In this document: positions 1-64,000 of the stretch, piece by piece
How positions within the stretch are numbered: position 1 is the stretch's first letter
Layout: every line of letters starts with the position of its first letter
Virus record (IMG/VR): IMGVR_UViG_3300001580_000018
Span: 1-64,000 of that record
Source of the DNA: an uncultured virus (IMG/VR IMGVR_UViG_3300001580_000018)
Taxonomy: Duplodnaviria; Heunggongvirae; Uroviricota; Caudoviricetes
Length of the DNA: 64,000 bases
Direction: 5' to 3' (one strand)
Program-made: the position numbers and the translations under genes
The notes under the pieces: generated by a model
Database searches by the model: none
Told to the model about the DNA's origin: nothing
The model's input: the letters and a program-made list of their open reading frames with translations, nothing else

Positions 1-35
1 ATCACAAACTCGATCAGTTGTTCAAATTTATTCAT
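1..35 (-). CDS. 5' end of a gene running off the window (MNKFEQLIEFV...), probably a prohead core/scaffold-type head protein
   Basis: ATG at 35 preceded by GGAGG and a TAAATA late-promoter motif (about 66-71, minus). It lies downstream of the portal gene, where T4-like head assembly genes sit. Product is inferred from position only. Confidence 0.5.
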   Translation of the reverse strand, partial: MNKFEQLIEFV

Positions 36-149
36 GAGACCCTCCAAAGTAATGGCTCTGTAAAATATTTACACAGAACGGCAAAAACACCGGGTTTTAA
101 GGAGGATTATTGGGAATTATGACGAGATTTTTACAAATCTCTGGGGATT

Positions 150-368
150 TTACATCATTGGTTGGGCAGGTGGTGCATATTGTTGTTGCACCTTTTTGAT
201 GCGCTCTCGGAATTCATAGGCCCGCACGTCATTCATCTGGCGCAGTTTATTGAGCTGTCGCAAGGTGAGTTTGGTTTTGCGAAGCTGTCCCAGGCGTGGT
301 TGGCTGTTGTCTTGGGCAACATCCTGGTAAGCTTCGGGTTCGCGTTGATAGAGTTCAAATAGCAGCAT
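150..368 (-). CDS. small hypothetical head-module protein
   Basis: 72-aa ORF directly after the portal, with TAAATA 5 nt upstream of the ATG. Confidence 0.7.
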   Translation of the reverse strand: MLLFELYQREPEAYQDVAQDNSQPRLGQLRKTKLTLRQLNKLRQMNDVRAYEFRERIKKVQQQYAPPAQPMM

Positions 369-376
369 ATGGATAT

Positions 377-2170
377 TTATGCGAGACCGGTGACGCCGCC
401 AGCTGGTGCGATCGGGGGTGCTCCTGCGCCTGCAGCAGATTGCTGCCCAGGTACTCCGCCCGGTTCTGCACCAGGTACAGCACCGGGTTCCGCAAACTCC
501 TCGCCAGCGGTGATGTCTGCTTCAAGGTCAGCGGGGCTCACACCCACTGAACGCAGATCTTGTCCCGTAGCAGGAGCAGCTTCAGGTTTGCCGCGCTCCT
601 CGTGCCAGAGTTCGGAGTTTTCCTGGATTTCTTCTTCGGTCAATCCAAGATAGCGTTTCAGCAGGAATCTCTTGCTCATGTAAGGTACAGTATCCAGAGC
701 CTGGAATGTATTGACTCTGCTGGTATCTAATTCGGCTTCGCGATAGCTGGCAAAGTTTTGCGGAGGATTAAAGGTGATTGAAAACAGTCCAGAATCGATG
801 TTGAATCCGCGCCAGCGCATGAACATCTTGAACTCATCGTCTAGCTTTTGGATGATCAGGCGCTGCAGGCGCTCGCAATATTGATTGAAACGATATTCTT
901 GTATCAGCGCAGTGCCCACACGCCCATCGTTGACAGTGCGATCGCTGTCATCGGGTCCTGTGGGCAAATAACTGCTAGGAACACGTAGACCACGGCACAT
1001 TTTGTTGTTGAAATACTTGAGATCGTCAATCTCGCCAAGATTTGAGCCACCGGGCAAGACTTCTACGCTGCTTCCACGACCATCTGCAGTCTGGGGGAAG
1101 AAGTAGTCCTCGTTGATCGACAGGGGATTATAGCTAGAATCCATGATGTGGCGCCCATCATTGCCACCAGTATGGCTGGGGATACGACGCTGATGGATCT
1201 CGTTTTTGACCCGCTCAACAAACTGCATGGCCATATGGCTGGGCATGTTGCCCACGTCAATCTTGAACATGCGACGCTCTGGTGCACGAGCTACACGATA
1301 GATCAGCACAGCATCTTCCAACAGCTCTTTCTGCTTGAACACCTTGAAAATAGTTTCCAGCACGCTCATTCCAAACGGCCAGTAGAAGTCCAGACCTTCA
1401 CTCAAGCTGAGATGCACCACGTGTTTGGCATCTATCACTGTCTCGTTCATGGCTGCCGAAAAACGGCTCATACCCGATCCGCCAGCACCACCAGCCGAGT
1501 TGGGCACGGTGTAGTTGTAAGGTGGNACATAGGCCGAACTGGGAGGATTGGCTTGGTAATCCGAAGTAGTCTTGACTGCTACACTGAGATTCTGGAANTT
1601 GGGATTGATATCACGGATCACGTATTGTTCAGGGCGCTTGCCTTCGCTCTCATTGACGATCACGCGAGCGACCTTGGTCATGTCNACCCAATACATCTCA
1701 AAGGTCTCAGGGTCTCGGACAAAAACCTGATCACCATACTTGATGGTGTTGCGGAAGATACGGAAGATACGCTGATCTAGTTTGTTGAGCTTGACCCACT
1801 GCTGTAGCTGTTTCTTGATGATCTCTACTTCATGATCNGTGGGTTTGTCGTTGTATTTGACTTCAAAAGGTATGTTAGTTTGGACGTCTTGCTGTGTGCT
1901 GAATTCTGCTAGGATGTCCAAGCAGGCATTGATTTCCGAATCCATGTCCATGTTTTCGTACTGATTGTAGCGTTCGATGCGATTGGGATGGCCGGTATAG
2001 ACTTCAGGAAGTCGGCTGGCGTAGTTGCGATAGGCCATTTCGGCATGTCCTGCCATGGGATCGCGACCATCATTGCGACCATATCCGGGCAGTCCTGCTG
2101 CGGTTTTACCCGAAAGGGGACTGAGTTGACCGCTGGTGTCAGCAACTTTAAAGAACTTTTTCCAAGACAT
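377..2170 (-). CDS. portal vertex protein, T4 gp20-like
   Basis: Characteristic gp20 motifs LEDAVLIYRVARAPERRMFKIDVGNMP, EDYFFP, LPGGSNLGEIDDLKYF and GLRVPSSYL. Confidence 0.95.
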   Translation of the reverse strand: MSWKKFFKVADTSGQLSPLSGKTAAGLPGYGRNDGRDPMAGHAEMAYRNYASRLPEVYTGHPNRIERYNQYENMDMDSEINACLDILAEFSTQQDVQTNIPFEVKYNDKPXDHEVEIIKKQLQQWVKLNKLDQRIFRIFRNTIKYGDQVFVRDPETFEMYWXDMTKVARVIVNESEGKRPEQYVIRDINPXFQNLSVAVKTTSDYQANPPSSAYXPPYNYTVPNSAGGAGGSGMSRFSAAMNETVIDAKHVVHLSLSEGLDFYWPFGMSVLETIFKVFKQKELLEDAVLIYRVARAPERRMFKIDVGNMPSHMAMQFVERVKNEIHQRRIPSHTGGNDGRHIMDSSYNPLSINEDYFFPQTADGRGSSVEVLPGGSNLGEIDDLKYFNNKMCRGLRVPSSYLPTGPDDSDRTVNDGRVGTALIQEYRFNQYCERLQRLIIQKLDDEFKMFMRWRGFNIDSGLFSITFNPPQNFASYREAELDTSRVNTFQALDTVPYMSKRFLLKRYLGLTEEEIQENSELWHEERGKPEAAPATGQDLRSVGVSPADLEADITAGEEFAEPGAVPGAEPGGVPGQQSAAGAGAPPIAPAGGVTGLA

Positions 2171-2200
2171 ATGCTTCCTTGACTAGTGGTATATTTACCG

Positions 2201-4408
2201 CTAGGCTTGGCTTACTTGCAGAATGCGCTGGCTTATAGATGTCTGTTCGCGCATGGCTGATATCAATTCGTCCATTTTGCTGAGTTGCTGTCCCATGATA
2301 CCCAGCTGGCGATCCAGGTTGCCTTGCATGCCAGACATCTCCACAGGAATGGTCTTGCCATCGGGCAGCGGAACTACGGCCTCTGTTCCGTGAAGCACAG
2401 CATTGTATCCAGATTTTGGACCAGATGCTATGCCCCCTGTTCGGTATCCATCCAATTCCACGTGGATATGTCCGCCTGTAGCAGATTTGGAGGGGTTAAG
2501 ATACTCATCAATGACCTTGCCGTTGATCTTGTTCTGGCTCATGATGTTGCGCACCAGATCTGCAACCCCGGCACTGTATCTAGGATCTCTCACAGTGAAA
2601 TCCATGGCGAGACCACTGCTGTGTTTGCTGTTCGGGCCACGTTCGTAGGTATCGTTGAATGCAGAGAAATGCATGAGATCTCCGCCCAGGGCCTGTTGTA
2701 TCTTGTGCGCTAGAGAAATTATCGACGGAGCAGTTTCTCCGCCAGCATAGGCTTCGGGGCTTTTGATCCTTAATCCTTCTAAACCCAGAGTGGGTCCGGC
2801 ACCAGCACCACCTCTCTTACGAGCCGCTGCCCCACCCATTCGGCTACCACCAGGAGGTGCTGCCGAAGGTGCTGCGCCCGGACCTGCCCTAGGACCCGAG
2901 ATACCTAGGACCTTGCGTAGAGCATTAGTGCCGGCATTGATAGTGTTGGCAAAGGCCTGTACCGCCGTGGTAGCCGCTGGAATAGCATCAAATGCCAGGG
3001 CCTGTATGTTTCGATTGGCACCAGCCACTGCTATTGTAGCTTGAGCAAACTCTTTGGTGGTCTTGCCGCCAGCTTTGGCCAAGTCTCCTTGTTCATCAAA
3101 CGCCTGCTTGAAAGGATCCCGCCCTTCACGCAGGGTTTTCTCCATATTCAACAGTTGGAATGCGATTGGATCAAATCCCAAAGCTTCAGATAGACCGTAC
3201 TGCAAGTTTTGATTAAATCCTTGCAAGCTGGTGGTACTTTGCTTAAGGAACTTGTAACGTTCTACTTCGGCCGAGCTGCCTTGTTGGATGTTGTTGACTA
3301 GATCCAGCACCGAATTGCCTAACAATGCTGTGGCTGTCTGTGCTTCTTTGGTCAACGGTGTGCCGGTGACGCTGGCACGTATGAGATCGGCCACCGGGCC
3401 GCCAAAAGAGTCAACTGCTTTTTCTAATTCGGCAGCCGCTTTTATTTGTTTCTCATTGCCGCTGGCACGCATTTCTTCAATTTTGGCGCGGAACGCTATA
3501 TTTTGTAGATTCTTTTGACGCTCTTCGATGATCTGTTCGCGGCTGCGTCCCGTGGCACGGGCTAGGCCATCTATCTCTTTGAGATAGGCCATGGAGGCCT
3601 TGGCGAGTTCTTGTGATGTCTTGATCTGGCGGTTGCCGGCCAGAGCTTGCGTGGCCGCAAACTGTGTGGATATGGCTGCTGCTTCATCAAGGCTGTAACC
3701 AAGTTTTATGATCTGTTCTGCATATTCACCATTGCGATCGGTGAGCTGTCCCAAGCTCCGACCCAACATACGAGAACCTTGGCTGGTTGTGGGACCCAAA
3801 GCCGCTAGGCCCTGGGCATTCTTTACCACGGCATCAGTGAACGCCGGAAGGCTGACCAAACCCAGTTCTTTGAACTGTGTGACCAGGCCATCCACGCCTT
3901 GTGCGCCAATGGCACCAACTTTGCCAAGATCGGTATAGGCCTTGGCCACGGTGTCCAGCTGATTGATGACCGCTGCACCGGCCGCGCCTGCGGCTTGGAT
4001 ACCAGCGTCAACATATTTGCCCAGCACAGGGAAAGCACTGGCTAACTTGCCCATGAGGTTGGTGACTTGTTGTGTTATCTGACCAAACTGTGCGAAACTG
4101 CTGCTGCCCGAAGCCAGTGAGCCCATCAACGATGTGGCGCTTTGAGCTACGCCTTTGGCGCCGGTGCTCAGGCTTTGTTTGTAGGCTTTGCTGGCGTCCT
4201 TGGCTTCGCGTTGTGCATCGGCGGCTGCATCCAGTTGTTTGGCCACATCCACCGCGCTTTTGCCAGCGTTTTGCAACTGTTTTTGCAGCTTGTCAATGGC
4301 ATCTGCTGTGCCTTTGGACGTCTGTCCTAAGATACGCTGTTCGGCTGCCGACGTTTCTAGCTGTCGCTGCAGCTCTTCAAACACGGCTTTTATTTGCTGT
4401 TCATCCAT
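2201..4408 (-). CDS. tape-measure/tail-length-determinant-like protein with C-terminal peptidase M15-like (peptidoglycan hydrolase) domain
   Basis: Long Ala/Gln/Gly-rich helical sequence. C-terminal HSSGLAMD...HIH zinc-peptidase motif followed by GGIASGP...LHGTEAVVP. Divergent from the gp26-like gene. Confidence 0.7.
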   Translation of the reverse strand: MDEQQIKAVFEELQRQLETSAAEQRILGQTSKGTADAIDKLQKQLQNAGKSAVDVAKQLDAAADAQREAKDASKAYKQSLSTGAKGVAQSATSLMGSLASGSSSFAQFGQITQQVTNLMGKLASAFPVLGKYVDAGIQAAGAAGAAVINQLDTVAKAYTDLGKVGAIGAQGVDGLVTQFKELGLVSLPAFTDAVVKNAQGLAALGPTTSQGSRMLGRSLGQLTDRNGEYAEQIIKLGYSLDEAAAISTQFAATQALAGNRQIKTSQELAKASMAYLKEIDGLARATGRSREQIIEERQKNLQNIAFRAKIEEMRASGNEKQIKAAAELEKAVDSFGGPVADLIRASVTGTPLTKEAQTATALLGNSVLDLVNNIQQGSSAEVERYKFLKQSTTSLQGFNQNLQYGLSEALGFDPIAFQLLNMEKTLREGRDPFKQAFDEQGDLAKAGGKTTKEFAQATIAVAGANRNIQALAFDAIPAATTAVQAFANTINAGTNALRKVLGISGPRAGPGAAPSAAPPGGSRMGGAAARKRGGAGAGPTLGLEGLRIKSPEAYAGGETAPSIISLAHKIQQALGGDLMHFSAFNDTYERGPNSKHSSGLAMDFTVRDPRYSAGVADLVRNIMSQNKINGKVIDEYLNPSKSATGGHIHVELDGYRTGGIASGPKSGYNAVLHGTEAVVPLPDGKTIPVEMSGMQGNLDRQLGIMGQQLSKMDELISAMREQTSISQRILQVSQA

Positions 4409-4418
4409 TATCTGTGCC

Positions 4419-4442
4419 TATAAATACTTGCATCTATATTTA
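4419..4442. promoter_or_regulatory. divergent pair of T4-type late promoters
   Basis: TATAAATA at 4419-4426 (plus, toward the gp26-like gene) and TAAATA at 4437-4442 (minus, toward the tape-measure-like gene). Confidence 0.7.
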
Positions 4443-4456
4443 CCGCAAGGAAATCC

Positions 4457-5293
4457 ATGAACAACAACCCATTGATGCAGTATTTCCGGCAGCCGGCTAT
4501 CTTCATAAGATTGCCCAGCCAGGGACGTTTTTATCCCGATGGCGCTATCAAGATCACGCCCAACGGCGAATACCCGGTACTGCCCATGACCACCATCGAC
4601 GAGATCACTTATCGCACACCAGATGCGCTGTTCAACGGTGAGGCAGTAATCTCCGTGATCCAGAGCTGTGTGCCTAACATCATCGATGCTTGGGCCATGC
4701 CAGCCATGGATATTGATACCGTGCTGATAGCCATACGCATCGCTACCTATGGTCATTCCATGGAGATCAACACCAAGTGTCCCAAATGCGAGCACGAAAG
4801 TGATTTTGATCTAGACCTACGCGGTGTATTGAACCAGATCACACCTGGTGATTACGAAAAATCCGTTAGAGACGGCGACATTGAAATATTTTTCCGACCC
4901 ATGGATTATCGGCAAATCAATGCCAATAATCTCGCGCAGTTTGAAGATCAGAAACTGTTGCTGTCCGTGGAAACCGGGGATCGTCCAGTGGAAGACAAGA
5001 TGGCACAACTCAGCGAAATATTGAAAAAAATAACCTCTGTGACCATACGTGCGCTGGCACAGAGCATCTCTGCTGTGAAAACACCGCAAGCCATGGTCAC
5101 TGATNCNNATCACATCACCGAATGGTTAGAAAATTGCGATCGCCGTGTGTTTGCATTGATACGTGATCACATCATCGCNACCAAACAANCNAGCGANATC
5201 AAACCCTTGACCATCAAGTGCCCGNCTTGNAGCCATGAGCATCAGCAGATCTTCACGCTTGACATGACGAGTTTTTTCGGGGGCGCCTCCTGA
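4457..5293 (+). CDS. baseplate hub assembly protein, T4 gp26-like
   Basis: IRLPSQG..Y, PMTTIDE, D..LIAIRIATYG and a CPKC zinc ribbon; ends ...TSFFGGAS. Confidence 0.8.
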   Translation: MNNNPLMQYFRQPAIFIRLPSQGRFYPDGAIKITPNGEYPVLPMTTIDEITYRTPDALFNGEAVISVIQSCVPNIIDAWAMPAMDIDTVLIAIRIATYGHSMEINTKCPKCEHESDFDLDLRGVLNQITPGDYEKSVRDGDIEIFFRPMDYRQINANNLAQFEDQKLLLSVETGDRPVEDKMAQLSEILKKITSVTIRALAQSISAVKTPQAMVTDXXHITEWLENCDRRVFALIRDHIIXTKQXSXIKPLTIKCPXXSHEHQQIFTLDMTSFFGGAS

Positions 5294-5295
5294 CC

Positions 5296-5508
5296 TTGGA
5301 AGCTGATGCTGTAGCCAGCATGGTGGACCAAATGGATCGGGAGGCTGATAGCATAAGGAACGAATCGTTCAAGCTAGTGTGGTACATGCGCGGTGGTGTC
5401 ACTTACACCGAAGTGATGAATCTGGGATTCCGAGAAAGAGAAATGATTGGCAAGATAGTCAAAGAAAATCTTGAAACAACGAAAAAAAGTGGACTTCCAT
5501 TTTTTTAG
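5296..5508 (+). CDS. gp51-like baseplate hub/tail assembly chaperone; possibly expressed as a -1 frameshift extension of the upstream gene
   Basis: WYMRGGVTYTEVMNLGFRERE motif; follows the gp26-like gene; no clear SD before the TTG at 5296 or the ATG at 5320. Confidence 0.7.
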   Translation: MEADAVASMVDQMDREADSIRNESFKLVWYMRGGVTYTEVMNLGFREREMIGKIVKENLETTKKSGLPFF

Positions 5509-5514
5509 AAAACC

Positions 5515-6012
5515 ATGGACTTCGTACAAGCGAAAATTGATATAACAAATTGGATCACTGGATTTGTTGAAAAACCCAATGCTGACCTCGACGGCTGGGC
5601 GCCTTGTCCACATGCTAGGAAGGCCCGACTGCAAGGGCAGCTGGACATCCGAGAAGGTCGTGTGGATCCCTATACCGATCTCATGCATGCCGAGATGGGA
5701 GATTACATGGTCATAGGATATGTGTATGATCCCAATAACATAGATGCCGAAAAGTTTGAATCGCAGATACGAGCAGTGAATCAGGGCTTCTTAGTGCCCA
5801 GAGACATCATTGCCTTGGCTGATCACCCCGGCAGCCCCGAAATCGTTAAAGGTATTTCGATGAACCAGGGCACCTGGGCCATAGCATTCATACAACCGCT
5901 TGGCAAGCTCAACGAATTTGCAAGATTAATCGCCGGCAAAGGCTATTACGATGGATGGCCAGAGGATTATTTGACAGGACTGTTTGAATTCCGCGAGGAT
6001 CCTAGATCATGA
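5515..6012 (+). CDS. hypothetical protein, DUF1415-like
   Basis: N-terminal W..FVEKP....CPHA resembles the CPFA motif of DUF1415; also contains DHP. Confidence 0.5.
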   Translation: MDFVQAKIDITNWITGFVEKPNADLDGWAPCPHARKARLQGQLDIREGRVDPYTDLMHAEMGDYMVIGYVYDPNNIDAEKFESQIRAVNQGFLVPRDIIALADHPGSPEIVKGISMNQGTWAIAFIQPLGKLNEFARLIAGKGYYDGWPEDYLTGLFEFREDPRS

Positions 6013-6449
6013 ACTATCAGTTTGCTAGGGTCGATCTCGCCCAGACCAACTACCCAGAATCCGTTCGCTGGGACTATCTCAGCAAGAGCGATTATATGAT
6101 TGATCGATGCCAGGAAATCTATCGAGCCTACTGCATCTACAAAAAATTTTCATCAGTGATGCCGTTGTTCGTCAGCAGATTCCGAGATCCCATGGCCGAT
6201 GTTATTGGGTACTGGGACGGCGGCAACATAGTAGCATTCAGTCTCATACGGAGATACGATGACAAAAACGCCATGTGTGACCAGTTTGCTTGGACCTATC
6301 ACAACCCTAAGTTGCGACTGGGTATTGAAACAATGAAAACAGAGTGTGCCATATACAAAGCCCGAGGATTCCGCTATCTCTACCTCGAGCAGGCACATCT
6401 GTACAAATCAGAGATAGAGGGATTTGAAATCTTAGGACCTATCACATAA
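6009..6449 (+). CDS. GNAT-fold protein resembling the C-terminal domain of Arg-tRNA protein transferase (ATE1)/bacterial Bpt
   Basis: WTYHNPKLRLGIETMKTECAIYKARGFRYLYL...YK...FEIL follows the ATE_C pattern (YDP...SLG....EI..A...G..Y.YLG...YK..F..LE.L) as recalled. Confidence 0.5.
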   Translation: MNYQFARVDLAQTNYPESVRWDYLSKSDYMIDRCQEIYRAYCIYKKFSSVMPLFVSRFRDPMADVIGYWDGGNIVAFSLIRRYDDKNAMCDQFAWTYHNPKLRLGIETMKTECAIYKARGFRYLYLEQAHLYKSEIEGFEILGPIT

Positions 6450-6784
6450 TGGCAGACTTATACACTATCTGGGCAGACAAAGAAGGTGACATCAGCGACT
6501 TAGACTGGGTCAACGGAATGAAAAGTTTCTTTGATCACTTGATCAGCGAAGGCAAGATGGAAAGTTATCGTATCACTCGTTGCAAGATGGGATTCCGCAG
6601 CATACCAGACATGCCTGAATGGATGATCATTATGGAATTCAAAAACATGGCTCAGATGGATGACGCATTTCGTCGTGTTGCTCCATTGGAAGGCGAACTT
6701 GAAACAAAACACAAAAGCTTCAATCAGTTTGTTGCTGGAAACATCCAACACGCACTTTTCCGTGATTGGCCTGATCAATTTTAA
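6449..6784 (+). CDS. hypothetical protein, DUF6614-like (dimeric alpha-beta barrel-like)
   Basis: Y.IW.D..., HL..EGK.ESYRITR.K.GF, MEF..MAQMD.AF and ALFRDWPD motifs. Confidence 0.55.
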   Translation: MADLYTIWADKEGDISDLDWVNGMKSFFDHLISEGKMESYRITRCKMGFRSIPDMPEWMIIMEFKNMAQMDDAFRRVAPLEGELETKHKSFNQFVAGNIQHALFRDWPDQF

Positions 6785-6796
6785 ATTGATTATTCG

Positions 6797-6868
6797 AGAT
6801 GTGCTGCGCACATCTATTGATTCGCTGCGCTCATCAATGTTTTTACAGTTAACGAACGAAGTGAGTTA
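6797..6868. repeat. cluster of three short palindromic hairpins with GNA-triloop cores
   Basis: AGATGTGC-TGC-GCACATCT (6797-6815), ATTGAT-TCGCTGCGCTC-ATCAAT (6816-6838), TAAC-GAACGAAGTGA-GTTA (6850-6868). Confidence 0.8.
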
Positions 6869-6869
6869 T

Positions 6870-7228
6870 CCAGTATCATCCAGATGCAATGGTCACACTA
6901 AGCCCGTTGCCGGGCCAAGAGTGCGGTAGCATCATCCGAGTGCTAATAGTCACACAGCGTTATGGCATTACAGAGGCGGTCGTCCGGTACCTCGAGCCAC
7001 GTCTTCAACGACGGCAATCACAACACATACGCTATCACATGCTGCGACCTGCAGGTTCTCCCTGCTCATTTTGCCTTTTAAATACTTTTCCAACAACCAA
7101 ACGTCAGGTCTTAGAGACGTCATCATCCTCGCGGGTAGTGGTTGAGTGCCCACTGCGGCGGTGGGTCTTCCTTCCCTGCGACACTGAGTCCAGGTCCTGG
7201 GCACACGATATTGGCCTGTGCGAGCCTT
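6870..7228 (-). ncRNA. putative large structured non-coding RNA of unknown class
   Basis: GC-richer intergenic stretch with no convincing ORF and many stems. GNRA loops (GCAA, GCGA) and G-U-rich helices read properly only on the minus strand. Boundaries are approximate. Confidence 0.6.
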
Positions 7229-7273
7229 AACTGCTTAGTTTGCCTTTGATGTAAGAAATATGTTTTATTGCGT

Positions 7274-7927
7274 TTAATGAGTCAAACAATTTAGTACATG
7301 ATTGAAAAATTTTTCATAAACTTCGTCAGATGTGGTTTTATCCAGATGCAATGTTTCATTAATAAAGCGATTTTTCAATAATTGAGATTCAAATAATTGT
7401 TTGTTGTCAACAGCATCAACAAACGACAATTTATCCAATTTAAAAATATTGGCTCTGTCCGATACCCACTGGTAAATTCCATTGCCTACAGTATAACATT
7501 CGTTGATCCCGGAAAAATCTAAATCTATAAAATCAATTATAGACTTGGTACCAAACGGATTTGTCACCCAGGCAGTGCAAATATAATGTGGATAGTTTGC
7601 TAGTTCGTTGCGCAAAATTTCGTGTTCTTTTAACAAAATTGATTTTAAAAAAGCAGTGAGATTCGAGGAAGGCCTCGTTAATCGAAATTCGTCAATCAGT
7701 CCCCGGCCAACTTCGGATAGCCCAACGCAAAATATCGGATCTATCTCTAATTCTGCCATATCTTTGGTAGCAACTTTGATGCGCCTGATGATATCAGTGT
7801 TGCTGGCACCCGGTACTGAATGATTGATAACAAAAAAATCCCGGAACAATTCACAATCGCTCGATGTTGCTCGGGCAGTGTGATGCGCCAACCAACTATC
7901 TCCGATTATATAAAAAACTTTTTTCAT
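7274..7927 (-). CDS. SGNH/GDSL hydrolase-like hypothetical protein
   Basis: IIGDSW block I, PGASN block II, C-terminal His; visibly AT-rich. Confidence 0.55.
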   Translation of the reverse strand: MKKVFYIIGDSWLAHHTARATSSDCELFRDFFVINHSVPGASNTDIIRRIKVATKDMAELEIDPIFCVGLSEVGRGLIDEFRLTRPSSNLTAFLKSILLKEHEILRNELANYPHYICTAWVTNPFGTKSIIDFIDLDFSGINECYTVGNGIYQWVSDRANIFKLDKLSFVDAVDNKQLFESQLLKNRFINETLHLDKTTSDEVYEKFFNHVLNCLTH

Positions 7928-7951
7928 TCACTAAAATAAATTTAATTTTCT

Positions 7952-8386
7952 TTATTTTGCAATAAATTTTCGAACATGCGACGCATGTATTCTACATTGT
8001 ATATGCCCATTGTAGTAGTCATCAGACTCTAACACACATCTTGCAAACTGCTCTCTGGCTTCGATATACGTGCATTCTGCTTTGCTACGACAATAGTAAA
8101 GTATTTCTCTAGTGAAATTTTCTGGACCCAGTTCTAGAACGTCATTTGAAAGTTCAGAACTTGATCCATAGTATGTTTGCCAATCCGAATCTATATGCTT
8201 TTTGATTTTTTTGCGCTTCTTTTTGCCGTTTTTGAGCTTTACTGTCTTATATGTCGTTTTGCTGAATTTTGCTAATTTTTTGCCAATATACATCCTGCCG
8301 GTGAGTTTATTCGTTATCAAATAAACGAAACCAACACAATCTTCGGGTAATTCTACTATTTCTTGGGATTCGTAAAGCCATGTCAT
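7952..8386 (-). CDS. compact GIY-YIG family nuclease
   Basis: GFVYLITN...YIGKK, YYGSS, FTREIL, E..EQF and YYN motifs, with a Lys-rich insert. Confidence 0.85.
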   Translation of the reverse strand: MTWLYESQEIVELPEDCVGFVYLITNKLTGRMYIGKKLAKFSKTTYKTVKLKNGKKKRKKIKKHIDSDWQTYYGSSSELSNDVLELGPENFTREILYYCRSKAECTYIEAREQFARCVLESDDYYNGHIQCRIHASHVRKFIAK

Positions 8387-8396
8387 TCATTGTTAA

Positions 8397-9425
8397 TTAC
8401 CATTCCGTGACATGGTCAAAATCTTTTAAGCGGCCAGGAGCGCATTTGGTGGTGCATTCCAAGCTATCAAAACGCAAGAAATCAGTTTTCCAGAATTCAT
8501 CACTGATGATGTCCGAAAAAGTGCGCTGTCGGAGGTTGAATTTAGTGCGTGCCAGTTCGTGCCATTGTTGATTGTGTTGGTAGCGATTGGCGGTCCAGCA
8601 GCAGGGATAGAACTCACCTTGGCTGTTTAAAAACACGCCTTTGTTGCCGATCAAGCAGATACCAGAGTATTGTTTTTGTTTTTCCAGAGTCTGTGCCCGT
8701 TGCCAAAAAACAGTTTTTATCTGATCACTGGGCCTCGATCGTGCTGTGATCGGATGCAGCATCCTCTCGAATCTATGTCCCGAGGCCACGAGATCCGGAT
8801 ATTCGGGGCACAGAGGATCTTGGGATCCATATGCTTCGGGGTAATGACTACCAAACTTGGTGCTCTTGGTCAGCTGGAAAAGATCCATGCCATGTTCTTC
8901 TGCCAGGCTTTGCATGTAGATCAAGTGATCTTGGTTGAATCGAAAAGCGATGGCAGCCCAGACACAGTAAGTAGATTGGTTTGCTGTTTTAAAGGTATCC
9001 ATGCCGCTGATGATGCTTCCCCAGTCGCAGTTGACACGATATTGTTGATTGCTGTCCTGGTCCCAACCATCGATGCTCCAGTTTATTTCATCGTGATGAT
9101 TTAACACACCGGCTAACTCTTGCCACCATGACTGGGGTTTGTAACTGCCGTTGGTGATCAGCACCAAGTTCATTGATGGATTCACAGATTTGATCCACTG
9201 GATGATGGCCAGTAGATCACGGCAATATATGGGATCTCCGTCATTGCCACAGAAAGTGATTTTGCGTATGGATTTTATAGTGTCCGCACCAATTTGATTT
9301 TGGAAAAATCCTAGATCGAGCTGTCGATTCAGTAGAGTCTCGGGAACCTCGGCTCGGGGGCATCTAGGACATTTCAAGGTACAGATGCTGCTGGGTTCAA
9401 TATGCCAGTGATCCCAGGCTAACAT
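8397..9425 (-). CDS. radical SAM protein with C-terminal SPASM/twitch-like domain
   Basis: CTLKCPRC, CGNDGDP, TNG and C-terminal C...PCCW...C..KC. Start reassigned to ATG 9425 (GAGGTG SD, overlaps the upstream stop). Confidence 0.9.
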   Translation of the reverse strand: MLAWDHWHIEPSSICTLKCPRCPRAEVPETLLNRQLDLGFFQNQIGADTIKSIRKITFCGNDGDPIYCRDLLAIIQWIKSVNPSMNLVLITNGSYKPQSWWQELAGVLNHHDEINWSIDGWDQDSNQQYRVNCDWGSIISGMDTFKTANQSTYCVWAAIAFRFNQDHLIYMQSLAEEHGMDLFQLTKSTKFGSHYPEAYGSQDPLCPEYPDLVASGHRFERMLHPITARSRPSDQIKTVFWQRAQTLEKQKQYSGICLIGNKGVFLNSQGEFYPCCWTANRYQHNQQWHELARTKFNLRQRTFSDIISDEFWKTDFLRFDSLECTTKCAPGRLKDFDHVTEW

Positions 9426-10288
9426 AATGCCACCTCTCGTTGCCATTGGTTTCGGAAGTTGGTGTCGTTGCCGATCACTGTGCAGGTATTCTGGCATACC
9501 GGATGTGGTGCATCGGTATTCCACGTCGGTCTCACTTGTTCGATGTCTGTGACGAACTCCTGTTGCCGGCTACCTAACCAACAACACGGACTCATCCGGC
9601 CTTGTGCATCGATGTAAATGCTCTGTTCCTGCAAGGCATGGCAACGGATCGTGCTACGATGTATCAGCGTCGGCTGCCAGTTCACAGGATGCTCTAGTCC
9701 CCCGATCATGGCACGTTTGCTGACTTTGGCACGGAACCAAGTGAATCCCATGCTGCGTGCCAGGCTTTCAGCAGCATCCACTTGATGCTGATTGTGTCGG
9801 TACACCAACATATCCCAGTGAGCCGACCCCCCGGCGTCGATAAACGCCTGGGCGTTTTTCATCAGAATCGGCCAATCAACACCACGTCGATAGATATGAT
9901 TGGTGTCAGCGAGCCCATCGATGCTGAATACCACATAATCTCTGGATTGATTTAATATGCCAGCCAATTCCTGCCACCATTCCTTGTTGCGCAACGCACC
10001 ATTGGTGTTCATGCCCAAGGTGATGTCGTGATTCACTGACCGAAACCATCGATATATGTCCAAGGTATGTTTGCCGGCCGCTGGATCGCCGTAGTTGCCA
10101 CACATAAACATCTTGTACAATCCAGCCACGGTCTCCAAAGACACCAAATCTTTTATTTGATCGACGGAAAGGTGGTGCTGTGATTTTTTATCAAACAATG
10201 TATCGGTCTCGCGGGCACACTGCGGACAGGCTGCCTGGCAGACATCCGTTGGCTCGAGATGTAGGACCTTTATTTCACGCAACATCAA
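9419..10288 (-). CDS. radical SAM protein with C-terminal SPASM/twitch-like domain
   Basis: CQAACPQC, CGNYGDP, NTNG, FSIDG, PCCW and C...C. Confidence 0.9.
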   Translation of the reverse strand: MMLREIKVLHLEPTDVCQAACPQCARETDTLFDKKSQHHLSVDQIKDLVSLETVAGLYKMFMCGNYGDPAAGKHTLDIYRWFRSVNHDITLGMNTNGALRNKEWWQELAGILNQSRDYVVFSIDGLADTNHIYRRGVDWPILMKNAQAFIDAGGSAHWDMLVYRHNQHQVDAAESLARSMGFTWFRAKVSKRAMIGGLEHPVNWQPTLIHRSTIRCHALQEQSIYIDAQGRMSPCCWLGSRQQEFVTDIEQVRPTWNTDAPHPVCQNTCTVIGNDTNFRNQWQREVALC

Positions 10289-12048
10289 TTAGTATCTATG
10301 TCCGTACTGTATGCTGTAAAACCGTTTTCTTTGACTACTTTGAGAATATTGCTTACCCTACCAACAAGTTCGTCTCTATGACTCACTAACCAGACGCTTT
10401 TATCACGATCTCTTGACATTTGTTTCAACAATGCTAACGCACTCTCTACTCCGCTAGAATCGAGCCCGCTATCAATCAATTCGTCAATGAATAGCACATT
10501 GATGGGGTGATACAGGCTTTCCCACACGTCACGGAACGCCCAGCTCATACTCAAGATTAGACGATTGCGCTCACCACGGCTGAGATTATCAAAATCTAGA
10601 TCTCTGCCCAGTTCTTGTATCTCTACAGTGAGATCGTTTTGGAAGATCACAGTGTGCGGCAATCCGATCCTATCCAGATACCAAGTTAGGCGCTGATTGA
10701 GATAGCTCAAGTTTTGTTCAATGATCTTCTTGCGGATAAAACTATCCTTGTTAGTCAAGAGCTTGAGCAAGAAATCTTGGTGCTCTTGTAATCTAGTAAG
10801 ATCATTGAGTGCATCATAGGTGATTTCTTGCAGAGCTTGATTCTGCATATCAGATATCTGTTCACCATAAGGGTCTGTTTCTGCTGCACGAGCGGAAAGA
10901 TCTTTGCGTAGCCCATCCAAACTGTTTTTGTGATTTAACGCCTGTTCAAGATCATCATAGAATACCTGCGGCGCTGTGCCTAACTCTCCCAGTTCGTCCA
11001 GTTCGTTTTCGTATTCTACCAACTCATTTTGTTTTTCTTGCCAGACCGCAACAACATCGGCCAAGGTTGTTAGTTTACCTTGCTTGATCTCTTCGTGTTT
11101 GCTGTCATGCACGGTTTGTCCACAGGCGTGACATTTGTGATCAGCCAATAAGGCTAAATCTTGCTCTAACTTTTTTCGATCGGTTTCAAGTTTGCCAATT
11201 TCGGTGCCCAGCAGTTTGATATTTTTCTTGATATCATTGATTTCTTTTTGTTTGTAATGGAACGCATTAAGATCTCTGTGTGCTTGGACCTCGGCATCGA
11301 TATCGATATGCTCTAGGCTTTCGATAGCTTGTTGCAGTTTCTCACAATCTTCTTCCTGTTTCTTGAGCCACAATGTCTGCCGTTTTTTGAGACTTTCGAT
11401 CTGCTCTTCGATGCGTTTGTTGGCTTCTTGCACAGCACGGATGCGTAATTCCTCAGAGGTGATGGCTTCTTTGGTCGCACGATTTATCTCTTTGATCCGT
11501 TCAGCACGTTCACTAAGCAAGGTGATGCCCAAGAGTTGTTCAATGATCACACGCTGGTCATTGGCTTTGAGACTCAAGAACGGTTCGGTGTAGGTATTCA
11601 GCGCCAACACATGACGGAACATGTCATGTGTCATACCCAAGGCTGCTTCGATCGCGTCTTGAGTCTCGCGGCTGTCGCCTTGACTGTTGTCATCAGCAGC
11701 CTGTTCTTCGTTGTTGACGTAGAACTTTAGGATGTTAGGTTTTCGACCTCGCTCGATTCTGAAATCTTTGCCATTGATTGAAAATTCTAGGCTTACCAAC
11801 ATATTTTTGCCGTTGGTTCGATTTATCAGATTATCTTTACGTATGTTACTGATAGCAGCCCCATAAAGAGCATAACTCAGAGCATTGATGATGGTAGTCT
11901 TACCTGTGCCATTACGGCTGCCATCACCGCCTAGATCTAGATTTTCCCCTAGCACCAGAGTGAGATCTCTGCGATCAAAATTGATGGCCTGTGTGGCATT
12001 GCCCACGCTCATGAAATTTTTTACTGTTAAATCTTTTATGTTGATCAT
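10285..12048 (-). CDS. recombination endonuclease ATPase subunit, T4 gp46/SbcC/Rad50-like
   Basis: KNFMSVGN, Walker A NGTGKTT, coiled coil with CHAC zinc hook, signature LSRGE, Walker B FIDE, VSH. Confidence 0.95.
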   Translation of the reverse strand: MINIKDLTVKNFMSVGNATQAINFDRRDLTLVLGENLDLGGDGSRNGTGKTTIINALSYALYGAAISNIRKDNLINRTNGKNMLVSLEFSINGKDFRIERGRKPNILKFYVNNEEQAADDNSQGDSRETQDAIEAALGMTHDMFRHVLALNTYTEPFLSLKANDQRVIIEQLLGITLLSERAERIKEINRATKEAITSEELRIRAVQEANKRIEEQIESLKKRQTLWLKKQEEDCEKLQQAIESLEHIDIDAEVQAHRDLNAFHYKQKEINDIKKNIKLLGTEIGKLETDRKKLEQDLALLADHKCHACGQTVHDSKHEEIKQGKLTTLADVVAVWQEKQNELVEYENELDELGELGTAPQVFYDDLEQALNHKNSLDGLRKDLSARAAETDPYGEQISDMQNQALQEITYDALNDLTRLQEHQDFLLKLLTNKDSFIRKKIIEQNLSYLNQRLTWYLDRIGLPHTVIFQNDLTVEIQELGRDLDFDNLSRGERNRLILSMSWAFRDVWESLYHPINVLFIDELIDSGLDSSGVESALALLKQMSRDRDKSVWLVSHRDELVGRVSNILKVVKENGFTAYSTDIDTN

Positions 12049-12758
12049 ATTCGAGTCTGCACCAAAGGCAGGAAAAAGTCGGCTAAGATGCGATGATCTG
12101 ACACTGATGGGTGTCTGGAAAATTTTACTATTTTAGAAATGTGCCATGAAAAATTATAAAAATTATCATGATCAATCAATCGATATAGTTCGTTGAGTTT
12201 GGTCTCAACATTTTGTATGTTGTCGTCGGTCATCAAGTCAAAAGCATCCAGCAATTTATCTTTGATTTTACTATGTTCCTGGCTGATGGTCAATAGTTTT
12301 GAAATGTTGGATGAATCTGCGTCGTTAAACATGAAATAGGGTATGTGTTGTGATTGCAAAAATCTTTGCACCAAGATCACTTGATGCAAAAAATGCCATG
12401 CATCGTATAGAAAATTGCTCCAGTATTTGTAAAGCAAAGTTTGGAACTTTTTGAATTCAACCTGATCTTGATAGATGCTGTTTTGTCCAGACGGGCTGAT
12501 ATCGATCAGGAAATTGTTTTCCCCCCTCACAAACATTCGCCTTGAGAGATTGACCCACCCAATCACTACTGCTGTAGGTCTATGGCCGGCGCAAAAATTT
12601 AGGACATCAAAAACTATGTGTTGGTTTGATTTACCTTTGATTGCTTGGTTTACCACAGGGATGCCAAGTTTGTTGCCAAGTATGAATGGCCAAGCATTGG
12701 TTTCTCTCTGTTCGATCTCGTCCCCGTAGGTGTTGCTACCGCCATCAATGTAGATCAT
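12045..12758 (-). CDS. SGNH-like hypothetical protein
   Basis: GGSNTYGDE...WP..LG, N.A..GKSN, and HPS..DH near the C-terminus; AT-rich. Confidence 0.55.
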   Translation of the reverse strand: MIYIDGGSNTYGDEIEQRETNAWPFILGNKLGIPVVNQAIKGKSNQHIVFDVLNFCAGHRPTAVVIGWVNLSRRMFVRGENNFLIDISPSGQNSIYQDQVEFKKFQTLLYKYWSNFLYDAWHFLHQVILVQRFLQSQHIPYFMFNDADSSNISKLLTISQEHSKIKDKLLDAFDLMTDDNIQNVETKLNELYRLIDHDNFYNFSWHISKIVKFSRHPSVSDHRILADFFLPLVQTRI

Positions 12759-13323
12759 GTTTTTGTATCCATTGTTCTAATATATCTGCTAACTGCTTGT
12801 TTCCTATTGGATCAAAATGATTCACTTGGCCTCTGTGGCGCTCAAACAGATCGGACGCATCAAAATCCAGATGGGGCAGGGCTAAGCCTATGTGGAACGA
12901 AAATACCTTGTGTAACAGTTTCGTGATTTCTTGTTGTATTAAAACATGCACAAACTTAGCGTAATCCAAATCAAAATATTTTTCAAAGAAAGTTGACAGA
13001 ATCTCTTTGTCTTTGAACTCGGGTTGGTTTATGATGTCATAATATATCAGATCGCTGTTGCAATGCAGTTTCGTGTCACTGAGGTACGGGTGTTGTTTGA
13101 CATAGATCCTATAGGGACTAGTATGGAAAACTATCACACCATCAAATCTGTCAAGATCTGACTGCTTGAGTTGCAGATAAATTTTGTATTCACTGCAGCC
13201 GGCTTGTGCGACATTGGTTACGTTGTGTTTCATACCCAGGATCTGGGGCCAGCCTGGGTAATCAAGAGTACCGATTACGCTATAATCTGCAGCAAAACTG
13301 TCTCCGCATATCAATATGTTCAT
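12745..13323 (-). CDS. SGNH-like hypothetical protein
   Basis: CGDSFAAD...WP..L, NVAQAGCSE, and C-terminal NHF...GN..LA. Confidence 0.6.
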   Translation of the reverse strand: MNILICGDSFAADYSVIGTLDYPGWPQILGMKHNVTNVAQAGCSEYKIYLQLKQSDLDRFDGVIVFHTSPYRIYVKQHPYLSDTKLHCNSDLIYYDIINQPEFKDKEILSTFFEKYFDLDYAKFVHVLIQQEITKLLHKVFSFHIGLALPHLDFDASDLFERHRGQVNHFDPIGNKQLADILEQWIQKHDLH

Positions 13324-14333
13324 AGGGCCTGATAAATCTGCAACAATAATTTTGGATCGTAGAATTCTGATTCAATCCGGGTGATCTGGTCCGTGACGAT
13401 CTGATCCACACTTTCAAACTTGACATCGCCTGGCGCCATGTCTTCCTCTAGGGCCGCACGTTTGTTGGGCATCAATGCCATTTCTCTCAGACCGTATTTG
13501 GTGATAAATGTTTCTTTGATGTAATTGGCCTCTTCGTAGCTGATCTCGATGTCTAGCTGCACACGCACATGCATGTTGGGCTTCAATATCGTTGCAGCAT
13601 TATCAATCACATACGACAGGTCCCAAACATTGTACAACGGTTGATCTGGCCATACATGATATTCAGGATCGGCACCCCATTCCAAGATCATAGCACCGCG
13701 ATTGGCATCGCCTACATCAGCGAAGTTATGTGGAAAAGCATTGCCGATATAATTGATGTTGTTTTTGCTTTGGCGCAAATGGAAATGCCCAGAAAATACT
13801 TTGTCGTAATTTCCAAAGTGTTCCACAGCGATCTCACCATGATCGGGCATCTCTACCATGGCATTCATCTTGAAGTGCGGCAGCTCAAAATGCCCAAACA
13901 TGTATTTGGCATTCATCTTAGAGATCTTTTTGTGATCGTCGCCTACTAACCAAGGAGCGATTATGACATCACCTTCCTGAAACCAATCATTGACTATCAC
14001 AATATTGGGTATATGCTTTGCCCACTCTGTGCTATAAATGTCTCGTCGATCTCGATAATAGAGATCGTGGTTGCCTGGGATGAAGTAAAATCTATCAAAT
14101 GCATTGCTAAGTTTTTCTAATGCCCGTAAACTATACTGCAAGGTCATCATATTGATAGATGCACGATGATGACTCCAGTCTCCGAGAAAGAATCCAGTCT
14201 CACATTCATTTTTTTTGGCGGTGTCAATAAACCAATCTATAAACTTTTCGCAGTCCTGATTGTGCAATAGACTATTGGACTTCAAACCGAAGTGCAAATC
14301 TGTAAAAACAGCGGCTTTTTTAAAAAGATTCAT
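13320..14333 (-). CDS. recombination endonuclease nuclease subunit, T4 gp47/SbcD/Mre11-like
   Basis: Metallophosphoesterase motifs DLHFG, LGD, GNHD, GHFE and SGHFH. Confidence 0.95.
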   Translation of the reverse strand: MNLFKKAAVFTDLHFGLKSNSLLHNQDCEKFIDWFIDTAKKNECETGFFLGDWSHHRASINMMTLQYSLRALEKLSNAFDRFYFIPGNHDLYYRDRRDIYSTEWAKHIPNIVIVNDWFQEGDVIIAPWLVGDDHKKISKMNAKYMFGHFELPHFKMNAMVEMPDHGEIAVEHFGNYDKVFSGHFHLRQSKNNINYIGNAFPHNFADVGDANRGAMILEWGADPEYHVWPDQPLYNVWDLSYVIDNAATILKPNMHVRVQLDIEISYEEANYIKETFITKYGLREMALMPNKRAALEEDMAPGDVKFESVDQIVTDQITRIESEFYDPKLLLQIYQAL

Positions 14334-14998
14334 CGTTTAAACGCTCTGCAATCTATTTTGGGTTCTGATAACATAAAGACTTGGTATCCTTTGTACGACC
14401 TATTTTGCAAAGTTACAAGTCTAGCATACTGACAATCAATCTTCAAGTCTTTTGATGCTTTTACCATTGACGGATATATTTTCTCCTCGCCAGTTGGAAG
14501 AATAACTTTGCATTCGTACCCATAGGAATTATGTTGTTCAATTTCTTTTTCTGTAAAGCCAGATTTGGCGATGCGAGTTAATCGAGTCTCGATTTTTTTT
14601 CTATAACTTTCGCGTTCTTTTTTACTAAGACCAGATTTGTTATGTTTTGATCTCAATGTTTTTGCTCTTTTATCANCATGGCATTTGGAAATAAATGACC
14701 AGCCTNCCTCTGCCTCATTTTTCTTGTTATAGTATCGCGGATCGTCTTTGATGTTGTTAATTTTATCAAGGTATTTCTGTTCTAGTTGTAGTGTGATATT
14801 GCAATCATTAATCCGATTGAATTCCAAAATAGTTCTTGTAAAGTTGGCTGGCCTTCTCTTGAATGCTCTTCTCATTTGTTGACTAGAGCAAATATAGCCA
14901 TCGTCCAATGGACCATGGTGGCTACCGATATACCACATTTTTCGTTTGTTATCGAACCATTGATAAACGAATCCAAAATAATCAATTGCATAAATCAT
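14330..14998 (-). CDS. Seg-like GIY-YIG homing endonuclease
   Basis: GFVY.W....YIGSH.G..DDGYICSS, FTRTIL, YYN, and a C-terminal YPSMVKAS..L DNA-binding motif. AT-rich and free-standing between gp55 and gp47. Start moved to ATG 14998, 5 nt after TAAATA. Confidence 0.85.
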   Translation of the reverse strand: MIYAIDYFGFVYQWFDNKRKMWYIGSHHGPLDDGYICSSQQMRRAFKRRPANFTRTILEFNRINDCNITLQLEQKYLDKINNIKDDPRYYNKKNEAEXGWSFISKCHXDKRAKTLRSKHNKSGLSKKERESYRKKIETRLTRIAKSGFTEKEIEQHNSYGYECKVILPTGEEKIYPSMVKASKDLKIDCQYARLVTLQNRSYKGYQVFMLSEPKIDCRAFKR

Positions 14999-15040
14999 GC
15001 AATTATTTATCAAACGCCCAATAAAAGGCGTTTAATTATA

Positions 15041-15928
15041 CTACTCTTCTGCGGACGTTGCAACCGGTGCGGAAGGTTGCGCCGAATTTGAGTATTGCCG
15101 CGTCCAGCTCGGGTTTAATCCGTTCATCTCTAATATATCATCGCGGATGTTCTGCATCTTTTTCTCGATGTTTAGCACACGGGTGAACGAATTAGTGATG
15201 GCTGCAGTGTAATACGCAAACGGATTTTGGCTTTTGCTTTCGTCAAATTGTAGACCGATCTGCGATAGCTGTAACAGCGCCTGGCCGCGCATTTCTTCGT
15301 TGTAAGTATATCCCCGCCAGTTGGATCTGGTAGCATAACGTTCGCAGAGTTTCATGAACATCATGGCCAATTTACGGGTCATCTCGCCGTGATCCCGGCT
15401 GTACTCTCCGGTGTCAACGTCGCCTTTCCAATGCGATTTTCCCACGAGGTATGGTACCTTGTGATCTGTGATACGATAATGGAAAAACGGAGGGAAATTT
15501 ACCCTGACGTGCACCGGATCTAGTACAGGTTCATCTACTAATTCTGCCAAAGGGTCTTCGGGTGGTAACTCTTCAAATCCCAAGATATCTTCGATGGTTT
15601 TTTTCTTTTTCGCTGCAGCCTTGGGCTGTTTTTTTGGGGCTATGGGTATGTGTTCCCATGTCATGATTCGGAAAACTAAATCGGTGTTGGGGATCTTCTT
15701 TTCGTTGACCTCCGCGCCGGTTTCCTTGGTCAATCTGGCAGCTCGGTTGCGTCGGGCTTCTGCAATGGTCCGCTGGTTGATCTTGCTAACGCTGCTCAAG
15801 ATTATATCATACTGATGATCTTTTTGGGGATCTCTGAAACTACAGTATGTGTTCTTGCTCAGGTGTATTTCTTTTAATAAATCGCGGTTATTGAGGTAAT
15901 TTACCTTGGGTGGAGGTGTTATAGACAA
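15041..15928 (-). CDS. late-transcription sigma factor, T4 gp55-like
   Basis: NYLNNRDLLKEI, RSNWRGYTYNEEM, FDESKSQNPFAYYT...NSF.R.LN.EKK; TTG start with GGAG SD. Confidence 0.9.
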   Translation of the reverse strand: MSITPPPKVNYLNNRDLLKEIHLSKNTYCSFRDPQKDHQYDIILSSVSKINQRTIAEARRNRAARLTKETGAEVNEKKIPNTDLVFRIMTWEHIPIAPKKQPKAAAKKKKTIEDILGFEELPPEDPLAELVDEPVLDPVHVRVNFPPFFHYRITDHKVPYLVGKSHWKGDVDTGEYSRDHGEMTRKLAMMFMKLCERYATRSNWRGYTYNEEMRGQALLQLSQIGLQFDESKSQNPFAYYTAAITNSFTRVLNIEKKMQNIRDDILEMNGLNPSWTRQYSNSAQPSAPVATSAEE

Positions 15929-15954
15929 CGGTTTTATCTCCTTTGGATGTAGCT

Positions 15955-15994
15955 ATTGTACAACATTTGACACATTTGTCAAATCTTTTACAAC
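15955..15994. promoter_or_regulatory. sigma70-like promoter for gp55 within a palindrome
   Basis: Minus strand TTGACA(15982-15977)-N16-TACAAT(15960-15955); ATTTGACA-CATT-TGTCAAAT inverted repeat at 15965-15984. Confidence 0.7.
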
Positions 15995-16043
15995 TATAAA
16001 GTTAGCCGTTTTTGCCCACGGTAAATACATCACAGGATATCCT

Positions 16044-17711
16044 ATGAGCACCCAGGCACAATTAAATCAAGCAGATCTTGCCTTGCAACGGGCCAATGAT
16101 GCATTAAACGAAGCACGCACGAATCTAATAAGAGCCGAGCGTCGTTTGAAGCTGGCTCAAGAAGCCGGATCTGAAGTAGATCCCGGAGTGCTATCACAAG
16201 CACAGCAAAATCTGGCGATAGCAAAAAATCAATTGGCCTCGGCGGACAGTGCTTATACAGCGGCCCAAACAAATTATACTCAAGTATTTAATTCGGTTGG
16301 TACTGATGCCGCACAAGATCCACAAGTGAACAATAGAGCAGCATCAACGCCTCGCGTGGTTGAAACAACACCAACACCAGCATCTAACCCCCCTGATCCA
16401 CAGGTACCAGCCGCCGAAGAACCCCTGCGAATAAACATCCGTGGTGTGGGCAGCACCACCAATGAAGAGATCACCCCCATCGAAGTGCAGCCTGCCCCGG
16501 TGGTCACAGTAGATACTACAGGAACGATAGTGGATCCCCCGCCACTAGACCCTGTCGCTCCAGTAGAAGGCGGCGGATTTTTTGGTGTACCCAGAGATCC
16601 TGCACCGGTAGATGACTACGAATACGAACAGTACCAAGCTGCCCTGGCCGCCGAACGAGAAGCCGCTGAAGCCAGTACCTTGAGAGAGCCCACAGCGGTT
16701 GATCTTGCCGACGACCCACAAGCAGATCCGCTGAGCCGCGGAACACCATTTGATGACGATGGCAATTTGAATCCTGGATGGACACTGGATGGCAACGATA
16801 GCCCGGTGTATATCGGCGATGATTTCATCGATCCTTCCCTGACTGATTCAGCAGCTGCCGGCCGTGCTGCTGCACGACAAGCAGCATTGACCAATCAAGC
16901 AAGAGCGCAGGCAGCATTACAACAGCAACGAAAATTGGCCAACGATGGCGACTGGCGTGTGCGTCTCCGTCTCGCTCCCAGCGCCAATTATCTATACAAA
17001 GCCGATAGTCCCGGTCCTTTGCTACAGCCGCTCAAAGAGACTGACGGTGTGGTGTTTCCTTATACGCCACAGATCATACAGGCCTATCGCGCTGAATATT
17101 CTTCTACTAATCTCACGCATTCCAACTATCGTGGATTCTTCTATCAAGGTAGCCAACAGGAAGACATACAGATCAATGCCACCTTTACAGCGCAAGATAC
17201 CCGGGAGGCCAACTATCTCTTGGCAGTGATGACATTCTTCAAGGCAGTGACCAAGATGTTTTACGGTCAGGATGCCCAACGAGGAACACCACCGCCGTTG
17301 GTATTTTTACAAGGTTTTGGACGATATCAATTCAATCTCAATCCCTGTGTGGTCACACAGTTTAACTACACGTTGCCCAATGATGTAGATTACATCCGTG
17401 CATTGAGCCCCAACATCAACGGCACCAATCAGAACAATCTCCGAGAAGGCCGTCGAGCAGTGCCCACAGATCCATTTTCGTCGGCGGTGTCAAGGATCAA
17501 AAACCTCTTGCAACCGCAACTGGGAACAGGGCTTTCGCAATATGATAAACCCGCGCCGCCCGCATTAGGCACCAACTCACCCACCTATGTGCCCACCAAG
17601 ATTGATATTAGTATAATACTACATCCCATGCAGACTCGCCAACAGATCAGTCAAGAGTTCAGTCTCAAGAACTATGCCAATGGTAGTTTGATAGAGAAAG
17701 GATTCTGGTAA
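16044..17711 (+). CDS. baseplate/tail-tube junction protein (gp48/gp54-like C-terminal domain) with long low-complexity N-terminus
   Basis: C-terminal DWRVRL, VFPYTPQI, THSNY and GTPPPLVFL.GFG. Start reassigned to ATG 16044 after TAAATA (16022) and AGGA. Confidence 0.65.
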   Translation: MSTQAQLNQADLALQRANDALNEARTNLIRAERRLKLAQEAGSEVDPGVLSQAQQNLAIAKNQLASADSAYTAAQTNYTQVFNSVGTDAAQDPQVNNRAASTPRVVETTPTPASNPPDPQVPAAEEPLRINIRGVGSTTNEEITPIEVQPAPVVTVDTTGTIVDPPPLDPVAPVEGGGFFGVPRDPAPVDDYEYEQYQAALAAEREAAEASTLREPTAVDLADDPQADPLSRGTPFDDDGNLNPGWTLDGNDSPVYIGDDFIDPSLTDSAAAGRAAARQAALTNQARAQAALQQQRKLANDGDWRVRLRLAPSANYLYKADSPGPLLQPLKETDGVVFPYTPQIIQAYRAEYSSTNLTHSNYRGFFYQGSQQEDIQINATFTAQDTREANYLLAVMTFFKAVTKMFYGQDAQRGTPPPLVFLQGFGRYQFNLNPCVVTQFNYTLPNDVDYIRALSPNINGTNQNNLREGRRAVPTDPFSSAVSRIKNLLQPQLGTGLSQYDKPAPPALGTNSPTYVPTKIDISIILHPMQTRQQISQEFSLKNYANGSLIEKGFW

Positions 17712-18013
17712 TGGCTGCACAATACGACACCACCAGTCCATACTTCAACACTGGCATCTCGCAGTTTTTCTTAGATGTCATGACCAATCGACCCATCCCT
17801 CGTGAGGCAGACGATAAGCTATTCACTATCGTAGAAACCTATCAATATCGACCAGACATGCTGGCCCTGGACCTTTACGGACAGAGCCAACTATGGTGGG
17901 TATTCTATCAGCGCAATCCCAATACCTTGGCTGCCCCACCTTGGGATTTCCAAGCCGGCGTGCAGATCTATTTGCCCAAGATCTCCACCTTGAGAACAGC
18001 GCTGGGATTTTAA
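17711..18013 (+). CDS. baseplate wedge protein, gp53-like (LysM-like)
   Basis: RPDMLALDLYG...LWWVF..RN...I.LP motif. Confidence 0.85.
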   Translation: MAAQYDTTSPYFNTGISQFFLDVMTNRPIPREADDKLFTIVETYQYRPDMLALDLYGQSQLWWVFYQRNPNTLAAPPWDFQAGVQIYLPKISTLRTALGF

Positions 18014-18016
18014 TCT

Positions 18017-21000
18017 ATGGCCTTGACACCCTATAACATCGAACAAGATCTTGCTGGTGCGGTCCGAGCGTTAAACAATGCACGGTCAGCATTGGCACGA
18101 ACCACGGATCCGGCTGATCGAGCCGAGCTTGAAAAATTCATAAGCGACACTGAAGAATACATCCGACAACTCAATGCGCAGCTTTCGGCTATCCGACGCG
18201 AAAGTGTGGGCGAGACAGCCAAGGAAGATCAAGCTGCCAATGCCGAAGGCGCTAATGTACAATCACCGTCTACGGCTCCATTGGTACAAAACCCCGATGG
18301 CACAGTCAGCGTGATCCGCAGAGCCGAGCCCACAAACGCACAACCTTTCCGCTCCGCTCTAGATATCGGACTGGATGCGGCTACTAAAAAAGCACAGCAG
18401 ATACAGTCGTATCAGAATCTGGCCTTCCCGGGTCCAATAACACCAAATTCCGGTGCAGGAAATCCCGGTGCCAACGCCGCTACCACAGGAGTGGCCGCCG
18501 GAGATGATGGACAAGGGGATAATTCCACTCGCACTCTGTTGAGAGAAATATTTGGACAGACTGGGCAACTGCAGGCAGCGCCGAACATACTAGATCAATA
18601 TGCCAGCTATACCTACAGCATATCGATCTATCTCATGAGCCCCAATCAGTATAGATATCAGCTGCTGAGCAAGAAGAAAAATCTCGCTGGGTATTCATTG
18701 CTTATCCAGAGTGCCGGCGCACCCAATACCAACCCTAATCCAGTGTCTGTGGATCCACAAGAAATCCAACAAGATCAAGACGGCATTTCATCTACCGGTG
18801 CGGCCCGTCGCAATCTTGGCCGCAATCCTTATTTCAATCTCGATTACTACATCGACGATGTGAGATTGAAAAGCATCATCCAAGGCCGTGGCACAAGATC
18901 TGCGCATAATGTATTTGAGCTTTCTTTTAAAATCACTGAACCCAATGGCATCACTCTGATCGACAATTTATACAAGGCCGTGCAAGATCATCTGGCCCAG
19001 ACCGGTGAGATTAGCGGACGTGCGCCGATCAATTATGCCGCACAGAATTACCTCATGGTCATAAGATTCTATGGCTACGATCAATATGGTAACATGATCA
19101 CTCCTGGTAGGAACACAGGTACTACCACAGACGCCAACGCCGTTGTGGAGAAATGGATACCTTTCCAGTTTACCGGCATCAAGTTCCGCATCTCTAACAA
19201 TCTCACAGAATACGAGTGCTCGGCAGTGGGAATCCAGAATCTCGCATCAACACAACAGCGAAACAGCATACCTTACAATGTCGAGCTGACCGCCAGCACT
19301 CTCAAAGAATTATTATCTGGATCCCCCACATTTTCCAGCACAACTTCTGCGGCAGCGACCACAACTCCCCAGGCCGCAGAAGGTGTCACTGCTTCGGGGT
19401 TACCAAGAGAAGCTCGCGGTGTGACAGGAACATCAACTACACCAGCTGGCGCGACTCCCCCGGCACCGCCCAAGGCCAATGCTGCTCCCAAGACCAATAC
19501 TCCCAAAACATTGAGCAAAGGTCTGGTAGATGCTTTAAATCAATATCAGAAAAACAAACAAGACACCGGCGAGATCGAAGTCGCTGACGAGTACGAGATC
19601 ATATTCAAAGTACCAGAGATGGAGAATGCCAAGTTGTTGCCTGCTGGCCCAGTGGACAAGAAAAAACCTCCCATGATCCAGACCAACAATCCTCAGCAGG
19701 CCAAAGATGGTGCGAGGCAGAGCAACGATTTTACCAGCCAGAACAAAAGCATATTGGCCGGAACCACCATCATGCAATTCCTGGACCAGGTCCTGCGCAG
19801 CAGCAGCTACATCACAGATCAGCAGACACAGAAATGGAATGAAAAGAAAAAAGAATATGAGCCCAATGGTCAGGCCATACCCGAAACTGCTTGGTACACC
19901 ATCACTCTGCAGGCCTCCCCTATCAAGTATGACAACAAACGCGGAGACTACGCTTACAAGTTCACCTATCAGATCGCTCCATATCTGGTCACGGATCTCA
20001 AGAGCCAATATTTCCGACCTAGCAGCCCTTGGGTCCCTCCTAAAAAATACAATTATTGGTTCACTGGTCTCAATACCTCTGTGTTAAATTTCACGCAGGA
20101 ATACAATTTCTTATACTACACAGTACTCAGCGGACCCAACGCTCCAACAAAAACCCTCTACACTGATTATCGCACCATAGACAAATCAGCACCGCAGACA
20201 CGCAGCAACGAAAGCGATCAAGGACAGACCGGAAAAGTATTTGAAGCTCCAGCCAACGCTGCAGACAGCCTTTACAGTCCCAGCGATACCATACGCAGCA
20301 AGCTCACCATCATCGGAGATCCTGATTGGATACAGCAAGGAGATCTCTGGAGCGGAGTATCTGGTCCGGTGGGCGCAGGTTCTGGTGCCGATTTTGATAC
20401 CGTATTGCCAGATGGGTCTATCAATTATGAGACCAGAGAGCCCATCTATGAGATATTGTTTAACAAGCCTGTTGATTACAATCTCAATACCGGCCTCATG
20501 GATGTCACTGAAAAAAATGTCACAGTGAGAGGTGCAGATGGCAAGATGGTGTCAGAGGCACAGATCAGTTATGTGTATCGTGCTTTCACAGTGGACAGTG
20601 TTTTTAGCAAAGGTAGTTTTGTACAAGAACTCGAAGGGGCCCAGGTCCTTTTCCGAAAACCATCTCCAGACATGGAAGTAGAAGGAAGACCGCAGACATC
20701 GGCAGGTAATGTCGCTGCACAGACATCTCGAGCAGGTAATACAACTCCTTCAGTGGTCCGAGTCCCAACGACCGGCACTTTGCAAAACGCTCAGAACGCC
20801 ACAGATTGGTTCCGCGATTTTCGCGATGCCACTCCCACCGGTGCCCGCACCGACAGTCTTGCCGCACAATTAGCGGGCCAGAGCACAACACCGTCTCAGT
20901 TTTCTACCACATTGCCAGCATCAGCTGCGCAGCCGCCCACCAGCGGCGGAGAAACAGTGGGCATCACTCAGCCCGTGCCTTTCCGTGCTGTTCCCGCAGT

Positions 21001-21217
21001 ACCAGGGTCGTCGCCATTGGTGGGGACCTCAATAGAACTGACGCCCATACAGCGAGAAATAATTACTCTACGTTCGGAATTAGATCGTGCCCTGTCTCGC
21101 GGCGATTTCACTACCTCTACCAGTATAAATGCGCAAATAAAACAGCTAGAAGCAAGATTGACACAAGAAACACCAGCAGTACCAGTGGTGAGAATACAAG
21201 ACATAGTCAAGGATTAA
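18017..21217 (+). CDS. baseplate hub protein (gp27-like position)
   Basis: Lies between the gp53-like and gp5-like genes; contains FKITEPNG, LTIIGDP and F.Q.L motifs typical of hub proteins. Confidence 0.6.
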   Translation: MALTPYNIEQDLAGAVRALNNARSALARTTDPADRAELEKFISDTEEYIRQLNAQLSAIRRESVGETAKEDQAANAEGANVQSPSTAPLVQNPDGTVSVIRRAEPTNAQPFRSALDIGLDAATKKAQQIQSYQNLAFPGPITPNSGAGNPGANAATTGVAAGDDGQGDNSTRTLLREIFGQTGQLQAAPNILDQYASYTYSISIYLMSPNQYRYQLLSKKKNLAGYSLLIQSAGAPNTNPNPVSVDPQEIQQDQDGISSTGAARRNLGRNPYFNLDYYIDDVRLKSIIQGRGTRSAHNVFELSFKITEPNGITLIDNLYKAVQDHLAQTGEISGRAPINYAAQNYLMVIRFYGYDQYGNMITPGRNTGTTTDANAVVEKWIPFQFTGIKFRISNNLTEYECSAVGIQNLASTQQRNSIPYNVELTASTLKELLSGSPTFSSTTSAAATTTPQAAEGVTASGLPREARGVTGTSTTPAGATPPAPPKANAAPKTNTPKTLSKGLVDALNQYQKNKQDTGEIEVADEYEIIFKVPEMENAKLLPAGPVDKKKPPMIQTNNPQQAKDGARQSNDFTSQNKSILAGTTIMQFLDQVLRSSSYITDQQTQKWNEKKKEYEPNGQAIPETAWYTITLQASPIKYDNKRGDYAYKFTYQIAPYLVTDLKSQYFRPSSPWVPPKKYNYWFTGLNTSVLNFTQEYNFLYYTVLSGPNAPTKTLYTDYRTIDKSAPQTRSNESDQGQTGKVFEAPANAADSLYSPSDTIRSKLTIIGDPDWIQQGDLWSGVSGPVGAGSGADFDTVLPDGSINYETREPIYEILFNKPVDYNLNTGLMDVTEKNVTVRGADGKMVSEAQISYVYRAFTVDSVFSKGSFVQELEGAQVLFRKPSPDMEVEGRPQTSAGNVAAQTSRAGNTTPSVVRVPTTGTLQNAQNATDWFRDFRDATPTGARTDSLAAQLAGQSTTPSQFSTTLPASAAQPPTSGGETVGITQPVPFRAVPAVPGSSPLVGTSIELTPIQREIITLRSELDRALSRGDFTTSTSINAQIKQLEARLTQETPAVPVVRIQDIVKD

Positions 21218-21227
21218 AAGGTAAACA

Positions 21228-23552
21228 ATGGCAGATAATATACAACGCAGTCGAGGCCGTGGCCAAGGTTATAAATTTGATCGGGGCGGTACTCCTTCTG
21301 AGTTTGGTCCATTCATAGGTGTGGTGAGAAACAACATTGATCCCACCCGCAGTGGACGATTACAAGTTTATATCGAACAATTTGCCGGAGATGATCCTGA
21401 TGATGAAACTCTATGGCGCACTGTCAGTTATATCCCCCCATTTTATGGAACCACGAACCCAGACCCTAGACCTGATAGTGGTACAGGAACTTTCTCAGTA
21501 AACCTGCAAAGTTATGGCATGTGGTTCACCCCTCCGGATATCGGCACACAGGTGATTTGTTTCTTCGCCGGCGGCGATCCCAATCAAGGTTACTATACCG
21601 GATGTGTTCCTGTGCCCGGTATCAATCACATGGTACCTGCTATAGGTGCCAGTCGTCGTTATGAGCTAGATAACAGCGGTCAATCTCAATATCTTGATGA
21701 TGCAGATCGGTTGCCTGTGACAGAGATCAATGATGATAATCTGGCCATCGCAGAAGATCCTAGATTTTTTGACAAAGACAAACCGGTGCATAGCTATGTG
21801 GCTGCCATCATGCTGCAACAAGGTCTGATCACAGATCCCGTCCGCGGCCCAATCACATCCAATAGCCAGCGCGAAAGCCCGTCGGCAGTGTTTGGATTTT
21901 CTACTCCTGGTAAAGCCATATATCAAGGCGGCATTGACGAACGAGAGATCAAACGCCAGCTAGATCGCAACGAACTAAAACCTCAAGACATCCGTGTAAT
22001 AGCACGCCGCGGCGGCCACAGCTTGGTCATGGACGATGGCGACCTTGAAGGACGCGATACCCTGGTGCGTATCCGCACGGCCAAAGGACATCAAATCACC
22101 ATGAGTGACGATGGTGACTGTTTCTATATCATACACGCTAATGGCCAAACCTGGATTGAACTAGGCAAACAAGGCACGGTAGATGTTTTCTCTACCAACT
22201 CCGTAAACGTGCGCACGCAAGGTACTATCAATCTGCACGCCGACAAAGATATCAACATGTTTGCCGGCGGTGCCATTAATATGAAAAGCACCACCATGAA
22301 GTTTGAAGCCGACGCCAGCGTGGACATCATTGGCACAGGCAAGATGACTCTTTACAGCAAAAACTTGATTGGTATCAAAAGCGATGGTAGCCTGGCATTG
22401 AAAAACACATCCGCAGGATCATGGGACGGTGGCGCCAGCCTCAACCTCAAAGCTGGGTGTATAAATCTCAACTCTGGTGGTGCAGCGCCGGTAGAAACCC
22501 CCGTCAGCCTCCGGGACCTTAGCTTACCGGACACAGTGTTCAAACAAAATCAAGGGTGGGTAACAGAGTTTGGTAAACTCAAGACCATCGTGACACGTGC
22601 GCCCACGCACGAACCTTATCCCTATCACAATCAAGGAGTAGCATCTGTCACTGATTTAGGTGCACGATCCAGCAGCAGTCTTCTCTCCAGTGCTGCCAGT
22701 GTGTTAGGCAAGTTAGTGGATCTACCGGTCATAGGTGGCATCGATGCCTCTGCTTTCTTATCACAACCCTTGGCAGAGATCACCGTGGGATCATTGGACC
22801 CCACGCAAGTCACAGGACTGCTGGCCCAGGCCGCCGCCGATGTTGGCCAGGATTTTGATGTAATATCCTTGGACAAAGGCATAGGAAAATTTGGATTCAG
22901 TGCATCGCAGCTGGAAAGCGCAGGATTCCTTAAGCCCGGTACCTTGCAAAACTTCTTGCAGGATCCAGCCCGACTGGAAACAGTATTATCTAGTCCCAGC
23001 GTTTGGACAGGAAAATCGGGAGTCACGAATCTGGTTAACTTATTATCGGATCCTGGATTACAAGATATCATCCAAAACGAGATAATGGTCACTGCGTTGG
23101 ATGGACTGAAAGCCGTGGGCGTAGTCACCGGTAACGAAGCTCCCCGTGAGCTCGCTGGATTCGTCCAGACCGCTGCGAAGTTTGGTGTAGATAAAACCCT
23201 GCAATGGATCAGCGGTGCAGCGCCTGCAGATCTTGTTAGCACCATAAATTCCGTGGCCAAGAATGCTCAATACGCTGTGAACTTTGTGGATCAAAAAGCC
23301 GGAGAACTCATACCCGGAGGACTGCGTCTTGGTGGGTTCACTGGGACGGTACAACGAACCAGCGTGGATCAGGCCGTGGCACGAGTGATCGGAAATCCCA
23401 AGATTCCTACGCCAGATTTCACTACCGGACTCTACAACAACACTCCCAACAGTGATCTCACATACTCCGGTGACGATCCCATTGTACTCGAGCGCATTAA
23501 CGCTGAGAGGGCTCGCAGGGGGTTGCTGCCCTTGGGCGATTTACAGGCTTAA
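21228..23552 (+). CDS. baseplate central spike, gp5/VgrG-like
   Basis: OB-fold (GVVRNNIDPTRSGRLQVYI, YGMW..PPDIGTQVIC.F), beta-helix repeats (GHQITMSDD, IHANGQTWIEL) and PTHEPY. Confidence 0.85.
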   Translation: MADNIQRSRGRGQGYKFDRGGTPSEFGPFIGVVRNNIDPTRSGRLQVYIEQFAGDDPDDETLWRTVSYIPPFYGTTNPDPRPDSGTGTFSVNLQSYGMWFTPPDIGTQVICFFAGGDPNQGYYTGCVPVPGINHMVPAIGASRRYELDNSGQSQYLDDADRLPVTEINDDNLAIAEDPRFFDKDKPVHSYVAAIMLQQGLITDPVRGPITSNSQRESPSAVFGFSTPGKAIYQGGIDEREIKRQLDRNELKPQDIRVIARRGGHSLVMDDGDLEGRDTLVRIRTAKGHQITMSDDGDCFYIIHANGQTWIELGKQGTVDVFSTNSVNVRTQGTINLHADKDINMFAGGAINMKSTTMKFEADASVDIIGTGKMTLYSKNLIGIKSDGSLALKNTSAGSWDGGASLNLKAGCINLNSGGAAPVETPVSLRDLSLPDTVFKQNQGWVTEFGKLKTIVTRAPTHEPYPYHNQGVASVTDLGARSSSSLLSSAASVLGKLVDLPVIGGIDASAFLSQPLAEITVGSLDPTQVTGLLAQAAADVGQDFDVISLDKGIGKFGFSASQLESAGFLKPGTLQNFLQDPARLETVLSSPSVWTGKSGVTNLVNLLSDPGLQDIIQNEIMVTALDGLKAVGVVTGNEAPRELAGFVQTAAKFGVDKTLQWISGAAPADLVSTINSVAKNAQYAVNFVDQKAGELIPGGLRLGGFTGTVQRTSVDQAVARVIGNPKIPTPDFTTGLYNNTPNSDLTYSGDDPIVLERINAERARRGLLPLGDLQA

Positions 23553-23560
23553 ATAACATC

Positions 23561-23935
23561 ATGCCCACATTTATTGGATTCAATACCATCAATCAATACA
23601 AAAAGTTCACCCTCACGGACTTTGAATTGATCAAACGGGATCTGGCCAATGCATTTAATATCCAGCAAGGTGAGCTACCGGGTCGTCCCGAATATGGAAC
23701 CACCTTGTGGAGTTTTATTTTTGAAAATCAGCTTGAACTCACGCAAGCGCAGATCCTCGACGAAGTACGGCGCATAGTCGCCCTGGATCCCAGAGTAGCT
23801 GTTATAGACGTCTCGGTGTATCCACAAGACAACGGTATGTTGATTGAATTACAACTACAGACTGTGTCCAGCGCCGATGCGCAGTTGCTGGCTTTGTTTT
23901 TTGATCAGACAGCCCAGCGGGCCACCATCGTCTAA
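23561..23935 (+). CDS. baseplate wedge protein, gp25-like
   Basis: LIKRDL.N.F....GE....PEYGT.LW..IFE...DPRV. Confidence 0.9.
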   Translation: MPTFIGFNTINQYKKFTLTDFELIKRDLANAFNIQQGELPGRPEYGTTLWSFIFENQLELTQAQILDEVRRIVALDPRVAVIDVSVYPQDNGMLIELQLQTVSSADAQLLALFFDQTAQRATIV

Positions 23936-23981
23936 AACTACCCAGTTTTTGCGCACCATAAATACTCTATAATGGTGAGCC

Positions 23982-26900
23982 ATGATGCCTAAGACCACGA
24001 GACAAACAGCGATTTTTGGTGTAGAAGACTGGAAAAGATTCTATCAAACCTATCGCGAAGCCGATTTCCAGAGCTACGATTTTGAGACTCTACGCAAGAG
24101 TTTCGTAGATTATCTGCGCCTGTATTATCCAGAAACTTTCAACGACTACATTGAAAGTTCGGAATTTATCGCATTGCTAGACGTCATGGCGTTCATGGGA
24201 CAGGCCCTGGCTTTCCGCAATGATTTAAATGCACGCGAAAATTTTCTAGACACAGCCGAGCGCCGAGATTCGGTGGTGCGCTTGGCCAACTTGATATCAT
24301 ATACACCCAAACGCAATCAAGCGGCCCAGGGATTCCTCAAAGTATTTTCAGTTTCTACCACAGAAAATATCACAGATTACAATGGCATCAATCTATCAAA
24401 TGTCACTGTGGATTGGAACGATCCCACTAATCCCAACTGGTTAGAGCAGTTCACGCAGATCATCAACGCCGCACTGGTTGATAGCCAAAAGTTTGGCCGC
24501 CCTGCCAACCGTCAGGATATCTTGGGCATAGAAACCAGCGAATATGCGGTGAATCTCGTTCCAGGATTCCTGCCGGTGATCCCTTATACAGCATCGGTGG
24601 ATGGTATGACCATGCCGTTTGAAGCCACATCTTCTACCAGCCTGGGACGAGATTATGTCTACGAACCGGCACCGAGACCGTCAGGACTGTTCAACATACT
24701 CTACCGTAATGATCGGTTGGGTTTTGGATCCGACAACACCGGATTCTTTTTCTTGTTCAAGCAAGGTGTGCTGCAGAACCAAGATTTCAATCTTGCAGAA
24801 GCTGTGCCTAATCGCACAGTCAACATCAACATCGAGGGTTGCAACAACGAAGATCATTGGTTGTATAAACTCGATGATATAGGTAGCATAGAAAGCGAGT
24901 GGAAGTATGTGGAGAGCATCTATGCTGCTGCTGTGGAACAACTGGCACCCGACCAGCGCAAACTTTACAGCATCACTAGCCGCGCCAACGATCAGATCAC
25001 GCTGACTTTTGGTGATGGTGTGTTTGCCGAGACCCCGGTGGGTTTCTTCCGCGCCTATGTGCGAGCATCTAATGGACTGGAATACATCGTCAATCCCGAA
25101 GAGATGCAGGCCATCACTTTGCCGGTCAGCTATGTGAGCCGTTTTGGACGGGTCGAAACCATTACATTTACTTGCGGTATCACCGAGCCGATCAGCAATG
25201 CCGAAGCACGGGAGACCATCGAAGAGATCAAACAGCGTGCTCCTGCTCGCTACTACACACAAAATCGCATGGTCAACGGCGAGGACTACAACAACTTTCC
25301 GTTCACCAGATACAACTCTATCATCAAATCGAAGGCAGTGGCACGCAGTTCCGTTGGCACCAGTAGATATATAGATCTCACTGACATCACCGGAAAATAC
25401 TCCAGTACTAATATATTCTCTTCCGACGGTGTTTTGTATCGTCAGAATGTGTTGCCTAGTTTTGAATTTGATTGGATCAATCGCAACGAAATCGTTGATG
25501 TGTTAGTTAATAGTGTGGAACCTCTCTTGACCAGCCGGTCGCTAACACAGTTTTACTATCAAAATTATCGTTCCAGTCCTTATCGTCCAGATCTAAAGAT
25601 CATCAATCTATCTTGGCAACAAAGCACACGTCTGGTCAATGAAACTACTGGATTTTTCTATTCCGGATCGCCAACCTCTCCGCAACCGTTGGGCATTTAT
25701 AGCAGTAACAATGCCAAATATATCACACAAGGCAGCTTGGTCAAGTTTGAGCCTCCTGCGGGATTTTTCTTTGACGCACAGAATCGTTTAGTGGCCGGTG
25801 TCCCTACAAGAGCCGATGAAAAAATGGTGATATGGGCCACCATATCAGCAGTGGTTCTAGACGGTACCAACAACGGGCTTGGAAACTTGCCTGACGGATC
25901 CGGTCCTGTGGCCCTTAATAATTTTGTCCCGGCCGGCGCCGAAGCCAAGCAAGTTATACCTAAATTTGTCACGGATCTTCCTGCGGCCCTGGAACAAAGC
26001 ATCATACAACAAATCGAATTATTCCGTAATTTTGGATTGGGATATGATAACATTGGCAGGGTCACCGGCACACCCGGAACCTGGTATCTCATCACTTCTA
26101 CCAATCTGGCAGCAGATTCCGAATTCAGTTTAATCAATGCTGGTAACACTACCGGAGCCAATCTTGACGCTTCTTGGCTGATACAATTCGTGACCAACGG
26201 TGATAGCTATGTGGTCACTTCTCGTGGTCTTGATTATTATTTTGCCAGCGTGATACAGACTAGATTCACATTTGATGGACTAGAAGAAGTCTATGACAGC
26301 AAAACTGGCCGAGTGATCAATGATTTTATCAAGATACTCAAGACTAATAGTCGTCCCGATAGCAGCGAACCATTGCCGGGAGATGTCACGGTGGATATTA
26401 TCGCGCAGCCTGTGGAAAGCGATGGATATGTCAATGACTATCAGGTAGTGGTCAGTTATACCGATAGTGATGCCGATGGCATTGCCGACGATCCTGATTT
26501 CTTTGATAGCTTGGTGGCACCATCGATAAATTCGCCAAGCAAATTGGTATTTTTCCAGAAAACCACAGATTTTGACGACCTTGAACGTTATCTACCAGTG
26601 GCGTCTGGTGTGATCAATTCTCTCTACGCTACCAAAGATTCCATTGAATTGGTCAAGGCTGAATATCCCAGCGGACAGATTTTTTACGCTACCACCGAGA
26701 CTAAATTTTATGAATTGACTGTGACATTGGTCAATGGAGTGATCAATCGTGTGTTGACTGAAAGAACAGATTTTATTACCCGGGTTGGTCGACAAGATCT
26801 TTATTTCCAGTACAGACATAATAGCCCGCTGACAAACGTGATAGATCCGGGCATTACCAACATCATTGATGTATATGTGGTCACACAAGGTTATTATACC

Positions 26901-27470
26901 GCTTATCAAAATTATATTAAAGATACCACAGGAACAGTTCCAGAACCACAACGGCCAACAATCGCAGAACTCAGTACAGCATATTCTGCATTAAATGATT
27001 ATAAGATGATCTCGGACAATCTTGTATTGAACAGCGTGACATTCAAACCATTGTTTGGAGCCAAGGCCGCGCCAGAACTGCGTGCGACAATCAAAGTGGT
27101 GCGCGAACCTCGCAGCACAGCGTCGATATCTGAGATCAAGAGCCAAGTGGTCGCTAACATGAATGCCTATTTTACCATAGATAAATGGGATTTTGGTGAT
27201 AGCTTTTTCTTCTCTGAACTGGCTGCTTATCTCCATGAAAGAATGGGATCGATAATATCTTCTGTAGTACTGGTACCATTGAATCCTCTTAAAACATTCG
27301 GTGATCTTTACGAGATACGTTCTGCACCCAATGAGATTTTCGTCAATGGTGCCACGGTAGCAGATGTTGAAGTGATTGACGCATTGACACAAAGCAACAT
27401 ACGTAGCCAGACTTCGGTAACTGGTTTGTATCCTACACAAAACACACTCAGTCAGACAGGTGAATATTGA
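23982..27470 (+). CDS. baseplate wedge protein, gp6-like
   Basis: DFETLRKS, ENFLDTAERRDSV.RLA..ISY.PKR, FGDG.F, ETIEEIK.RAP..Y.TQNRMV..EDY. Confidence 0.9.
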   Translation: MMPKTTRQTAIFGVEDWKRFYQTYREADFQSYDFETLRKSFVDYLRLYYPETFNDYIESSEFIALLDVMAFMGQALAFRNDLNARENFLDTAERRDSVVRLANLISYTPKRNQAAQGFLKVFSVSTTENITDYNGINLSNVTVDWNDPTNPNWLEQFTQIINAALVDSQKFGRPANRQDILGIETSEYAVNLVPGFLPVIPYTASVDGMTMPFEATSSTSLGRDYVYEPAPRPSGLFNILYRNDRLGFGSDNTGFFFLFKQGVLQNQDFNLAEAVPNRTVNINIEGCNNEDHWLYKLDDIGSIESEWKYVESIYAAAVEQLAPDQRKLYSITSRANDQITLTFGDGVFAETPVGFFRAYVRASNGLEYIVNPEEMQAITLPVSYVSRFGRVETITFTCGITEPISNAEARETIEEIKQRAPARYYTQNRMVNGEDYNNFPFTRYNSIIKSKAVARSSVGTSRYIDLTDITGKYSSTNIFSSDGVLYRQNVLPSFEFDWINRNEIVDVLVNSVEPLLTSRSLTQFYYQNYRSSPYRPDLKIINLSWQQSTRLVNETTGFFYSGSPTSPQPLGIYSSNNAKYITQGSLVKFEPPAGFFFDAQNRLVAGVPTRADEKMVIWATISAVVLDGTNNGLGNLPDGSGPVALNNFVPAGAEAKQVIPKFVTDLPAALEQSIIQQIELFRNFGLGYDNIGRVTGTPGTWYLITSTNLAADSEFSLINAGNTTGANLDASWLIQFVTNGDSYVVTSRGLDYYFASVIQTRFTFDGLEEVYDSKTGRVINDFIKILKTNSRPDSSEPLPGDVTVDIIAQPVESDGYVNDYQVVVSYTDSDADGIADDPDFFDSLVAPSINSPSKLVFFQKTTDFDDLERYLPVASGVINSLYATKDSIELVKAEYPSGQIFYATTETKFYELTVTLVNGVINRVLTERTDFITRVGRQDLYFQYRHNSPLTNVIDPGITNIIDVYVVTQGYYTAYQNYIKDTTGTVPEPQRPTIAELSTAYSALNDYKMISDNLVLNSVTFKPLFGAKAAPELRATIKVVREPRSTASISEIKSQVVANMNAYFTIDKWDFGDSFFFSELAAYLHERMGSIISSVVLVPLNPLKTFGDLYEIRSAPNEIFVNGATVADVEVIDALTQSNIRSQTSVTGLYPTQNTLSQTGEY

Positions 27471-30400
27471 TGGCCAGCCGACGTAGAACCGTAGATTTAT
27501 TACCACAAATTTTCCGCACAGAAACCAATCAACAGTTTCTGGCAGCCACACTCGATCAGCTCACACAAGAACCATCTTTGGTCAAAACACAAGGATATGT
27601 GGGTCGTCGCGTGGGCCCTGGTGTCAATCCTGCAGATAATTATGTAGTAGAACCTACTGCTTCTCGTAGTGACTATCAACTTGAGCCTGGCGTAGTATTT
27701 TTTAAACCAGAAACCACCACCCCAGAAGATGCCATCACGCATCCAGGCATGATTGATGCTTTGGATCTACAAGGCGCCAACACCACACGTCAAGATAGAC
27801 TGTTCCAGAGCCAGTATTATGTCTGGGATCCATTCTGCGATCTTGACAAGTTTACCAATTACAGCCAATATTATTGGTTACCCGAGGGCCCTGAAGCAGT
27901 AGACGTCAACGCCACAGATGTGCCTTTGACGGATAATTGGAATGTCACACGAACCAATTCTGGATATCAACTATCAGGGGAAGCAGGAAATAATCCTACC
28001 ATTACACTGGTACGCGGCGGATCTTATACGTTCCAAATATCTCAAGGCGGTGGCGCTAGATTTTGGATTCAGTCCAACCCCGGGGTCGATGGCCGATTGC
28101 CCAGTGCTCCTAACATCTCTAGCCGAGACGTCCTAGGGGTCATCAACAACGGTGCAGATGCTGGAACTATTACTTTCAACGTACCATCAAAAACAGCGCA
28201 GGATTTCTTTTATACTCTTGTTCCCATTGGTGTGATTCCCGGCCGTGCGCCCAATACTGCAGGTACAGTAGATCTCATCACTGATCTCAAATTCAATGAG
28301 ATCAACAATGTCTATGTGGATGAGTTTTTAAGATTAAATCCGCTGGGAATCGACGGAATCACTAATTTAAAAGATCGTACACTGGTATTCACTAATCGCA
28401 TCGCAGATTCCCAGGACGGCGGCTGGCAAATAAACACGCAATTTGATCCATTGTTGAAGTCCCCAACCAACAATGGACGTCCTGGTAGTTTTGACACCAC
28501 CACGTTTGATGAAACCATCGACATAGTCGATCCCAACACCCGTTACGGAGTGTGGCAGATACGTTATATCAATGACGATACTGGCAATCCGTATATGCGT
28601 CTGGATCCGGTGTTGAGTGTCAATTTACTGGAAAAATGGAGAGTGTTGTTTGGTAACCAATGGAGCAATACTCAGTGGTATCGCAACGCATCGGGATTTC
28701 CTGAAAAGATTCCTCTTTTGACTGCGGCCTTGGATGAACTATGGTATCAGGACAGTCTGAATCCAGAATTATTTGGTCGCATACGCCTAGTAGATTCTGC
28801 CGGACTAAATCCTGTGCGTATCGACGAGATCATTGGTGCAAAAAATTACACCAGCCCCAACGGAGTGGTGTTCACCAATGGATTAAAAGTACAATTCCGA
28901 GGATTCACTGAACCGGCTGAGTTCCAAGATCAAGAATATTATGTTGAAGGAGTCGGCACCGGGTTTGGTGTTGATGCCAGAGTGGGATTCGTTGATGGAG
29001 AAGCATATTTTGGACCCTGGCATCTTTTTGACAACCAGAGACTGACCGGTGCGATCCACAGTGAAACTGAATTCCAACAATACATCTATGATACTGTAGC
29101 AGAAAGTTTGGCCAATCGGGGAGCAGGATATCCTGAAAATGCGCCTTTGCCTTCAGAAGGAGTTCTAGGAGCCACGTCGGGCAATGGCATACGTTTAATA
29201 CCGGTGCGAGAATTAGTTACCCCCGAAACATATACCGAAAGCCTGTCAGAACCCTATGACTCATTGCCTTACGATTTTGGAAACTATGATGGCACATTAA
29301 ACGCTCCGTTGGTACCAGATTATATCACGATTAATCGTGCCAGCCGAGATCGCAATGCCTGGAGTCGGAGCAATCGTTGGTTCCACGTGGACGTTATCCG
29401 GTACGCCGCCGAATTAAACAACACCATACCAGTGTTTGATAACTCTCAGCGGGGTAAGCGTCCTATCATTGAATTTCGACCTGATCTAAGATTATTTAAT
29501 TTTGGAACAGAAGCCAAGTTACCAGTCAACATAATCGACTTTGCTGCCACAGATGCTTTTAGTAACATCAACGGACAGCTAGGATACAGCATCGACGGTT
29601 ATACATTCATTGACGGCAGTCGAGTGATTTTCGCAGGAGACCGAGATCCAGATGTGCGCAATCGTGTCTATGAGGTCAGTTTTATTGATCCCGACGGCGA
29701 TCCAGGTTCAGCGAAAATCATCAATCTCACGCCAATCTTTGATGCCCGTGCGCTGATCGATCAAACCGTGGTGTGCCTCAGTGGCAATACACAACAAGGT
29801 AAAAGTTATTGGTTTAACGGATCTGATTGGGTGTTGGCACAGCAAAAAATTGGTGTGAATCAAGCACCGTTGTTTGATGTTTACGATGCCAATGGCATCA
29901 GTTTCAGCGATCTTTCAGTGTATCCCAGCTCAACTTTTGCTGGTAGTCGTTTGTTTGGGTACGCAGCCGGGGGAACCGGAAGGTCAGATGATGTTTTAGG
30001 ATTCGCATTGAAATACCTTAACATCAACAACGTGGGTGATATCGTTTTTGAAAATTATCTCTACACAGATACATTCTTGTATGTAAGAAACAGCGTGAGT
30101 TCGCAAGAGAGTATCGGCACAGGATTTGTAAGACAATATCTGGATCGGACATTGTTTAGCCGCGAGATTGGCTGGCAAGATTCTATAGTAGAAAATCGCA
30201 GCCGCCAGGTATTTCGTTTCATATACGACGGAAGCCCGTTGATCCTAGATGTACCGGTTGATCTCGATTCGCCGTCTGCACCTGTGCAGATATTCCAAGG
30301 CACAGAATATATCAATCCAGATCAGTACACCACAGAAGTCAACGGTAACAATACGATCATCACCCTCAACGGCGGTGCCAACATTGGTACAGTATTGGAA

Positions 30401-33400
30401 GTACAGGTCATCAGCGATCAAGCCAGTGCTGTGGCATTTTATCAAGTTCCGTTGAACCTTGAAAATAACCCTCTCAACGAGAACAGCAATAGCTTTACCT
30501 TGGGTACTATACGTGCCCAATACGAGACTATTGGACAAAATCTGTCAGATATCCAAGGTCCTATCATTGGAGCCAACAACACACGAGATCTTGGAAACAT
30601 CCTCCGTTATGGTACCAAGATCGTCCAGAATTCTGCGCCATTGGCTCTGGCCGGTCCTTTCTTGAGAGACCGTCGATACGAAGTCATTGATGCGCTGAGA
30701 TTCAACAGCCAAGAATATGAAAAGTTCAAGGCTTTGTTGATGGATCTGGCCAGTCAAGGGGATTTCATCAGCAATACGCCCACACAGATTTTAGATGCTG
30801 TGCTGGCTGAGATCGCGCTTGGTAAGACCAATCAGAGTCCATTCTATTGGGGCGATATGTTGCCCGCAGGACAAAATTATTCTTCCACGTTCTATACTGT
30901 GAGTCTGATCTCAACAGATACATTTGACACAAGACAGACCTACGATTACGATGCCAGCAATTATCTTGGATTGAATGTCTATGTCAATGGAACTATACAG
31001 ATACGAGGTTACGATTACATCGCCAACAGCGGTAGCCGTACCGTGACATTCTTGCGAGATCTTGTAGTTGGAGATCAAATCGAATTCCGAGAATTCTCTG
31101 CTACCTACGGCACCTATGTGCCTAACACTCCTAGCAAAATGGGACTGTATCCTAAATTCTGTCCGGCGATCTACATTGATGAAGCATATGTGAATCCCAC
31201 TCAAGTGATTCGCGGACACGATGGGTCGATCACTGTGGCATTTGGCGATTTTCGAGATCAAGTGTTGTTGGAGTTTGAAATTCGAGTTTTCAATAACATC
31301 AAGATATCTACGCCCGTGCCCATTTCTGCTGCAGAAGTGATCCCGGGGCAGTTTCGCGAGACAGATTATACCTTGGCTGAAATCAATGAAATACTGTCTA
31401 GTGATTTCTTGACTTGGGCCGGATGGAACAAACTAGATTATGCACCACAGACATATCTACCCAACGACCCAATCACATACAACTATGGCCAAAGCAGTAA
31501 CAAGCTCAATGGCCAACCATTGTTGGGCGCATGGCGTGGCATCTACAATTATTTCTATGATACCATAACTCCCAATACCACACCCTGGGAAATGTTGGGA
31601 TTCAGCGAACGTCCCGATTGGTGGGAGAACTACTATGGTCCCGCGCCTTATACTTCGGGTAACTTGGTGTTGTGGGAAGATTTATCACAAGGTCGTGTGC
31701 GCGACCCCAACGGAGAATATTTCTTACCGCAATATGCACGTCCTGGGTTGACCGATGTTATCCCTTCCGATAGCGAAGGAGAATTATTGGCACCCATCGA
31801 CAGCACTGTAGGAAATTATGATGGCACCAGTTTCCGACGCAGTTGGGTGTTTGGCGACGACGGTCCTGTAGAAAATGTCTGGCGTACCAGCTCTAGCTGG
31901 CCTTTCGCCGTGATGAGATTATTGGCCCTGACCAAACCTGCGAAATTCTTCAGCTTATTCGCCGATCGTGATCGGTATGTGTATCAGCCCGATCTAGCAC
32001 AATATCTATGGGATGGGCGTTATCGATTGGACGCCAAGCAATTGTCACCCATTTATGGCAACGGTGTCAGCAAGGCCAGTTACATCAACTGGATTATCGA
32101 TTACAATCGCCAATTGGGAGTCAACAGCACACAGGGGCTGACCGATAAACTGTCAAACATCGGTATACACCTTTGCTGGAGATTGGCTGGATTCTCTGAC
32201 AAAAAATATCTGCGTCTTTACACTGAAAGATCCACCCCCAACAGCAGTAACGCAGGATTGTTGCTGCCCGATGAAAGCTATCAGTTATTGCTGTACAAGA
32301 ACCAACCATTTGAGGAGATTACCTACAGCTCGGTAATCGTGCAACTCACTGACACTGGTTGGCAAGTGTTTGGCTACAGCACCGCTGAACCTTATTTTGA
32401 AATCTTGACCAGCCGACCCAATGGCACTACCATAGTGATCGAAGCTGGCCAAGGAGCAGACAGCACCGCGGTGCGGATCGCCACAGAGCACAGTGACAAT
32501 GTCACACAGATACCCTACGGTTATACTTTTAAAAATCGTACCGCGGTCTGCGATTTCTTGTACAGCTATGGATTATTGCTAGAAAGACAAGGATTCGTCT
32601 TTGAAAATCAAGAAAACGGTTATGTCCTCAACTGGCTGCAGATGTGCCAAGAGTTCCTGTATTGGAGCAATCAAGGATGGTCGCCTGGTGCTATCATCAA
32701 TCTGAACCCAGGTGCCACTCGTATATCTGTGTCTAGACCACAAGCTGTAGTTGACAGCCTAGCTGATCCGAGACCAAAAAATCTCATATTGAATCAGAAT
32801 CGTCAAGCCATACCCCCTGGACAGTTGGTGCTGGAGAGATTGGGCAATGTTTTCCGCGCCACCAGTTTCAATCAGAATACTATCAATTATCTCAACGTCA
32901 GTTTCACGGCCTACGAACACATGGTGGTGCTGGATAATCGCAGCATATTCAATGATCTCATATATGATCCACGCACCGGCGCCCGTCAGAGTCGTATCTT
33001 GGTATCCGGAGTGATTTCTGGCGATTGGGACGGCACGGTAAATGCTCCTGGCTTTGTTCTCAACCAAGACAACATACAGGAATGGATACCAAATCAAGCC
33101 TATGCCAAGGGCGAAATCGTGTTGTTCAAGGGCGAGTATTGGTCAGCGAGTACTATCATACAACCCAGTCGAGAGTTTAATTATACTCTATGGATCAAGA
33201 GTGACTATGACGAAATACAAAAAGGACTCTTGCCCAATGCTTCCAATGCCAGCGATGAATTAGCCAGCGCATATTCGGTCTACAATGCTTCGTTGCAAAA
33301 TGAAACTGATTTGTTTAGCTATGGATTGATTGGATTCCGTCCTCGAGATTACATGACTGCATTAAATCTTGATGACGTCAGTCAAGTACAACTTTATCAA

Positions 33401-36400
33401 CAATTCCTGGGCAGCAAAGGAACAGTCCGTGCTGCTGAGATATTCAGTTTTGCAAATCTTGGAAAAGAGATCGCCGAGTACAACATCTATGAATACTGGG
33501 CGTTGCTCCGAGGAAGCTATGGAGCAACAGCCAATAGAAATTATTTTGAATTATTGTTAGATGCAGCGAAATTGCGCAGTGATCCATCATTGGTGCAGAT
33601 AGTATTACCGCAGGAAACTTCTCAAGCAGATCAGTTGATATTGTTAGAAAATATCTATAAGACCAGCGATCCGTTGATCACCACAGATATTTTGCCCACC
33701 GTGATGTCCCTGGTCAGCGACACGGGCCTGCCCACTGCTGGATATGTCAATCTCGAAGATGTGGACTTTACTGTGTTTGATCTCGAAGATTTTGGCACCA
33801 CACAGAATACGTTGAATCAATCAGTGACTGAAATCGGTGTGGGCAGTACCATCTGGGCAGCCAAGGTCAACAATCATGATTGGGGAGTTTTCCGTGTCGA
33901 AACCGTGCCCGGAGATATCATATTAGTATCAGACAATCTTGACGGTAGATCATTGGTAGAGTTTACTGTGCCACACGGATTGAACGTCAATGATATATTG
34001 ATCATAAGATTCTTCAACGATGCGGTCAATGGCACATATCGTGTGTTATCGGTGCCTTCATTGAATCAAGTCTTGATTGATTATTCGTTCGTTGGACGCC
34101 AGACATCTATCGTTGGTACAGGCGTGGGATTTACGTTACAGAATGCACGGGTATCGCAAGCGTCCGATATTGTGAATTTGCCATATTCTAAGTCTTTGTT
34201 ACCTGGTGATCGTGCATGGGTCGACAATAATAACAACGGACAATGGATGGTGTTGCAGAAACAACAACCATTTTCTGCACGACAAGATGCTCCGCTTGCT
34301 ACTCCTGTGACAGGAAGTCAGTATGGTACCAGCATCACACAAAGCGTAAACAATCTCGCAGCTCTTGTAGGTGCACCCGGGTATGGTATCGGCGGAGCGG
34401 TCTATACCTATATCAAGGATACCACAAATCAATATGCAGAAAATATTATACTGGAACTGGGCACCACAGGTGCAGCCGGGTACGGTAATGCTGCAGATTG
34501 GGGAGATCAAACCTGGGCAGTGGTCGGGGCCAGCGCCAGCAGATCTTCACAGGGATATGCTGTAGTCATCAATCACCCTCCCTCTAGCAATGTTTTCACC
34601 CAGTATCAACTGTTGGTTGACAGCACAGGATCTGCAGCAGACGAATTTGGTCACAGCGTGGCCATCAGCAGGGATGAACGTTGGATATATGTGGGCGCTC
34701 CAGGTGCCAATCGAGTATATGGATATGGGTTGATCGAGGTAGCATTGCAGTCGATAGAATATCAAAGCAATGGTTCCACATTGATTTATTCGTTCAATGG
34801 CTCGATAGAGATCAACAATGTAGAGCAATTGGCAGTGATAGTCAACGGTATACCACAGACTCGTATCACCGATTATAATGTCGATCTGACCAACAAACAA
34901 ATTACTTTTGTGTCTGCACCAGCCGCTGGTGCAGAAATCATCATGGCTCGCCGTATCGATAAATTGATCCCATCAACCGGCGCCTTTACCTATTCTGTGA
35001 TAGATATCTATGGTGCCGATAGTACAACAAGTCTGGCAGTTTATGTCAATGATGTGTTACAGAGACCTGGAATCGATTACACGCTGGTGGGAACAACATT
35101 GACATTTGTCTCGCCACCTTCTGCAGGTGTGCAAATCAGAGTAAGAACCGGCTCCTATTATCGCAAAGTTTTTGAAATTAATGGATCCACGCCCGGCCTG
35201 CCTGCATTGGATTCTGGCGCTAGATTTGGACATTCGGTGACCACAACCACCGATGGTCGTTTGATCGCAGTGGGTGCGCCCGGTCAAGGTAGCCAAGGTC
35301 GTGTGTTTATATTTGATCGTGCGGTGAAGAGATTCCAAGTTGGAACCACGCTATTTCCAGTTGGAACCACAGAGTTTCCAACACAGGAAAGTTTAAACTT
35401 ATCTCCAATCAATGTCACTCTCAACGGTCAATTCTTGGTCAACAATCAAGGCAATGTCAACGGGGATTACACTGTCAACGATGACAGCTCTAATACCGTT
35501 GTTCTCAATAATGCTCCGGCAGCGGGCGACATCGTTGAAGTAGAGACCAATCAGATCAGTTTTGTCCAGGAAATACAGGCCAACATTCCCTCGGCTGGCG
35601 CAGAATTTGGCTCTAGTTTGGATCAGTGTGCCAGCAACTGCAGTCTTTACATTGGTTCACCGAGAGATAGCCAAAATTTAATCGAATCCGGTAGCGTAGA
35701 TTATCAGATCAATCAAGCAAGAGTCTACGGCAGTCTCACAGGTGTCATCCAAAATCCGACATTGACTCCGGGCGATTTCTTACGAGTTAACAATTACTAC
35801 GTTAAGGTAACTGGCACTACTGTAGAAAGTCTGGCACAAGATATCATTGATGCTGTCATACCCAACGTGACAGCCGCAGTTGACAACGGCAAATTAATGA
35901 TTTTCGTCAAAAATCAAAGCACAGCCACACCCGGAAATAGGTTGTCGGTGCTGCCCGGCACAGGATCAGTGTTTTTTGATGTGGGGTTTGAACCATTGGC
36001 TTGGGTACAGACTTTTGCTGCTCCAGTCGAACAAGCCTATGCGCATTTTGGGTCCAGCGTTTATATCAACGAAACATCACAAAATCTAGTGATCGGCGCA
36101 CCGGATGCCACTGCTATAGAATCTTGCACATTTGATGTTTATACGCTGCCGCAGTATTTGGTAGCAGAATTAGGCATTTCCGGTCAGATAGTGCAAACCA
36201 ACACTTACACAGGCGATGGCATAACAGATTACTTTGCCTATGATATCAATAATTCCGCTGGCAAGATAGTGGTCGAAGTCGACGGTGTTGTACAAAATTA
36301 TATCAAAGGATCAACTGGATCTTATTATATAGATCGTAATCCGCGCCCGTGGAATTCAACCACAATATACAATATTGGTGATTTTATAGATTTTAACGGA

Positions 36401-39400
36401 CCAATCTATCGGGCTCTTCAAACAGTCCCGGCTGGGTTCTCGCCGGTTGATGAAATTAATCCGTTGTTGCCAGTTTATTGGGCCAGTGCGACTTTTCCGC
36501 AAGTGTATGCTACAGATATAGCCTATGTAAATTTCACGGCGATACCGTCTGCTGGGTCAACGATAAATGTTTATCAAATATCTGATTCCTATTTGCTGAA
36601 TTCTAATAGCCCAGAAGATATTTCGTCGACCACATTTGATGCTTCCAGCCTTAATTTTCTAGATCCAGTACCTAACAGTGGTGCAGTTTATACCTTTGAT
36701 TTGCTATCTGCAGTCAATCCGTCAATTACCAATCCTTCAAAATTCGTATTTGGTCAGCAGATACTTCCAACCAATCTTGCACCTTATGATAGATTTGGTG
36801 CGGCAGTCAACTACACCACCGGTACCTTGTTGTGTGGTGCCCCTGGCTACAACGACGATAGTTCAGTGACTGACTCTGGACGGGTAGTGGAGTTTATCAA
36901 TCAAGGACGTCAACCCGCTTGGACGATAACACGCATTCAGAAATCCGTGGTCGACATCAACTGTTTAAACTCTGTGTTCATGTATGATCGATTCGCATCC
37001 AGCACCAAACAGTATTTTGACTTCATCGATCCGTTGCAAGGACGGTTGTTGGGCGCAGTCCGCCAAAATCTAGATTACATTGGCGCTATAGATCCTGCCG
37101 CATACAATGTGGGCTCCGTCAACAACTATGGTCAACGCTGGGCTGAAGAACGTGTGGGAGAGATGTGGTGGGATACTGCCAACGCCAGATTCCTTGATCC
37201 CAATCAAGACGACATCGTTTATGCTAGCCGTCGTTGGGCACAACTATTCCCGGGCAGCACGATTGATGTATATCAATGGATATCGAGTTCAGTTCCTCCG
37301 GCACAATATACTGGCCCTGGACAAGTCCGGGATACTGAAAGTTATGTGTCAGTGACCGGCGTCAATGATCAAGGGATCATCGAACCTGTTTATTACTTTT
37401 GGGTGCGCGGAATACGCACAGTAAATCGTGCTGCCCGCAAGACTTTGGGCGCCGAAACAGTAGCGAGATACATCGAATCTCCCAAGTCCAGCGGTATCGC
37501 TTATATCGCCCCGATCAACGCCAGCACGGTCGCTATCTATAATGGATTGCCTTATATCTCTGCCGAAGATACAGTATTACACATAGAGTACGATCAGACT
37601 CCCAACGATGATGCTGTACACGTCGAATACAATCTTGTGACACAAAATCGAGCTGATGGTTTCCTGATTCCTACCAGTTATCGCAAATGGTTAGATAGTT
37701 TCTCGGGCTACGACACCGTGGGCAATCCCGTGCCAGATCCGTTCTTGCCCGAGAGTGAACGCTATGGTATAAATTTCCGTCCTCGCCAGAGCATGTTTGC
37801 CAATAGATTCTTGGCCCTGCAAAATTACCTGCAGCAGGCCAACTCTGTGATGAAAGATCTGCCCATACGCGAGATACGCAGTTTTCCATTGTTGGAAAGC
37901 AGCGAACCGATCCCCACATCGTCTTCGGAGGAATGGAATTTACAAGTAGCTAACTTGGCAGAACTCAGCTATCAGGATCTCGCTATAGTGCCAGCTACTT
38001 CAATCCAAGCAGTATCTTGGTCCGGGGCTTCGTCGTCAACTATACAAGTTTCTAATCCAAGCGTGTTACAAGTTGGACAACTTGTGATTGGGGAGAACAT
38101 ACCCAGCAACACATTTATCGGATCCATATCTGGTAATTTAGTATCATTGATAAACTCTGCAGGAATATCAGTATCTACAACTGGCTCCAGTACAACTTCT
38201 CAGCAGATAACATTCCAAGGATATCGTTATCTAGTGCTTAATGATAGCAGCAATAATGGACTTTGGACAATATACGAAGTGCAATCTGGCACGCTACCGG
38301 GTTCTAAGGGTTTGGGCCTGATACGAGTGCAAAATTACGACACTCCCAAATATTGGCAGTACATTGATTGGTACCTCCCTGGATATAATCCCAGCACGAT
38401 ACTGGTGGCCGAAGTTCCTAATTATTCTGCACTGGAGACCATCACAGTGCCCGATGGCAGCAGCGTCAAAGTCACTGCCAACGCACAGGGATTCTGGGAG
38501 ATCTATCGACTCACGGCTGGTACTTGGGTTCGTGTGGCCTTGCAATCGGGCACCGTAGAGATACTGCCAGAAATCTGGGATTATTCAATTGGTCGATTTG
38601 GATTCGACGTTGAAGTGTTTGACGCACAATATTTTGACCAAGAACCTATAACCGAAACACGTCGCATCTTACAGAGCCTCAATGAAGAAATTTTCATCGA
38701 TGATTTGGCCATCGAGCGCAATCGACTGCTGATCCTGACATTTAATTACATCCTGGGCGAGCAGATCGCTCCGTTGTGGTTGACCAAGACTTCGCTGATC
38801 GATGTGGACCATGTGATCCGTAATCTCGAGCCCTTCCAGATCTATCGTTTAGATAATCAGGACTTTGTGCTGAATTACATCCAGGAAGTCAAGCCTTATC
38901 ACACACAGATCCGTGAATTCAATCTCATATACCAAGGATCCGATGAATATCAGGGTACGGTCACAGACTTTGATGTGCCAGCTTATTGGAATGCACAAGA
39001 AAATCTATTTGTAAGTCCAGTGCTGGATGATGTTGGCAATCTCAGCACTACTTCTAGCACACCTAGTACCAGTGAAATCTGGCAAACACTACCATGGAGC
39101 CAATGGTATCAAAATTATCTGCTGGGGATCGAAAGTGTGACCATCGTTGACGGTGGTTCCGGATATACCGTTCCGCCCGAAGTTGTGATTACAGGCGAGT
39201 GTGAACGACCAGCAGTGGCGATCGCTAACATCAACAGTGCAGGTCGGGTCTCGAGCATCGACGTCGTTGATCCAGGATTGGGATATCGTACCACTGCTAT
39301 TATCACTCTAGAGGGCGGCAATGGCATAGGTGCTCGGGCAGTGGCCAACATGGGCAATAGTCTGGTACGAGACATCAAGACCACGATTAAGTATGATCGC

Positions 39401-41995
39401 TACCAATATCGTGCTGATTTCTCAGAATGGCAAGCCGATACGGTTTATGCCATCGGCGATCGCGTGAGATACCGAGATCGGGTATGGCAAGCCACAGAAT
39501 CAAATTCGTCCAGCGACTTTGATCCAGATACATGGCAAATAGTTCCAGCAGCCGATCTGTCGGGCGTGGATCGTACCATGGGTTATTATGTTCCTCGAGA
39601 CAACGAACCCGGACTCGATCTCGCTTTATTGATCACAGGGGTAGATTATCCGGGTGTGCAAGTATATGGACCAGATTTTAACCAGAATACTGGATTCGAT
39701 GTGGGTAACTATGATATCAATCCATTTGATAATATCAGCTATGGCCCGGAAGGCCGTCCTACCTACGACCCGGCTATATTAGATGCCATATACGAAAGTG
39801 AATTCACGGATTCTTATCTAGGAGTATTACCGGCACCAGCCTATGATGGCGATCCCCCCAATGGTGGTCCAAACCCCATCGTAGTCGACGGCGGTGCCTT
39901 CGTTGACACATACTCTAGTCATGCTCCAGAAGAGTTAGTTCCAGGAGCCATATTTGATACATTAGACTTGCGTGTATATACATCTCCAGGCGCTGATTGG
40001 CAGGGCAATGGGCACGGTTTTGCGTTGCAATCTGTCAACTATCAAGTTGATTCTTTGCCAGCATCTTATAGTTTTGCTGATCTGTTACCGTACCCTGTGA
40101 CTCTGCGTGTGTTCAATATCACCACCGGACTAGAGATGACACCATTGGTCAATTATACCTCTGACTGGATTAACAACACGATCACGGTGATATCGGGTGC
40201 ATCAGTGTCTGATATTATATCGATTAATGTTTATGGTCTGGGCGGCGGCAATCAATTATACCGCGGAACTTACTTGGGTTCTGATGTTGGGCCATTGATA
40301 CAGGTGCCGATACAAGAATCATTGATTAGTGACATAGCAGTATTTGTCAATGGATCGCCGGTGAATAACTACACCTGGGAGTCTGCTGGGCAGTATATCA
40401 CAAATATCATTTTTAGCGCACCATTGACACCACAAGATCTGGCCACAGTGACTGTTTTTGGTCAACCAGTTAATGGCATCACGGGATGGAGCACACCGAT
40501 CACCCAATATTTTGTAGCCAACGGGTCGATGTCTTATACATTGGCCAATGACATTTCTGGCACTAATCCTGCTAATATATTGGTCACTATCAACGGAAGA
40601 CATAGCCGACCTGCGGAAGGTATAGCATATCTCGGTGATGGTAGCACAGTCACATACGGACTGCCAACACGGGGCGGTTATGATCAGAGTCTGATAGGCA
40701 ACAACGAAGTTGCAGTGTATGTAGATAACCGGTCTTTGACATTGGGGGTAGATTTTTATTTAGATCCCTATGATCTATCTAGCGATCGAACAGTGACTTT
40801 AACGATCGCTCCCCCTGCAGGTTCTAAGATCCTCATATCAGTGAGCCATGCTGCTGATTATTACATCAGCGGTACTACGTTGATTTGGAAACCATCTGCA
40901 TCATTGATTCCATTGCTAGGCGATACTATCGCGATCACTACATGGAATGATACCAGCGAACAAGATATACTGACGCAGGTGTTTGTTGGCCCAGAGGTGA
41001 TTGGATCACAGGTCAATCAAGGCTACGAAACTACATTGTATGACGAGGGCAATGTGACCGGAGCACCGGATAGCTATGATTATGGTGCCGGTATATTGAT
41101 AAAAATCAATAGATTTGACACAGGTCGAGTGATCGAAGATGCCAGCCGACTTTTAGTCTCGCTGAATGGAATATTCTTGTTTGCAGGCGACGATTTCATA
41201 GTTGACGGCAGCTCAATCAAAATACTTGGAGCACCGATTGATACCACAGCAGTACTGGCAATCACTAGCTTTACCCAGAGCGTGGTTCCAAACGCCATGG
41301 CGTTCCGCATCTTCCAAGACATGCGGGGACAACAGCTGACCTATCGCATCACACCAGAGACTACTACGGAACTGGCCCAGACATTGCAGCCCACAGATGA
41401 CACTATCTATGTCGTGGACGCTAGTCGTCTCGGCGATACAAATCTTGAACAAGGAATATTTGGGCAGATAACCATAGATGGTGAACGCATCACTTACCGC
41501 ACAAGAAATCTAGTCAATAATACTCTCTCTGGACTCCGGCGTGGCGTAGCCGGAACCGGTGCAGCAGAGCATGCCATCGGTGCAGCAGTGACAGACATCG
41601 GCCGCGGCAACCTCCTGCCTTTGGAGTACCAAGACACAGTGATCAGTACCCCTGTAGATACCAGCGATCCATTGGATCCAAATCCATATTTAGGTGACGG
41701 CGTGAATACTACTTTTGTTGCCACAGATATCACAGTGACTGGCCTGGGCAGCACAGAAACACAGGAAGCTGTGCGGGTATCCGTGGGAGGGACGGCTGTG
41801 ACTTCGGGATATCAGCTGACATCTGCAGCCCCGGTTACAGTGACATTTGATGAGCCACCGGCAGAGGGATCTTTGGTGACTATACAGGTCGTTCGCGGAT
41901 TGAGTTGGTATCAACCCGGCCCAGGAAGACCCAGTGACGGTGCACCGCTACAAGAGACCAATACCGTGGCAGCTAGGTTTATTAGGGGCGATTAA
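27467..41995 (+). CDS. giant (4842 aa) multidomain virion structural protein, gp7-like baseplate wedge/fibre attachment position
   Basis: Uninterrupted ORF after gp6. Contains FG-GAP-like propeller repeats, CBM5/12-like W....Y..GD.V modules, Ig-like V.VNG repeats and EVKPYHT. Confidence 0.8.
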   Translation: MMASRRRTVDLLPQIFRTETNQQFLAATLDQLTQEPSLVKTQGYVGRRVGPGVNPADNYVVEPTASRSDYQLEPGVVFFKPETTTPEDAITHPGMIDALDLQGANTTRQDRLFQSQYYVWDPFCDLDKFTNYSQYYWLPEGPEAVDVNATDVPLTDNWNVTRTNSGYQLSGEAGNNPTITLVRGGSYTFQISQGGGARFWIQSNPGVDGRLPSAPNISSRDVLGVINNGADAGTITFNVPSKTAQDFFYTLVPIGVIPGRAPNTAGTVDLITDLKFNEINNVYVDEFLRLNPLGIDGITNLKDRTLVFTNRIADSQDGGWQINTQFDPLLKSPTNNGRPGSFDTTTFDETIDIVDPNTRYGVWQIRYINDDTGNPYMRLDPVLSVNLLEKWRVLFGNQWSNTQWYRNASGFPEKIPLLTAALDELWYQDSLNPELFGRIRLVDSAGLNPVRIDEIIGAKNYTSPNGVVFTNGLKVQFRGFTEPAEFQDQEYYVEGVGTGFGVDARVGFVDGEAYFGPWHLFDNQRLTGAIHSETEFQQYIYDTVAESLANRGAGYPENAPLPSEGVLGATSGNGIRLIPVRELVTPETYTESLSEPYDSLPYDFGNYDGTLNAPLVPDYITINRASRDRNAWSRSNRWFHVDVIRYAAELNNTIPVFDNSQRGKRPIIEFRPDLRLFNFGTEAKLPVNIIDFAATDAFSNINGQLGYSIDGYTFIDGSRVIFAGDRDPDVRNRVYEVSFIDPDGDPGSAKIINLTPIFDARALIDQTVVCLSGNTQQGKSYWFNGSDWVLAQQKIGVNQAPLFDVYDANGISFSDLSVYPSSTFAGSRLFGYAAGGTGRSDDVLGFALKYLNINNVGDIVFENYLYTDTFLYVRNSVSSQESIGTGFVRQYLDRTLFSREIGWQDSIVENRSRQVFRFIYDGSPLILDVPVDLDSPSAPVQIFQGTEYINPDQYTTEVNGNNTIITLNGGANIGTVLEVQVISDQASAVAFYQVPLNLENNPLNENSNSFTLGTIRAQYETIGQNLSDIQGPIIGANNTRDLGNILRYGTKIVQNSAPLALAGPFLRDRRYEVIDALRFNSQEYEKFKALLMDLASQGDFISNTPTQILDAVLAEIALGKTNQSPFYWGDMLPAGQNYSSTFYTVSLISTDTFDTRQTYDYDASNYLGLNVYVNGTIQIRGYDYIANSGSRTVTFLRDLVVGDQIEFREFSATYGTYVPNTPSKMGLYPKFCPAIYIDEAYVNPTQVIRGHDGSITVAFGDFRDQVLLEFEIRVFNNIKISTPVPISAAEVIPGQFRETDYTLAEINEILSSDFLTWAGWNKLDYAPQTYLPNDPITYNYGQSSNKLNGQPLLGAWRGIYNYFYDTITPNTTPWEMLGFSERPDWWENYYGPAPYTSGNLVLWEDLSQGRVRDPNGEYFLPQYARPGLTDVIPSDSEGELLAPIDSTVGNYDGTSFRRSWVFGDDGPVENVWRTSSSWPFAVMRLLALTKPAKFFSLFADRDRYVYQPDLAQYLWDGRYRLDAKQLSPIYGNGVSKASYINWIIDYNRQLGVNSTQGLTDKLSNIGIHLCWRLAGFSDKKYLRLYTERSTPNSSNAGLLLPDESYQLLLYKNQPFEEITYSSVIVQLTDTGWQVFGYSTAEPYFEILTSRPNGTTIVIEAGQGADSTAVRIATEHSDNVTQIPYGYTFKNRTAVCDFLYSYGLLLERQGFVFENQENGYVLNWLQMCQEFLYWSNQGWSPGAIINLNPGATRISVSRPQAVVDSLADPRPKNLILNQNRQAIPPGQLVLERLGNVFRATSFNQNTINYLNVSFTAYEHMVVLDNRSIFNDLIYDPRTGARQSRILVSGVISGDWDGTVNAPGFVLNQDNIQEWIPNQAYAKGEIVLFKGEYWSASTIIQPSREFNYTLWIKSDYDEIQKGLLPNASNASDELASAYSVYNASLQNETDLFSYGLIGFRPRDYMTALNLDDVSQVQLYQQFLGSKGTVRAAEIFSFANLGKEIAEYNIYEYWALLRGSYGATANRNYFELLLDAAKLRSDPSLVQIVLPQETSQADQLILLENIYKTSDPLITTDILPTVMSLVSDTGLPTAGYVNLEDVDFTVFDLEDFGTTQNTLNQSVTEIGVGSTIWAAKVNNHDWGVFRVETVPGDIILVSDNLDGRSLVEFTVPHGLNVNDILIIRFFNDAVNGTYRVLSVPSLNQVLIDYSFVGRQTSIVGTGVGFTLQNARVSQASDIVNLPYSKSLLPGDRAWVDNNNNGQWMVLQKQQPFSARQDAPLATPVTGSQYGTSITQSVNNLAALVGAPGYGIGGAVYTYIKDTTNQYAENIILELGTTGAAGYGNAADWGDQTWAVVGASASRSSQGYAVVINHPPSSNVFTQYQLLVDSTGSAADEFGHSVAISRDERWIYVGAPGANRVYGYGLIEVALQSIEYQSNGSTLIYSFNGSIEINNVEQLAVIVNGIPQTRITDYNVDLTNKQITFVSAPAAGAEIIMARRIDKLIPSTGAFTYSVIDIYGADSTTSLAVYVNDVLQRPGIDYTLVGTTLTFVSPPSAGVQIRVRTGSYYRKVFEINGSTPGLPALDSGARFGHSVTTTTDGRLIAVGAPGQGSQGRVFIFDRAVKRFQVGTTLFPVGTTEFPTQESLNLSPINVTLNGQFLVNNQGNVNGDYTVNDDSSNTVVLNNAPAAGDIVEVETNQISFVQEIQANIPSAGAEFGSSLDQCASNCSLYIGSPRDSQNLIESGSVDYQINQARVYGSLTGVIQNPTLTPGDFLRVNNYYVKVTGTTVESLAQDIIDAVIPNVTAAVDNGKLMIFVKNQSTATPGNRLSVLPGTGSVFFDVGFEPLAWVQTFAAPVEQAYAHFGSSVYINETSQNLVIGAPDATAIESCTFDVYTLPQYLVAELGISGQIVQTNTYTGDGITDYFAYDINNSAGKIVVEVDGVVQNYIKGSTGSYYIDRNPRPWNSTTIYNIGDFIDFNGPIYRALQTVPAGFSPVDEINPLLPVYWASATFPQVYATDIAYVNFTAIPSAGSTINVYQISDSYLLNSNSPEDISSTTFDASSLNFLDPVPNSGAVYTFDLLSAVNPSITNPSKFVFGQQILPTNLAPYDRFGAAVNYTTGTLLCGAPGYNDDSSVTDSGRVVEFINQGRQPAWTITRIQKSVVDINCLNSVFMYDRFASSTKQYFDFIDPLQGRLLGAVRQNLDYIGAIDPAAYNVGSVNNYGQRWAEERVGEMWWDTANARFLDPNQDDIVYASRRWAQLFPGSTIDVYQWISSSVPPAQYTGPGQVRDTESYVSVTGVNDQGIIEPVYYFWVRGIRTVNRAARKTLGAETVARYIESPKSSGIAYIAPINASTVAIYNGLPYISAEDTVLHIEYDQTPNDDAVHVEYNLVTQNRADGFLIPTSYRKWLDSFSGYDTVGNPVPDPFLPESERYGINFRPRQSMFANRFLALQNYLQQANSVMKDLPIREIRSFPLLESSEPIPTSSSEEWNLQVANLAELSYQDLAIVPATSIQAVSWSGASSSTIQVSNPSVLQVGQLVIGENIPSNTFIGSISGNLVSLINSAGISVSTTGSSTTSQQITFQGYRYLVLNDSSNNGLWTIYEVQSGTLPGSKGLGLIRVQNYDTPKYWQYIDWYLPGYNPSTILVAEVPNYSALETITVPDGSSVKVTANAQGFWEIYRLTAGTWVRVALQSGTVEILPEIWDYSIGRFGFDVEVFDAQYFDQEPITETRRILQSLNEEIFIDDLAIERNRLLILTFNYILGEQIAPLWLTKTSLIDVDHVIRNLEPFQIYRLDNQDFVLNYIQEVKPYHTQIREFNLIYQGSDEYQGTVTDFDVPAYWNAQENLFVSPVLDDVGNLSTTSSTPSTSEIWQTLPWSQWYQNYLLGIESVTIVDGGSGYTVPPEVVITGECERPAVAIANINSAGRVSSIDVVDPGLGYRTTAIITLEGGNGIGARAVANMGNSLVRDIKTTIKYDRYQYRADFSEWQADTVYAIGDRVRYRDRVWQATESNSSSDFDPDTWQIVPAADLSGVDRTMGYYVPRDNEPGLDLALLITGVDYPGVQVYGPDFNQNTGFDVGNYDINPFDNISYGPEGRPTYDPAILDAIYESEFTDSYLGVLPAPAYDGDPPNGGPNPIVVDGGAFVDTYSSHAPEELVPGAIFDTLDLRVYTSPGADWQGNGHGFALQSVNYQVDSLPASYSFADLLPYPVTLRVFNITTGLEMTPLVNYTSDWINNTITVISGASVSDIISINVYGLGGGNQLYRGTYLGSDVGPLIQVPIQESLISDIAVFVNGSPVNNYTWESAGQYITNIIFSAPLTPQDLATVTVFGQPVNGITGWSTPITQYFVANGSMSYTLANDISGTNPANILVTINGRHSRPAEGIAYLGDGSTVTYGLPTRGGYDQSLIGNNEVAVYVDNRSLTLGVDFYLDPYDLSSDRTVTLTIAPPAGSKILISVSHAADYYISGTTLIWKPSASLIPLLGDTIAITTWNDTSEQDILTQVFVGPEVIGSQVNQGYETTLYDEGNVTGAPDSYDYGAGILIKINRFDTGRVIEDASRLLVSLNGIFLFAGDDFIVDGSSIKILGAPIDTTAVLAITSFTQSVVPNAMAFRIFQDMRGQQLTYRITPETTTELAQTLQPTDDTIYVVDASRLGDTNLEQGIFGQITIDGERITYRTRNLVNNTLSGLRRGVAGTGAAEHAIGAAVTDIGRGNLLPLEYQDTVISTPVDTSDPLDPNPYLGDGVNTTFVATDITVTGLGSTETQEAVRVSVGGTAVTSGYQLTSAAPVTVTFDEPPAEGSLVTIQVVRGLSWYQPGPGRPSDGAPLQETNTVAARFIRGD

Positions 41996-42012
41996 CCATG
42001 GTAAATAACAAG

Positions 42013-42159
42013 ATGCAAAACAATGAAAAACCCACTGTCAACGAAAAATCGTCAACTGTTCCATCTCGCCCCAATGAATCCGGGCAATTGCATCTTGACG
42101 ATTTTGTGAAAATTTTTGACCCAAACAACCAGGAAGTGCTGCTGGAGAAAAGATCATGA
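42013..42159 (+). CDS. 48-aa small protein absent from the ORF track (MQNNEKP...HLDDFVKIFDPNNQEVLLEKRS)
   Basis: ATG 5 nt after TAAATA (42002-42007); its TGA overlaps the next ATG (ATGA). Confidence 0.7.
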   Translation: MQNNEKPTVNEKSSTVPSRPNESGQLHLDDFVKIFDPNNQEVLLEKRS

Positions 42160-42761
42160 TGTCATTAGGCCCGGTAAAAGTTGAGGGGTTCCTCAAGATA
42201 CATGACCCAAATTCTGGGGAAATTTTCGTTGATAAAAAGAATGCTATCCATTACGAACACATGAGTATCGCTTTGGCTCAGAGCATAGCTAATAAGAACC
42301 TCGGATTTATTTACGCCATGGCTTTTGGTAATGGTGGTTCTGCTGTAGATCCAACAGGAGTTATAACTTATTTGCCCCCAAATACCACCGGTACAAACGC
42401 TGATTTGTACAATCAAACATATATCAAAGTGGTTGATAATAACAGTGCAGCCAATACAGATCCTACACGTAATAATCTTACCGTATTGCACACAACAGGA
42501 ACAGTTTACACTGATGTCCTAGTCACGTGTTTGTTGGATTACGGTGAACCTGCTGGACAACAAGCATTTGATAATTCCACCAATTTCAATGGTGAATTTG
42601 TGTTTGACGAATTAGGACTAAAAAGCTGGGAGGGCGCAGCCGATGATCTCATGCTGATTACCCATGTGATTTTCCACCCAGTGCAAAAGAGCTTAAACCG
42701 CCAGATACAGATTGATTACACGGTACGTATACAGACTCTAACGTCGTTAAGTGCTGCATGA
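42156..42761 (+). CDS. virion structural protein (baseplate/tail-fibre associated)
   Basis: KKNAIH, MAFGNGG, LDYGEP, FDELGL, THVIFHPVQKSLNR.IQIDYT; located in the late operon. Confidence 0.7.
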   Translation: MMSLGPVKVEGFLKIHDPNSGEIFVDKKNAIHYEHMSIALAQSIANKNLGFIYAMAFGNGGSAVDPTGVITYLPPNTTGTNADLYNQTYIKVVDNNSAANTDPTRNNLTVLHTTGTVYTDVLVTCLLDYGEPAGQQAFDNSTNFNGEFVFDELGLKSWEGAADDLMLITHVIFHPVQKSLNRQIQIDYTVRIQTLTSLSAA

Positions 42762-43525
42762 TGTCTTACGTAAACCAAATTCTAGAACTAGCATTGCAAA
42801 ACAAATACACTAAATGGTATTGTGGTTTAATTACAAGAGCGCAGCAACGAGCAACGACTAGATCTGATGCAAAAAAAATACTAGGTTATACTGAAAAACA
42901 TCATATTTTACCTAAGTCATTTAAGTTGGGCGGAGATAAAGATAAACTTAATTACGCATATTTAACTGCCAGAGAACATTTAGTATGTCACTTATTGCTA
43001 ACAAAAATGTTTACCGGCAGCTTTAAGATAAAAATGTGTTTTGCTTTACATTCCATGTACCGAGTAATGAAACGCAACGACCAACTTGAATTATCAAGCT
43101 GGGAATATCAAAAAATTAAAGAAGCAAATAGTTACGCACGAAGCAATTCGTCTAGCGGAATGAAAAATAAGAAACATCGTCAGGATTCGATTGAATTGAT
43201 GCGGATTAACGCCAATGGATTTAAAAAAGGATGTATTCCACACAACAAAGGAAAAAAAGAAGCTGATGATTTAAAGGAAAAAAGATTAAAATCTATAAAA
43301 AAATATCGAGATCAAAATCCAGAGTGGGATAAAAATTGGCAAGAAGGCAGAAAAAGAGCTGAACCTAACCGTATTAAATTATGCAGCAAAAGTACAGAGG
43401 TAGACGGAATAATTTATCCCTCTGCTACTACAGCGGCAAATACCCTGGGACTAAAGAAAATTACTCTTATTAAACGAGTCAAAAGTCCAAATTTTCCAAC
43501 ATACAAATATGTTGAGAATTCATAA
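42758..43525 (+). CDS. HNH homing endonuclease with NUMOD-type DNA-binding repeats
   Basis: EKHHILPKS...GG....N...LTAREH..CH.LL; KKH...S, PHNKGKK, IYPSATTAA..LG; AT-rich. Confidence 0.85.
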   Translation: MMSYVNQILELALQNKYTKWYCGLITRAQQRATTRSDAKKILGYTEKHHILPKSFKLGGDKDKLNYAYLTAREHLVCHLLLTKMFTGSFKIKMCFALHSMYRVMKRNDQLELSSWEYQKIKEANSYARSNSSSGMKNKKHRQDSIELMRINANGFKKGCIPHNKGKKEADDLKEKRLKSIKKYRDQNPEWDKNWQEGRKRAEPNRIKLCSKSTEVDGIIYPSATTAANTLGLKKITLIKRVKSPNFPTYKYVENS

Positions 43526-43575
43526 ATATGAGTAGATTAAGATCCTATAAATAAAGGAACACGGAGTAACGACAA

Positions 43576-44988
43576 ATGGCATATACCATAAATTTAACTG
43601 ACGGTAGCATATTCGCAACAATCGCGGACGGTACCATCAACACTACATCAAGTATGACCTTGGTGGGTAAAAACTACGCTGGTTACGGTGAGTTCCTAGA
43701 CGAAAACTTCATCCACCTGCTGGAAAATGGTTCTAATACTACTGCCCCTGGTAACCCATTGACGGGCCAGCTGTGGTGGGACAAAGCCAACAACGTCATG
43801 AAGGTCTACAACGGTAGCACTTTCAAGGTCATTTCGGCAGCTACCTCTAGCTCCACACAGCCCACTTCAAACGTATCCGGCGATCTGTGGTTCGATACTA
43901 CCAACCAACAATTAAAAGTCTATAATGGTAGTGCATTTATATTAGTCGGTCCAGCTTCTAGCGCTGGCCAAGGAACTTCGGGCACGATCGTTACTACGAT
44001 CACAGATAACCTTTCAGTGGATCATGTGGTGTTGCAATTCTATGTAGGCAATAGCATCGTTGGCGTGATGAGTAAAGATTCTACTTTTACACCACAAACA
44101 GCGATTTCTGGATTCTCAACCATCGGCCCCGGCCTGCAGCTTTCCAGCACCGTGCCCAGTGTGTTATTCCGCGGCACAGCCACAGATTCCAATCTATTGG
44201 GTGGAATCCCAGCATCGGGATTTTTAAGTTCTACCAGTAATGACACTACTGACGGTACATTGGGAATTCTCAACGACACTGGTTTAACCGTGGGTGCTGT
44301 TCAAAGCGCTCAGATCCAGGTGATCACTGCCAACTCGGAAGTCGTGTTGCGTAACCAGAGCACCGATGCTAACCTCAGCATCCGCGTCAACGATGGCGGA
44401 GTAGACACCCCAGTGATGCAAGTCAATGGTTCCACGGCTGCGGTGACTTTCCCTGGAAATGTTTCTATTGGAAATGTTTCTGTGGGCACAGGCACAGTGA
44501 CACTGGGCAATATCGTCAACTCTAATGCCAATGGCGTTGGCAACATTGGTTCGTCAACATCATACTTCAACCAAGTATTTGCTCAAGCCACTACGGCTCT
44601 CTACGCTGACGTGGCTGAACGATTTGCAGCAGATACTTACTATGAAGCAGGCACAGTGGTTGAACTTGGTGGTTCTAAAGAGATTACCAAATCCGTCACA
44701 GAACTCAGTGAGAATGTTTTTGGTGTGGTAAGTACTCGTGCAGCGTTCTTGATGAACGGTGGTGCAGGCGATGATGCTACCCACCCGCCCATCGCGATGA
44801 CCGGTCGGGTTCCGGTTCGTGTAGTGGGCTCGGTCAAAAAAGGAGATAGGTTAGTATCTGCCGGCAACGGGTTGGCCCGAGCAGCTCTTCCCGGAGAGGC
44901 CACGGCATTTAATGTGATTGGCCGGGCATTAGAAGATCGTGTAGAATCTTCAGAAGGCACAGTAGAAGCTATTGTTACTATCAAATAA
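43576..44988 (+). CDS. tail fibre-like protein with C-terminal chaperone-like domain
   Basis: LVGKNYAGYGE..ENF.HLLEN, repeated G.LW.D...Q/.KVYNG, C-terminal YADVAERF...GRVPVRV.G...KGD.LV. Confidence 0.75.
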   Translation: MAYTINLTDGSIFATIADGTINTTSSMTLVGKNYAGYGEFLDENFIHLLENGSNTTAPGNPLTGQLWWDKANNVMKVYNGSTFKVISAATSSSTQPTSNVSGDLWFDTTNQQLKVYNGSAFILVGPASSAGQGTSGTIVTTITDNLSVDHVVLQFYVGNSIVGVMSKDSTFTPQTAISGFSTIGPGLQLSSTVPSVLFRGTATDSNLLGGIPASGFLSSTSNDTTDGTLGILNDTGLTVGAVQSAQIQVITANSEVVLRNQSTDANLSIRVNDGGVDTPVMQVNGSTAAVTFPGNVSIGNVSVGTGTVTLGNIVNSNANGVGNIGSSTSYFNQVFAQATTALYADVAERFAADTYYEAGTVVELGGSKEITKSVTELSENVFGVVSTRAAFLMNGGAGDDATHPPIAMTGRVPVRVVGSVKKGDRLVSAGNGLARAALPGEATAFNVIGRALEDRVESSEGTVEAIVTIK

Positions 44989-44997
44989 GGAAAAGAA

Positions 44998-46002
44998 ATG
45001 ACGTACTCAGCAGGTGGACTTATTCAGGCAGCGGATTATAATGGATTCGCATCAACAACTTCTGGCGCCAATGTCAATGACATCTGGAGTACCGGTGCCA
45101 CCGACAAAGGATATGGTCAAACTGCCTTGTCAACTGTGTCAGCAGCTGCCACAGTCAGCGCAACAAATTGGGCCAGTCTGGTAAACACTATAGCTACCAT
45201 CGGCAATCATCAAGGAACATCGATCACTTCCAGGACTGCTCCAGTGACCGGAGATCTGATCACGATCCTTAGTAATTTAAACACAGATCTGACTAATCTT
45301 ACTACTAATCGAGGTAATGCAGCGGCTTCTGGTACTACCATTGGGTCGTTTACCGGAACCACATCTAAGACCTCTGCCACAGGATCAGGCAATTCCGCAT
45401 GGACTATTACATTTACACATGCCATTACTTTTGCGTCCGCTAATGCAGCACGTTATTTCTTTAACGCTGGCGGGCTAGTCAAGCTCATGTACGGCAAGAG
45501 CAGTACCGGTACTGATCATGACCCTGACTGGAACACACTGGCTGGACAATGCGGAAGTATTTTCTTTAGTGGTCGCGTCAATGGTGCCGCACAAAACATC
45601 GCAGGTACCAGTTATACTGGAACTACACGTATTGGCGGCACAGGTGGAACACAAACAACATTGGCTACTACCACTGGTTTTTATAATCTCACTGCTGGCG
45701 GCGCAGCTACCACTATTTTCCAGCTCAACAATGCCACTGCTCCTTACACACCAGAATACATCCGTACCACAGTGGCCTTGAATGCAGGTGGAACCGTGTT
45801 AACTTTTGTTACAACTTGGGTTGATGATGGCACTGGCATCCCCGGTGCGACATCCAATATTTCGGGTGGTACTGCTACATCAAGCCCGGCCACATCTATC
45901 ACTGGCACTGCACCTACTACTTTGGTTAACTTGGTGCCTCCTTCGACGAATTATCTTTCTGCCAGCTGGGGTACACCCACTATCGCTGCATCAGTGGCAT
46001 AA
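44998..46002 (+). CDS. Thr/Ser/Gly/Ala-rich virion structural protein
   Basis: MTYS.G.LIQA.DYN, F.SANAARYFFNAGG; last gene before a terminator. Confidence 0.7.
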   Translation: MTYSAGGLIQAADYNGFASTTSGANVNDIWSTGATDKGYGQTALSTVSAAATVSATNWASLVNTIATIGNHQGTSITSRTAPVTGDLITILSNLNTDLTNLTTNRGNAAASGTTIGSFTGTTSKTSATGSGNSAWTITFTHAITFASANAARYFFNAGGLVKLMYGKSSTGTDHDPDWNTLAGQCGSIFFSGRVNGAAQNIAGTSYTGTTRIGGTGGTQTTLATTTGFYNLTAGGAATTIFQLNNATAPYTPEYIRTTVALNAGGTVLTFVTTWVDDGTGIPGATSNISGGTATSSPATSITGTAPTTLVNLVPPSTNYLSASWGTPTIAASVA

Positions 46003-46029
46003 TCAAGCATTAGATTTACTAGCTTTACC

Positions 46030-46054
46030 AAAAAGGGCCCCAGGGCCCTTTACT
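46030..46054. terminator. intrinsic, probably bidirectional terminator ending the structural operon
   Basis: AAAGGGCC-CCAG-GGCCCTTT hairpin flanked by A and T runs. Confidence 0.7.
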
Positions 46055-46077
46055 TTATTCCAAAATCCTGTTAAACT
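46049..46077 (+). promoter_or_regulatory. possible sigma70-like promoter for the modification cluster
   Basis: TTTACT-N17-TAAACT with extended TG; ATG 6 nt downstream. Confidence 0.4.
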
Positions 46078-46083
46078 ATCACG

Positions 46084-46389
46084 ATGGATACCGAACAACT
46101 AATATCTCATAGTCGTGTGCGATTTGAGCATGCTGCTGCCAAACGACTTTTAAAAGAAAAATATCAAGGTAAAATGATTTTCGCCCATGCCGGGGGCATG
46201 TGGCGTGCAGGACCAGAACTACTGACTACTTGTCTCGCTTGCCCAACTGCTGATGGTGTGTTGCTGGATCTCTATGAGAATCCCATAAAGGTCAATATCC
46301 GTGAATTATATGGCCAGGCACAAGAACGATGGCAAGAGCAAATGACAGCGTGGGAGATTGAGTACCAAGAGCTCAGCAGAAAACGATGA
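46084..46389 (+). CDS. hypothetical protein
   Basis: 101-aa ORF heading a chain of overlapping genes. Confidence 0.75.
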   Translation: MDTEQLISHSRVRFEHAAAKRLLKEKYQGKMIFAHAGGMWRAGPELLTTCLACPTADGVLLDLYENPIKVNIRELYGQAQERWQEQMTAWEIEYQELSRKR

Positions 46390-47192
46390 CCACCGGTGCA
46401 CTGATTTTCGCCTACGACAACGAAAACATTGATTATCTATCAATGGCTGCGTGGTCCGCAGATAACATCCGTAGGCATTTGGGAATCCCTGTAGCAGTCG
46501 TCACCGATGTTGAAACTGATAAGTTAAAAAAGTTTGACAAGGTAATAATCAATCACAGGAGATCAGATTCATCGACTAGGAATTTTTCAGATGCCGGGTT
46601 GATAACTTGGCACAACACCAATCGTATGGATGCCTATAACCTCACGCCGTGGGATCGGACTTTGTTGCTAGATGCGGATTATGTAGTATCCAGCAGCGAT
46701 CTAACAAAAGTGCTAGAAGCGGATCAAGATTTGTTGTGCCACCAAACAGCGTATGATATTTCTTCACAGAATGATTTTTCGGGACTTAATTATTTTGGGT
46801 CGCATCACATGCCGATGTGGTGGGCTACAGTAGTGATGTTTCGTAAAAGTCAGCATGCTCGTCTGGTTTTTGAATCTATGTCCATGATAAGAGACCACTG
46901 GAAGCATTACGTCGATATCTATCACACTGGGAATTCTGTTTATCGAAATGATCATTCATTGACAATCGCATTGGGAATCGTCAGCGGACACACGCTAGAT
47001 CATCCCAGTATTCCTTGGTCGTTGGCCAGTGTGTTGCCCGAGCATGCTCTCTCGCAAATATCACAAGATCATTATCGTATTGATTTCACTGACAGCGAAA
47101 ATCGTCGTCGTTGGATTGAGATAAAAAATCAAGATTTCCATGCCATGGGCAAGAAACATCTAGGAGATATCATTGCCAAAAATCTTGCATGA
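46386..47192 (+). CDS. GT-A fold glycosyltransferase-like protein
   Basis: TPWDRTLLLDADY (DxD), WATVVMF, RND. Confidence 0.65.
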   Translation: MTTGALIFAYDNENIDYLSMAAWSADNIRRHLGIPVAVVTDVETDKLKKFDKVIINHRRSDSSTRNFSDAGLITWHNTNRMDAYNLTPWDRTLLLDADYVVSSSDLTKVLEADQDLLCHQTAYDISSQNDFSGLNYFGSHHMPMWWATVVMFRKSQHARLVFESMSMIRDHWKHYVDIYHTGNSVYRNDHSLTIALGIVSGHTLDHPSIPWSLASVLPEHALSQISQDHYRIDFTDSENRRRWIEIKNQDFHAMGKKHLGDIIAKNLA

Positions 47193-47910
47193 ACGCGGAT
47201 ATCTGATACCAGCGATAAATTCTGAATCCATAGATTACGAAATCTGTGCCCAACGCTTGATGGAATCTATCAAAGACTTCCATCCACATGCACACATCAC
47301 TATATTGACCAAGGACATGCTACCGTTTGGAGATCTCGGTGGATATGCCAACGACTGGCAGTGTTGGTATGCCAGTCCATATAGAGAGACTATCAAACTC
47401 GAAGCAGATATGCTGGCAGCATCTCCTATAGACCATTGGTGGACATTATTTGAAAAGCGCGATGTTGTTATCAGCCAGGGCGCCAGAGATTTTTATGGCG
47501 CAGTCACAGATTGCAGGACTTATCGTAAAATCTTTGATGACAATGGTCTGCCCGATGTGTATAATGCTATCACATATTGGAGAGTCAGCGAACATGCAAA
47601 AGAATTTTTTCTGTTGGTGAAGGACATCTTTGCGGATTGGAAAAATTATCGGAGATTACTTAAATTTCCAGAAGATCATCCCAGTACCGATGTAGTGTAT
47701 GCCATGGCTGCAATGATACTGGGCCCCGAAACATTGACCTTGCCAAAGGATCTGGGACCCAAGATCGTCCATATGAAACGCAAGATAATACACACAAAAT
47801 CAGAGGATTGGACCAAAGAATTGATCTGGGAAACCGATCCTCTCAGGATACAGACAGTGGCACAATGGGGATTCTTCCATTACCATGTCAAAGATTGGGT
47901 ACCAACATGA
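47173..47910 (+). CDS. GT-A fold glycosyltransferase-like protein (paralog of upstream gene)
   Basis: SPYRETIKLEADM, YNAITYW, STD, VHMK. Confidence 0.6.
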   Translation: MPKILHERGYLIPAINSESIDYEICAQRLMESIKDFHPHAHITILTKDMLPFGDLGGYANDWQCWYASPYRETIKLEADMLAASPIDHWWTLFEKRDVVISQGARDFYGAVTDCRTYRKIFDDNGLPDVYNAITYWRVSEHAKEFFLLVKDIFADWKNYRRLLKFPEDHPSTDVVYAMAAMILGPETLTLPKDLGPKIVHMKRKIIHTKSEDWTKELIWETDPLRIQTVAQWGFFHYHVKDWVPT

Positions 47911-48263
47911 GCGATCGCGAGACCACAGATAATTTTTGGGAAATCTTCAAGGATTTCCGTTGGCCCGAAGTTCGACCTGTGTTTTATAGGTGTTATTATC
48001 ATGACGATGGCACGCCTAATTTCTATACCATGGAAGATCTACCGGGTCAGTGGATCGAAGTTACCAAAGAAATTTATTTGATGTCGCCGTGCCATGCTCG
48101 TGTGATAGACGGAACATTAAAAATCTTTGAACCCAAGAAATTTATAAGTAAATTGAAACCCCATCAAAGTCAGGGAACACCCTGCGATCACAGAGATATA
48201 TGTGTGATATCTGATTCAGACAATAGTTTAAAATGGAAAAATTGCGAAAATGAGATCGATTGA
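47907..48263 (+). CDS. hypothetical protein
   Basis: ATG 47907 overlaps the upstream TGA; the 3' end overlaps the downstream gene. Confidence 0.7.
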   Translation: MSDRETTDNFWEIFKDFRWPEVRPVFYRCYYHDDGTPNFYTMEDLPGQWIEVTKEIYLMSPCHARVIDGTLKIFEPKKFISKLKPHQSQGTPCDHRDICVISDSDNSLKWKNCENEID

Positions 48264-49176
48264 CATAGCTGATCTTGATTGTATCTATCTCAGTTACGAC
48301 GAACCACACAAGGAAGAATTCTGGATCAAGATACGCAACATGGTACCGTGGGCCAAACGTGTGGATGGTGTCAAAGGGTCAGATGCCGCACACAAAGCAG
48401 CCGCGGCAGCCAGCGACACAGAACGCTTCATCCTCATCGATGGTGATAATCTGCCAGATGAAAAGTTTTTTAATCTTACCTTGGAGTTCCCTGATCAGCA
48501 ATGGGAGCAGGCAGTGTTCCGTTGGCGTGCTCGCAATCACATCAATGGTTTGATGTACGGCAACGGTGGACTGAGTTCGTGGACCCGAGAATTTGTGCTC
48601 AATATGAAGACACACGAAAACACTGACGGTCGCGACGAAACTGTGGTAGAATTTTGTTTTGATCCTTTGTATTGGGCCATGCATGATTGTTATTCAACCA
48701 CTTATCCCAACGGTTCGGCCAAACATGCCTGGCGTGCTGGATTCCGCGAAGGTGTCAAGATGTGTTTGGATGCAGGACGCAAACCCACAGTATCAGAGTT
48801 CCGAGATCGTGTGCACCGACGGAATCTCGATCATCTCACCATATGGCATAACGTCGGACGAGATGTTGATCACGGAGTCTGGACCATAGCTGGCGCACGT
48901 CAGGGAACTTATATGACCATGCTCACTGCTTGGGACTATCGAGAAGTACAGAGCTTTGATGCCTTGGAAGGTCTATGGAAAGAAGCAGAGAGCAATGGTC
49001 CTGATAATCTCGTTCTCGAGTACGAAGACGGGTTAAAAACACAACTAGATTTGCCCATGACTGTCATGGCAGCCCGAGAAAGTCAATTTTTTAAACATCA
49101 TTATCGCAGCAATTGGGTCAATCAAGGTATCATGATTCGAGAGATTGATGTGATACGGAGGCAAGAAGGATGGTAA
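48250..49176 (+). CDS. glycosyltransferase-like protein (GT-A, GT2-like)
   Basis: LSYDEP, RVDGVKG..AAHKAAA, FILIDGDN (DxD), YGNGG, AWRAGFREGVK. Confidence 0.65.
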   Translation: MRSIDIADLDCIYLSYDEPHKEEFWIKIRNMVPWAKRVDGVKGSDAAHKAAAAASDTERFILIDGDNLPDEKFFNLTLEFPDQQWEQAVFRWRARNHINGLMYGNGGLSSWTREFVLNMKTHENTDGRDETVVEFCFDPLYWAMHDCYSTTYPNGSAKHAWRAGFREGVKMCLDAGRKPTVSEFRDRVHRRNLDHLTIWHNVGRDVDHGVWTIAGARQGTYMTMLTAWDYREVQSFDALEGLWKEAESNGPDNLVLEYEDGLKTQLDLPMTVMAARESQFFKHHYRSNWVNQGIMIREIDVIRRQEGW

Positions 49177-50234
49177 ATTGGAGTCCGGTAAATGTAAATC
49201 CTAAAACTTTTAATATGGATAAAGTATTAGGATTCGAAATAACAGATATTATTAACAGTAAATGTTCTGAGGATACGTATGTTCTTTTGAATGTTTGTTT
49301 TAATAGTTTACGAAACCAAAATATATCAATACCATCTGGCTATAATCGATACATCCTGGGATTTTGGTTTGAAGTATTTGAAGAGGATAGCTTTTTACAG
49401 TTATACAACAACAATCCAAATTCTGAATTTATTATATTAACAGATTTAGATGCCAAGGCATTCGACCCGTTGGATCGATGCCGTGTTATAAATTTTTATC
49501 ATTATAAATGGTATACAGAAAATATGATTGTATCTCCAGTTGACTGGAAAGGAAAAAAATATAAATTAAGTAGTCTCAGTAACAGAATAACCGAATTTAG
49601 ATATTATATAACAGCCAAACTATTAAATTCTCAAGATGTTTATCTTACTTGGAATTTATATGATATCGGAGCCGACATAAACTACATATTTGATCCTGCT
49701 GGATCACTAAAAAGAGATGAGTTATTAAAAAAAACAAAAGATCGTCTTAAAGAAAAAATCAATTCTGAAATATTTCAAAATGATCCAATATCAAATATGC
49801 AATCGGGATCTCATCCGGCTTATAGTTTATCATTGGTTAATTGTATAAATGAAACCAAGGATGTTTCCTGGACTCCAAATTTTGGAATTTCTCCGGCACC
49901 CTATCTGACAGAAAAAACTTGGAAACCTTTGTTTTTTGGCAATGCTTTGATATTTTCCGGTCAGGCCAATACAAAATCTCATCTTGAAAAAATCGGATTT
50001 AAATTTAATTACCCATGGCCCAACCACTATGATAGTCAGATTGGTGATCTTGAACGCCTCGAAACAATTCTTGATACCATCGATCTGATTTTAAAATTAG
50101 ACTTGGATGAAATAGCGGTGGGAATTCGAGAATCAGTTGAGCACAATCAACATATTATTTTAGATAAAATTTTAATAAAATGGGTAAACTGCCAGAATAA
50201 TGGTGGATTAGAAATTTTAGATAAGGTATTGTAA
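49170..50234 (+). CDS. hypothetical protein with C-terminal ET...TEK..KP motif (glycosyltransferase-like)
   Basis: NET...YLTEKTWKP...GF...YD...R...HNQ; strongly AT-rich. Confidence 0.55.
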   Translation: MVNWSPVNVNPKTFNMDKVLGFEITDIINSKCSEDTYVLLNVCFNSLRNQNISIPSGYNRYILGFWFEVFEEDSFLQLYNNNPNSEFIILTDLDAKAFDPLDRCRVINFYHYKWYTENMIVSPVDWKGKKYKLSSLSNRITEFRYYITAKLLNSQDVYLTWNLYDIGADINYIFDPAGSLKRDELLKKTKDRLKEKINSEIFQNDPISNMQSGSHPAYSLSLVNCINETKDVSWTPNFGISPAPYLTEKTWKPLFFGNALIFSGQANTKSHLEKIGFKFNYPWPNHYDSQIGDLERLETILDTIDLILKLDLDEIAVGIRESVEHNQHIILDKILIKWVNCQNNGGLEILDKVL

Positions 50235-50286
50235 ATGGCCGAGAAAATTAAAAATGATTTGAATAATCCGGGTCAATTAAAATATC

Positions 50287-51678
50287 ATGTCTGATAAATC
50301 AAACAAAAGTAATTTTTTGTCAGATGCAGAAAGAATGAAACAACAATTAGGCCATTCCTTGTGCTTGGCCAAATGGAAACAAGTCAGTCTACATCTTACC
50401 ACTGGCATGAACAACAGTTGTTATCATCCTCCTTTGCATAGGATCTCTGTAGAAGAGATTGGACGCAATCCCGGCGCACTGCATAATACTGCCCATAAAA
50501 AAGAACAACGCCAGATGATGTTGCGCGGTGAGCGCCCAGCAGAATGCCAATACTGTTGGAATATGGAAGATCTTGGTCAAATGAGTGATCGCCATTATCG
50601 GTCAGGCGAGCCCTGGGCCGCTGTAGATTTTGATCGTATCGCAAATTCCTCAGGAGATGAAGATGATGTTGTCCCTAGCTATGTGGAAGTTAATTTTAAT
50701 AACGCTTGTAACCTTGCCTGTAGTTATTGCAGTCCACAATACTCATCGACGTGGGCTCAAGAAGTCGAACGACATGGCGGTTATCCTACTCACGTTATTC
50801 ATAACGATCCTGCTCATTTCGCCGGTGATCGTCGTGTTATACCTAATCGAGAGCATAATCCCTATGTAGAAGCCTTCTGGCAATGGTGGCCTACGTTATA
50901 TCCAAAGCTGAGACATTTCCGCATGACCGGTGGCGAGCCACTCATGGACAAGAACACATACAAGATTTTTGACTATGTGCTGGCCATGCCCAAGCCCGAT
51001 TTGCATCTCAATGTCACCAGCAATTTCTCAGTGGAAGAAAAACTCTGGGAGAAATATCTGGAGTATACCAAGAGATTGTGCGCGACCAACATCGAACACT
51101 TCATGCAATATGTCAGCATTGACAGTGGTTATCTTGCACATGCCGAATACATCAGGCATGGATTAAATGCGCACTTGTGTCTAACAAGATGCTACAATTG
51201 GTTAGATGAAATACCCGGACGTAACAGTCTCACGTTTATTATTACCATGAATAACCTATCAGTATTGGGGTTACAAAAACTCCTGGAAGCTATATTAGAT
51301 TTGCGTCGTAGATTCAGCAACACATATCAGCGTGTGTGGTTTGACACTCCGGTATTGCGGCAACCTGCCTGGCAGAGCTTACAGATCCTGCCCGAAAGTT
51401 ATGCAGCCATATTAGAGCGCACTGCTGATTGGATGGAGATGAATATTGAAACTCCAGATGATCCTTTCCATGGTTTTAAAGACTTTGAAGTCCAGCGGCT
51501 GCGCCGTGACATTGCCTGGATGCGAGAAGGACAGAAGCGCGATAACATCTCAGAGAAGGCCGACTTTTATAGATTTTTTGCAGAACATGATCGCCGTCGG
51601 GGAACTAACTTTTTGAATACATTTCCGCAGATGCGACAATGGTGGGAGGAATGTAAAACACATGCTCAATGGTCGTAG
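50287..51678 (+). CDS. radical SAM protein with N-terminal twitch-like Cys domain
   Basis: CLAKW..SCYH, CQYCW, CNLACSYC, TGGEP. Confidence 0.9.
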   Translation: MSDKSNKSNFLSDAERMKQQLGHSLCLAKWKQVSLHLTTGMNNSCYHPPLHRISVEEIGRNPGALHNTAHKKEQRQMMLRGERPAECQYCWNMEDLGQMSDRHYRSGEPWAAVDFDRIANSSGDEDDVVPSYVEVNFNNACNLACSYCSPQYSSTWAQEVERHGGYPTHVIHNDPAHFAGDRRVIPNREHNPYVEAFWQWWPTLYPKLRHFRMTGGEPLMDKNTYKIFDYVLAMPKPDLHLNVTSNFSVEEKLWEKYLEYTKRLCATNIEHFMQYVSIDSGYLAHAEYIRHGLNAHLCLTRCYNWLDEIPGRNSLTFIITMNNLSVLGLQKLLEAILDLRRRFSNTYQRVWFDTPVLRQPAWQSLQILPESYAAILERTADWMEMNIETPDDPFHGFKDFEVQRLRRDIAWMREGQKRDNISEKADFYRFFAEHDRRRGTNFLNTFPQMRQWWEECKTHAQWS

Positions 51679-52798
51679 ATTGATAATAGATACCATGAGC
51701 GAAGTCTACGAGGAATTACTTCCTTATCGAGATCATGAATTTTGGAATTTTTCCGAACATCATCCCATACCCGATTCGATCTATATAGTAGGCAGGCAAC
51801 AGGTAGTAGAAAACACAGAAAAATTCAGATCTCTGTCGCGAGATCCTCGGTACACGATGATTTTTGATAACTCTGCCGAAGGATCCAGTACCTTTGTCCT
51901 ACAATTGCAGAGGATGAGACTAGACGACCTTGCGATAGAAAAAAAATTATTATTGATATCGGGCGGAGAAATGGAATCTCGTTATCCTTATATTTTGCAC
52001 GATCATTTTTTGCGTAGGATATTGGATTATGATGAGAATCTCGACGTGATATCAAGATCACAAGTTATATTTGATAAACTTGATAAACCTTATAAATTTT
52101 TATTTTTAAACGGAAGAGCACGCCCGCATCGCAAATATCTTTGGGAAAGATTCAGCGAAATTGGATTGATAGATCAATCTATTTGGACCATGTTAGACAA
52201 TAATCCAACACCGTCGAGGCATTTTGATCTTATAAAAAATGGCAAAGATGTCATGTCTACCTCAACTCCGATACGTCATTTGGATCCAATGTATGAAGTA
52301 AAGCTATTTGAAAATCCTGATATTCCATCTATATCCTTGGAAAAAACATTCATAAAAAATGAATTGTTTAACAACCTCTGGGGAGAAATTTATTTGCGAC
52401 TGGAGCCGTATGCAGACACTTATTTCAGTGTAGTGACCGAAACGGTATTCGATTACCCTTTTAGTTTCAGGACAGAAAAAATAGCTAAACCACTGGCGAT
52501 AGGACATCCTTGGATAGTAGCATCCAACGCCGGGTTTTACCGTGATATAAGGAATCTGGGATTCAGAACCTTTGATGGAATCATTGATGAAAGTTTTGAT
52601 AACCTAGACAATCACCAGGATCGCATGGATCGCATCGTCAAAATAGTTGAAGATTTGTGCAGGCAAGATCTTGTTGGTTTCTTAGCTGCCTGCAAAGATA
52701 TCTGTAAATACAATCAACAACATCTCGCCGAGATTTCTCAACAAATCAAAAATCAATTTCCGGATAGATTCCAGAAATTCCTTGAAGAACATGAATGA
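51662..52798 (+). CDS. hypothetical protein with C-terminal TET...TEK..KP motif (glycosyltransferase-like)
   Basis: FLFLNGRARPHR, YFSVVTET, RTEKIAKP, GFRTF..IIDESFD, YNQ. Confidence 0.6.
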   Translation: MLNGRRLIIDTMSEVYEELLPYRDHEFWNFSEHHPIPDSIYIVGRQQVVENTEKFRSLSRDPRYTMIFDNSAEGSSTFVLQLQRMRLDDLAIEKKLLLISGGEMESRYPYILHDHFLRRILDYDENLDVISRSQVIFDKLDKPYKFLFLNGRARPHRKYLWERFSEIGLIDQSIWTMLDNNPTPSRHFDLIKNGKDVMSTSTPIRHLDPMYEVKLFENPDIPSISLEKTFIKNELFNNLWGEIYLRLEPYADTYFSVVTETVFDYPFSFRTEKIAKPLAIGHPWIVASNAGFYRDIRNLGFRTFDGIIDESFDNLDNHQDRMDRIVKIVEDLCRQDLVGFLAACKDICKYNQQHLAEISQQIKNQFPDRFQKFLEEHE

Positions 52799-54131
52799 TT
52801 CAGAATTCCGACAACAGATACTAGATCCTATATCTGCCAGTTTTTGTGGTGCTAAATGGTATAACGCTACTATATGGTTGGGATCGGGAATGACCACTAG
52901 TTGTCACCATCCCCCGGCACATAAAGTTTCAGTAGAAGATGTGCAACTTAATCCTCGAGCACTACATAATACTCCTGAAAAAAAAGATGATCGTGCAAAA
53001 ATGCAACGTGGTGAGAGACCTACAGGATGTGAATATTGTTGGAAGATCGAAGACATGGGCAGTGATGCTGTCAGCGATCGAGTTTATAAAAGCAAGATAT
53101 ATCCCATAGAATCTCTCCAGCAAGCCTCCTCTATGCTAGTGGAACTAGACGTTAATTTAAAAACTCTGGAGATTTCGTTTGATCGCACCTGTCAGTTTGC
53201 CTGTAGTTATTGTAATCCGGCATTTAGTTCTACCTGGGTGCGAGATATCAAAAAAAACGGATCTTATACCAATTTAGTATCAGATGGACGCAATCATTTT
53301 ACCCACTCTCACGACAGCGCCCAACTTTACACCATCAACGAACGCAATCCTTATGTAGATGCATTTTTCCGTTGGTGGGAAAGTGATTTGCATAAAACAC
53401 TAGACGAATTGCGTATCACCGGTGGAGAACCATTGATGTCGGGTTACACTTGGCAACTGATAGATTGGTTCAGAAACAATCCTGGCCGCAGCCGCACACG
53501 TTTGGCCATCAATTCAAATCTTGGCATGGAATGGAATCAAATCCAGCGACTTTTGGACAGCTGCCAAGGCATAGAGTTAGATCTTTATACATCTAACGAA
53601 GCCATGGATGATCAAGCAGAGTACATCCGAGATGGTCTAGATTTTGGACAGTGGTATTCTAATGTAGTAAGGCTCATGGAGAGCAAACGATTGCGTGGGC
53701 TTCACGTGATGTGTACAATCAATGCTCTTTGCTTAGAAAGTCTTCCAGAATTTTTAGATCTCATGGTAGGATGCAAAAAACGCTACGGCAGAGAGTTTCC
53801 TAATTTTACTTTGAACATCTTGCGTTTTCCCAGTTTTCAGAGCCCACTGGTGCTGCCCGACGATATACGCGAATACCATAGGAAGCGATTAATTGATTGG
53901 ATGATATGCCACAAAGGTGGCAATTATTTGCAAGAACATGAAATCCATCACGTGCAAAGATTGATAGATTATCTTGACATAGTCAAGACCCCGCACAGCG
54001 ATGCTTTTGATATGCCAAAATTGCATAATGATTTCCGCCAGTTTTATCAACAATATGATCAACGCCGCGATAAAGATTTCCACAAAACATTTCCTAACCT
54101 AACAACATGGTATGACTCAATATCAATATAA
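52791..54131 (+). CDS. radical SAM protein with N-terminal twitch-like Cys domain
   Basis: CGAKW..SCHH, CEYCW, CQFACSYC, TGGEP; closest paralog of 50287. Start placed at ATG 52791. Confidence 0.9.
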   Translation: MNDSEFRQQILDPISASFCGAKWYNATIWLGSGMTTSCHHPPAHKVSVEDVQLNPRALHNTPEKKDDRAKMQRGERPTGCEYCWKIEDMGSDAVSDRVYKSKIYPIESLQQASSMLVELDVNLKTLEISFDRTCQFACSYCNPAFSSTWVRDIKKNGSYTNLVSDGRNHFTHSHDSAQLYTINERNPYVDAFFRWWESDLHKTLDELRITGGEPLMSGYTWQLIDWFRNNPGRSRTRLAINSNLGMEWNQIQRLLDSCQGIELDLYTSNEAMDDQAEYIRDGLDFGQWYSNVVRLMESKRLRGLHVMCTINALCLESLPEFLDLMVGCKKRYGREFPNFTLNILRFPSFQSPLVLPDDIREYHRKRLIDWMICHKGGNYLQEHEIHHVQRLIDYLDIVKTPHSDAFDMPKLHNDFRQFYQQYDQRRDKDFHKTFPNLTTWYDSISI

Positions 54132-55413
54132 TAGTGCAGACCTAGTGAAGCCCATAGAGCTCACTGAACGAGAGAGGTTCCTGCTCGCAGACAGCAAGAC
54201 ATTTTGTATCTATCCTTGGATACACTTACATGCTTATCCCACCGGAGAGGCCTACCCTTGCTGCCATGCTGAAATGAAAGTGGGCCGGATTGGTGATTGT
54301 CGTCAAAACAGCCTTGTTGAGATCTGGAACAGTCCTGAGCAACGAAAACTTAGATTAGATATGTTGAATGAAACACCTAATCCTGCCTGCGGGCGTTGTT
54401 ATGAACAAGAGTCTGCGGGATTTTTTAGTGGTAGGAAAAGCGCCAACAAACACCACGGACATCACGTCAAGAGAATACATTCCACCGACAAAACAGGGCG
54501 CACAGATCAGTTTGAAATGACCTATTGGGATATACGTTTCAGTAATCTCTGCAATCTTAGTTGCCGTAGTTGTGGACACATCTTTTCAAGTTCCTGGTAT
54601 CAAGACCAGGTGAAATTAGCCGGAACTGATTGGGCTCGGGAAAATAAACCTTTGAACATCGCAGGCCGATCGCATCAAGACATGTGGAAGCAATTATTGC
54701 CACATCTGGACTATGTGGAACAGATCTATTTTGCTGGCGGTGAACCATTGATGATGGACGAGCACTATCACATCCTTGAAGAACTGGAACGTCGAGAGAG
54801 GTTTGACGTGCGATTGATCTATAATACTAATTTTACTCAAGTCAAGCTCAAAAATCGATATGTGTTTGATTATTGGAAAAAGTTCAAGAGCGTAGCTGTG
54901 GGGGCCAGCCTGGATGCCATGGGCCCTCGCGCCGAATATATACGGAAAGGCACAGATTGGTTCACAGTGGAAGAAAATCGCCGCAGGATGATGGCCACTT
55001 GCCCCAATGTAGATTTCTATATCAGTCCCACTCTCAGCATCATGAACGCATGGCATCTGCCAGATTTCCACAGGGATTGGGTAGATAAAGGACTTATACG
55101 GCCACAAGACCTCAATGTCAACATTCTTCAAGATCCTGCACACTACCGTATAGATATCGCGCCAATGGCATATAAGCAAAGATTGCGACTCAAGTTCGAG
55201 GAGCATCTTGAATGGCTGCGTTCTCGGGATCCTTTACAACGTGCTACCGTGGGATTTGAATCTGCCATTAAATTCATGATGGAAACCGATAAAACACATT
55301 TATTGCCCAAGTTTAAAGAAAAGATCGCACAGTTAGATACTATCCGAGGAGAATTTTTATTAAAGGCGATTCCTGAGCTTGAACCTTTATACTATGAAAA
55401 TACCACACGATAA
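54112..55413 (+). CDS. radical SAM protein with N-terminal twitch/SPASM-like domain
   Basis: CIYPW..PCC, CGRCY, CNLSCRSC, AGGEP, YNTN. Confidence 0.9.
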   Translation: MTQYQYNSADLVKPIELTERERFLLADSKTFCIYPWIHLHAYPTGEAYPCCHAEMKVGRIGDCRQNSLVEIWNSPEQRKLRLDMLNETPNPACGRCYEQESAGFFSGRKSANKHHGHHVKRIHSTDKTGRTDQFEMTYWDIRFSNLCNLSCRSCGHIFSSSWYQDQVKLAGTDWARENKPLNIAGRSHQDMWKQLLPHLDYVEQIYFAGGEPLMMDEHYHILEELERRERFDVRLIYNTNFTQVKLKNRYVFDYWKKFKSVAVGASLDAMGPRAEYIRKGTDWFTVEENRRRMMATCPNVDFYISPTLSIMNAWHLPDFHRDWVDKGLIRPQDLNVNILQDPAHYRIDIAPMAYKQRLRLKFEEHLEWLRSRDPLQRATVGFESAIKFMMETDKTHLLPKFKEKIAQLDTIRGEFLLKAIPELEPLYYENTTR

Positions 55414-56599
55414 ATTTTGTGTATTGCCCTGGGTGAGCCTGGAAACCAGTCCTGTTGGAACAGTGCGGCCGTGTTGTTTGGCCGATCACGAGATCACTGA
55501 TGAATCAGGCAAAAAAATTTCTCTGGGTCAACGATCTTTTGATGATATTCGCAACAGCAGTTATATGAGAAAATTACGCCAGCAATTTTTAATAGCCGAA
55601 GAGCCCGAAACCTGTCGTCGTTGCTGGTCGGAAGAAAATTCTGGGCGTACCAGTAAAAGGATGCATACATTGGATCGTCTCAAGCACATGATCACTGACG
55701 AACAATGGACCGAGGACGCCAAACCATTGATGTTCCTGGACCTTAAATTGGGAAATATCTGCAATCTCAAATGCCGAATCTGTGGATCGTGGAGTTCTAG
55801 TACGTTTGCTGCCGAGGAGATACGTTATCAAAAAAATAAAAAAGATAATTTCCATTATGAGATGATGACACTGGGCCGATGGCCCAGAGAGGAACAACAG
55901 TTCTGGCAGGACTTAGAGAATAATATGTCTCAGCTGCGTTATCTAGAGTTTACCGGCGGTGAACCATTTATGATACAAGAACATTTTGACCTGTTAAAAA
56001 AATTAGCAGACCGTGGTCATGCCGGGAATATTGAAATACATTATAATACCAATGGTACGATATTCCCCGATGGGGCTGAAGAAATTTGGTGTCATTTCAA
56101 ACGTGTAGAAATAGCATTCAGCATAGATGATGTTGGCAAGAGATTTGAATATCAGCGATCCAATGCACAGTGGGAAGATGTTAATGCCAATATCGAGAAG
56201 TTTCGAGAAATACGTGGTCGAAATAATAACATCAGTCTACAAGTTTGTACCACAGTAAATGTGTTTAACATTTTTTATCTCGAAGATGTGGCATCATGGA
56301 TAGATCAACAAAGGTTTGATTTTGTTTATTGGAATATGTTGCACGATGCACCTCAATTCTGCATTGCCAATCTACCACGCAAGGCCAAGGATCTGGCAGA
56401 AGCTACGCTACGAAACGCTAAATTTTCCCCCAGAAATCGTGTAGAGATATTGCGTATAATAGAGTTTATGCAACAGGGACTCAATGATTTTAGCGAAACA
56501 TTGAGGCAAAGCATAGCACAGTTAGATCAACGGCGAGAACAAGATCTATCGATAGTCGAGCCAGAACTGGCAAGAGCCATTGATTATGTCAAAATCTGA
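55394..56599 (+). CDS. radical SAM protein with N-terminal twitch/SPASM-like domain
   Basis: CVLPW..PCC, CRRCW, CNLKCRIC, TGGEP, YNTNG. Start placed at ATG 55394. Confidence 0.9.
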   Translation: MKIPHDKFCVLPWVSLETSPVGTVRPCCLADHEITDESGKKISLGQRSFDDIRNSSYMRKLRQQFLIAEEPETCRRCWSEENSGRTSKRMHTLDRLKHMITDEQWTEDAKPLMFLDLKLGNICNLKCRICGSWSSSTFAAEEIRYQKNKKDNFHYEMMTLGRWPREEQQFWQDLENNMSQLRYLEFTGGEPFMIQEHFDLLKKLADRGHAGNIEIHYNTNGTIFPDGAEEIWCHFKRVEIAFSIDDVGKRFEYQRSNAQWEDVNANIEKFREIRGRNNNISLQVCTTVNVFNIFYLEDVASWIDQQRFDFVYWNMLHDAPQFCIANLPRKAKDLAEATLRNAKFSPRNRVEILRIIEFMQQGLNDFSETLRQSIAQLDQRREQDLSIVEPELARAIDYVKI

Positions 56600-57881
56600 G
56601 ACTCTTTGTCTAGCACCATGGACGCATACCTACCTCTCGCCGCAGACGGAGCGCAGAATGTGCTGCGCATCACGAGAACCCGCACAGAATTTTCAGCAGT
56701 ACATAGACACAGCATCGGGCACTGGTCGTTATATCCCTATGACATTAGAGCAACATTGGAACAGCGAACATATGAAGTCAGTACGCCGCAGGATGATGGC
56801 TGGAGAAACATTGCCTGAATGTGAAGTATGCAACAATAAACTTCTTAATACTGATGTGTATCGAGATTATTTTTGGCATCTTTTCCGTCACAAATACGAC
56901 GAACTTATGTTGATGACAGATATCACAGGTCATACTTTGGCTCGTCCAATAAGTTGGGATTATCGTTTTAGTAATCTTTGCAATTTCAAATGCCGCATGT
57001 GTGGTGACATGTTATCCAGCGCCTGGGAAAGTGAGCAACGACAGAATGACATGATCGATTGGTCCAATTCCAAGAACGATTGGATGCGTCCCGAAGTGAG
57101 ATCCGAGATAAGTAAATTCCAAGACACCCAGATAGAAGCTGAGTTCGCTCTAGCAGTAGAACAGCATCGCGTAGAAGAAATATACTGGGTAGGTGGCGAG
57201 CCATTGATGTATGAACAGCACTGGCGCTACATGAAACGTATAATCGAATTAGGAGACGGCCCACGTGTCTATGCTCGTTATAATACTAACCTTAGTCGTG
57301 TTCATTATCGCGGTATGGATCTTTACCGCGACATCCTGTGTAATATCAGAGACTGGCAGATCTGCGCTAGCCTTGACGGCACAGGACAGATTGGAGAATA
57401 CATCCGCACAGGACTCCGATATACAGAATGGAAAGAAAACTTCCAACGGGGAATAGATATACAACGACATCGCAGACAAATGAGGATAGATTTCACACTC
57501 ACCCTCCCCGGTCTGTTCGAAGTAGAGAATATACAAAATCTTGCAGATAAATTCGGAGTGGATATCCTTGCCAAAGTAGTTTTTAGTTTCAGTTCCGATA
57601 TCATATTAAGTCCATTGTCCTTGCCGCGCAATTTATTAGATAAAAAAATTGATCAATTAGTCGGTCAAACTCGCGGTGCGTTAAAGGACGTATTACTACA
57701 GCTCAAAAATAGACCCACATTTGAAGAGCAATGGCCCGACAAATGGTATCAGGGTTTGTTAAAAGGAAAACGTAGAATATTACAATTAGAAAAAATAAGG
57801 CAAGACGTGTACACAATGGAAGATATCTTAAAAGAGGACAAGGAAATATATGAGTGGTGGAAAAATATTAGAACAGATTGA
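56586..57881 (+). CDS. radical SAM protein with N-terminal twitch/SPASM-like domain
   Basis: CLAPW..MCC, CEVC, CNFKCRMC, VGGEP, YNTN. Start placed at ATG 56586. Confidence 0.9.
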   Translation: MSKSETLCLAPWTHTYLSPQTERRMCCASREPAQNFQQYIDTASGTGRYIPMTLEQHWNSEHMKSVRRRMMAGETLPECEVCNNKLLNTDVYRDYFWHLFRHKYDELMLMTDITGHTLARPISWDYRFSNLCNFKCRMCGDMLSSAWESEQRQNDMIDWSNSKNDWMRPEVRSEISKFQDTQIEAEFALAVEQHRVEEIYWVGGEPLMYEQHWRYMKRIIELGDGPRVYARYNTNLSRVHYRGMDLYRDILCNIRDWQICASLDGTGQIGEYIRTGLRYTEWKENFQRGIDIQRHRRQMRIDFTLTLPGLFEVENIQNLADKFGVDILAKVVFSFSSDIILSPLSLPRNLLDKKIDQLVGQTRGALKDVLLQLKNRPTFEEQWPDKWYQGLLKGKRRILQLEKIRQDVYTMEDILKEDKEIYEWWKNIRTD

Positions 57882-58911
57882 AATCGATCTAAGAGACCGA
57901 CGAGGCACAATACTGACTATTTATTTTGATGTCTATGAAAATTCCTTGTCTAAAAAATGGTTAGATGCGTTGAATTATTTGTTGATCAATGATTATCATC
58001 TTGAAAAAAATTATTGTTTTTTTGGATTCGCCCAAGGAGAAAGAAACGGTAAAACAATATTAGATCAGATTAATAAAAGTATCTTAGCTATCAATGAATC
58101 CGAGTTAGACTACAAAATTGACGATTATTTTTCAATGGCTAATTCTATAGATCAAGATCGGCGTCTAATACATGATAAATTTAATCATCTACACAGATAC
58201 TTTGAGGATCTGCAAGGAGTTAGTGGTGCAATGAGTTCGCATTTTTTACGTGCAGATCCCCTCACTCGTTGGCATATAAGACAGTTAAATCTATTATGTC
58301 ACGAATTTGAATCTTGGGCTCTGAGTCACCGGAAAGAAATAACTGCACCAGAATGGCAAAGACCTAGCCAACTCATGTGTTGGCTACATGCTCCGAGATT
58401 TGTATTAGATGAGGAAGATCATGAATTGTTTGGCATCGAGTCTCTTAATCGACCATTGGGCGGTGTTTTTGTAGGTGTAAACAAAGCAGTTGGTAAACAT
58501 CATTGGGAAGTATTCAACGACGAAGGGAAAGATTCTCGGATAGGTGAGCTTACAACAAGTTCATTGAGATCACAGACTGAAGCTGCTGGGGATTTTGACA
58601 TTGAGTGGGCAAATAATCCCGGAAATTTTCCTTGGCAAAAAAAACAGCTCGTAGAATTTCGTGATTGGTTAATAATCAATGGGTTCGATCCTGAAAATAA
58701 AAATTTAACTATCGGGCACCCACAAATCGGGCAAGTGGATTTATTAAGATCGTTTTCCTCCGAAAATTATCGAAGCATTTGGGATCAATTAAATACTCAT
58801 CAAGACGTTTATTCAATACGTACTAGCACGGCTAAATCGATTTACGATTATCGTTGGGATGATCCAGATTTTATCGATAGACAAATAGAAGTTATTAGCA
58901 AAGGATATTAA
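57850..58911 (+). CDS. hypothetical protein
   Basis: 353-aa ORF overlapping the upstream gene; NHLHRYFE, LNLLCHEFES and VGKH motifs; no family recognised. Confidence 0.75.
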   Translation: MSGGKILEQIEIDLRDRRGTILTIYFDVYENSLSKKWLDALNYLLINDYHLEKNYCFFGFAQGERNGKTILDQINKSILAINESELDYKIDDYFSMANSIDQDRRLIHDKFNHLHRYFEDLQGVSGAMSSHFLRADPLTRWHIRQLNLLCHEFESWALSHRKEITAPEWQRPSQLMCWLHAPRFVLDEEDHELFGIESLNRPLGGVFVGVNKAVGKHHWEVFNDEGKDSRIGELTTSSLRSQTEAAGDFDIEWANNPGNFPWQKKQLVEFRDWLIINGFDPENKNLTIGHPQIGQVDLLRSFSSENYRSIWDQLNTHQDVYSIRTSTAKSIYDYRWDDPDFIDRQIEVISKGY

Positions 58912-58912
58912 A

Positions 58913-59014
58913 ATGAAATGGTTGAGAAATCTTATCAATAAGATTAGATTAGAAATACGCTATCGCAAAAAACTCAAAGAATTACGTAAACGAGATCCTT
59001 TTATCTACAAATAA
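58913..59014 (+). CDS. 33-aa basic peptide absent from the ORF track (MKWLRNLINKIRLEIRYRKKLKELRKRDPFIYK)
   Basis: ATG preceded by AAGGA; fills the gap before the carbamoyltransferase. Confidence 0.65.
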   Translation: MKWLRNLINKIRLEIRYRKKLKELRKRDPFIYK

Positions 59015-59022
59015 TCTAGTAA

Positions 59023-60498
59023 ATGAGCATTTTAGGCATATCAGCAGGATTCCATGACGCAGCAATATCGGTGATAAGCTCTTCGGGGGATATCCTGTTT
59101 GCAGGCCATAGTGAACGCTACAGTAAAATCAAAAACGATCCCACGCTACACCCGCAGCTGATAAAAGAAGCCATGGGGCATGGGTGCAGTACCTTGGCCT
59201 GGTATGAACGTCCTTGGATGCGTAATATACAGCAATGGAGATCTGGTCAACGACAATACGGACCCTGGAACACTGGCGGCACCTTGCAGCAACATCTTGG
59301 CGAGTTTTATCAGCCTAAATTTGAATACAGTTTTCCCCATCATCTTAGTCATGCTGCCGCGGGATTCCAGACCAGTCCGTTCGATCATGCCGCGGTAGTA
59401 GTAATAGATGCCATAGGCGAACTGGATACCATATCCATTTACCGTGCAGGTTATGACGATCAAGGTCGGGCACAATATCGGCGCATGTGGCTCCAGACTT
59501 ATCCGCACAGCATTGGATTATTTTACAGCGCCGTGACACAGGCAGTGGGACTAAAACCCATGGATGAAGAATACATCACCATGGGTATGGCTGCTTATGG
59601 GTCGGATCTTGGTACTGCATATCTTTTGGATCAAGTAGTCACTGATCAAGAAGAGATACAGTTTTACAAAAATCTACATATCGGGTTTGACGACAACGAA
59701 ACAAAAAACATCTCCAATGAAAATTTAGCAGCCGCAGCACAAGGTGTAGTGGAAATTTTGATCATGAATGTCATGCGCCGCGCCAGGGAAATCACCGGCT
59801 CGGAGAATCTCGTGTACATGGGAGGCGTCGCGTTGAACTGTGTAGCTAATCGGCGGCTGGGGCAGATATTTGATCGTATTTGGATCATGCCTAACCCTGG
59901 TGATGCAGGGTCGAGTCTTGGTGCCGCAGCGTTGGTGTACCAACAGCGACTGAACTGGAAAGACGCATTCCTCGGGCACGAAATACGTGGCGACTATCCA
60001 GTGAAACCATTGCTAGATGAATTAGTCACTAACAAGATCGTAGGAGTGGCTTCGGGCCGTGCTGAGTTTGGCCCCCGGGCTTTGGGCAACCGTAGCCTGT
60101 TGGCAGACCCGCGAGGCCCAGAGATCAAGGATCGAGTCAACGAAATCAAGCGCCGACAGAAGTTCCGTCCGTTTGCCCCGGTGATACTAGAAGAGCTAGT
60201 AGATGATTATTTCTTGATGCCAGTGAACTGGGACACCAGCAGATACATGCAGATCGTGGCCCATGTCAAACGACCCGACCTATATCCAGCGATCACGCAT
60301 GCGGATGGCACAGCAAGAGTGCAGACCGTGCCACGAGATGGCTCAGGAATACGTCAATTGTTGGAACAATGGTATCTACTGACCGGATGCCCTATGCTGC
60401 TCAATACTTCGTTGAATATCCGCGGAGAAGCTATGGTCAACGATCGAGCAGATGCTGATCGATTTGAAGAATTATACAATGTCAAGGTTTGTAGTTAA
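59023..60498 (+). CDS. carbamoyltransferase, NodU/CmcH/TobZ family
   Basis: ILGIS..FHDAA, ERYS..KND, HHLSHAA, DAIGE, GGVALNC, GDAG, EFGPRALGNRS, RPFAP, H.DGTARVQTV, LLNTSLN. Confidence 0.95.
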   Translation: MSILGISAGFHDAAISVISSSGDILFAGHSERYSKIKNDPTLHPQLIKEAMGHGCSTLAWYERPWMRNIQQWRSGQRQYGPWNTGGTLQQHLGEFYQPKFEYSFPHHLSHAAAGFQTSPFDHAAVVVIDAIGELDTISIYRAGYDDQGRAQYRRMWLQTYPHSIGLFYSAVTQAVGLKPMDEEYITMGMAAYGSDLGTAYLLDQVVTDQEEIQFYKNLHIGFDDNETKNISNENLAAAAQGVVEILIMNVMRRAREITGSENLVYMGGVALNCVANRRLGQIFDRIWIMPNPGDAGSSLGAAALVYQQRLNWKDAFLGHEIRGDYPVKPLLDELVTNKIVGVASGRAEFGPRALGNRSLLADPRGPEIKDRVNEIKRRQKFRPFAPVILEELVDDYFLMPVNWDTSRYMQIVAHVKRPDLYPAITHADGTARVQTVPRDGSGIRQLLEQWYLLTGCPMLLNTSLNIRGEAMVNDRADADRFEELYNVKVCS

Positions 60499-61656
60499 TT
60501 GATCAATCAATCGATCTAATACCGGCTTGTTTCCACTGCTGAAATGATCTTGGTTATGCTTTATATCTTTAAAGCATTGTAAATACCATTGATGCAAATC
60601 AATCTTTGAAAGTTTTTGTATTGAGTTTTTGATAGCAAGCCATCTCTGTGTATTATCATTGATAGTGTCGTAACGATTGTCAATTACATCATCAAAAACA
60701 CGATAACCATGATCTCGTAACACCTGTAATGTTCCTGGTGGGCCAATCATCACGAATGGTTGCCCATATTTAAAACATTTGTAAGTTTTTTCTGTGATAA
60801 ATGTACCACCACTGCCGTCGGCATCAAAATGTGTTTCTAATACTAGATGGCAGTAAGATTGTTTATAAAGATCAACATTAACATTCCTGTGATCATTGTG
60901 TGCTACATCGTTGGCAGTATCACAAAAGTATGGCCCGTGAGATACAAAATTGTTGACTTCTGATCTCCATGTAGAATCAACATCTAATTCCAATGGGTTG
61001 TCACATTCTCGATCGCCGGTATCAACGGTTGTGTTATAACTCCAGAAACTTTGCATTAATAAATTTGATCGCTGTAAATCTGTCATCACTGATGCTCTCC
61101 ACCATTTGTGCGATCGATTTAGTGCAGTAAATTGATACAGTTTAGGCGATAAATCGATGCGCTCTGCAGATTGCCGTCGATTGATGTAATGGAAAAAGAA
61201 TTCATGATCGGGGAAAAAATAGAATTTTTCTAGATTTGACGCTTGAGAATTGGCCGATATAAACAAATAACAACTTTTAGGGAGATCGTGATATTCTAAT
61301 AATTTTTCTATCCGAGTCTTAATATGTCCAGGATTGTCGCCTTCGTGATAATAGAAAAGTATTTTTATATCGCCGACCTTGATGCGATCGATGGTTGTTT
61401 TGGGTATCATTCCGATATAATCGCATTCAAAATCAAACCATGCTACTGCGATCGGATACCATGAATGTCGTGGTGCGTCAGATACATGGCATTGGTGTGT
61501 GGGTATCCCGTGCCTCTTGAAATAAACAAATAATCTACAAGGGATCGTTCTTGGGTAGGTATGATCGAATTCGTCTGGCCCTAGATTTTCATTGGCTAAA
61601 TTAGGATAACCTAATACATTGGGATTAGACATGCGATCAAAACAAAAAGTCAACAT
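60472..61656 (-). CDS. hypothetical protein with C-terminal ET...ITEKTYK motif (glycosyltransferase-like)
   Basis: FTALNR, LVLETH, FITEKTYK...QPF, GYRVF..VID..YD, HNQ; third paralog of this family in the window. Confidence 0.6.
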   Translation of the reverse strand: MLTFCFDRMSNPNVLGYPNLANENLGPDEFDHTYPRTIPCRLFVYFKRHGIPTHQCHVSDAPRHSWYPIAVAWFDFECDYIGMIPKTTIDRIKVGDIKILFYYHEGDNPGHIKTRIEKLLEYHDLPKSCYLFISANSQASNLEKFYFFPDHEFFFHYINRRQSAERIDLSPKLYQFTALNRSHKWWRASVMTDLQRSNLLMQSFWSYNTTVDTGDRECDNPLELDVDSTWRSEVNNFVSHGPYFCDTANDVAHNDHRNVNVDLYKQSYCHLVLETHFDADGSGGTFITEKTYKCFKYGQPFVMIGPPGTLQVLRDHGYRVFDDVIDNRYDTINDNTQRWLAIKNSIQKLSKIDLHQWYLQCFKDIKHNQDHFSSGNKPVLDRLIDQLTTNLDIV

Positions 61657-61665
61657 ATTTTGGTG

Positions 61666-61694
61666 TTGTATTTTAATTAAAAATTTGTTATAAT
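61666..61694 (+). promoter_or_regulatory. sigma70-like promoter
   Basis: TTGTAT-N17-TATAAT with extended TG; ATG at 61703. Confidence 0.65.
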
Positions 61695-61702
61695 AAAATC
61701 AT

Positions 61703-63322
61703 ATGTTTGATATTTTTTATCTGAATCGTCCAACTGGTATTTCCCCTCACGAACGACCAGCAGAGTCCATTGATCATGCGCGAGAGTTGTCTCGCACCAG
61801 ATACTTATGGATAGTTGATGGATACAACGATTATTCTAATTTTGATTGGTTATGGGAACCCTCGGCCTGGGAATCACATCAAGCGCATGTGTGGCCCAGT
61901 CAGCACCAAGAAAATGGTGGAACCTGGTTGATACCCAAAAACGGTTATCAAGATATCAATCGTAAGCATCCTTTGATAACAAAGGTCAAATCGGTCCCTA
62001 GATTACATATCAAACATTGCTCATCCAGTCTAGATCTGGGCGATGTCAACACACGTTACGTTAGCGATTATCTAGGTACGCTCCGCCGAGCTTTAAGCCG
62101 AGTTGACTGGGAATATTGTTGGGTCACCTCAGATGTGTGCGATTACACTGGATTTGATTTTACATGGCATCCCAGCGAATGGCAAGATCGCATGCTGCAT
62201 GTATTCCCCAGCGACGAACAGAAGTTTGGAGATACGTTCTATGTGCATGTTCCTAGTTTTCTAGAAAAATCCAAGGAGTTGGCGCTGTTGGAATGGTTTG
62301 ACACTATTCACTTTGTAGATGACATACGAGTAAAAAGATATCCAGTACCGCAAGTGATCTACAATACAGACAGCGTAGTGCCCGCGGTGTGGGCACACGA
62401 CTTCCAAGATCCTGTAGTAGAGTTCAGTCGTTACGAGCAAGATAATATCCGACCCGCATTAAATCTTTGGCGACAGGCGACCAAAGCAGTGACACCATTG
62501 CGCCACGGTGCAGAGAGTGTGCTGATACCCCGAGAGGTCAAGAATCATCTCCGCACACAGATCTATGATTATCCTGTGATAGATCGTACCTGGGATGTAG
62601 TACACAGCCGACCATTGGATATCGTTTTCATCTCTAATGGTGAATATGGTGCCGATGATCATTATAAATGCGTCGTATGGTCGATGAGGCAGCACGATTA
62701 TAATCCAGAAAATCGCATACATCGTGTGGACGGGGTCAATGGTCGGGTGGCCGCATATCAGGCCGCAGCCCAAATGAGCCAGACTGACTGGTTCTTTGCT
62801 GTGTTTGCTAAACTACAGGTCAACGAAGATTTTGATTGGACCTGGCAGCCCGATAGATTGCAAGAAGCCAAGCACTACATCTTCCATGCTTATAATCCTG
62901 TAAACCATCTCACTTATGGCCACCAGGCCATGATCGCCTATAACCGGAGACTGGTGCTAGAGAATGTTGGCGCAGGCTTGGATTTTACACTAGATCAACC
63001 CCACGAAGTAGTACCCATAGTATCAGGTACTGCTTACTATGACAACGATCCTTGGACCTGCTGGCGCACAGCATTCCGCGAAGTGCTTAAACTACGTCAT
63101 AGCTTACCAGATGTAGAAAACGAATATCGCATGAACGAATGGTTGACCAAGGGCGAAGGAGTCAACGGTCACTGGAGCGTGATTGGCGCCGAGGATGCCA
63201 TGGACTACTATGATCGAGTTAGTGGGGAGTTTGACGAACTTAAGAAAAGCTACGAGTGGCAATGGTTGGCATCATACGCCATGATGCTTCATCCCACGCT
63301 TTTCACGCACTCCAAGACTTGA
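61703..63322 (+). CDS. glycosyltransferase-like protein with internal repeats
   Basis: C-terminal half is similar to the 48250 protein (RVDGV.G..AA..AAA..S.T, WR..FRE..K); three FD.W.W.P repeats. Confidence 0.65.
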   Translation: MFDIFYLNRPTGISPHERPAESIDHARELSRTRYLWIVDGYNDYSNFDWLWEPSAWESHQAHVWPSQHQENGGTWLIPKNGYQDINRKHPLITKVKSVPRLHIKHCSSSLDLGDVNTRYVSDYLGTLRRALSRVDWEYCWVTSDVCDYTGFDFTWHPSEWQDRMLHVFPSDEQKFGDTFYVHVPSFLEKSKELALLEWFDTIHFVDDIRVKRYPVPQVIYNTDSVVPAVWAHDFQDPVVEFSRYEQDNIRPALNLWRQATKAVTPLRHGAESVLIPREVKNHLRTQIYDYPVIDRTWDVVHSRPLDIVFISNGEYGADDHYKCVVWSMRQHDYNPENRIHRVDGVNGRVAAYQAAAQMSQTDWFFAVFAKLQVNEDFDWTWQPDRLQEAKHYIFHAYNPVNHLTYGHQAMIAYNRRLVLENVGAGLDFTLDQPHEVVPIVSGTAYYDNDPWTCWRTAFREVLKLRHSLPDVENEYRMNEWLTKGEGVNGHWSVIGAEDAMDYYDRVSGEFDELKKSYEWQWLASYAMMLHPTLFTHSKT

Positions 63323-64000
63323 TCTGCGATATACTCCACGGACAAGTCAGTGAGTTCGGGATAAAATGGCAAGCTCAACACACGTCGGGCCAACGCTGAG
63401 GACTTGCTAAGGATATCTGGGCCGGGCCATTGCCGATAGATATCGATCTCATGCAAAGGTTGTGCATAATGTACCCGTGTGTCAATACCGCGCACTGAGA
63501 GATTCTTCTGTAAATCATCACGACGATCCGCATCAATCACGAACTTATGATATCCGTGATCGTGATAGTTATCACGGTTAATCAAGCAGCGAACGGCACT
63601 CCCGCGGAAGCGGTCTCTCCAGTAAGTCGCGATATCTGCTCTGCGTTTTTGCCATGAATCTATGTAACGGCTCTTGACCAACATCAGCGCACAGTCGAGT
63701 TCGCTCATGCGACTGTTAGTTCCAATATCGTGATTGGTGGGTTTGCCATTGTTCTTCCAACTCTTGGCCCAACGGTACAATGTAGAGTCATTGGTCACAA
63801 CAGCACCACCGTTGCCGTAGCAGGCGAGATTCTTCATGGGATCGAAACTGATAGCTGCGGCACGCCCTAGCCGATGACAATCAGCGGCCAACCAATGCTG
63901 TGCTGCATCTTCTATGATGATTCGATCATTCATGGTCCAGTTTCGCCAGGTCTTGACATCGCCGAGATGCGTGATGGCAGCACCGTAGAGTCCTACCAAT
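63289..64000 (-). CDS. DegT/DnrJ/EryC1/StrS PLP-dependent aminotransferase (5' end outside the window)
   Basis: VGLYG, IIEDAAQ, SFDPMKNL..YGNGGAVVT, NSRMSE, VHY..PLH, LSLPFYPEL. Confidence 0.92.
   Translation of the reverse strand, partial: LVGLYGAAITHLGDVKTWRNWTMNDRIIIEDAAQHWLAADCHRLGRAAAISFDPMKNLACYGNGGAVVTNDSTLYRWAKSWKNNGKPTNHDIGTNSRMSELDCALMLVKSRYIDSWQKRRADIATYWRDRFRGSAVRCLINRDNYHDHGYHKFVIDADRRDDLQKNLSVRGIDTRVHYAQPLHEIDIYRQWPGPDILSKSSALARRVLSLPFYPELTDLSVEYIADQVLECVKSVG

Follow-up and report, generated by a model that had tools for sequence, protein, structure and literature searches.

An RNA of about 450 nt predicted in uncultured T4-like phages extends the Polynucleobacter-1 motif and carries two copies of one variable word

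The window studied here is a stretch of 64 kb from a virus record of 74 kb, whose completeness is put at 21%. It appears to hold on its minus strand, from about position 7250 to a predicted end at 6797, the gene of a structured, non-coding RNA of about 450 nt. The molecule folds as an RNA, belongs to the Polynucleobacter-1 family (Rfam RF01718) and extends beyond the Rfam model of that family, which spans only the 5′ third, the 3′ two thirds being uncatalogued. Polynucleobacter-1, which entered Rfam in 2010 as an orphan motif of 141 nt and was taken for a gene leader, is now the 5′ third of a much longer RNA. The same architecture recurs in integrative elements of Burkholderiales and, among uncultured T4-like phages, in hundreds of contigs. 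Our preferred reading, to which we give a probability of roughly 0.4, is that of a stand-alone RNA acting in trans, a scaffold that presents two copies of one recognition word. Its fold consists of the Polynucleobacter-1 motif and a doubly pseudoknotted core with two near-identical modules, which flank a hairpin (H9) and each end in a purine-rich word of 7 nt, and two stable hairpins probably close the transcript. This rigid fold would be the scaffold. The two words would be the specificity or binding element, engaging two copies of one short partner or one partner twice, and this partner would most likely be a nucleic-acid sequence that varies between phage or host lineages. The ends, the strand and the abundance of the RNA are those that we infer from the sequence alone. 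Among sequencing runs, the full matches were four DNA runs of one sample, perhaps the source of this DNA, with no RNA run beside them; reads of one possibly-RNA run and of three DNA runs yielded only pieces of the contig, those of the possibly-RNA run leaving the RNA region uncovered, which weighs neither for nor against expression.

The source is an uncultured T4-like phage, and the T4-type genes of the window include those for a baseplate protein, a gp46/SbcC-like ATPase and radical-SAM enzymes. An earlier note on this DNA had drawn attention to the largest non-coding gap, put at about 490 bp, and had described it as GC-richer than its flanks. Both points were borne out, since the gap (6785-7273, 489 bp) is the widest interval between long ORFs of the window and its G+C content is 0.505-0.53 (6800-7199), as against 0.395-0.405 in the left flank and 0.305-0.315 in the right flank. 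It lies between two convergent genes, at 6449-6784 (plus strand, DUF6614) and 7274-7927 (minus strand), and the leftward operon closes with the RNA at this convergent junction. In most relatives a GIY-YIG nuclease gene abuts the RNA, and the 5′ leader in the window (7227-7250) is a remnant of the usual 3′ end of that gene. Just upstream of the RNA the minus strand has a sigma-70-like site, TTGACT (7285) and CATATT (7257) with a 17-nt spacer, which is a match to the consensus only. The features of the locus, all on the minus strand and in the order of transcription, are as follows.

7952-8386, minus strand: Lys-rich protein of 144 aa with a GIY-YIG domain only (Pfam PF19835, PHROG 447)
7274-7927, minus strand: ORF of 217 aa between the nuclease gene and the RNA, with no Pfam or PHROG match
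7227-7250, minus strand: predicted 5′ leader of the RNA, placed by columns 1-21 of the phage alignment and by comparison of upstream sequences
7091-7226, minus strand: 5′ domain, the Polynucleobacter-1 motif, placed by cmscan and by helices that are paired in relatives
7201-7221, minus strand: P1, helix of the 5′ domain
7175-7194, minus strand: P2, helix of the 5′ domain
7149-7165, minus strand: P3, helix of the 5′ domain
7094-7144, minus strand: P4, helix of the 5′ domain with two inner hairpins
7051-7065, minus strand: hairpin H5, seen by eye in the alignment, its stem differing in every relative
7018-7047, minus strand: H6, long G-U-rich hairpin with changes on both sides in 10 of 10 pairs
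7029-7035 with 6954-6960, minus strand: pseudoknot PK-B, formed by the H6 loop (7 pairs, 5 changing on both sides, 96.4% paired)
6963-7012, minus strand: pseudoknotted core (H7, H8 and PK-A)
7008-7012 with 6979-6983, minus strand: pseudoknot PK-A, formed with the H8 loop
6996-6999 with 6963-6966, minus strand: H7, which encloses H8
6989-6992 with 6974-6977, minus strand: H8, enclosed by H7
6931-6955, minus strand: module 1, with box (6949-6955), spacer, CUC and word 1 (6931-6937)
6898-6918, minus strand: H9, between the two modules, with a GCAA loop in the window (8 pairs, 4 changing on both sides, 86.2% paired)
6875-6898, minus strand: module 2, with the same box as module 1 (6892-6898), spacer, UCU and word 2 (6875-6881)
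6817-6837, minus strand: terminal hairpin T1, a short capped stem with tandem G-A pairs
6797-6815, minus strand: terminal hairpin T2, with a GCA loop

The membership of the 5′ domain rests on a cmscan of the whole window against Rfam 15, in which positions 7091-7226 of the minus strand matched RF01718 over model positions 1-141 of 141, with 101.5 bits (gathering score 37) and an E-value of 8.4e-21. This was the sole match of the 64 kb at gathering thresholds, and nothing else appeared between 6700 and 7350 even at E ≤ 1. The window shares with Polynucleobacter-1 the four-helix layout and the conserved junction, and the helices of this domain are 95.9-100% paired in the 28 aligned phage sequences, with changes on both sides in 16 of their 31 pairs. 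No tRNA, tmRNA, RNase P, group I or II intron or small ribozyme was matched in Rfam 15, in agreement with the earlier note, in which the RNA was not recognised as any of the first four, and ARAGORN returned no tRNA or tmRNA gene. A ribozyme and a replication pre-primer RNA had been suggested as possible natures of the RNA; we found nothing in favour of either, and no ribozyme or intron family of Rfam was matched. The claim of novelty has to be divided: it fails for the 5′ 136 nt, which are RF01718, and it stands for the 3′ two thirds. Conservation and covariation run about 220 nt beyond the RF01718 part, to about 6875, and in 28 of 51 viral loci the blastn similarity to the window likewise passes beyond it, mostly to 6930 and in many loci as far as 6872. 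In a distant-mode blastn search of 6785-7273 against 50,697 phage records there was no match.

Polynucleobacter-1 was described in 2010 from 16 representatives (Weinberg et al., PMC2864571), and Table 1 of that paper assigns it to Burkholderiales and to fresh water or estuary, a lineage that our own genome scan also finds. The catalogued motif has 141 nt, whereas the RNA has about 450 nt in phages and bacteria alike. Apart from PMC2864571, our literature search found no paper naming Polynucleobacter-1, and no description of the RNA was found in those parts of the literature on large structured phage RNAs that were available. One survey (PMC10690425) is stated to have retained candidates of 29-151 nt and to have dropped overlaps with Rfam, and its supplements may list a fragment of the 3′ domain.

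For the fold as a whole, we aligned 28 window-like phage sequences out of 42 distinct segments, the 14 left out being groups B and C, which were handled separately, and three segments cut by contig ends. The resulting model has 12 helices, two pseudoknots and 69 pairs (1925 cells). Over the 69 pairs 96.1% of the cells are paired, and shifting the 3′ partners by 1-3 columns lowers this to 33-42%, a comparison that favours the model because the structure was partly derived from the same sequences. Changes on both sides are seen in 42 of the 69 pairs, as against 12-17 after such a shift. Owing to the relatedness of the aligned sequences, the covarying cells are more numerous than the independent events behind them. 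On any of five measures none of 500 shuffles matched the observed values, and a blind helix scan of the alignment retrieved the same set of helices. Conservation and covariation in related phages, which the earlier note had named as a check on the RNA, were found.

Half of the helices (six of 12, namely H6, PK-B, H7, H8, PK-A and H9) lie beyond the Rfam model. In PK-B, which the blind scan retrieved independently, the loop of H6 contacts a strand 70 nt downstream. The core helices PK-A, H7 and H8 are 95.5-100% paired and change on both sides in 3 of 5 pairs (PK-A) and in 3 of 4 and 1 of 4 pairs (the other two helices). In H9 some rows of the alignment are off by one column. H5 was excluded from the pair count because MAFFT misaligns it.

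The stems that the earlier note had picked out by eye fared well, as all eight are minus-strand helices of the comparative model and seven of the eight are kept by compensating changes. The pairing GCACA/TGTGC (7201-7221) is P1, CCCAC/GTGGG (7149-7165) is P3, the junction closed by CAACCA/TGGTTG (7094-7144) is P4, and CC-GCGA-GG (7127-7134) is a small hairpin within P4. The 13-bp G-U-rich helix (7017-7048) corresponds to H6, in which all 10 counted pairs change on both sides, GAGG/CCTC (6973-6993) to H8 and GCCCG-GCAA-CGGGC (6902-6915) to the core of H9. The eighth, GCAGG-GAGAA-CCTGC (7051-7065), is by eye a hairpin in all relatives, with a different sequence in each, and was left uncounted. 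Selection on the minus strand at the RNA level, which had been argued from GNRA loops and G-U pairs, is upheld by the Rfam match and by all of the covariation, both being on that strand. The weak point of the RNA case is the folding energy of the single sequence, which is not distinctive: the minus strand gave -153.5 kcal/mol (z = -1.35) and 9 of 100 shuffles were as good, and the plus strand gave z = -0.34. A long-range pair between the leader and a module box, predicted by RNAalifold, is invariant in the window-like phages and has a different register in others, and it is not claimed here.

A protein-coding reading of the gap was rejected. It would have to rely on a 113-aa ORF (6889-7230, plus strand) or a 78-aa ORF (6968-7204, minus strand), and in neither case is the frame conserved or a 3-base periodicity seen. 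Among the 28 relatives the variability of the columns by position modulo 3 is 0.208, 0.222 and 0.217, with no coding signal, 369 of 415 gap runs are not a multiple of 3, and the longest open frame has 49-121 codons and shifts in strand and frame from one relative to another.

The most unusual part of the RNA is its pair of modules, each consisting of a conserved box, a spacer of 6-12 nt, CUC or UCU, and the purine-rich 7-nt word. In the window word 1 and word 2 are the same at all 7 nt. Under a strict anchor rule the words were identical over 6-8 nt in 45 of 65 sequences, the rule failing in the other 20, which were mostly of groups B and C with different flanks, and under a second rule they were identical over 7 nt in 46 of 47 captured family RNAs. 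By eye, groups B and C also have twin words. Nine word types occur among the window-like phages, each shared within an RNA and differing between RNAs, and the bacterial RNAs have other word types, again paired. The two words change together: at word positions 1, 2, 5 and 7 changes are mirrored in both copies, and between otherwise similar RNAs, about 70-75% identical to the window, the words vary at up to three positions. They are separated by 47-63 nt, depending on the relative. Covariation of two words by identity is a rare signature, one that suggests a recognition element open to testing.

In regards to a partner for the words, none that is conserved was found inside the RNA by mutual information and a helix scan of the alignment or by RNAfold, and none of the 42 distinct sequences had a perfect Watson-Crick or G-U complement at a consistent place from -600 to +1000 nt. 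In the window the 7-mer occurs 18 times where 16 matches are expected, which is no enrichment, and the predicted mean unpaired probabilities are unremarkable (0.46 for word 1, 0.63 for word 2 and 0.42 overall). Three candidates were tried and dropped. The only recurrent candidate partner, the G/U-rich 3′ strand of P4, wobble-pairs with any purine word and fails for two word types. A helix between the first and second units is predicted for GGAU-type words only and is broken by AGAU- and GCAU-type words. Lastly, a small ORF running from word 1 to word 2 is in frame only in the window, the spacing in relatives falling in all three phases and several words lacking AUG. Where the words start with GGAU, the RNAfold prediction joins the first bases of word 1 to those that precede word 2, and in such relatives the identity of the words could in part serve a local helix.

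Given the fast turnover of the words among similar RNAs, a nucleic-acid partner fits better than a protein; differences at up to three positions exceed the pace at which the specificity of a protein usually shifts. An unlikely alternative is that the RNA is a protein scaffold or decoy, whose twin words would be two sites for a dimeric or cooperative RNA-binding protein of phage or host that is thereby sequestered or assembled. A rigid fold with two identical, purine-rich sites at a distance of about 50-60 nt would fit it, as would the failure of the 7-mer count in the window and of the complement search from -600 to +1000 nt to reveal a nucleic-acid partner; yet no conserved candidate protein is common to the phage and bacterial loci. 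Two identical sites would equally suit a dimeric protein.

We hold it most improbable that the RNA is a template, with the words as realignment sites for a polymerase that repeatedly copies the 50-60 nt between them. Template jumping does require identity, rather than complementarity, of the flanking words, and we found no other explanation in cis for the identity. However, RVT_1 (PF00078) had no match in the record of the window or in five large related phage records, one of them judged complete, in a search that gave matches in 3 of 14 control genomes, and no reverse transcriptase is annotated among the bacterial neighbours. Moreover, the segment between the words contains a stable hairpin and a conserved box, and it is 47-63 nt long. 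A template between identical short sequences is the point of likeness to telomerase RNA and the non-coding RNAs of defence reverse transcriptases, as presented in the part of a preprint that was available (bioRxiv 10.64898/2026.06.29.735271), and this likeness is countered by the lack of a reverse transcriptase in the six phage records.

In order to follow the family, we searched IMG/VR contigs with a degenerate pattern from the most conserved junction of the RF01718 motif, which gave 51 loci, in 49 of which the motif was present by eye, the other two (L045 and L046) being chance matches. A covariance model of the 3′ domain alone (R1) scores 131.3 bits on the window, and it also matches group-B phages as well as 7 phage loci with a different or diverged 5′ domain. 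The 3′ domain thus stands behind other 5′ domains too, so that of the two parts the one with the twin words is shared more widely. A second-round model (R2) found 3 of 3 group C phage loci (E about 1e-7) and 10 of 25 bacterial loci, the latter with marginal E-values (0.0015-0.46) and each right behind the 5′ domain on the same strand. It found none of 25 unrelated control loci, none of four cultured-phage loci and none of three phage loci without the RNA in reach (L148, L149 and L202). At least 7 of the 15 bacterial loci that it missed are truncated or cut by a contig end. No bacterial locus was matched by a phage-only nhmmer profile of the 3′ domain.

The bacterial loci come from a scan of one genome per species, in which 25 of 85 pattern matches had the motif by profile. 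The carriers are mostly Limnohabitans, Polynucleobacter and other Burkholderiales, a few records having other MAG labels, and the RNA copies sit in integrative elements, mobile islands of bacteria that are likely hosts of the phages. Tyrosine recombinases are among the neighbours: 5 loci have one of 410 aa upstream, and 8 of 25 have a shorter one downstream, of about 194 aa and with a Phage_integrase domain; in the other 17 no such recombinase lies within 3 kb. Further neighbours are a DUF6876 gene and an AAA ATPase. Directly upstream, 23 of the 25 loci have a divergent DUF6641 gene, and the next gene on the same strand is at least about 450 nt away. A TAAATA box is conserved about 55 nt before the RNA in all 17 bacterial loci looked at.

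These bacterial loci bear on whether the RNA has a role of its own. In most phage loci its start coincides with the stop codon of the upstream gene or lies only a few bases from it, and it may for that reason be made only as a 3′ UTR; in the window it terminates the leftward operon at a convergent junction, with two stable hairpins behind. A cis-acting 3′ UTR of the nuclease operon, which would stabilise or terminate the upstream mRNA or control translation of the GIY-YIG protein, nevertheless has a low probability in our view. In bacteria the upstream gene is divergent in 23 of 25 loci, which rules out a 3′ UTR there, and the conserved TAAATA box before it points the same way. Two pseudoknots and twin words would also far exceed the needs of a stabiliser, and genes are inserted between the nuclease and the RNA in the window and, judged by the 5′ domain, in 6 of 80 related loci.

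Of 50 phage loci, 41 have a gene for a GIY-YIG protein of 142-146 aa immediately upstream and co-oriented, and 7 have one for a 172-aa PD-(D/E)XK nuclease (PF24608, E 1e-27) in its place, the upstream sequence being absent in the remaining 2. The earlier note had placed a structured RNA downstream of, and co-oriented with, a compact GIY-YIG gene, which is correct, a 217-aa ORF that is unique among the 50 phage loci lying between the two in the window. The GIY-YIG protein of the window matches PF19835 with an E-value of 6.7e-32 over residues 3-129 of 144, and no solved structure matched it by sequence below E 0.75. Relatives of the enzyme occur in 582 viral contigs of IMG/VR, and among the best 80 of these (67-87% identity) the RNA follows the enzyme gene on the same strand in 77, which makes it a common RNA. 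In the remaining three another ORF follows and then the fetched flank ends. In 6 of the 80 an additional distance of about 0.85-1 kb separates the 5′ domain from the gene, as in the window, and the same offset from the enzyme gene is seen, by the 3′ domain only, in four loci (L172-L175). More distant relatives of the enzyme were found in 474 records of cultured T4-like phages, mostly cyanophages, and no RNA lies behind the enzyme gene in the four examined (Methylophilales phage Melnitz-3, Acidovorax phage ACP17, Variovorax phage V45v66 and Synechococcus phage S-SSM7).

The RNA is independent of any one neighbouring gene. It occurs without the GIY-YIG gene in 7 phage and 25 bacterial loci, and the enzyme without the RNA in 4 of 4 cultured phages; co-occurrence with one enzyme family is hence not obligate, and the earlier suggestion of an RNP partner of the nuclease is not sustained. 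A related idea is that the RNA is the subunit or guide of whichever DNA enzyme adjoins it, the words giving target recognition to enzymes that have only a catalytic domain, these being the GIY-YIG (144 aa), PD-(D/E)XK (172 aa) and bacterial tyrosine recombinase (about 194 aa) proteins. It is attractive in that the GIY-YIG protein is almost only catalytic domain, in 7 loci it is replaced by another small nuclease, a Phage_integrase-domain protein is downstream in 8 of 25 bacterial loci, the lineage-specific words look like those of a guide, and the RNA is behind the enzyme in most of the best 80 relatives. We nonetheless consider it improbable: the enzyme family is widespread without the RNA in cultured phages, 17 of 25 bacterial loci are without the recombinase within 3 kb, and neither the 7-mer count in the window nor the search from -600 to +1000 nt found a target for the word. 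Close kinship among the 80 linked loci means that shared descent explains the linkage of RNA and enzyme. We take the GIY-YIG gene as a neighbour of long standing and do not claim it as part of the machinery of the RNA. A broader version, in which the twin 7-8-nt words are a programmable specificity element on a scaffold common to T4-like phages and Burkholderiales elements, and either steer it to two copies of a target sequence or act as realignment sites for repeated copying, is to us a rather doubtful proposition, and such an RNA might work with the small catalytic-domain-only DNA enzymes beside it. If true, programmable words would make this a new class of sequence-addressed RNA.

On the other side of the RNA, T1 and T2 (6797-6837) are probably its 3′ end. 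Behind word 2 there is a small hairpin, often with a UUCG loop, followed by a variable linker and the two conserved hairpins, and by eye both phage and bacterial loci have a similar pair of hairpins behind the RNA, though not at a fixed distance. The single-sequence fold of the window forms both, and no U-run follows T1/T2 on the minus strand. On the plus strand, T1 with its T-run resembles a terminator of the convergent DUF6614 gene.

Table 1 of PMC2864571 scores Polynucleobacter-1 as RNA 'y' and cis-reg 'y', both in the sense of probable, and as 'switch ?'. The cis-reg label is a tentative annotation by its authors and no structural criterion. That the RNA is a 5′ leader or riboswitch of the following gene, as this scoring suggests, could draw on roughly half of the phage loci, where an ORF on the same strand begins about 60-100 nt past the twin words, but we regard it as quite improbable. 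Those ORFs fall in at least eight unrelated clusters with no Pfam family, and an ATAAATA box lies 5-12 nt before their start codons; this box and the two terminal hairpins separate the RNA from them, and together these features argue against a leader function. In the window the RNA is not in a 5′ UTR, as no same-strand gene follows and the next one (6449-6784, plus strand) converges on it. In other loci the downstream genes are likewise mutually unrelated or convergent, and in bacteria the next gene is at least about 450 nt off.

As for known systems, GOLLD and ROOL are RNAs of phages and prophages, and to our knowledge twin variable words are not a described feature of either. The RNA resembles them, as they are described in the available part of a preprint (bioRxiv 10.1101/2024.12.08.627333), in being large, non-coding, rich in pseudoknots and derived from comparative genomics; however, it is smaller, and it has no Rfam 15 match at E ≤ 1 to GOLLD or ROOL, nor was HEARO or OLE matched. 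It joins the few large bacterial and phage RNAs that await a function, and its words offer a concrete experimental handle.

The omega RNAs of IscB and TnpB and the bridge RNA of IS110 are structured scaffolds that mobile elements encode beside a DNA enzyme, and their short single-stranded segments, specific to the lineage, are complementary to known targets. The RNA has likewise a scaffold and lineage-specific segments, a likeness by description only, but no IscB, TnpB or IS110-type gene is among the annotated proteins of two neighbourhood surveys. Twin identity is not known to be the rule in those systems, whereas the RNA here has two identical segments and no target was found for them in the searches above.

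The 144-aa neighbour, finally, shares its catalytic domain (PF19835) with the SegE-type GIY-YIG endonucleases of T4. Free-standing homing endonucleases carry a DNA-binding tail, for which the 144-aa protein has no room. Its 67-87% identity in the best 80 of 582 contigs and its presence in the 474 cultured-phage records indicate that, unlike a sporadic homing gene, it is conserved in the manner of a core gene.

The RNA gene of the window seems to have been separated from the GIY-YIG nuclease gene that lies upstream of it (7952-8386, minus strand) by an insertion. The approximately 25 bases preceding the RNA (7226-7250) can still be read as the usual GIY-YIG C-terminal codons and stop, whereas the GIY-YIG gene that the window carries 0.7 kb further upstream has a different 3′ end (7952-7975). 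Since the usual gene end abuts the RNA and the gene itself ends otherwise, the 217-aa ORF between them (7274-7927, minus strand) appears to be an insertion in the nuclease gene's 3′ end. This ORF has no Pfam or PHROG matches and bears a GDS-like motif at its N-terminal. Other ORFs occupy the same insertion spot in the relatives L172 and L202, with a similar N-terminal motif.

At the other end of the RNA, past the terminal hairpin T2 (6797-6815 in the window), phage loci (L005, L010, L016, L019, L031-L037, L043 and L044) carry variable ORFs of no known family on the same strand as the RNA, each with an ATAAATA box just 5-12 nt ahead of its ATG. Because this gap is too short to accommodate a ribosome-binding site, the sequences suggest that these ORFs are expressed from leaderless late mRNAs.

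In each of the 17 bacterial RNA genes inspected (loci within L054-L131), a [A/C/T]TAAATA box stands about 55 nt ahead of the conserved leader of the RNA and is itself preceded by a conserved TTTGGTT-like block; no -35 hexamer was found at the usual spacing from the box in any of these 17 genes. Late promoters of T4-type phages consist of a -10 element only, and it is this type of promoter that the bacterial box resembles in sequence. If it does act as a T4-type late promoter, infection by a phage would activate the copy of the RNA gene residing in a bacterial integrative element (island copy).

In Limnohabitans and related genomes, the RNA gene is truncated at L062, L063 and L122, where agreement with full copies ends at three different internal points, with unrelated sequence beyond; one genome holds both the truncated L062 and a full copy, L095. 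In two sets of phages, L157, L186, L195 and L199 on the one hand and L193 and L210-L217 on the other, the nuclease gene and the 3′ twin-word domain (the part with two identical 7-nt words) are as in the window, but the window-like 5′-domain profile finds no match; by eye, the 5′ domain is either a diverged version, in which the second helix (P2) is replaced, or an unrelated fold.

Other features of the window are as follows:
4457-5293: T4-baseplate-like gene, with unknown bases (N) at about 5100-5260 that give X in the translation.
27467-41995, plus strand: one uninterrupted open reading frame, 4842 codons long.
8397-9524 and 9419-10288, minus strand: tandem pair of radical-SAM proteins, of which the first also has a SPASM domain; as listed, their ORFs share about 100 nt.
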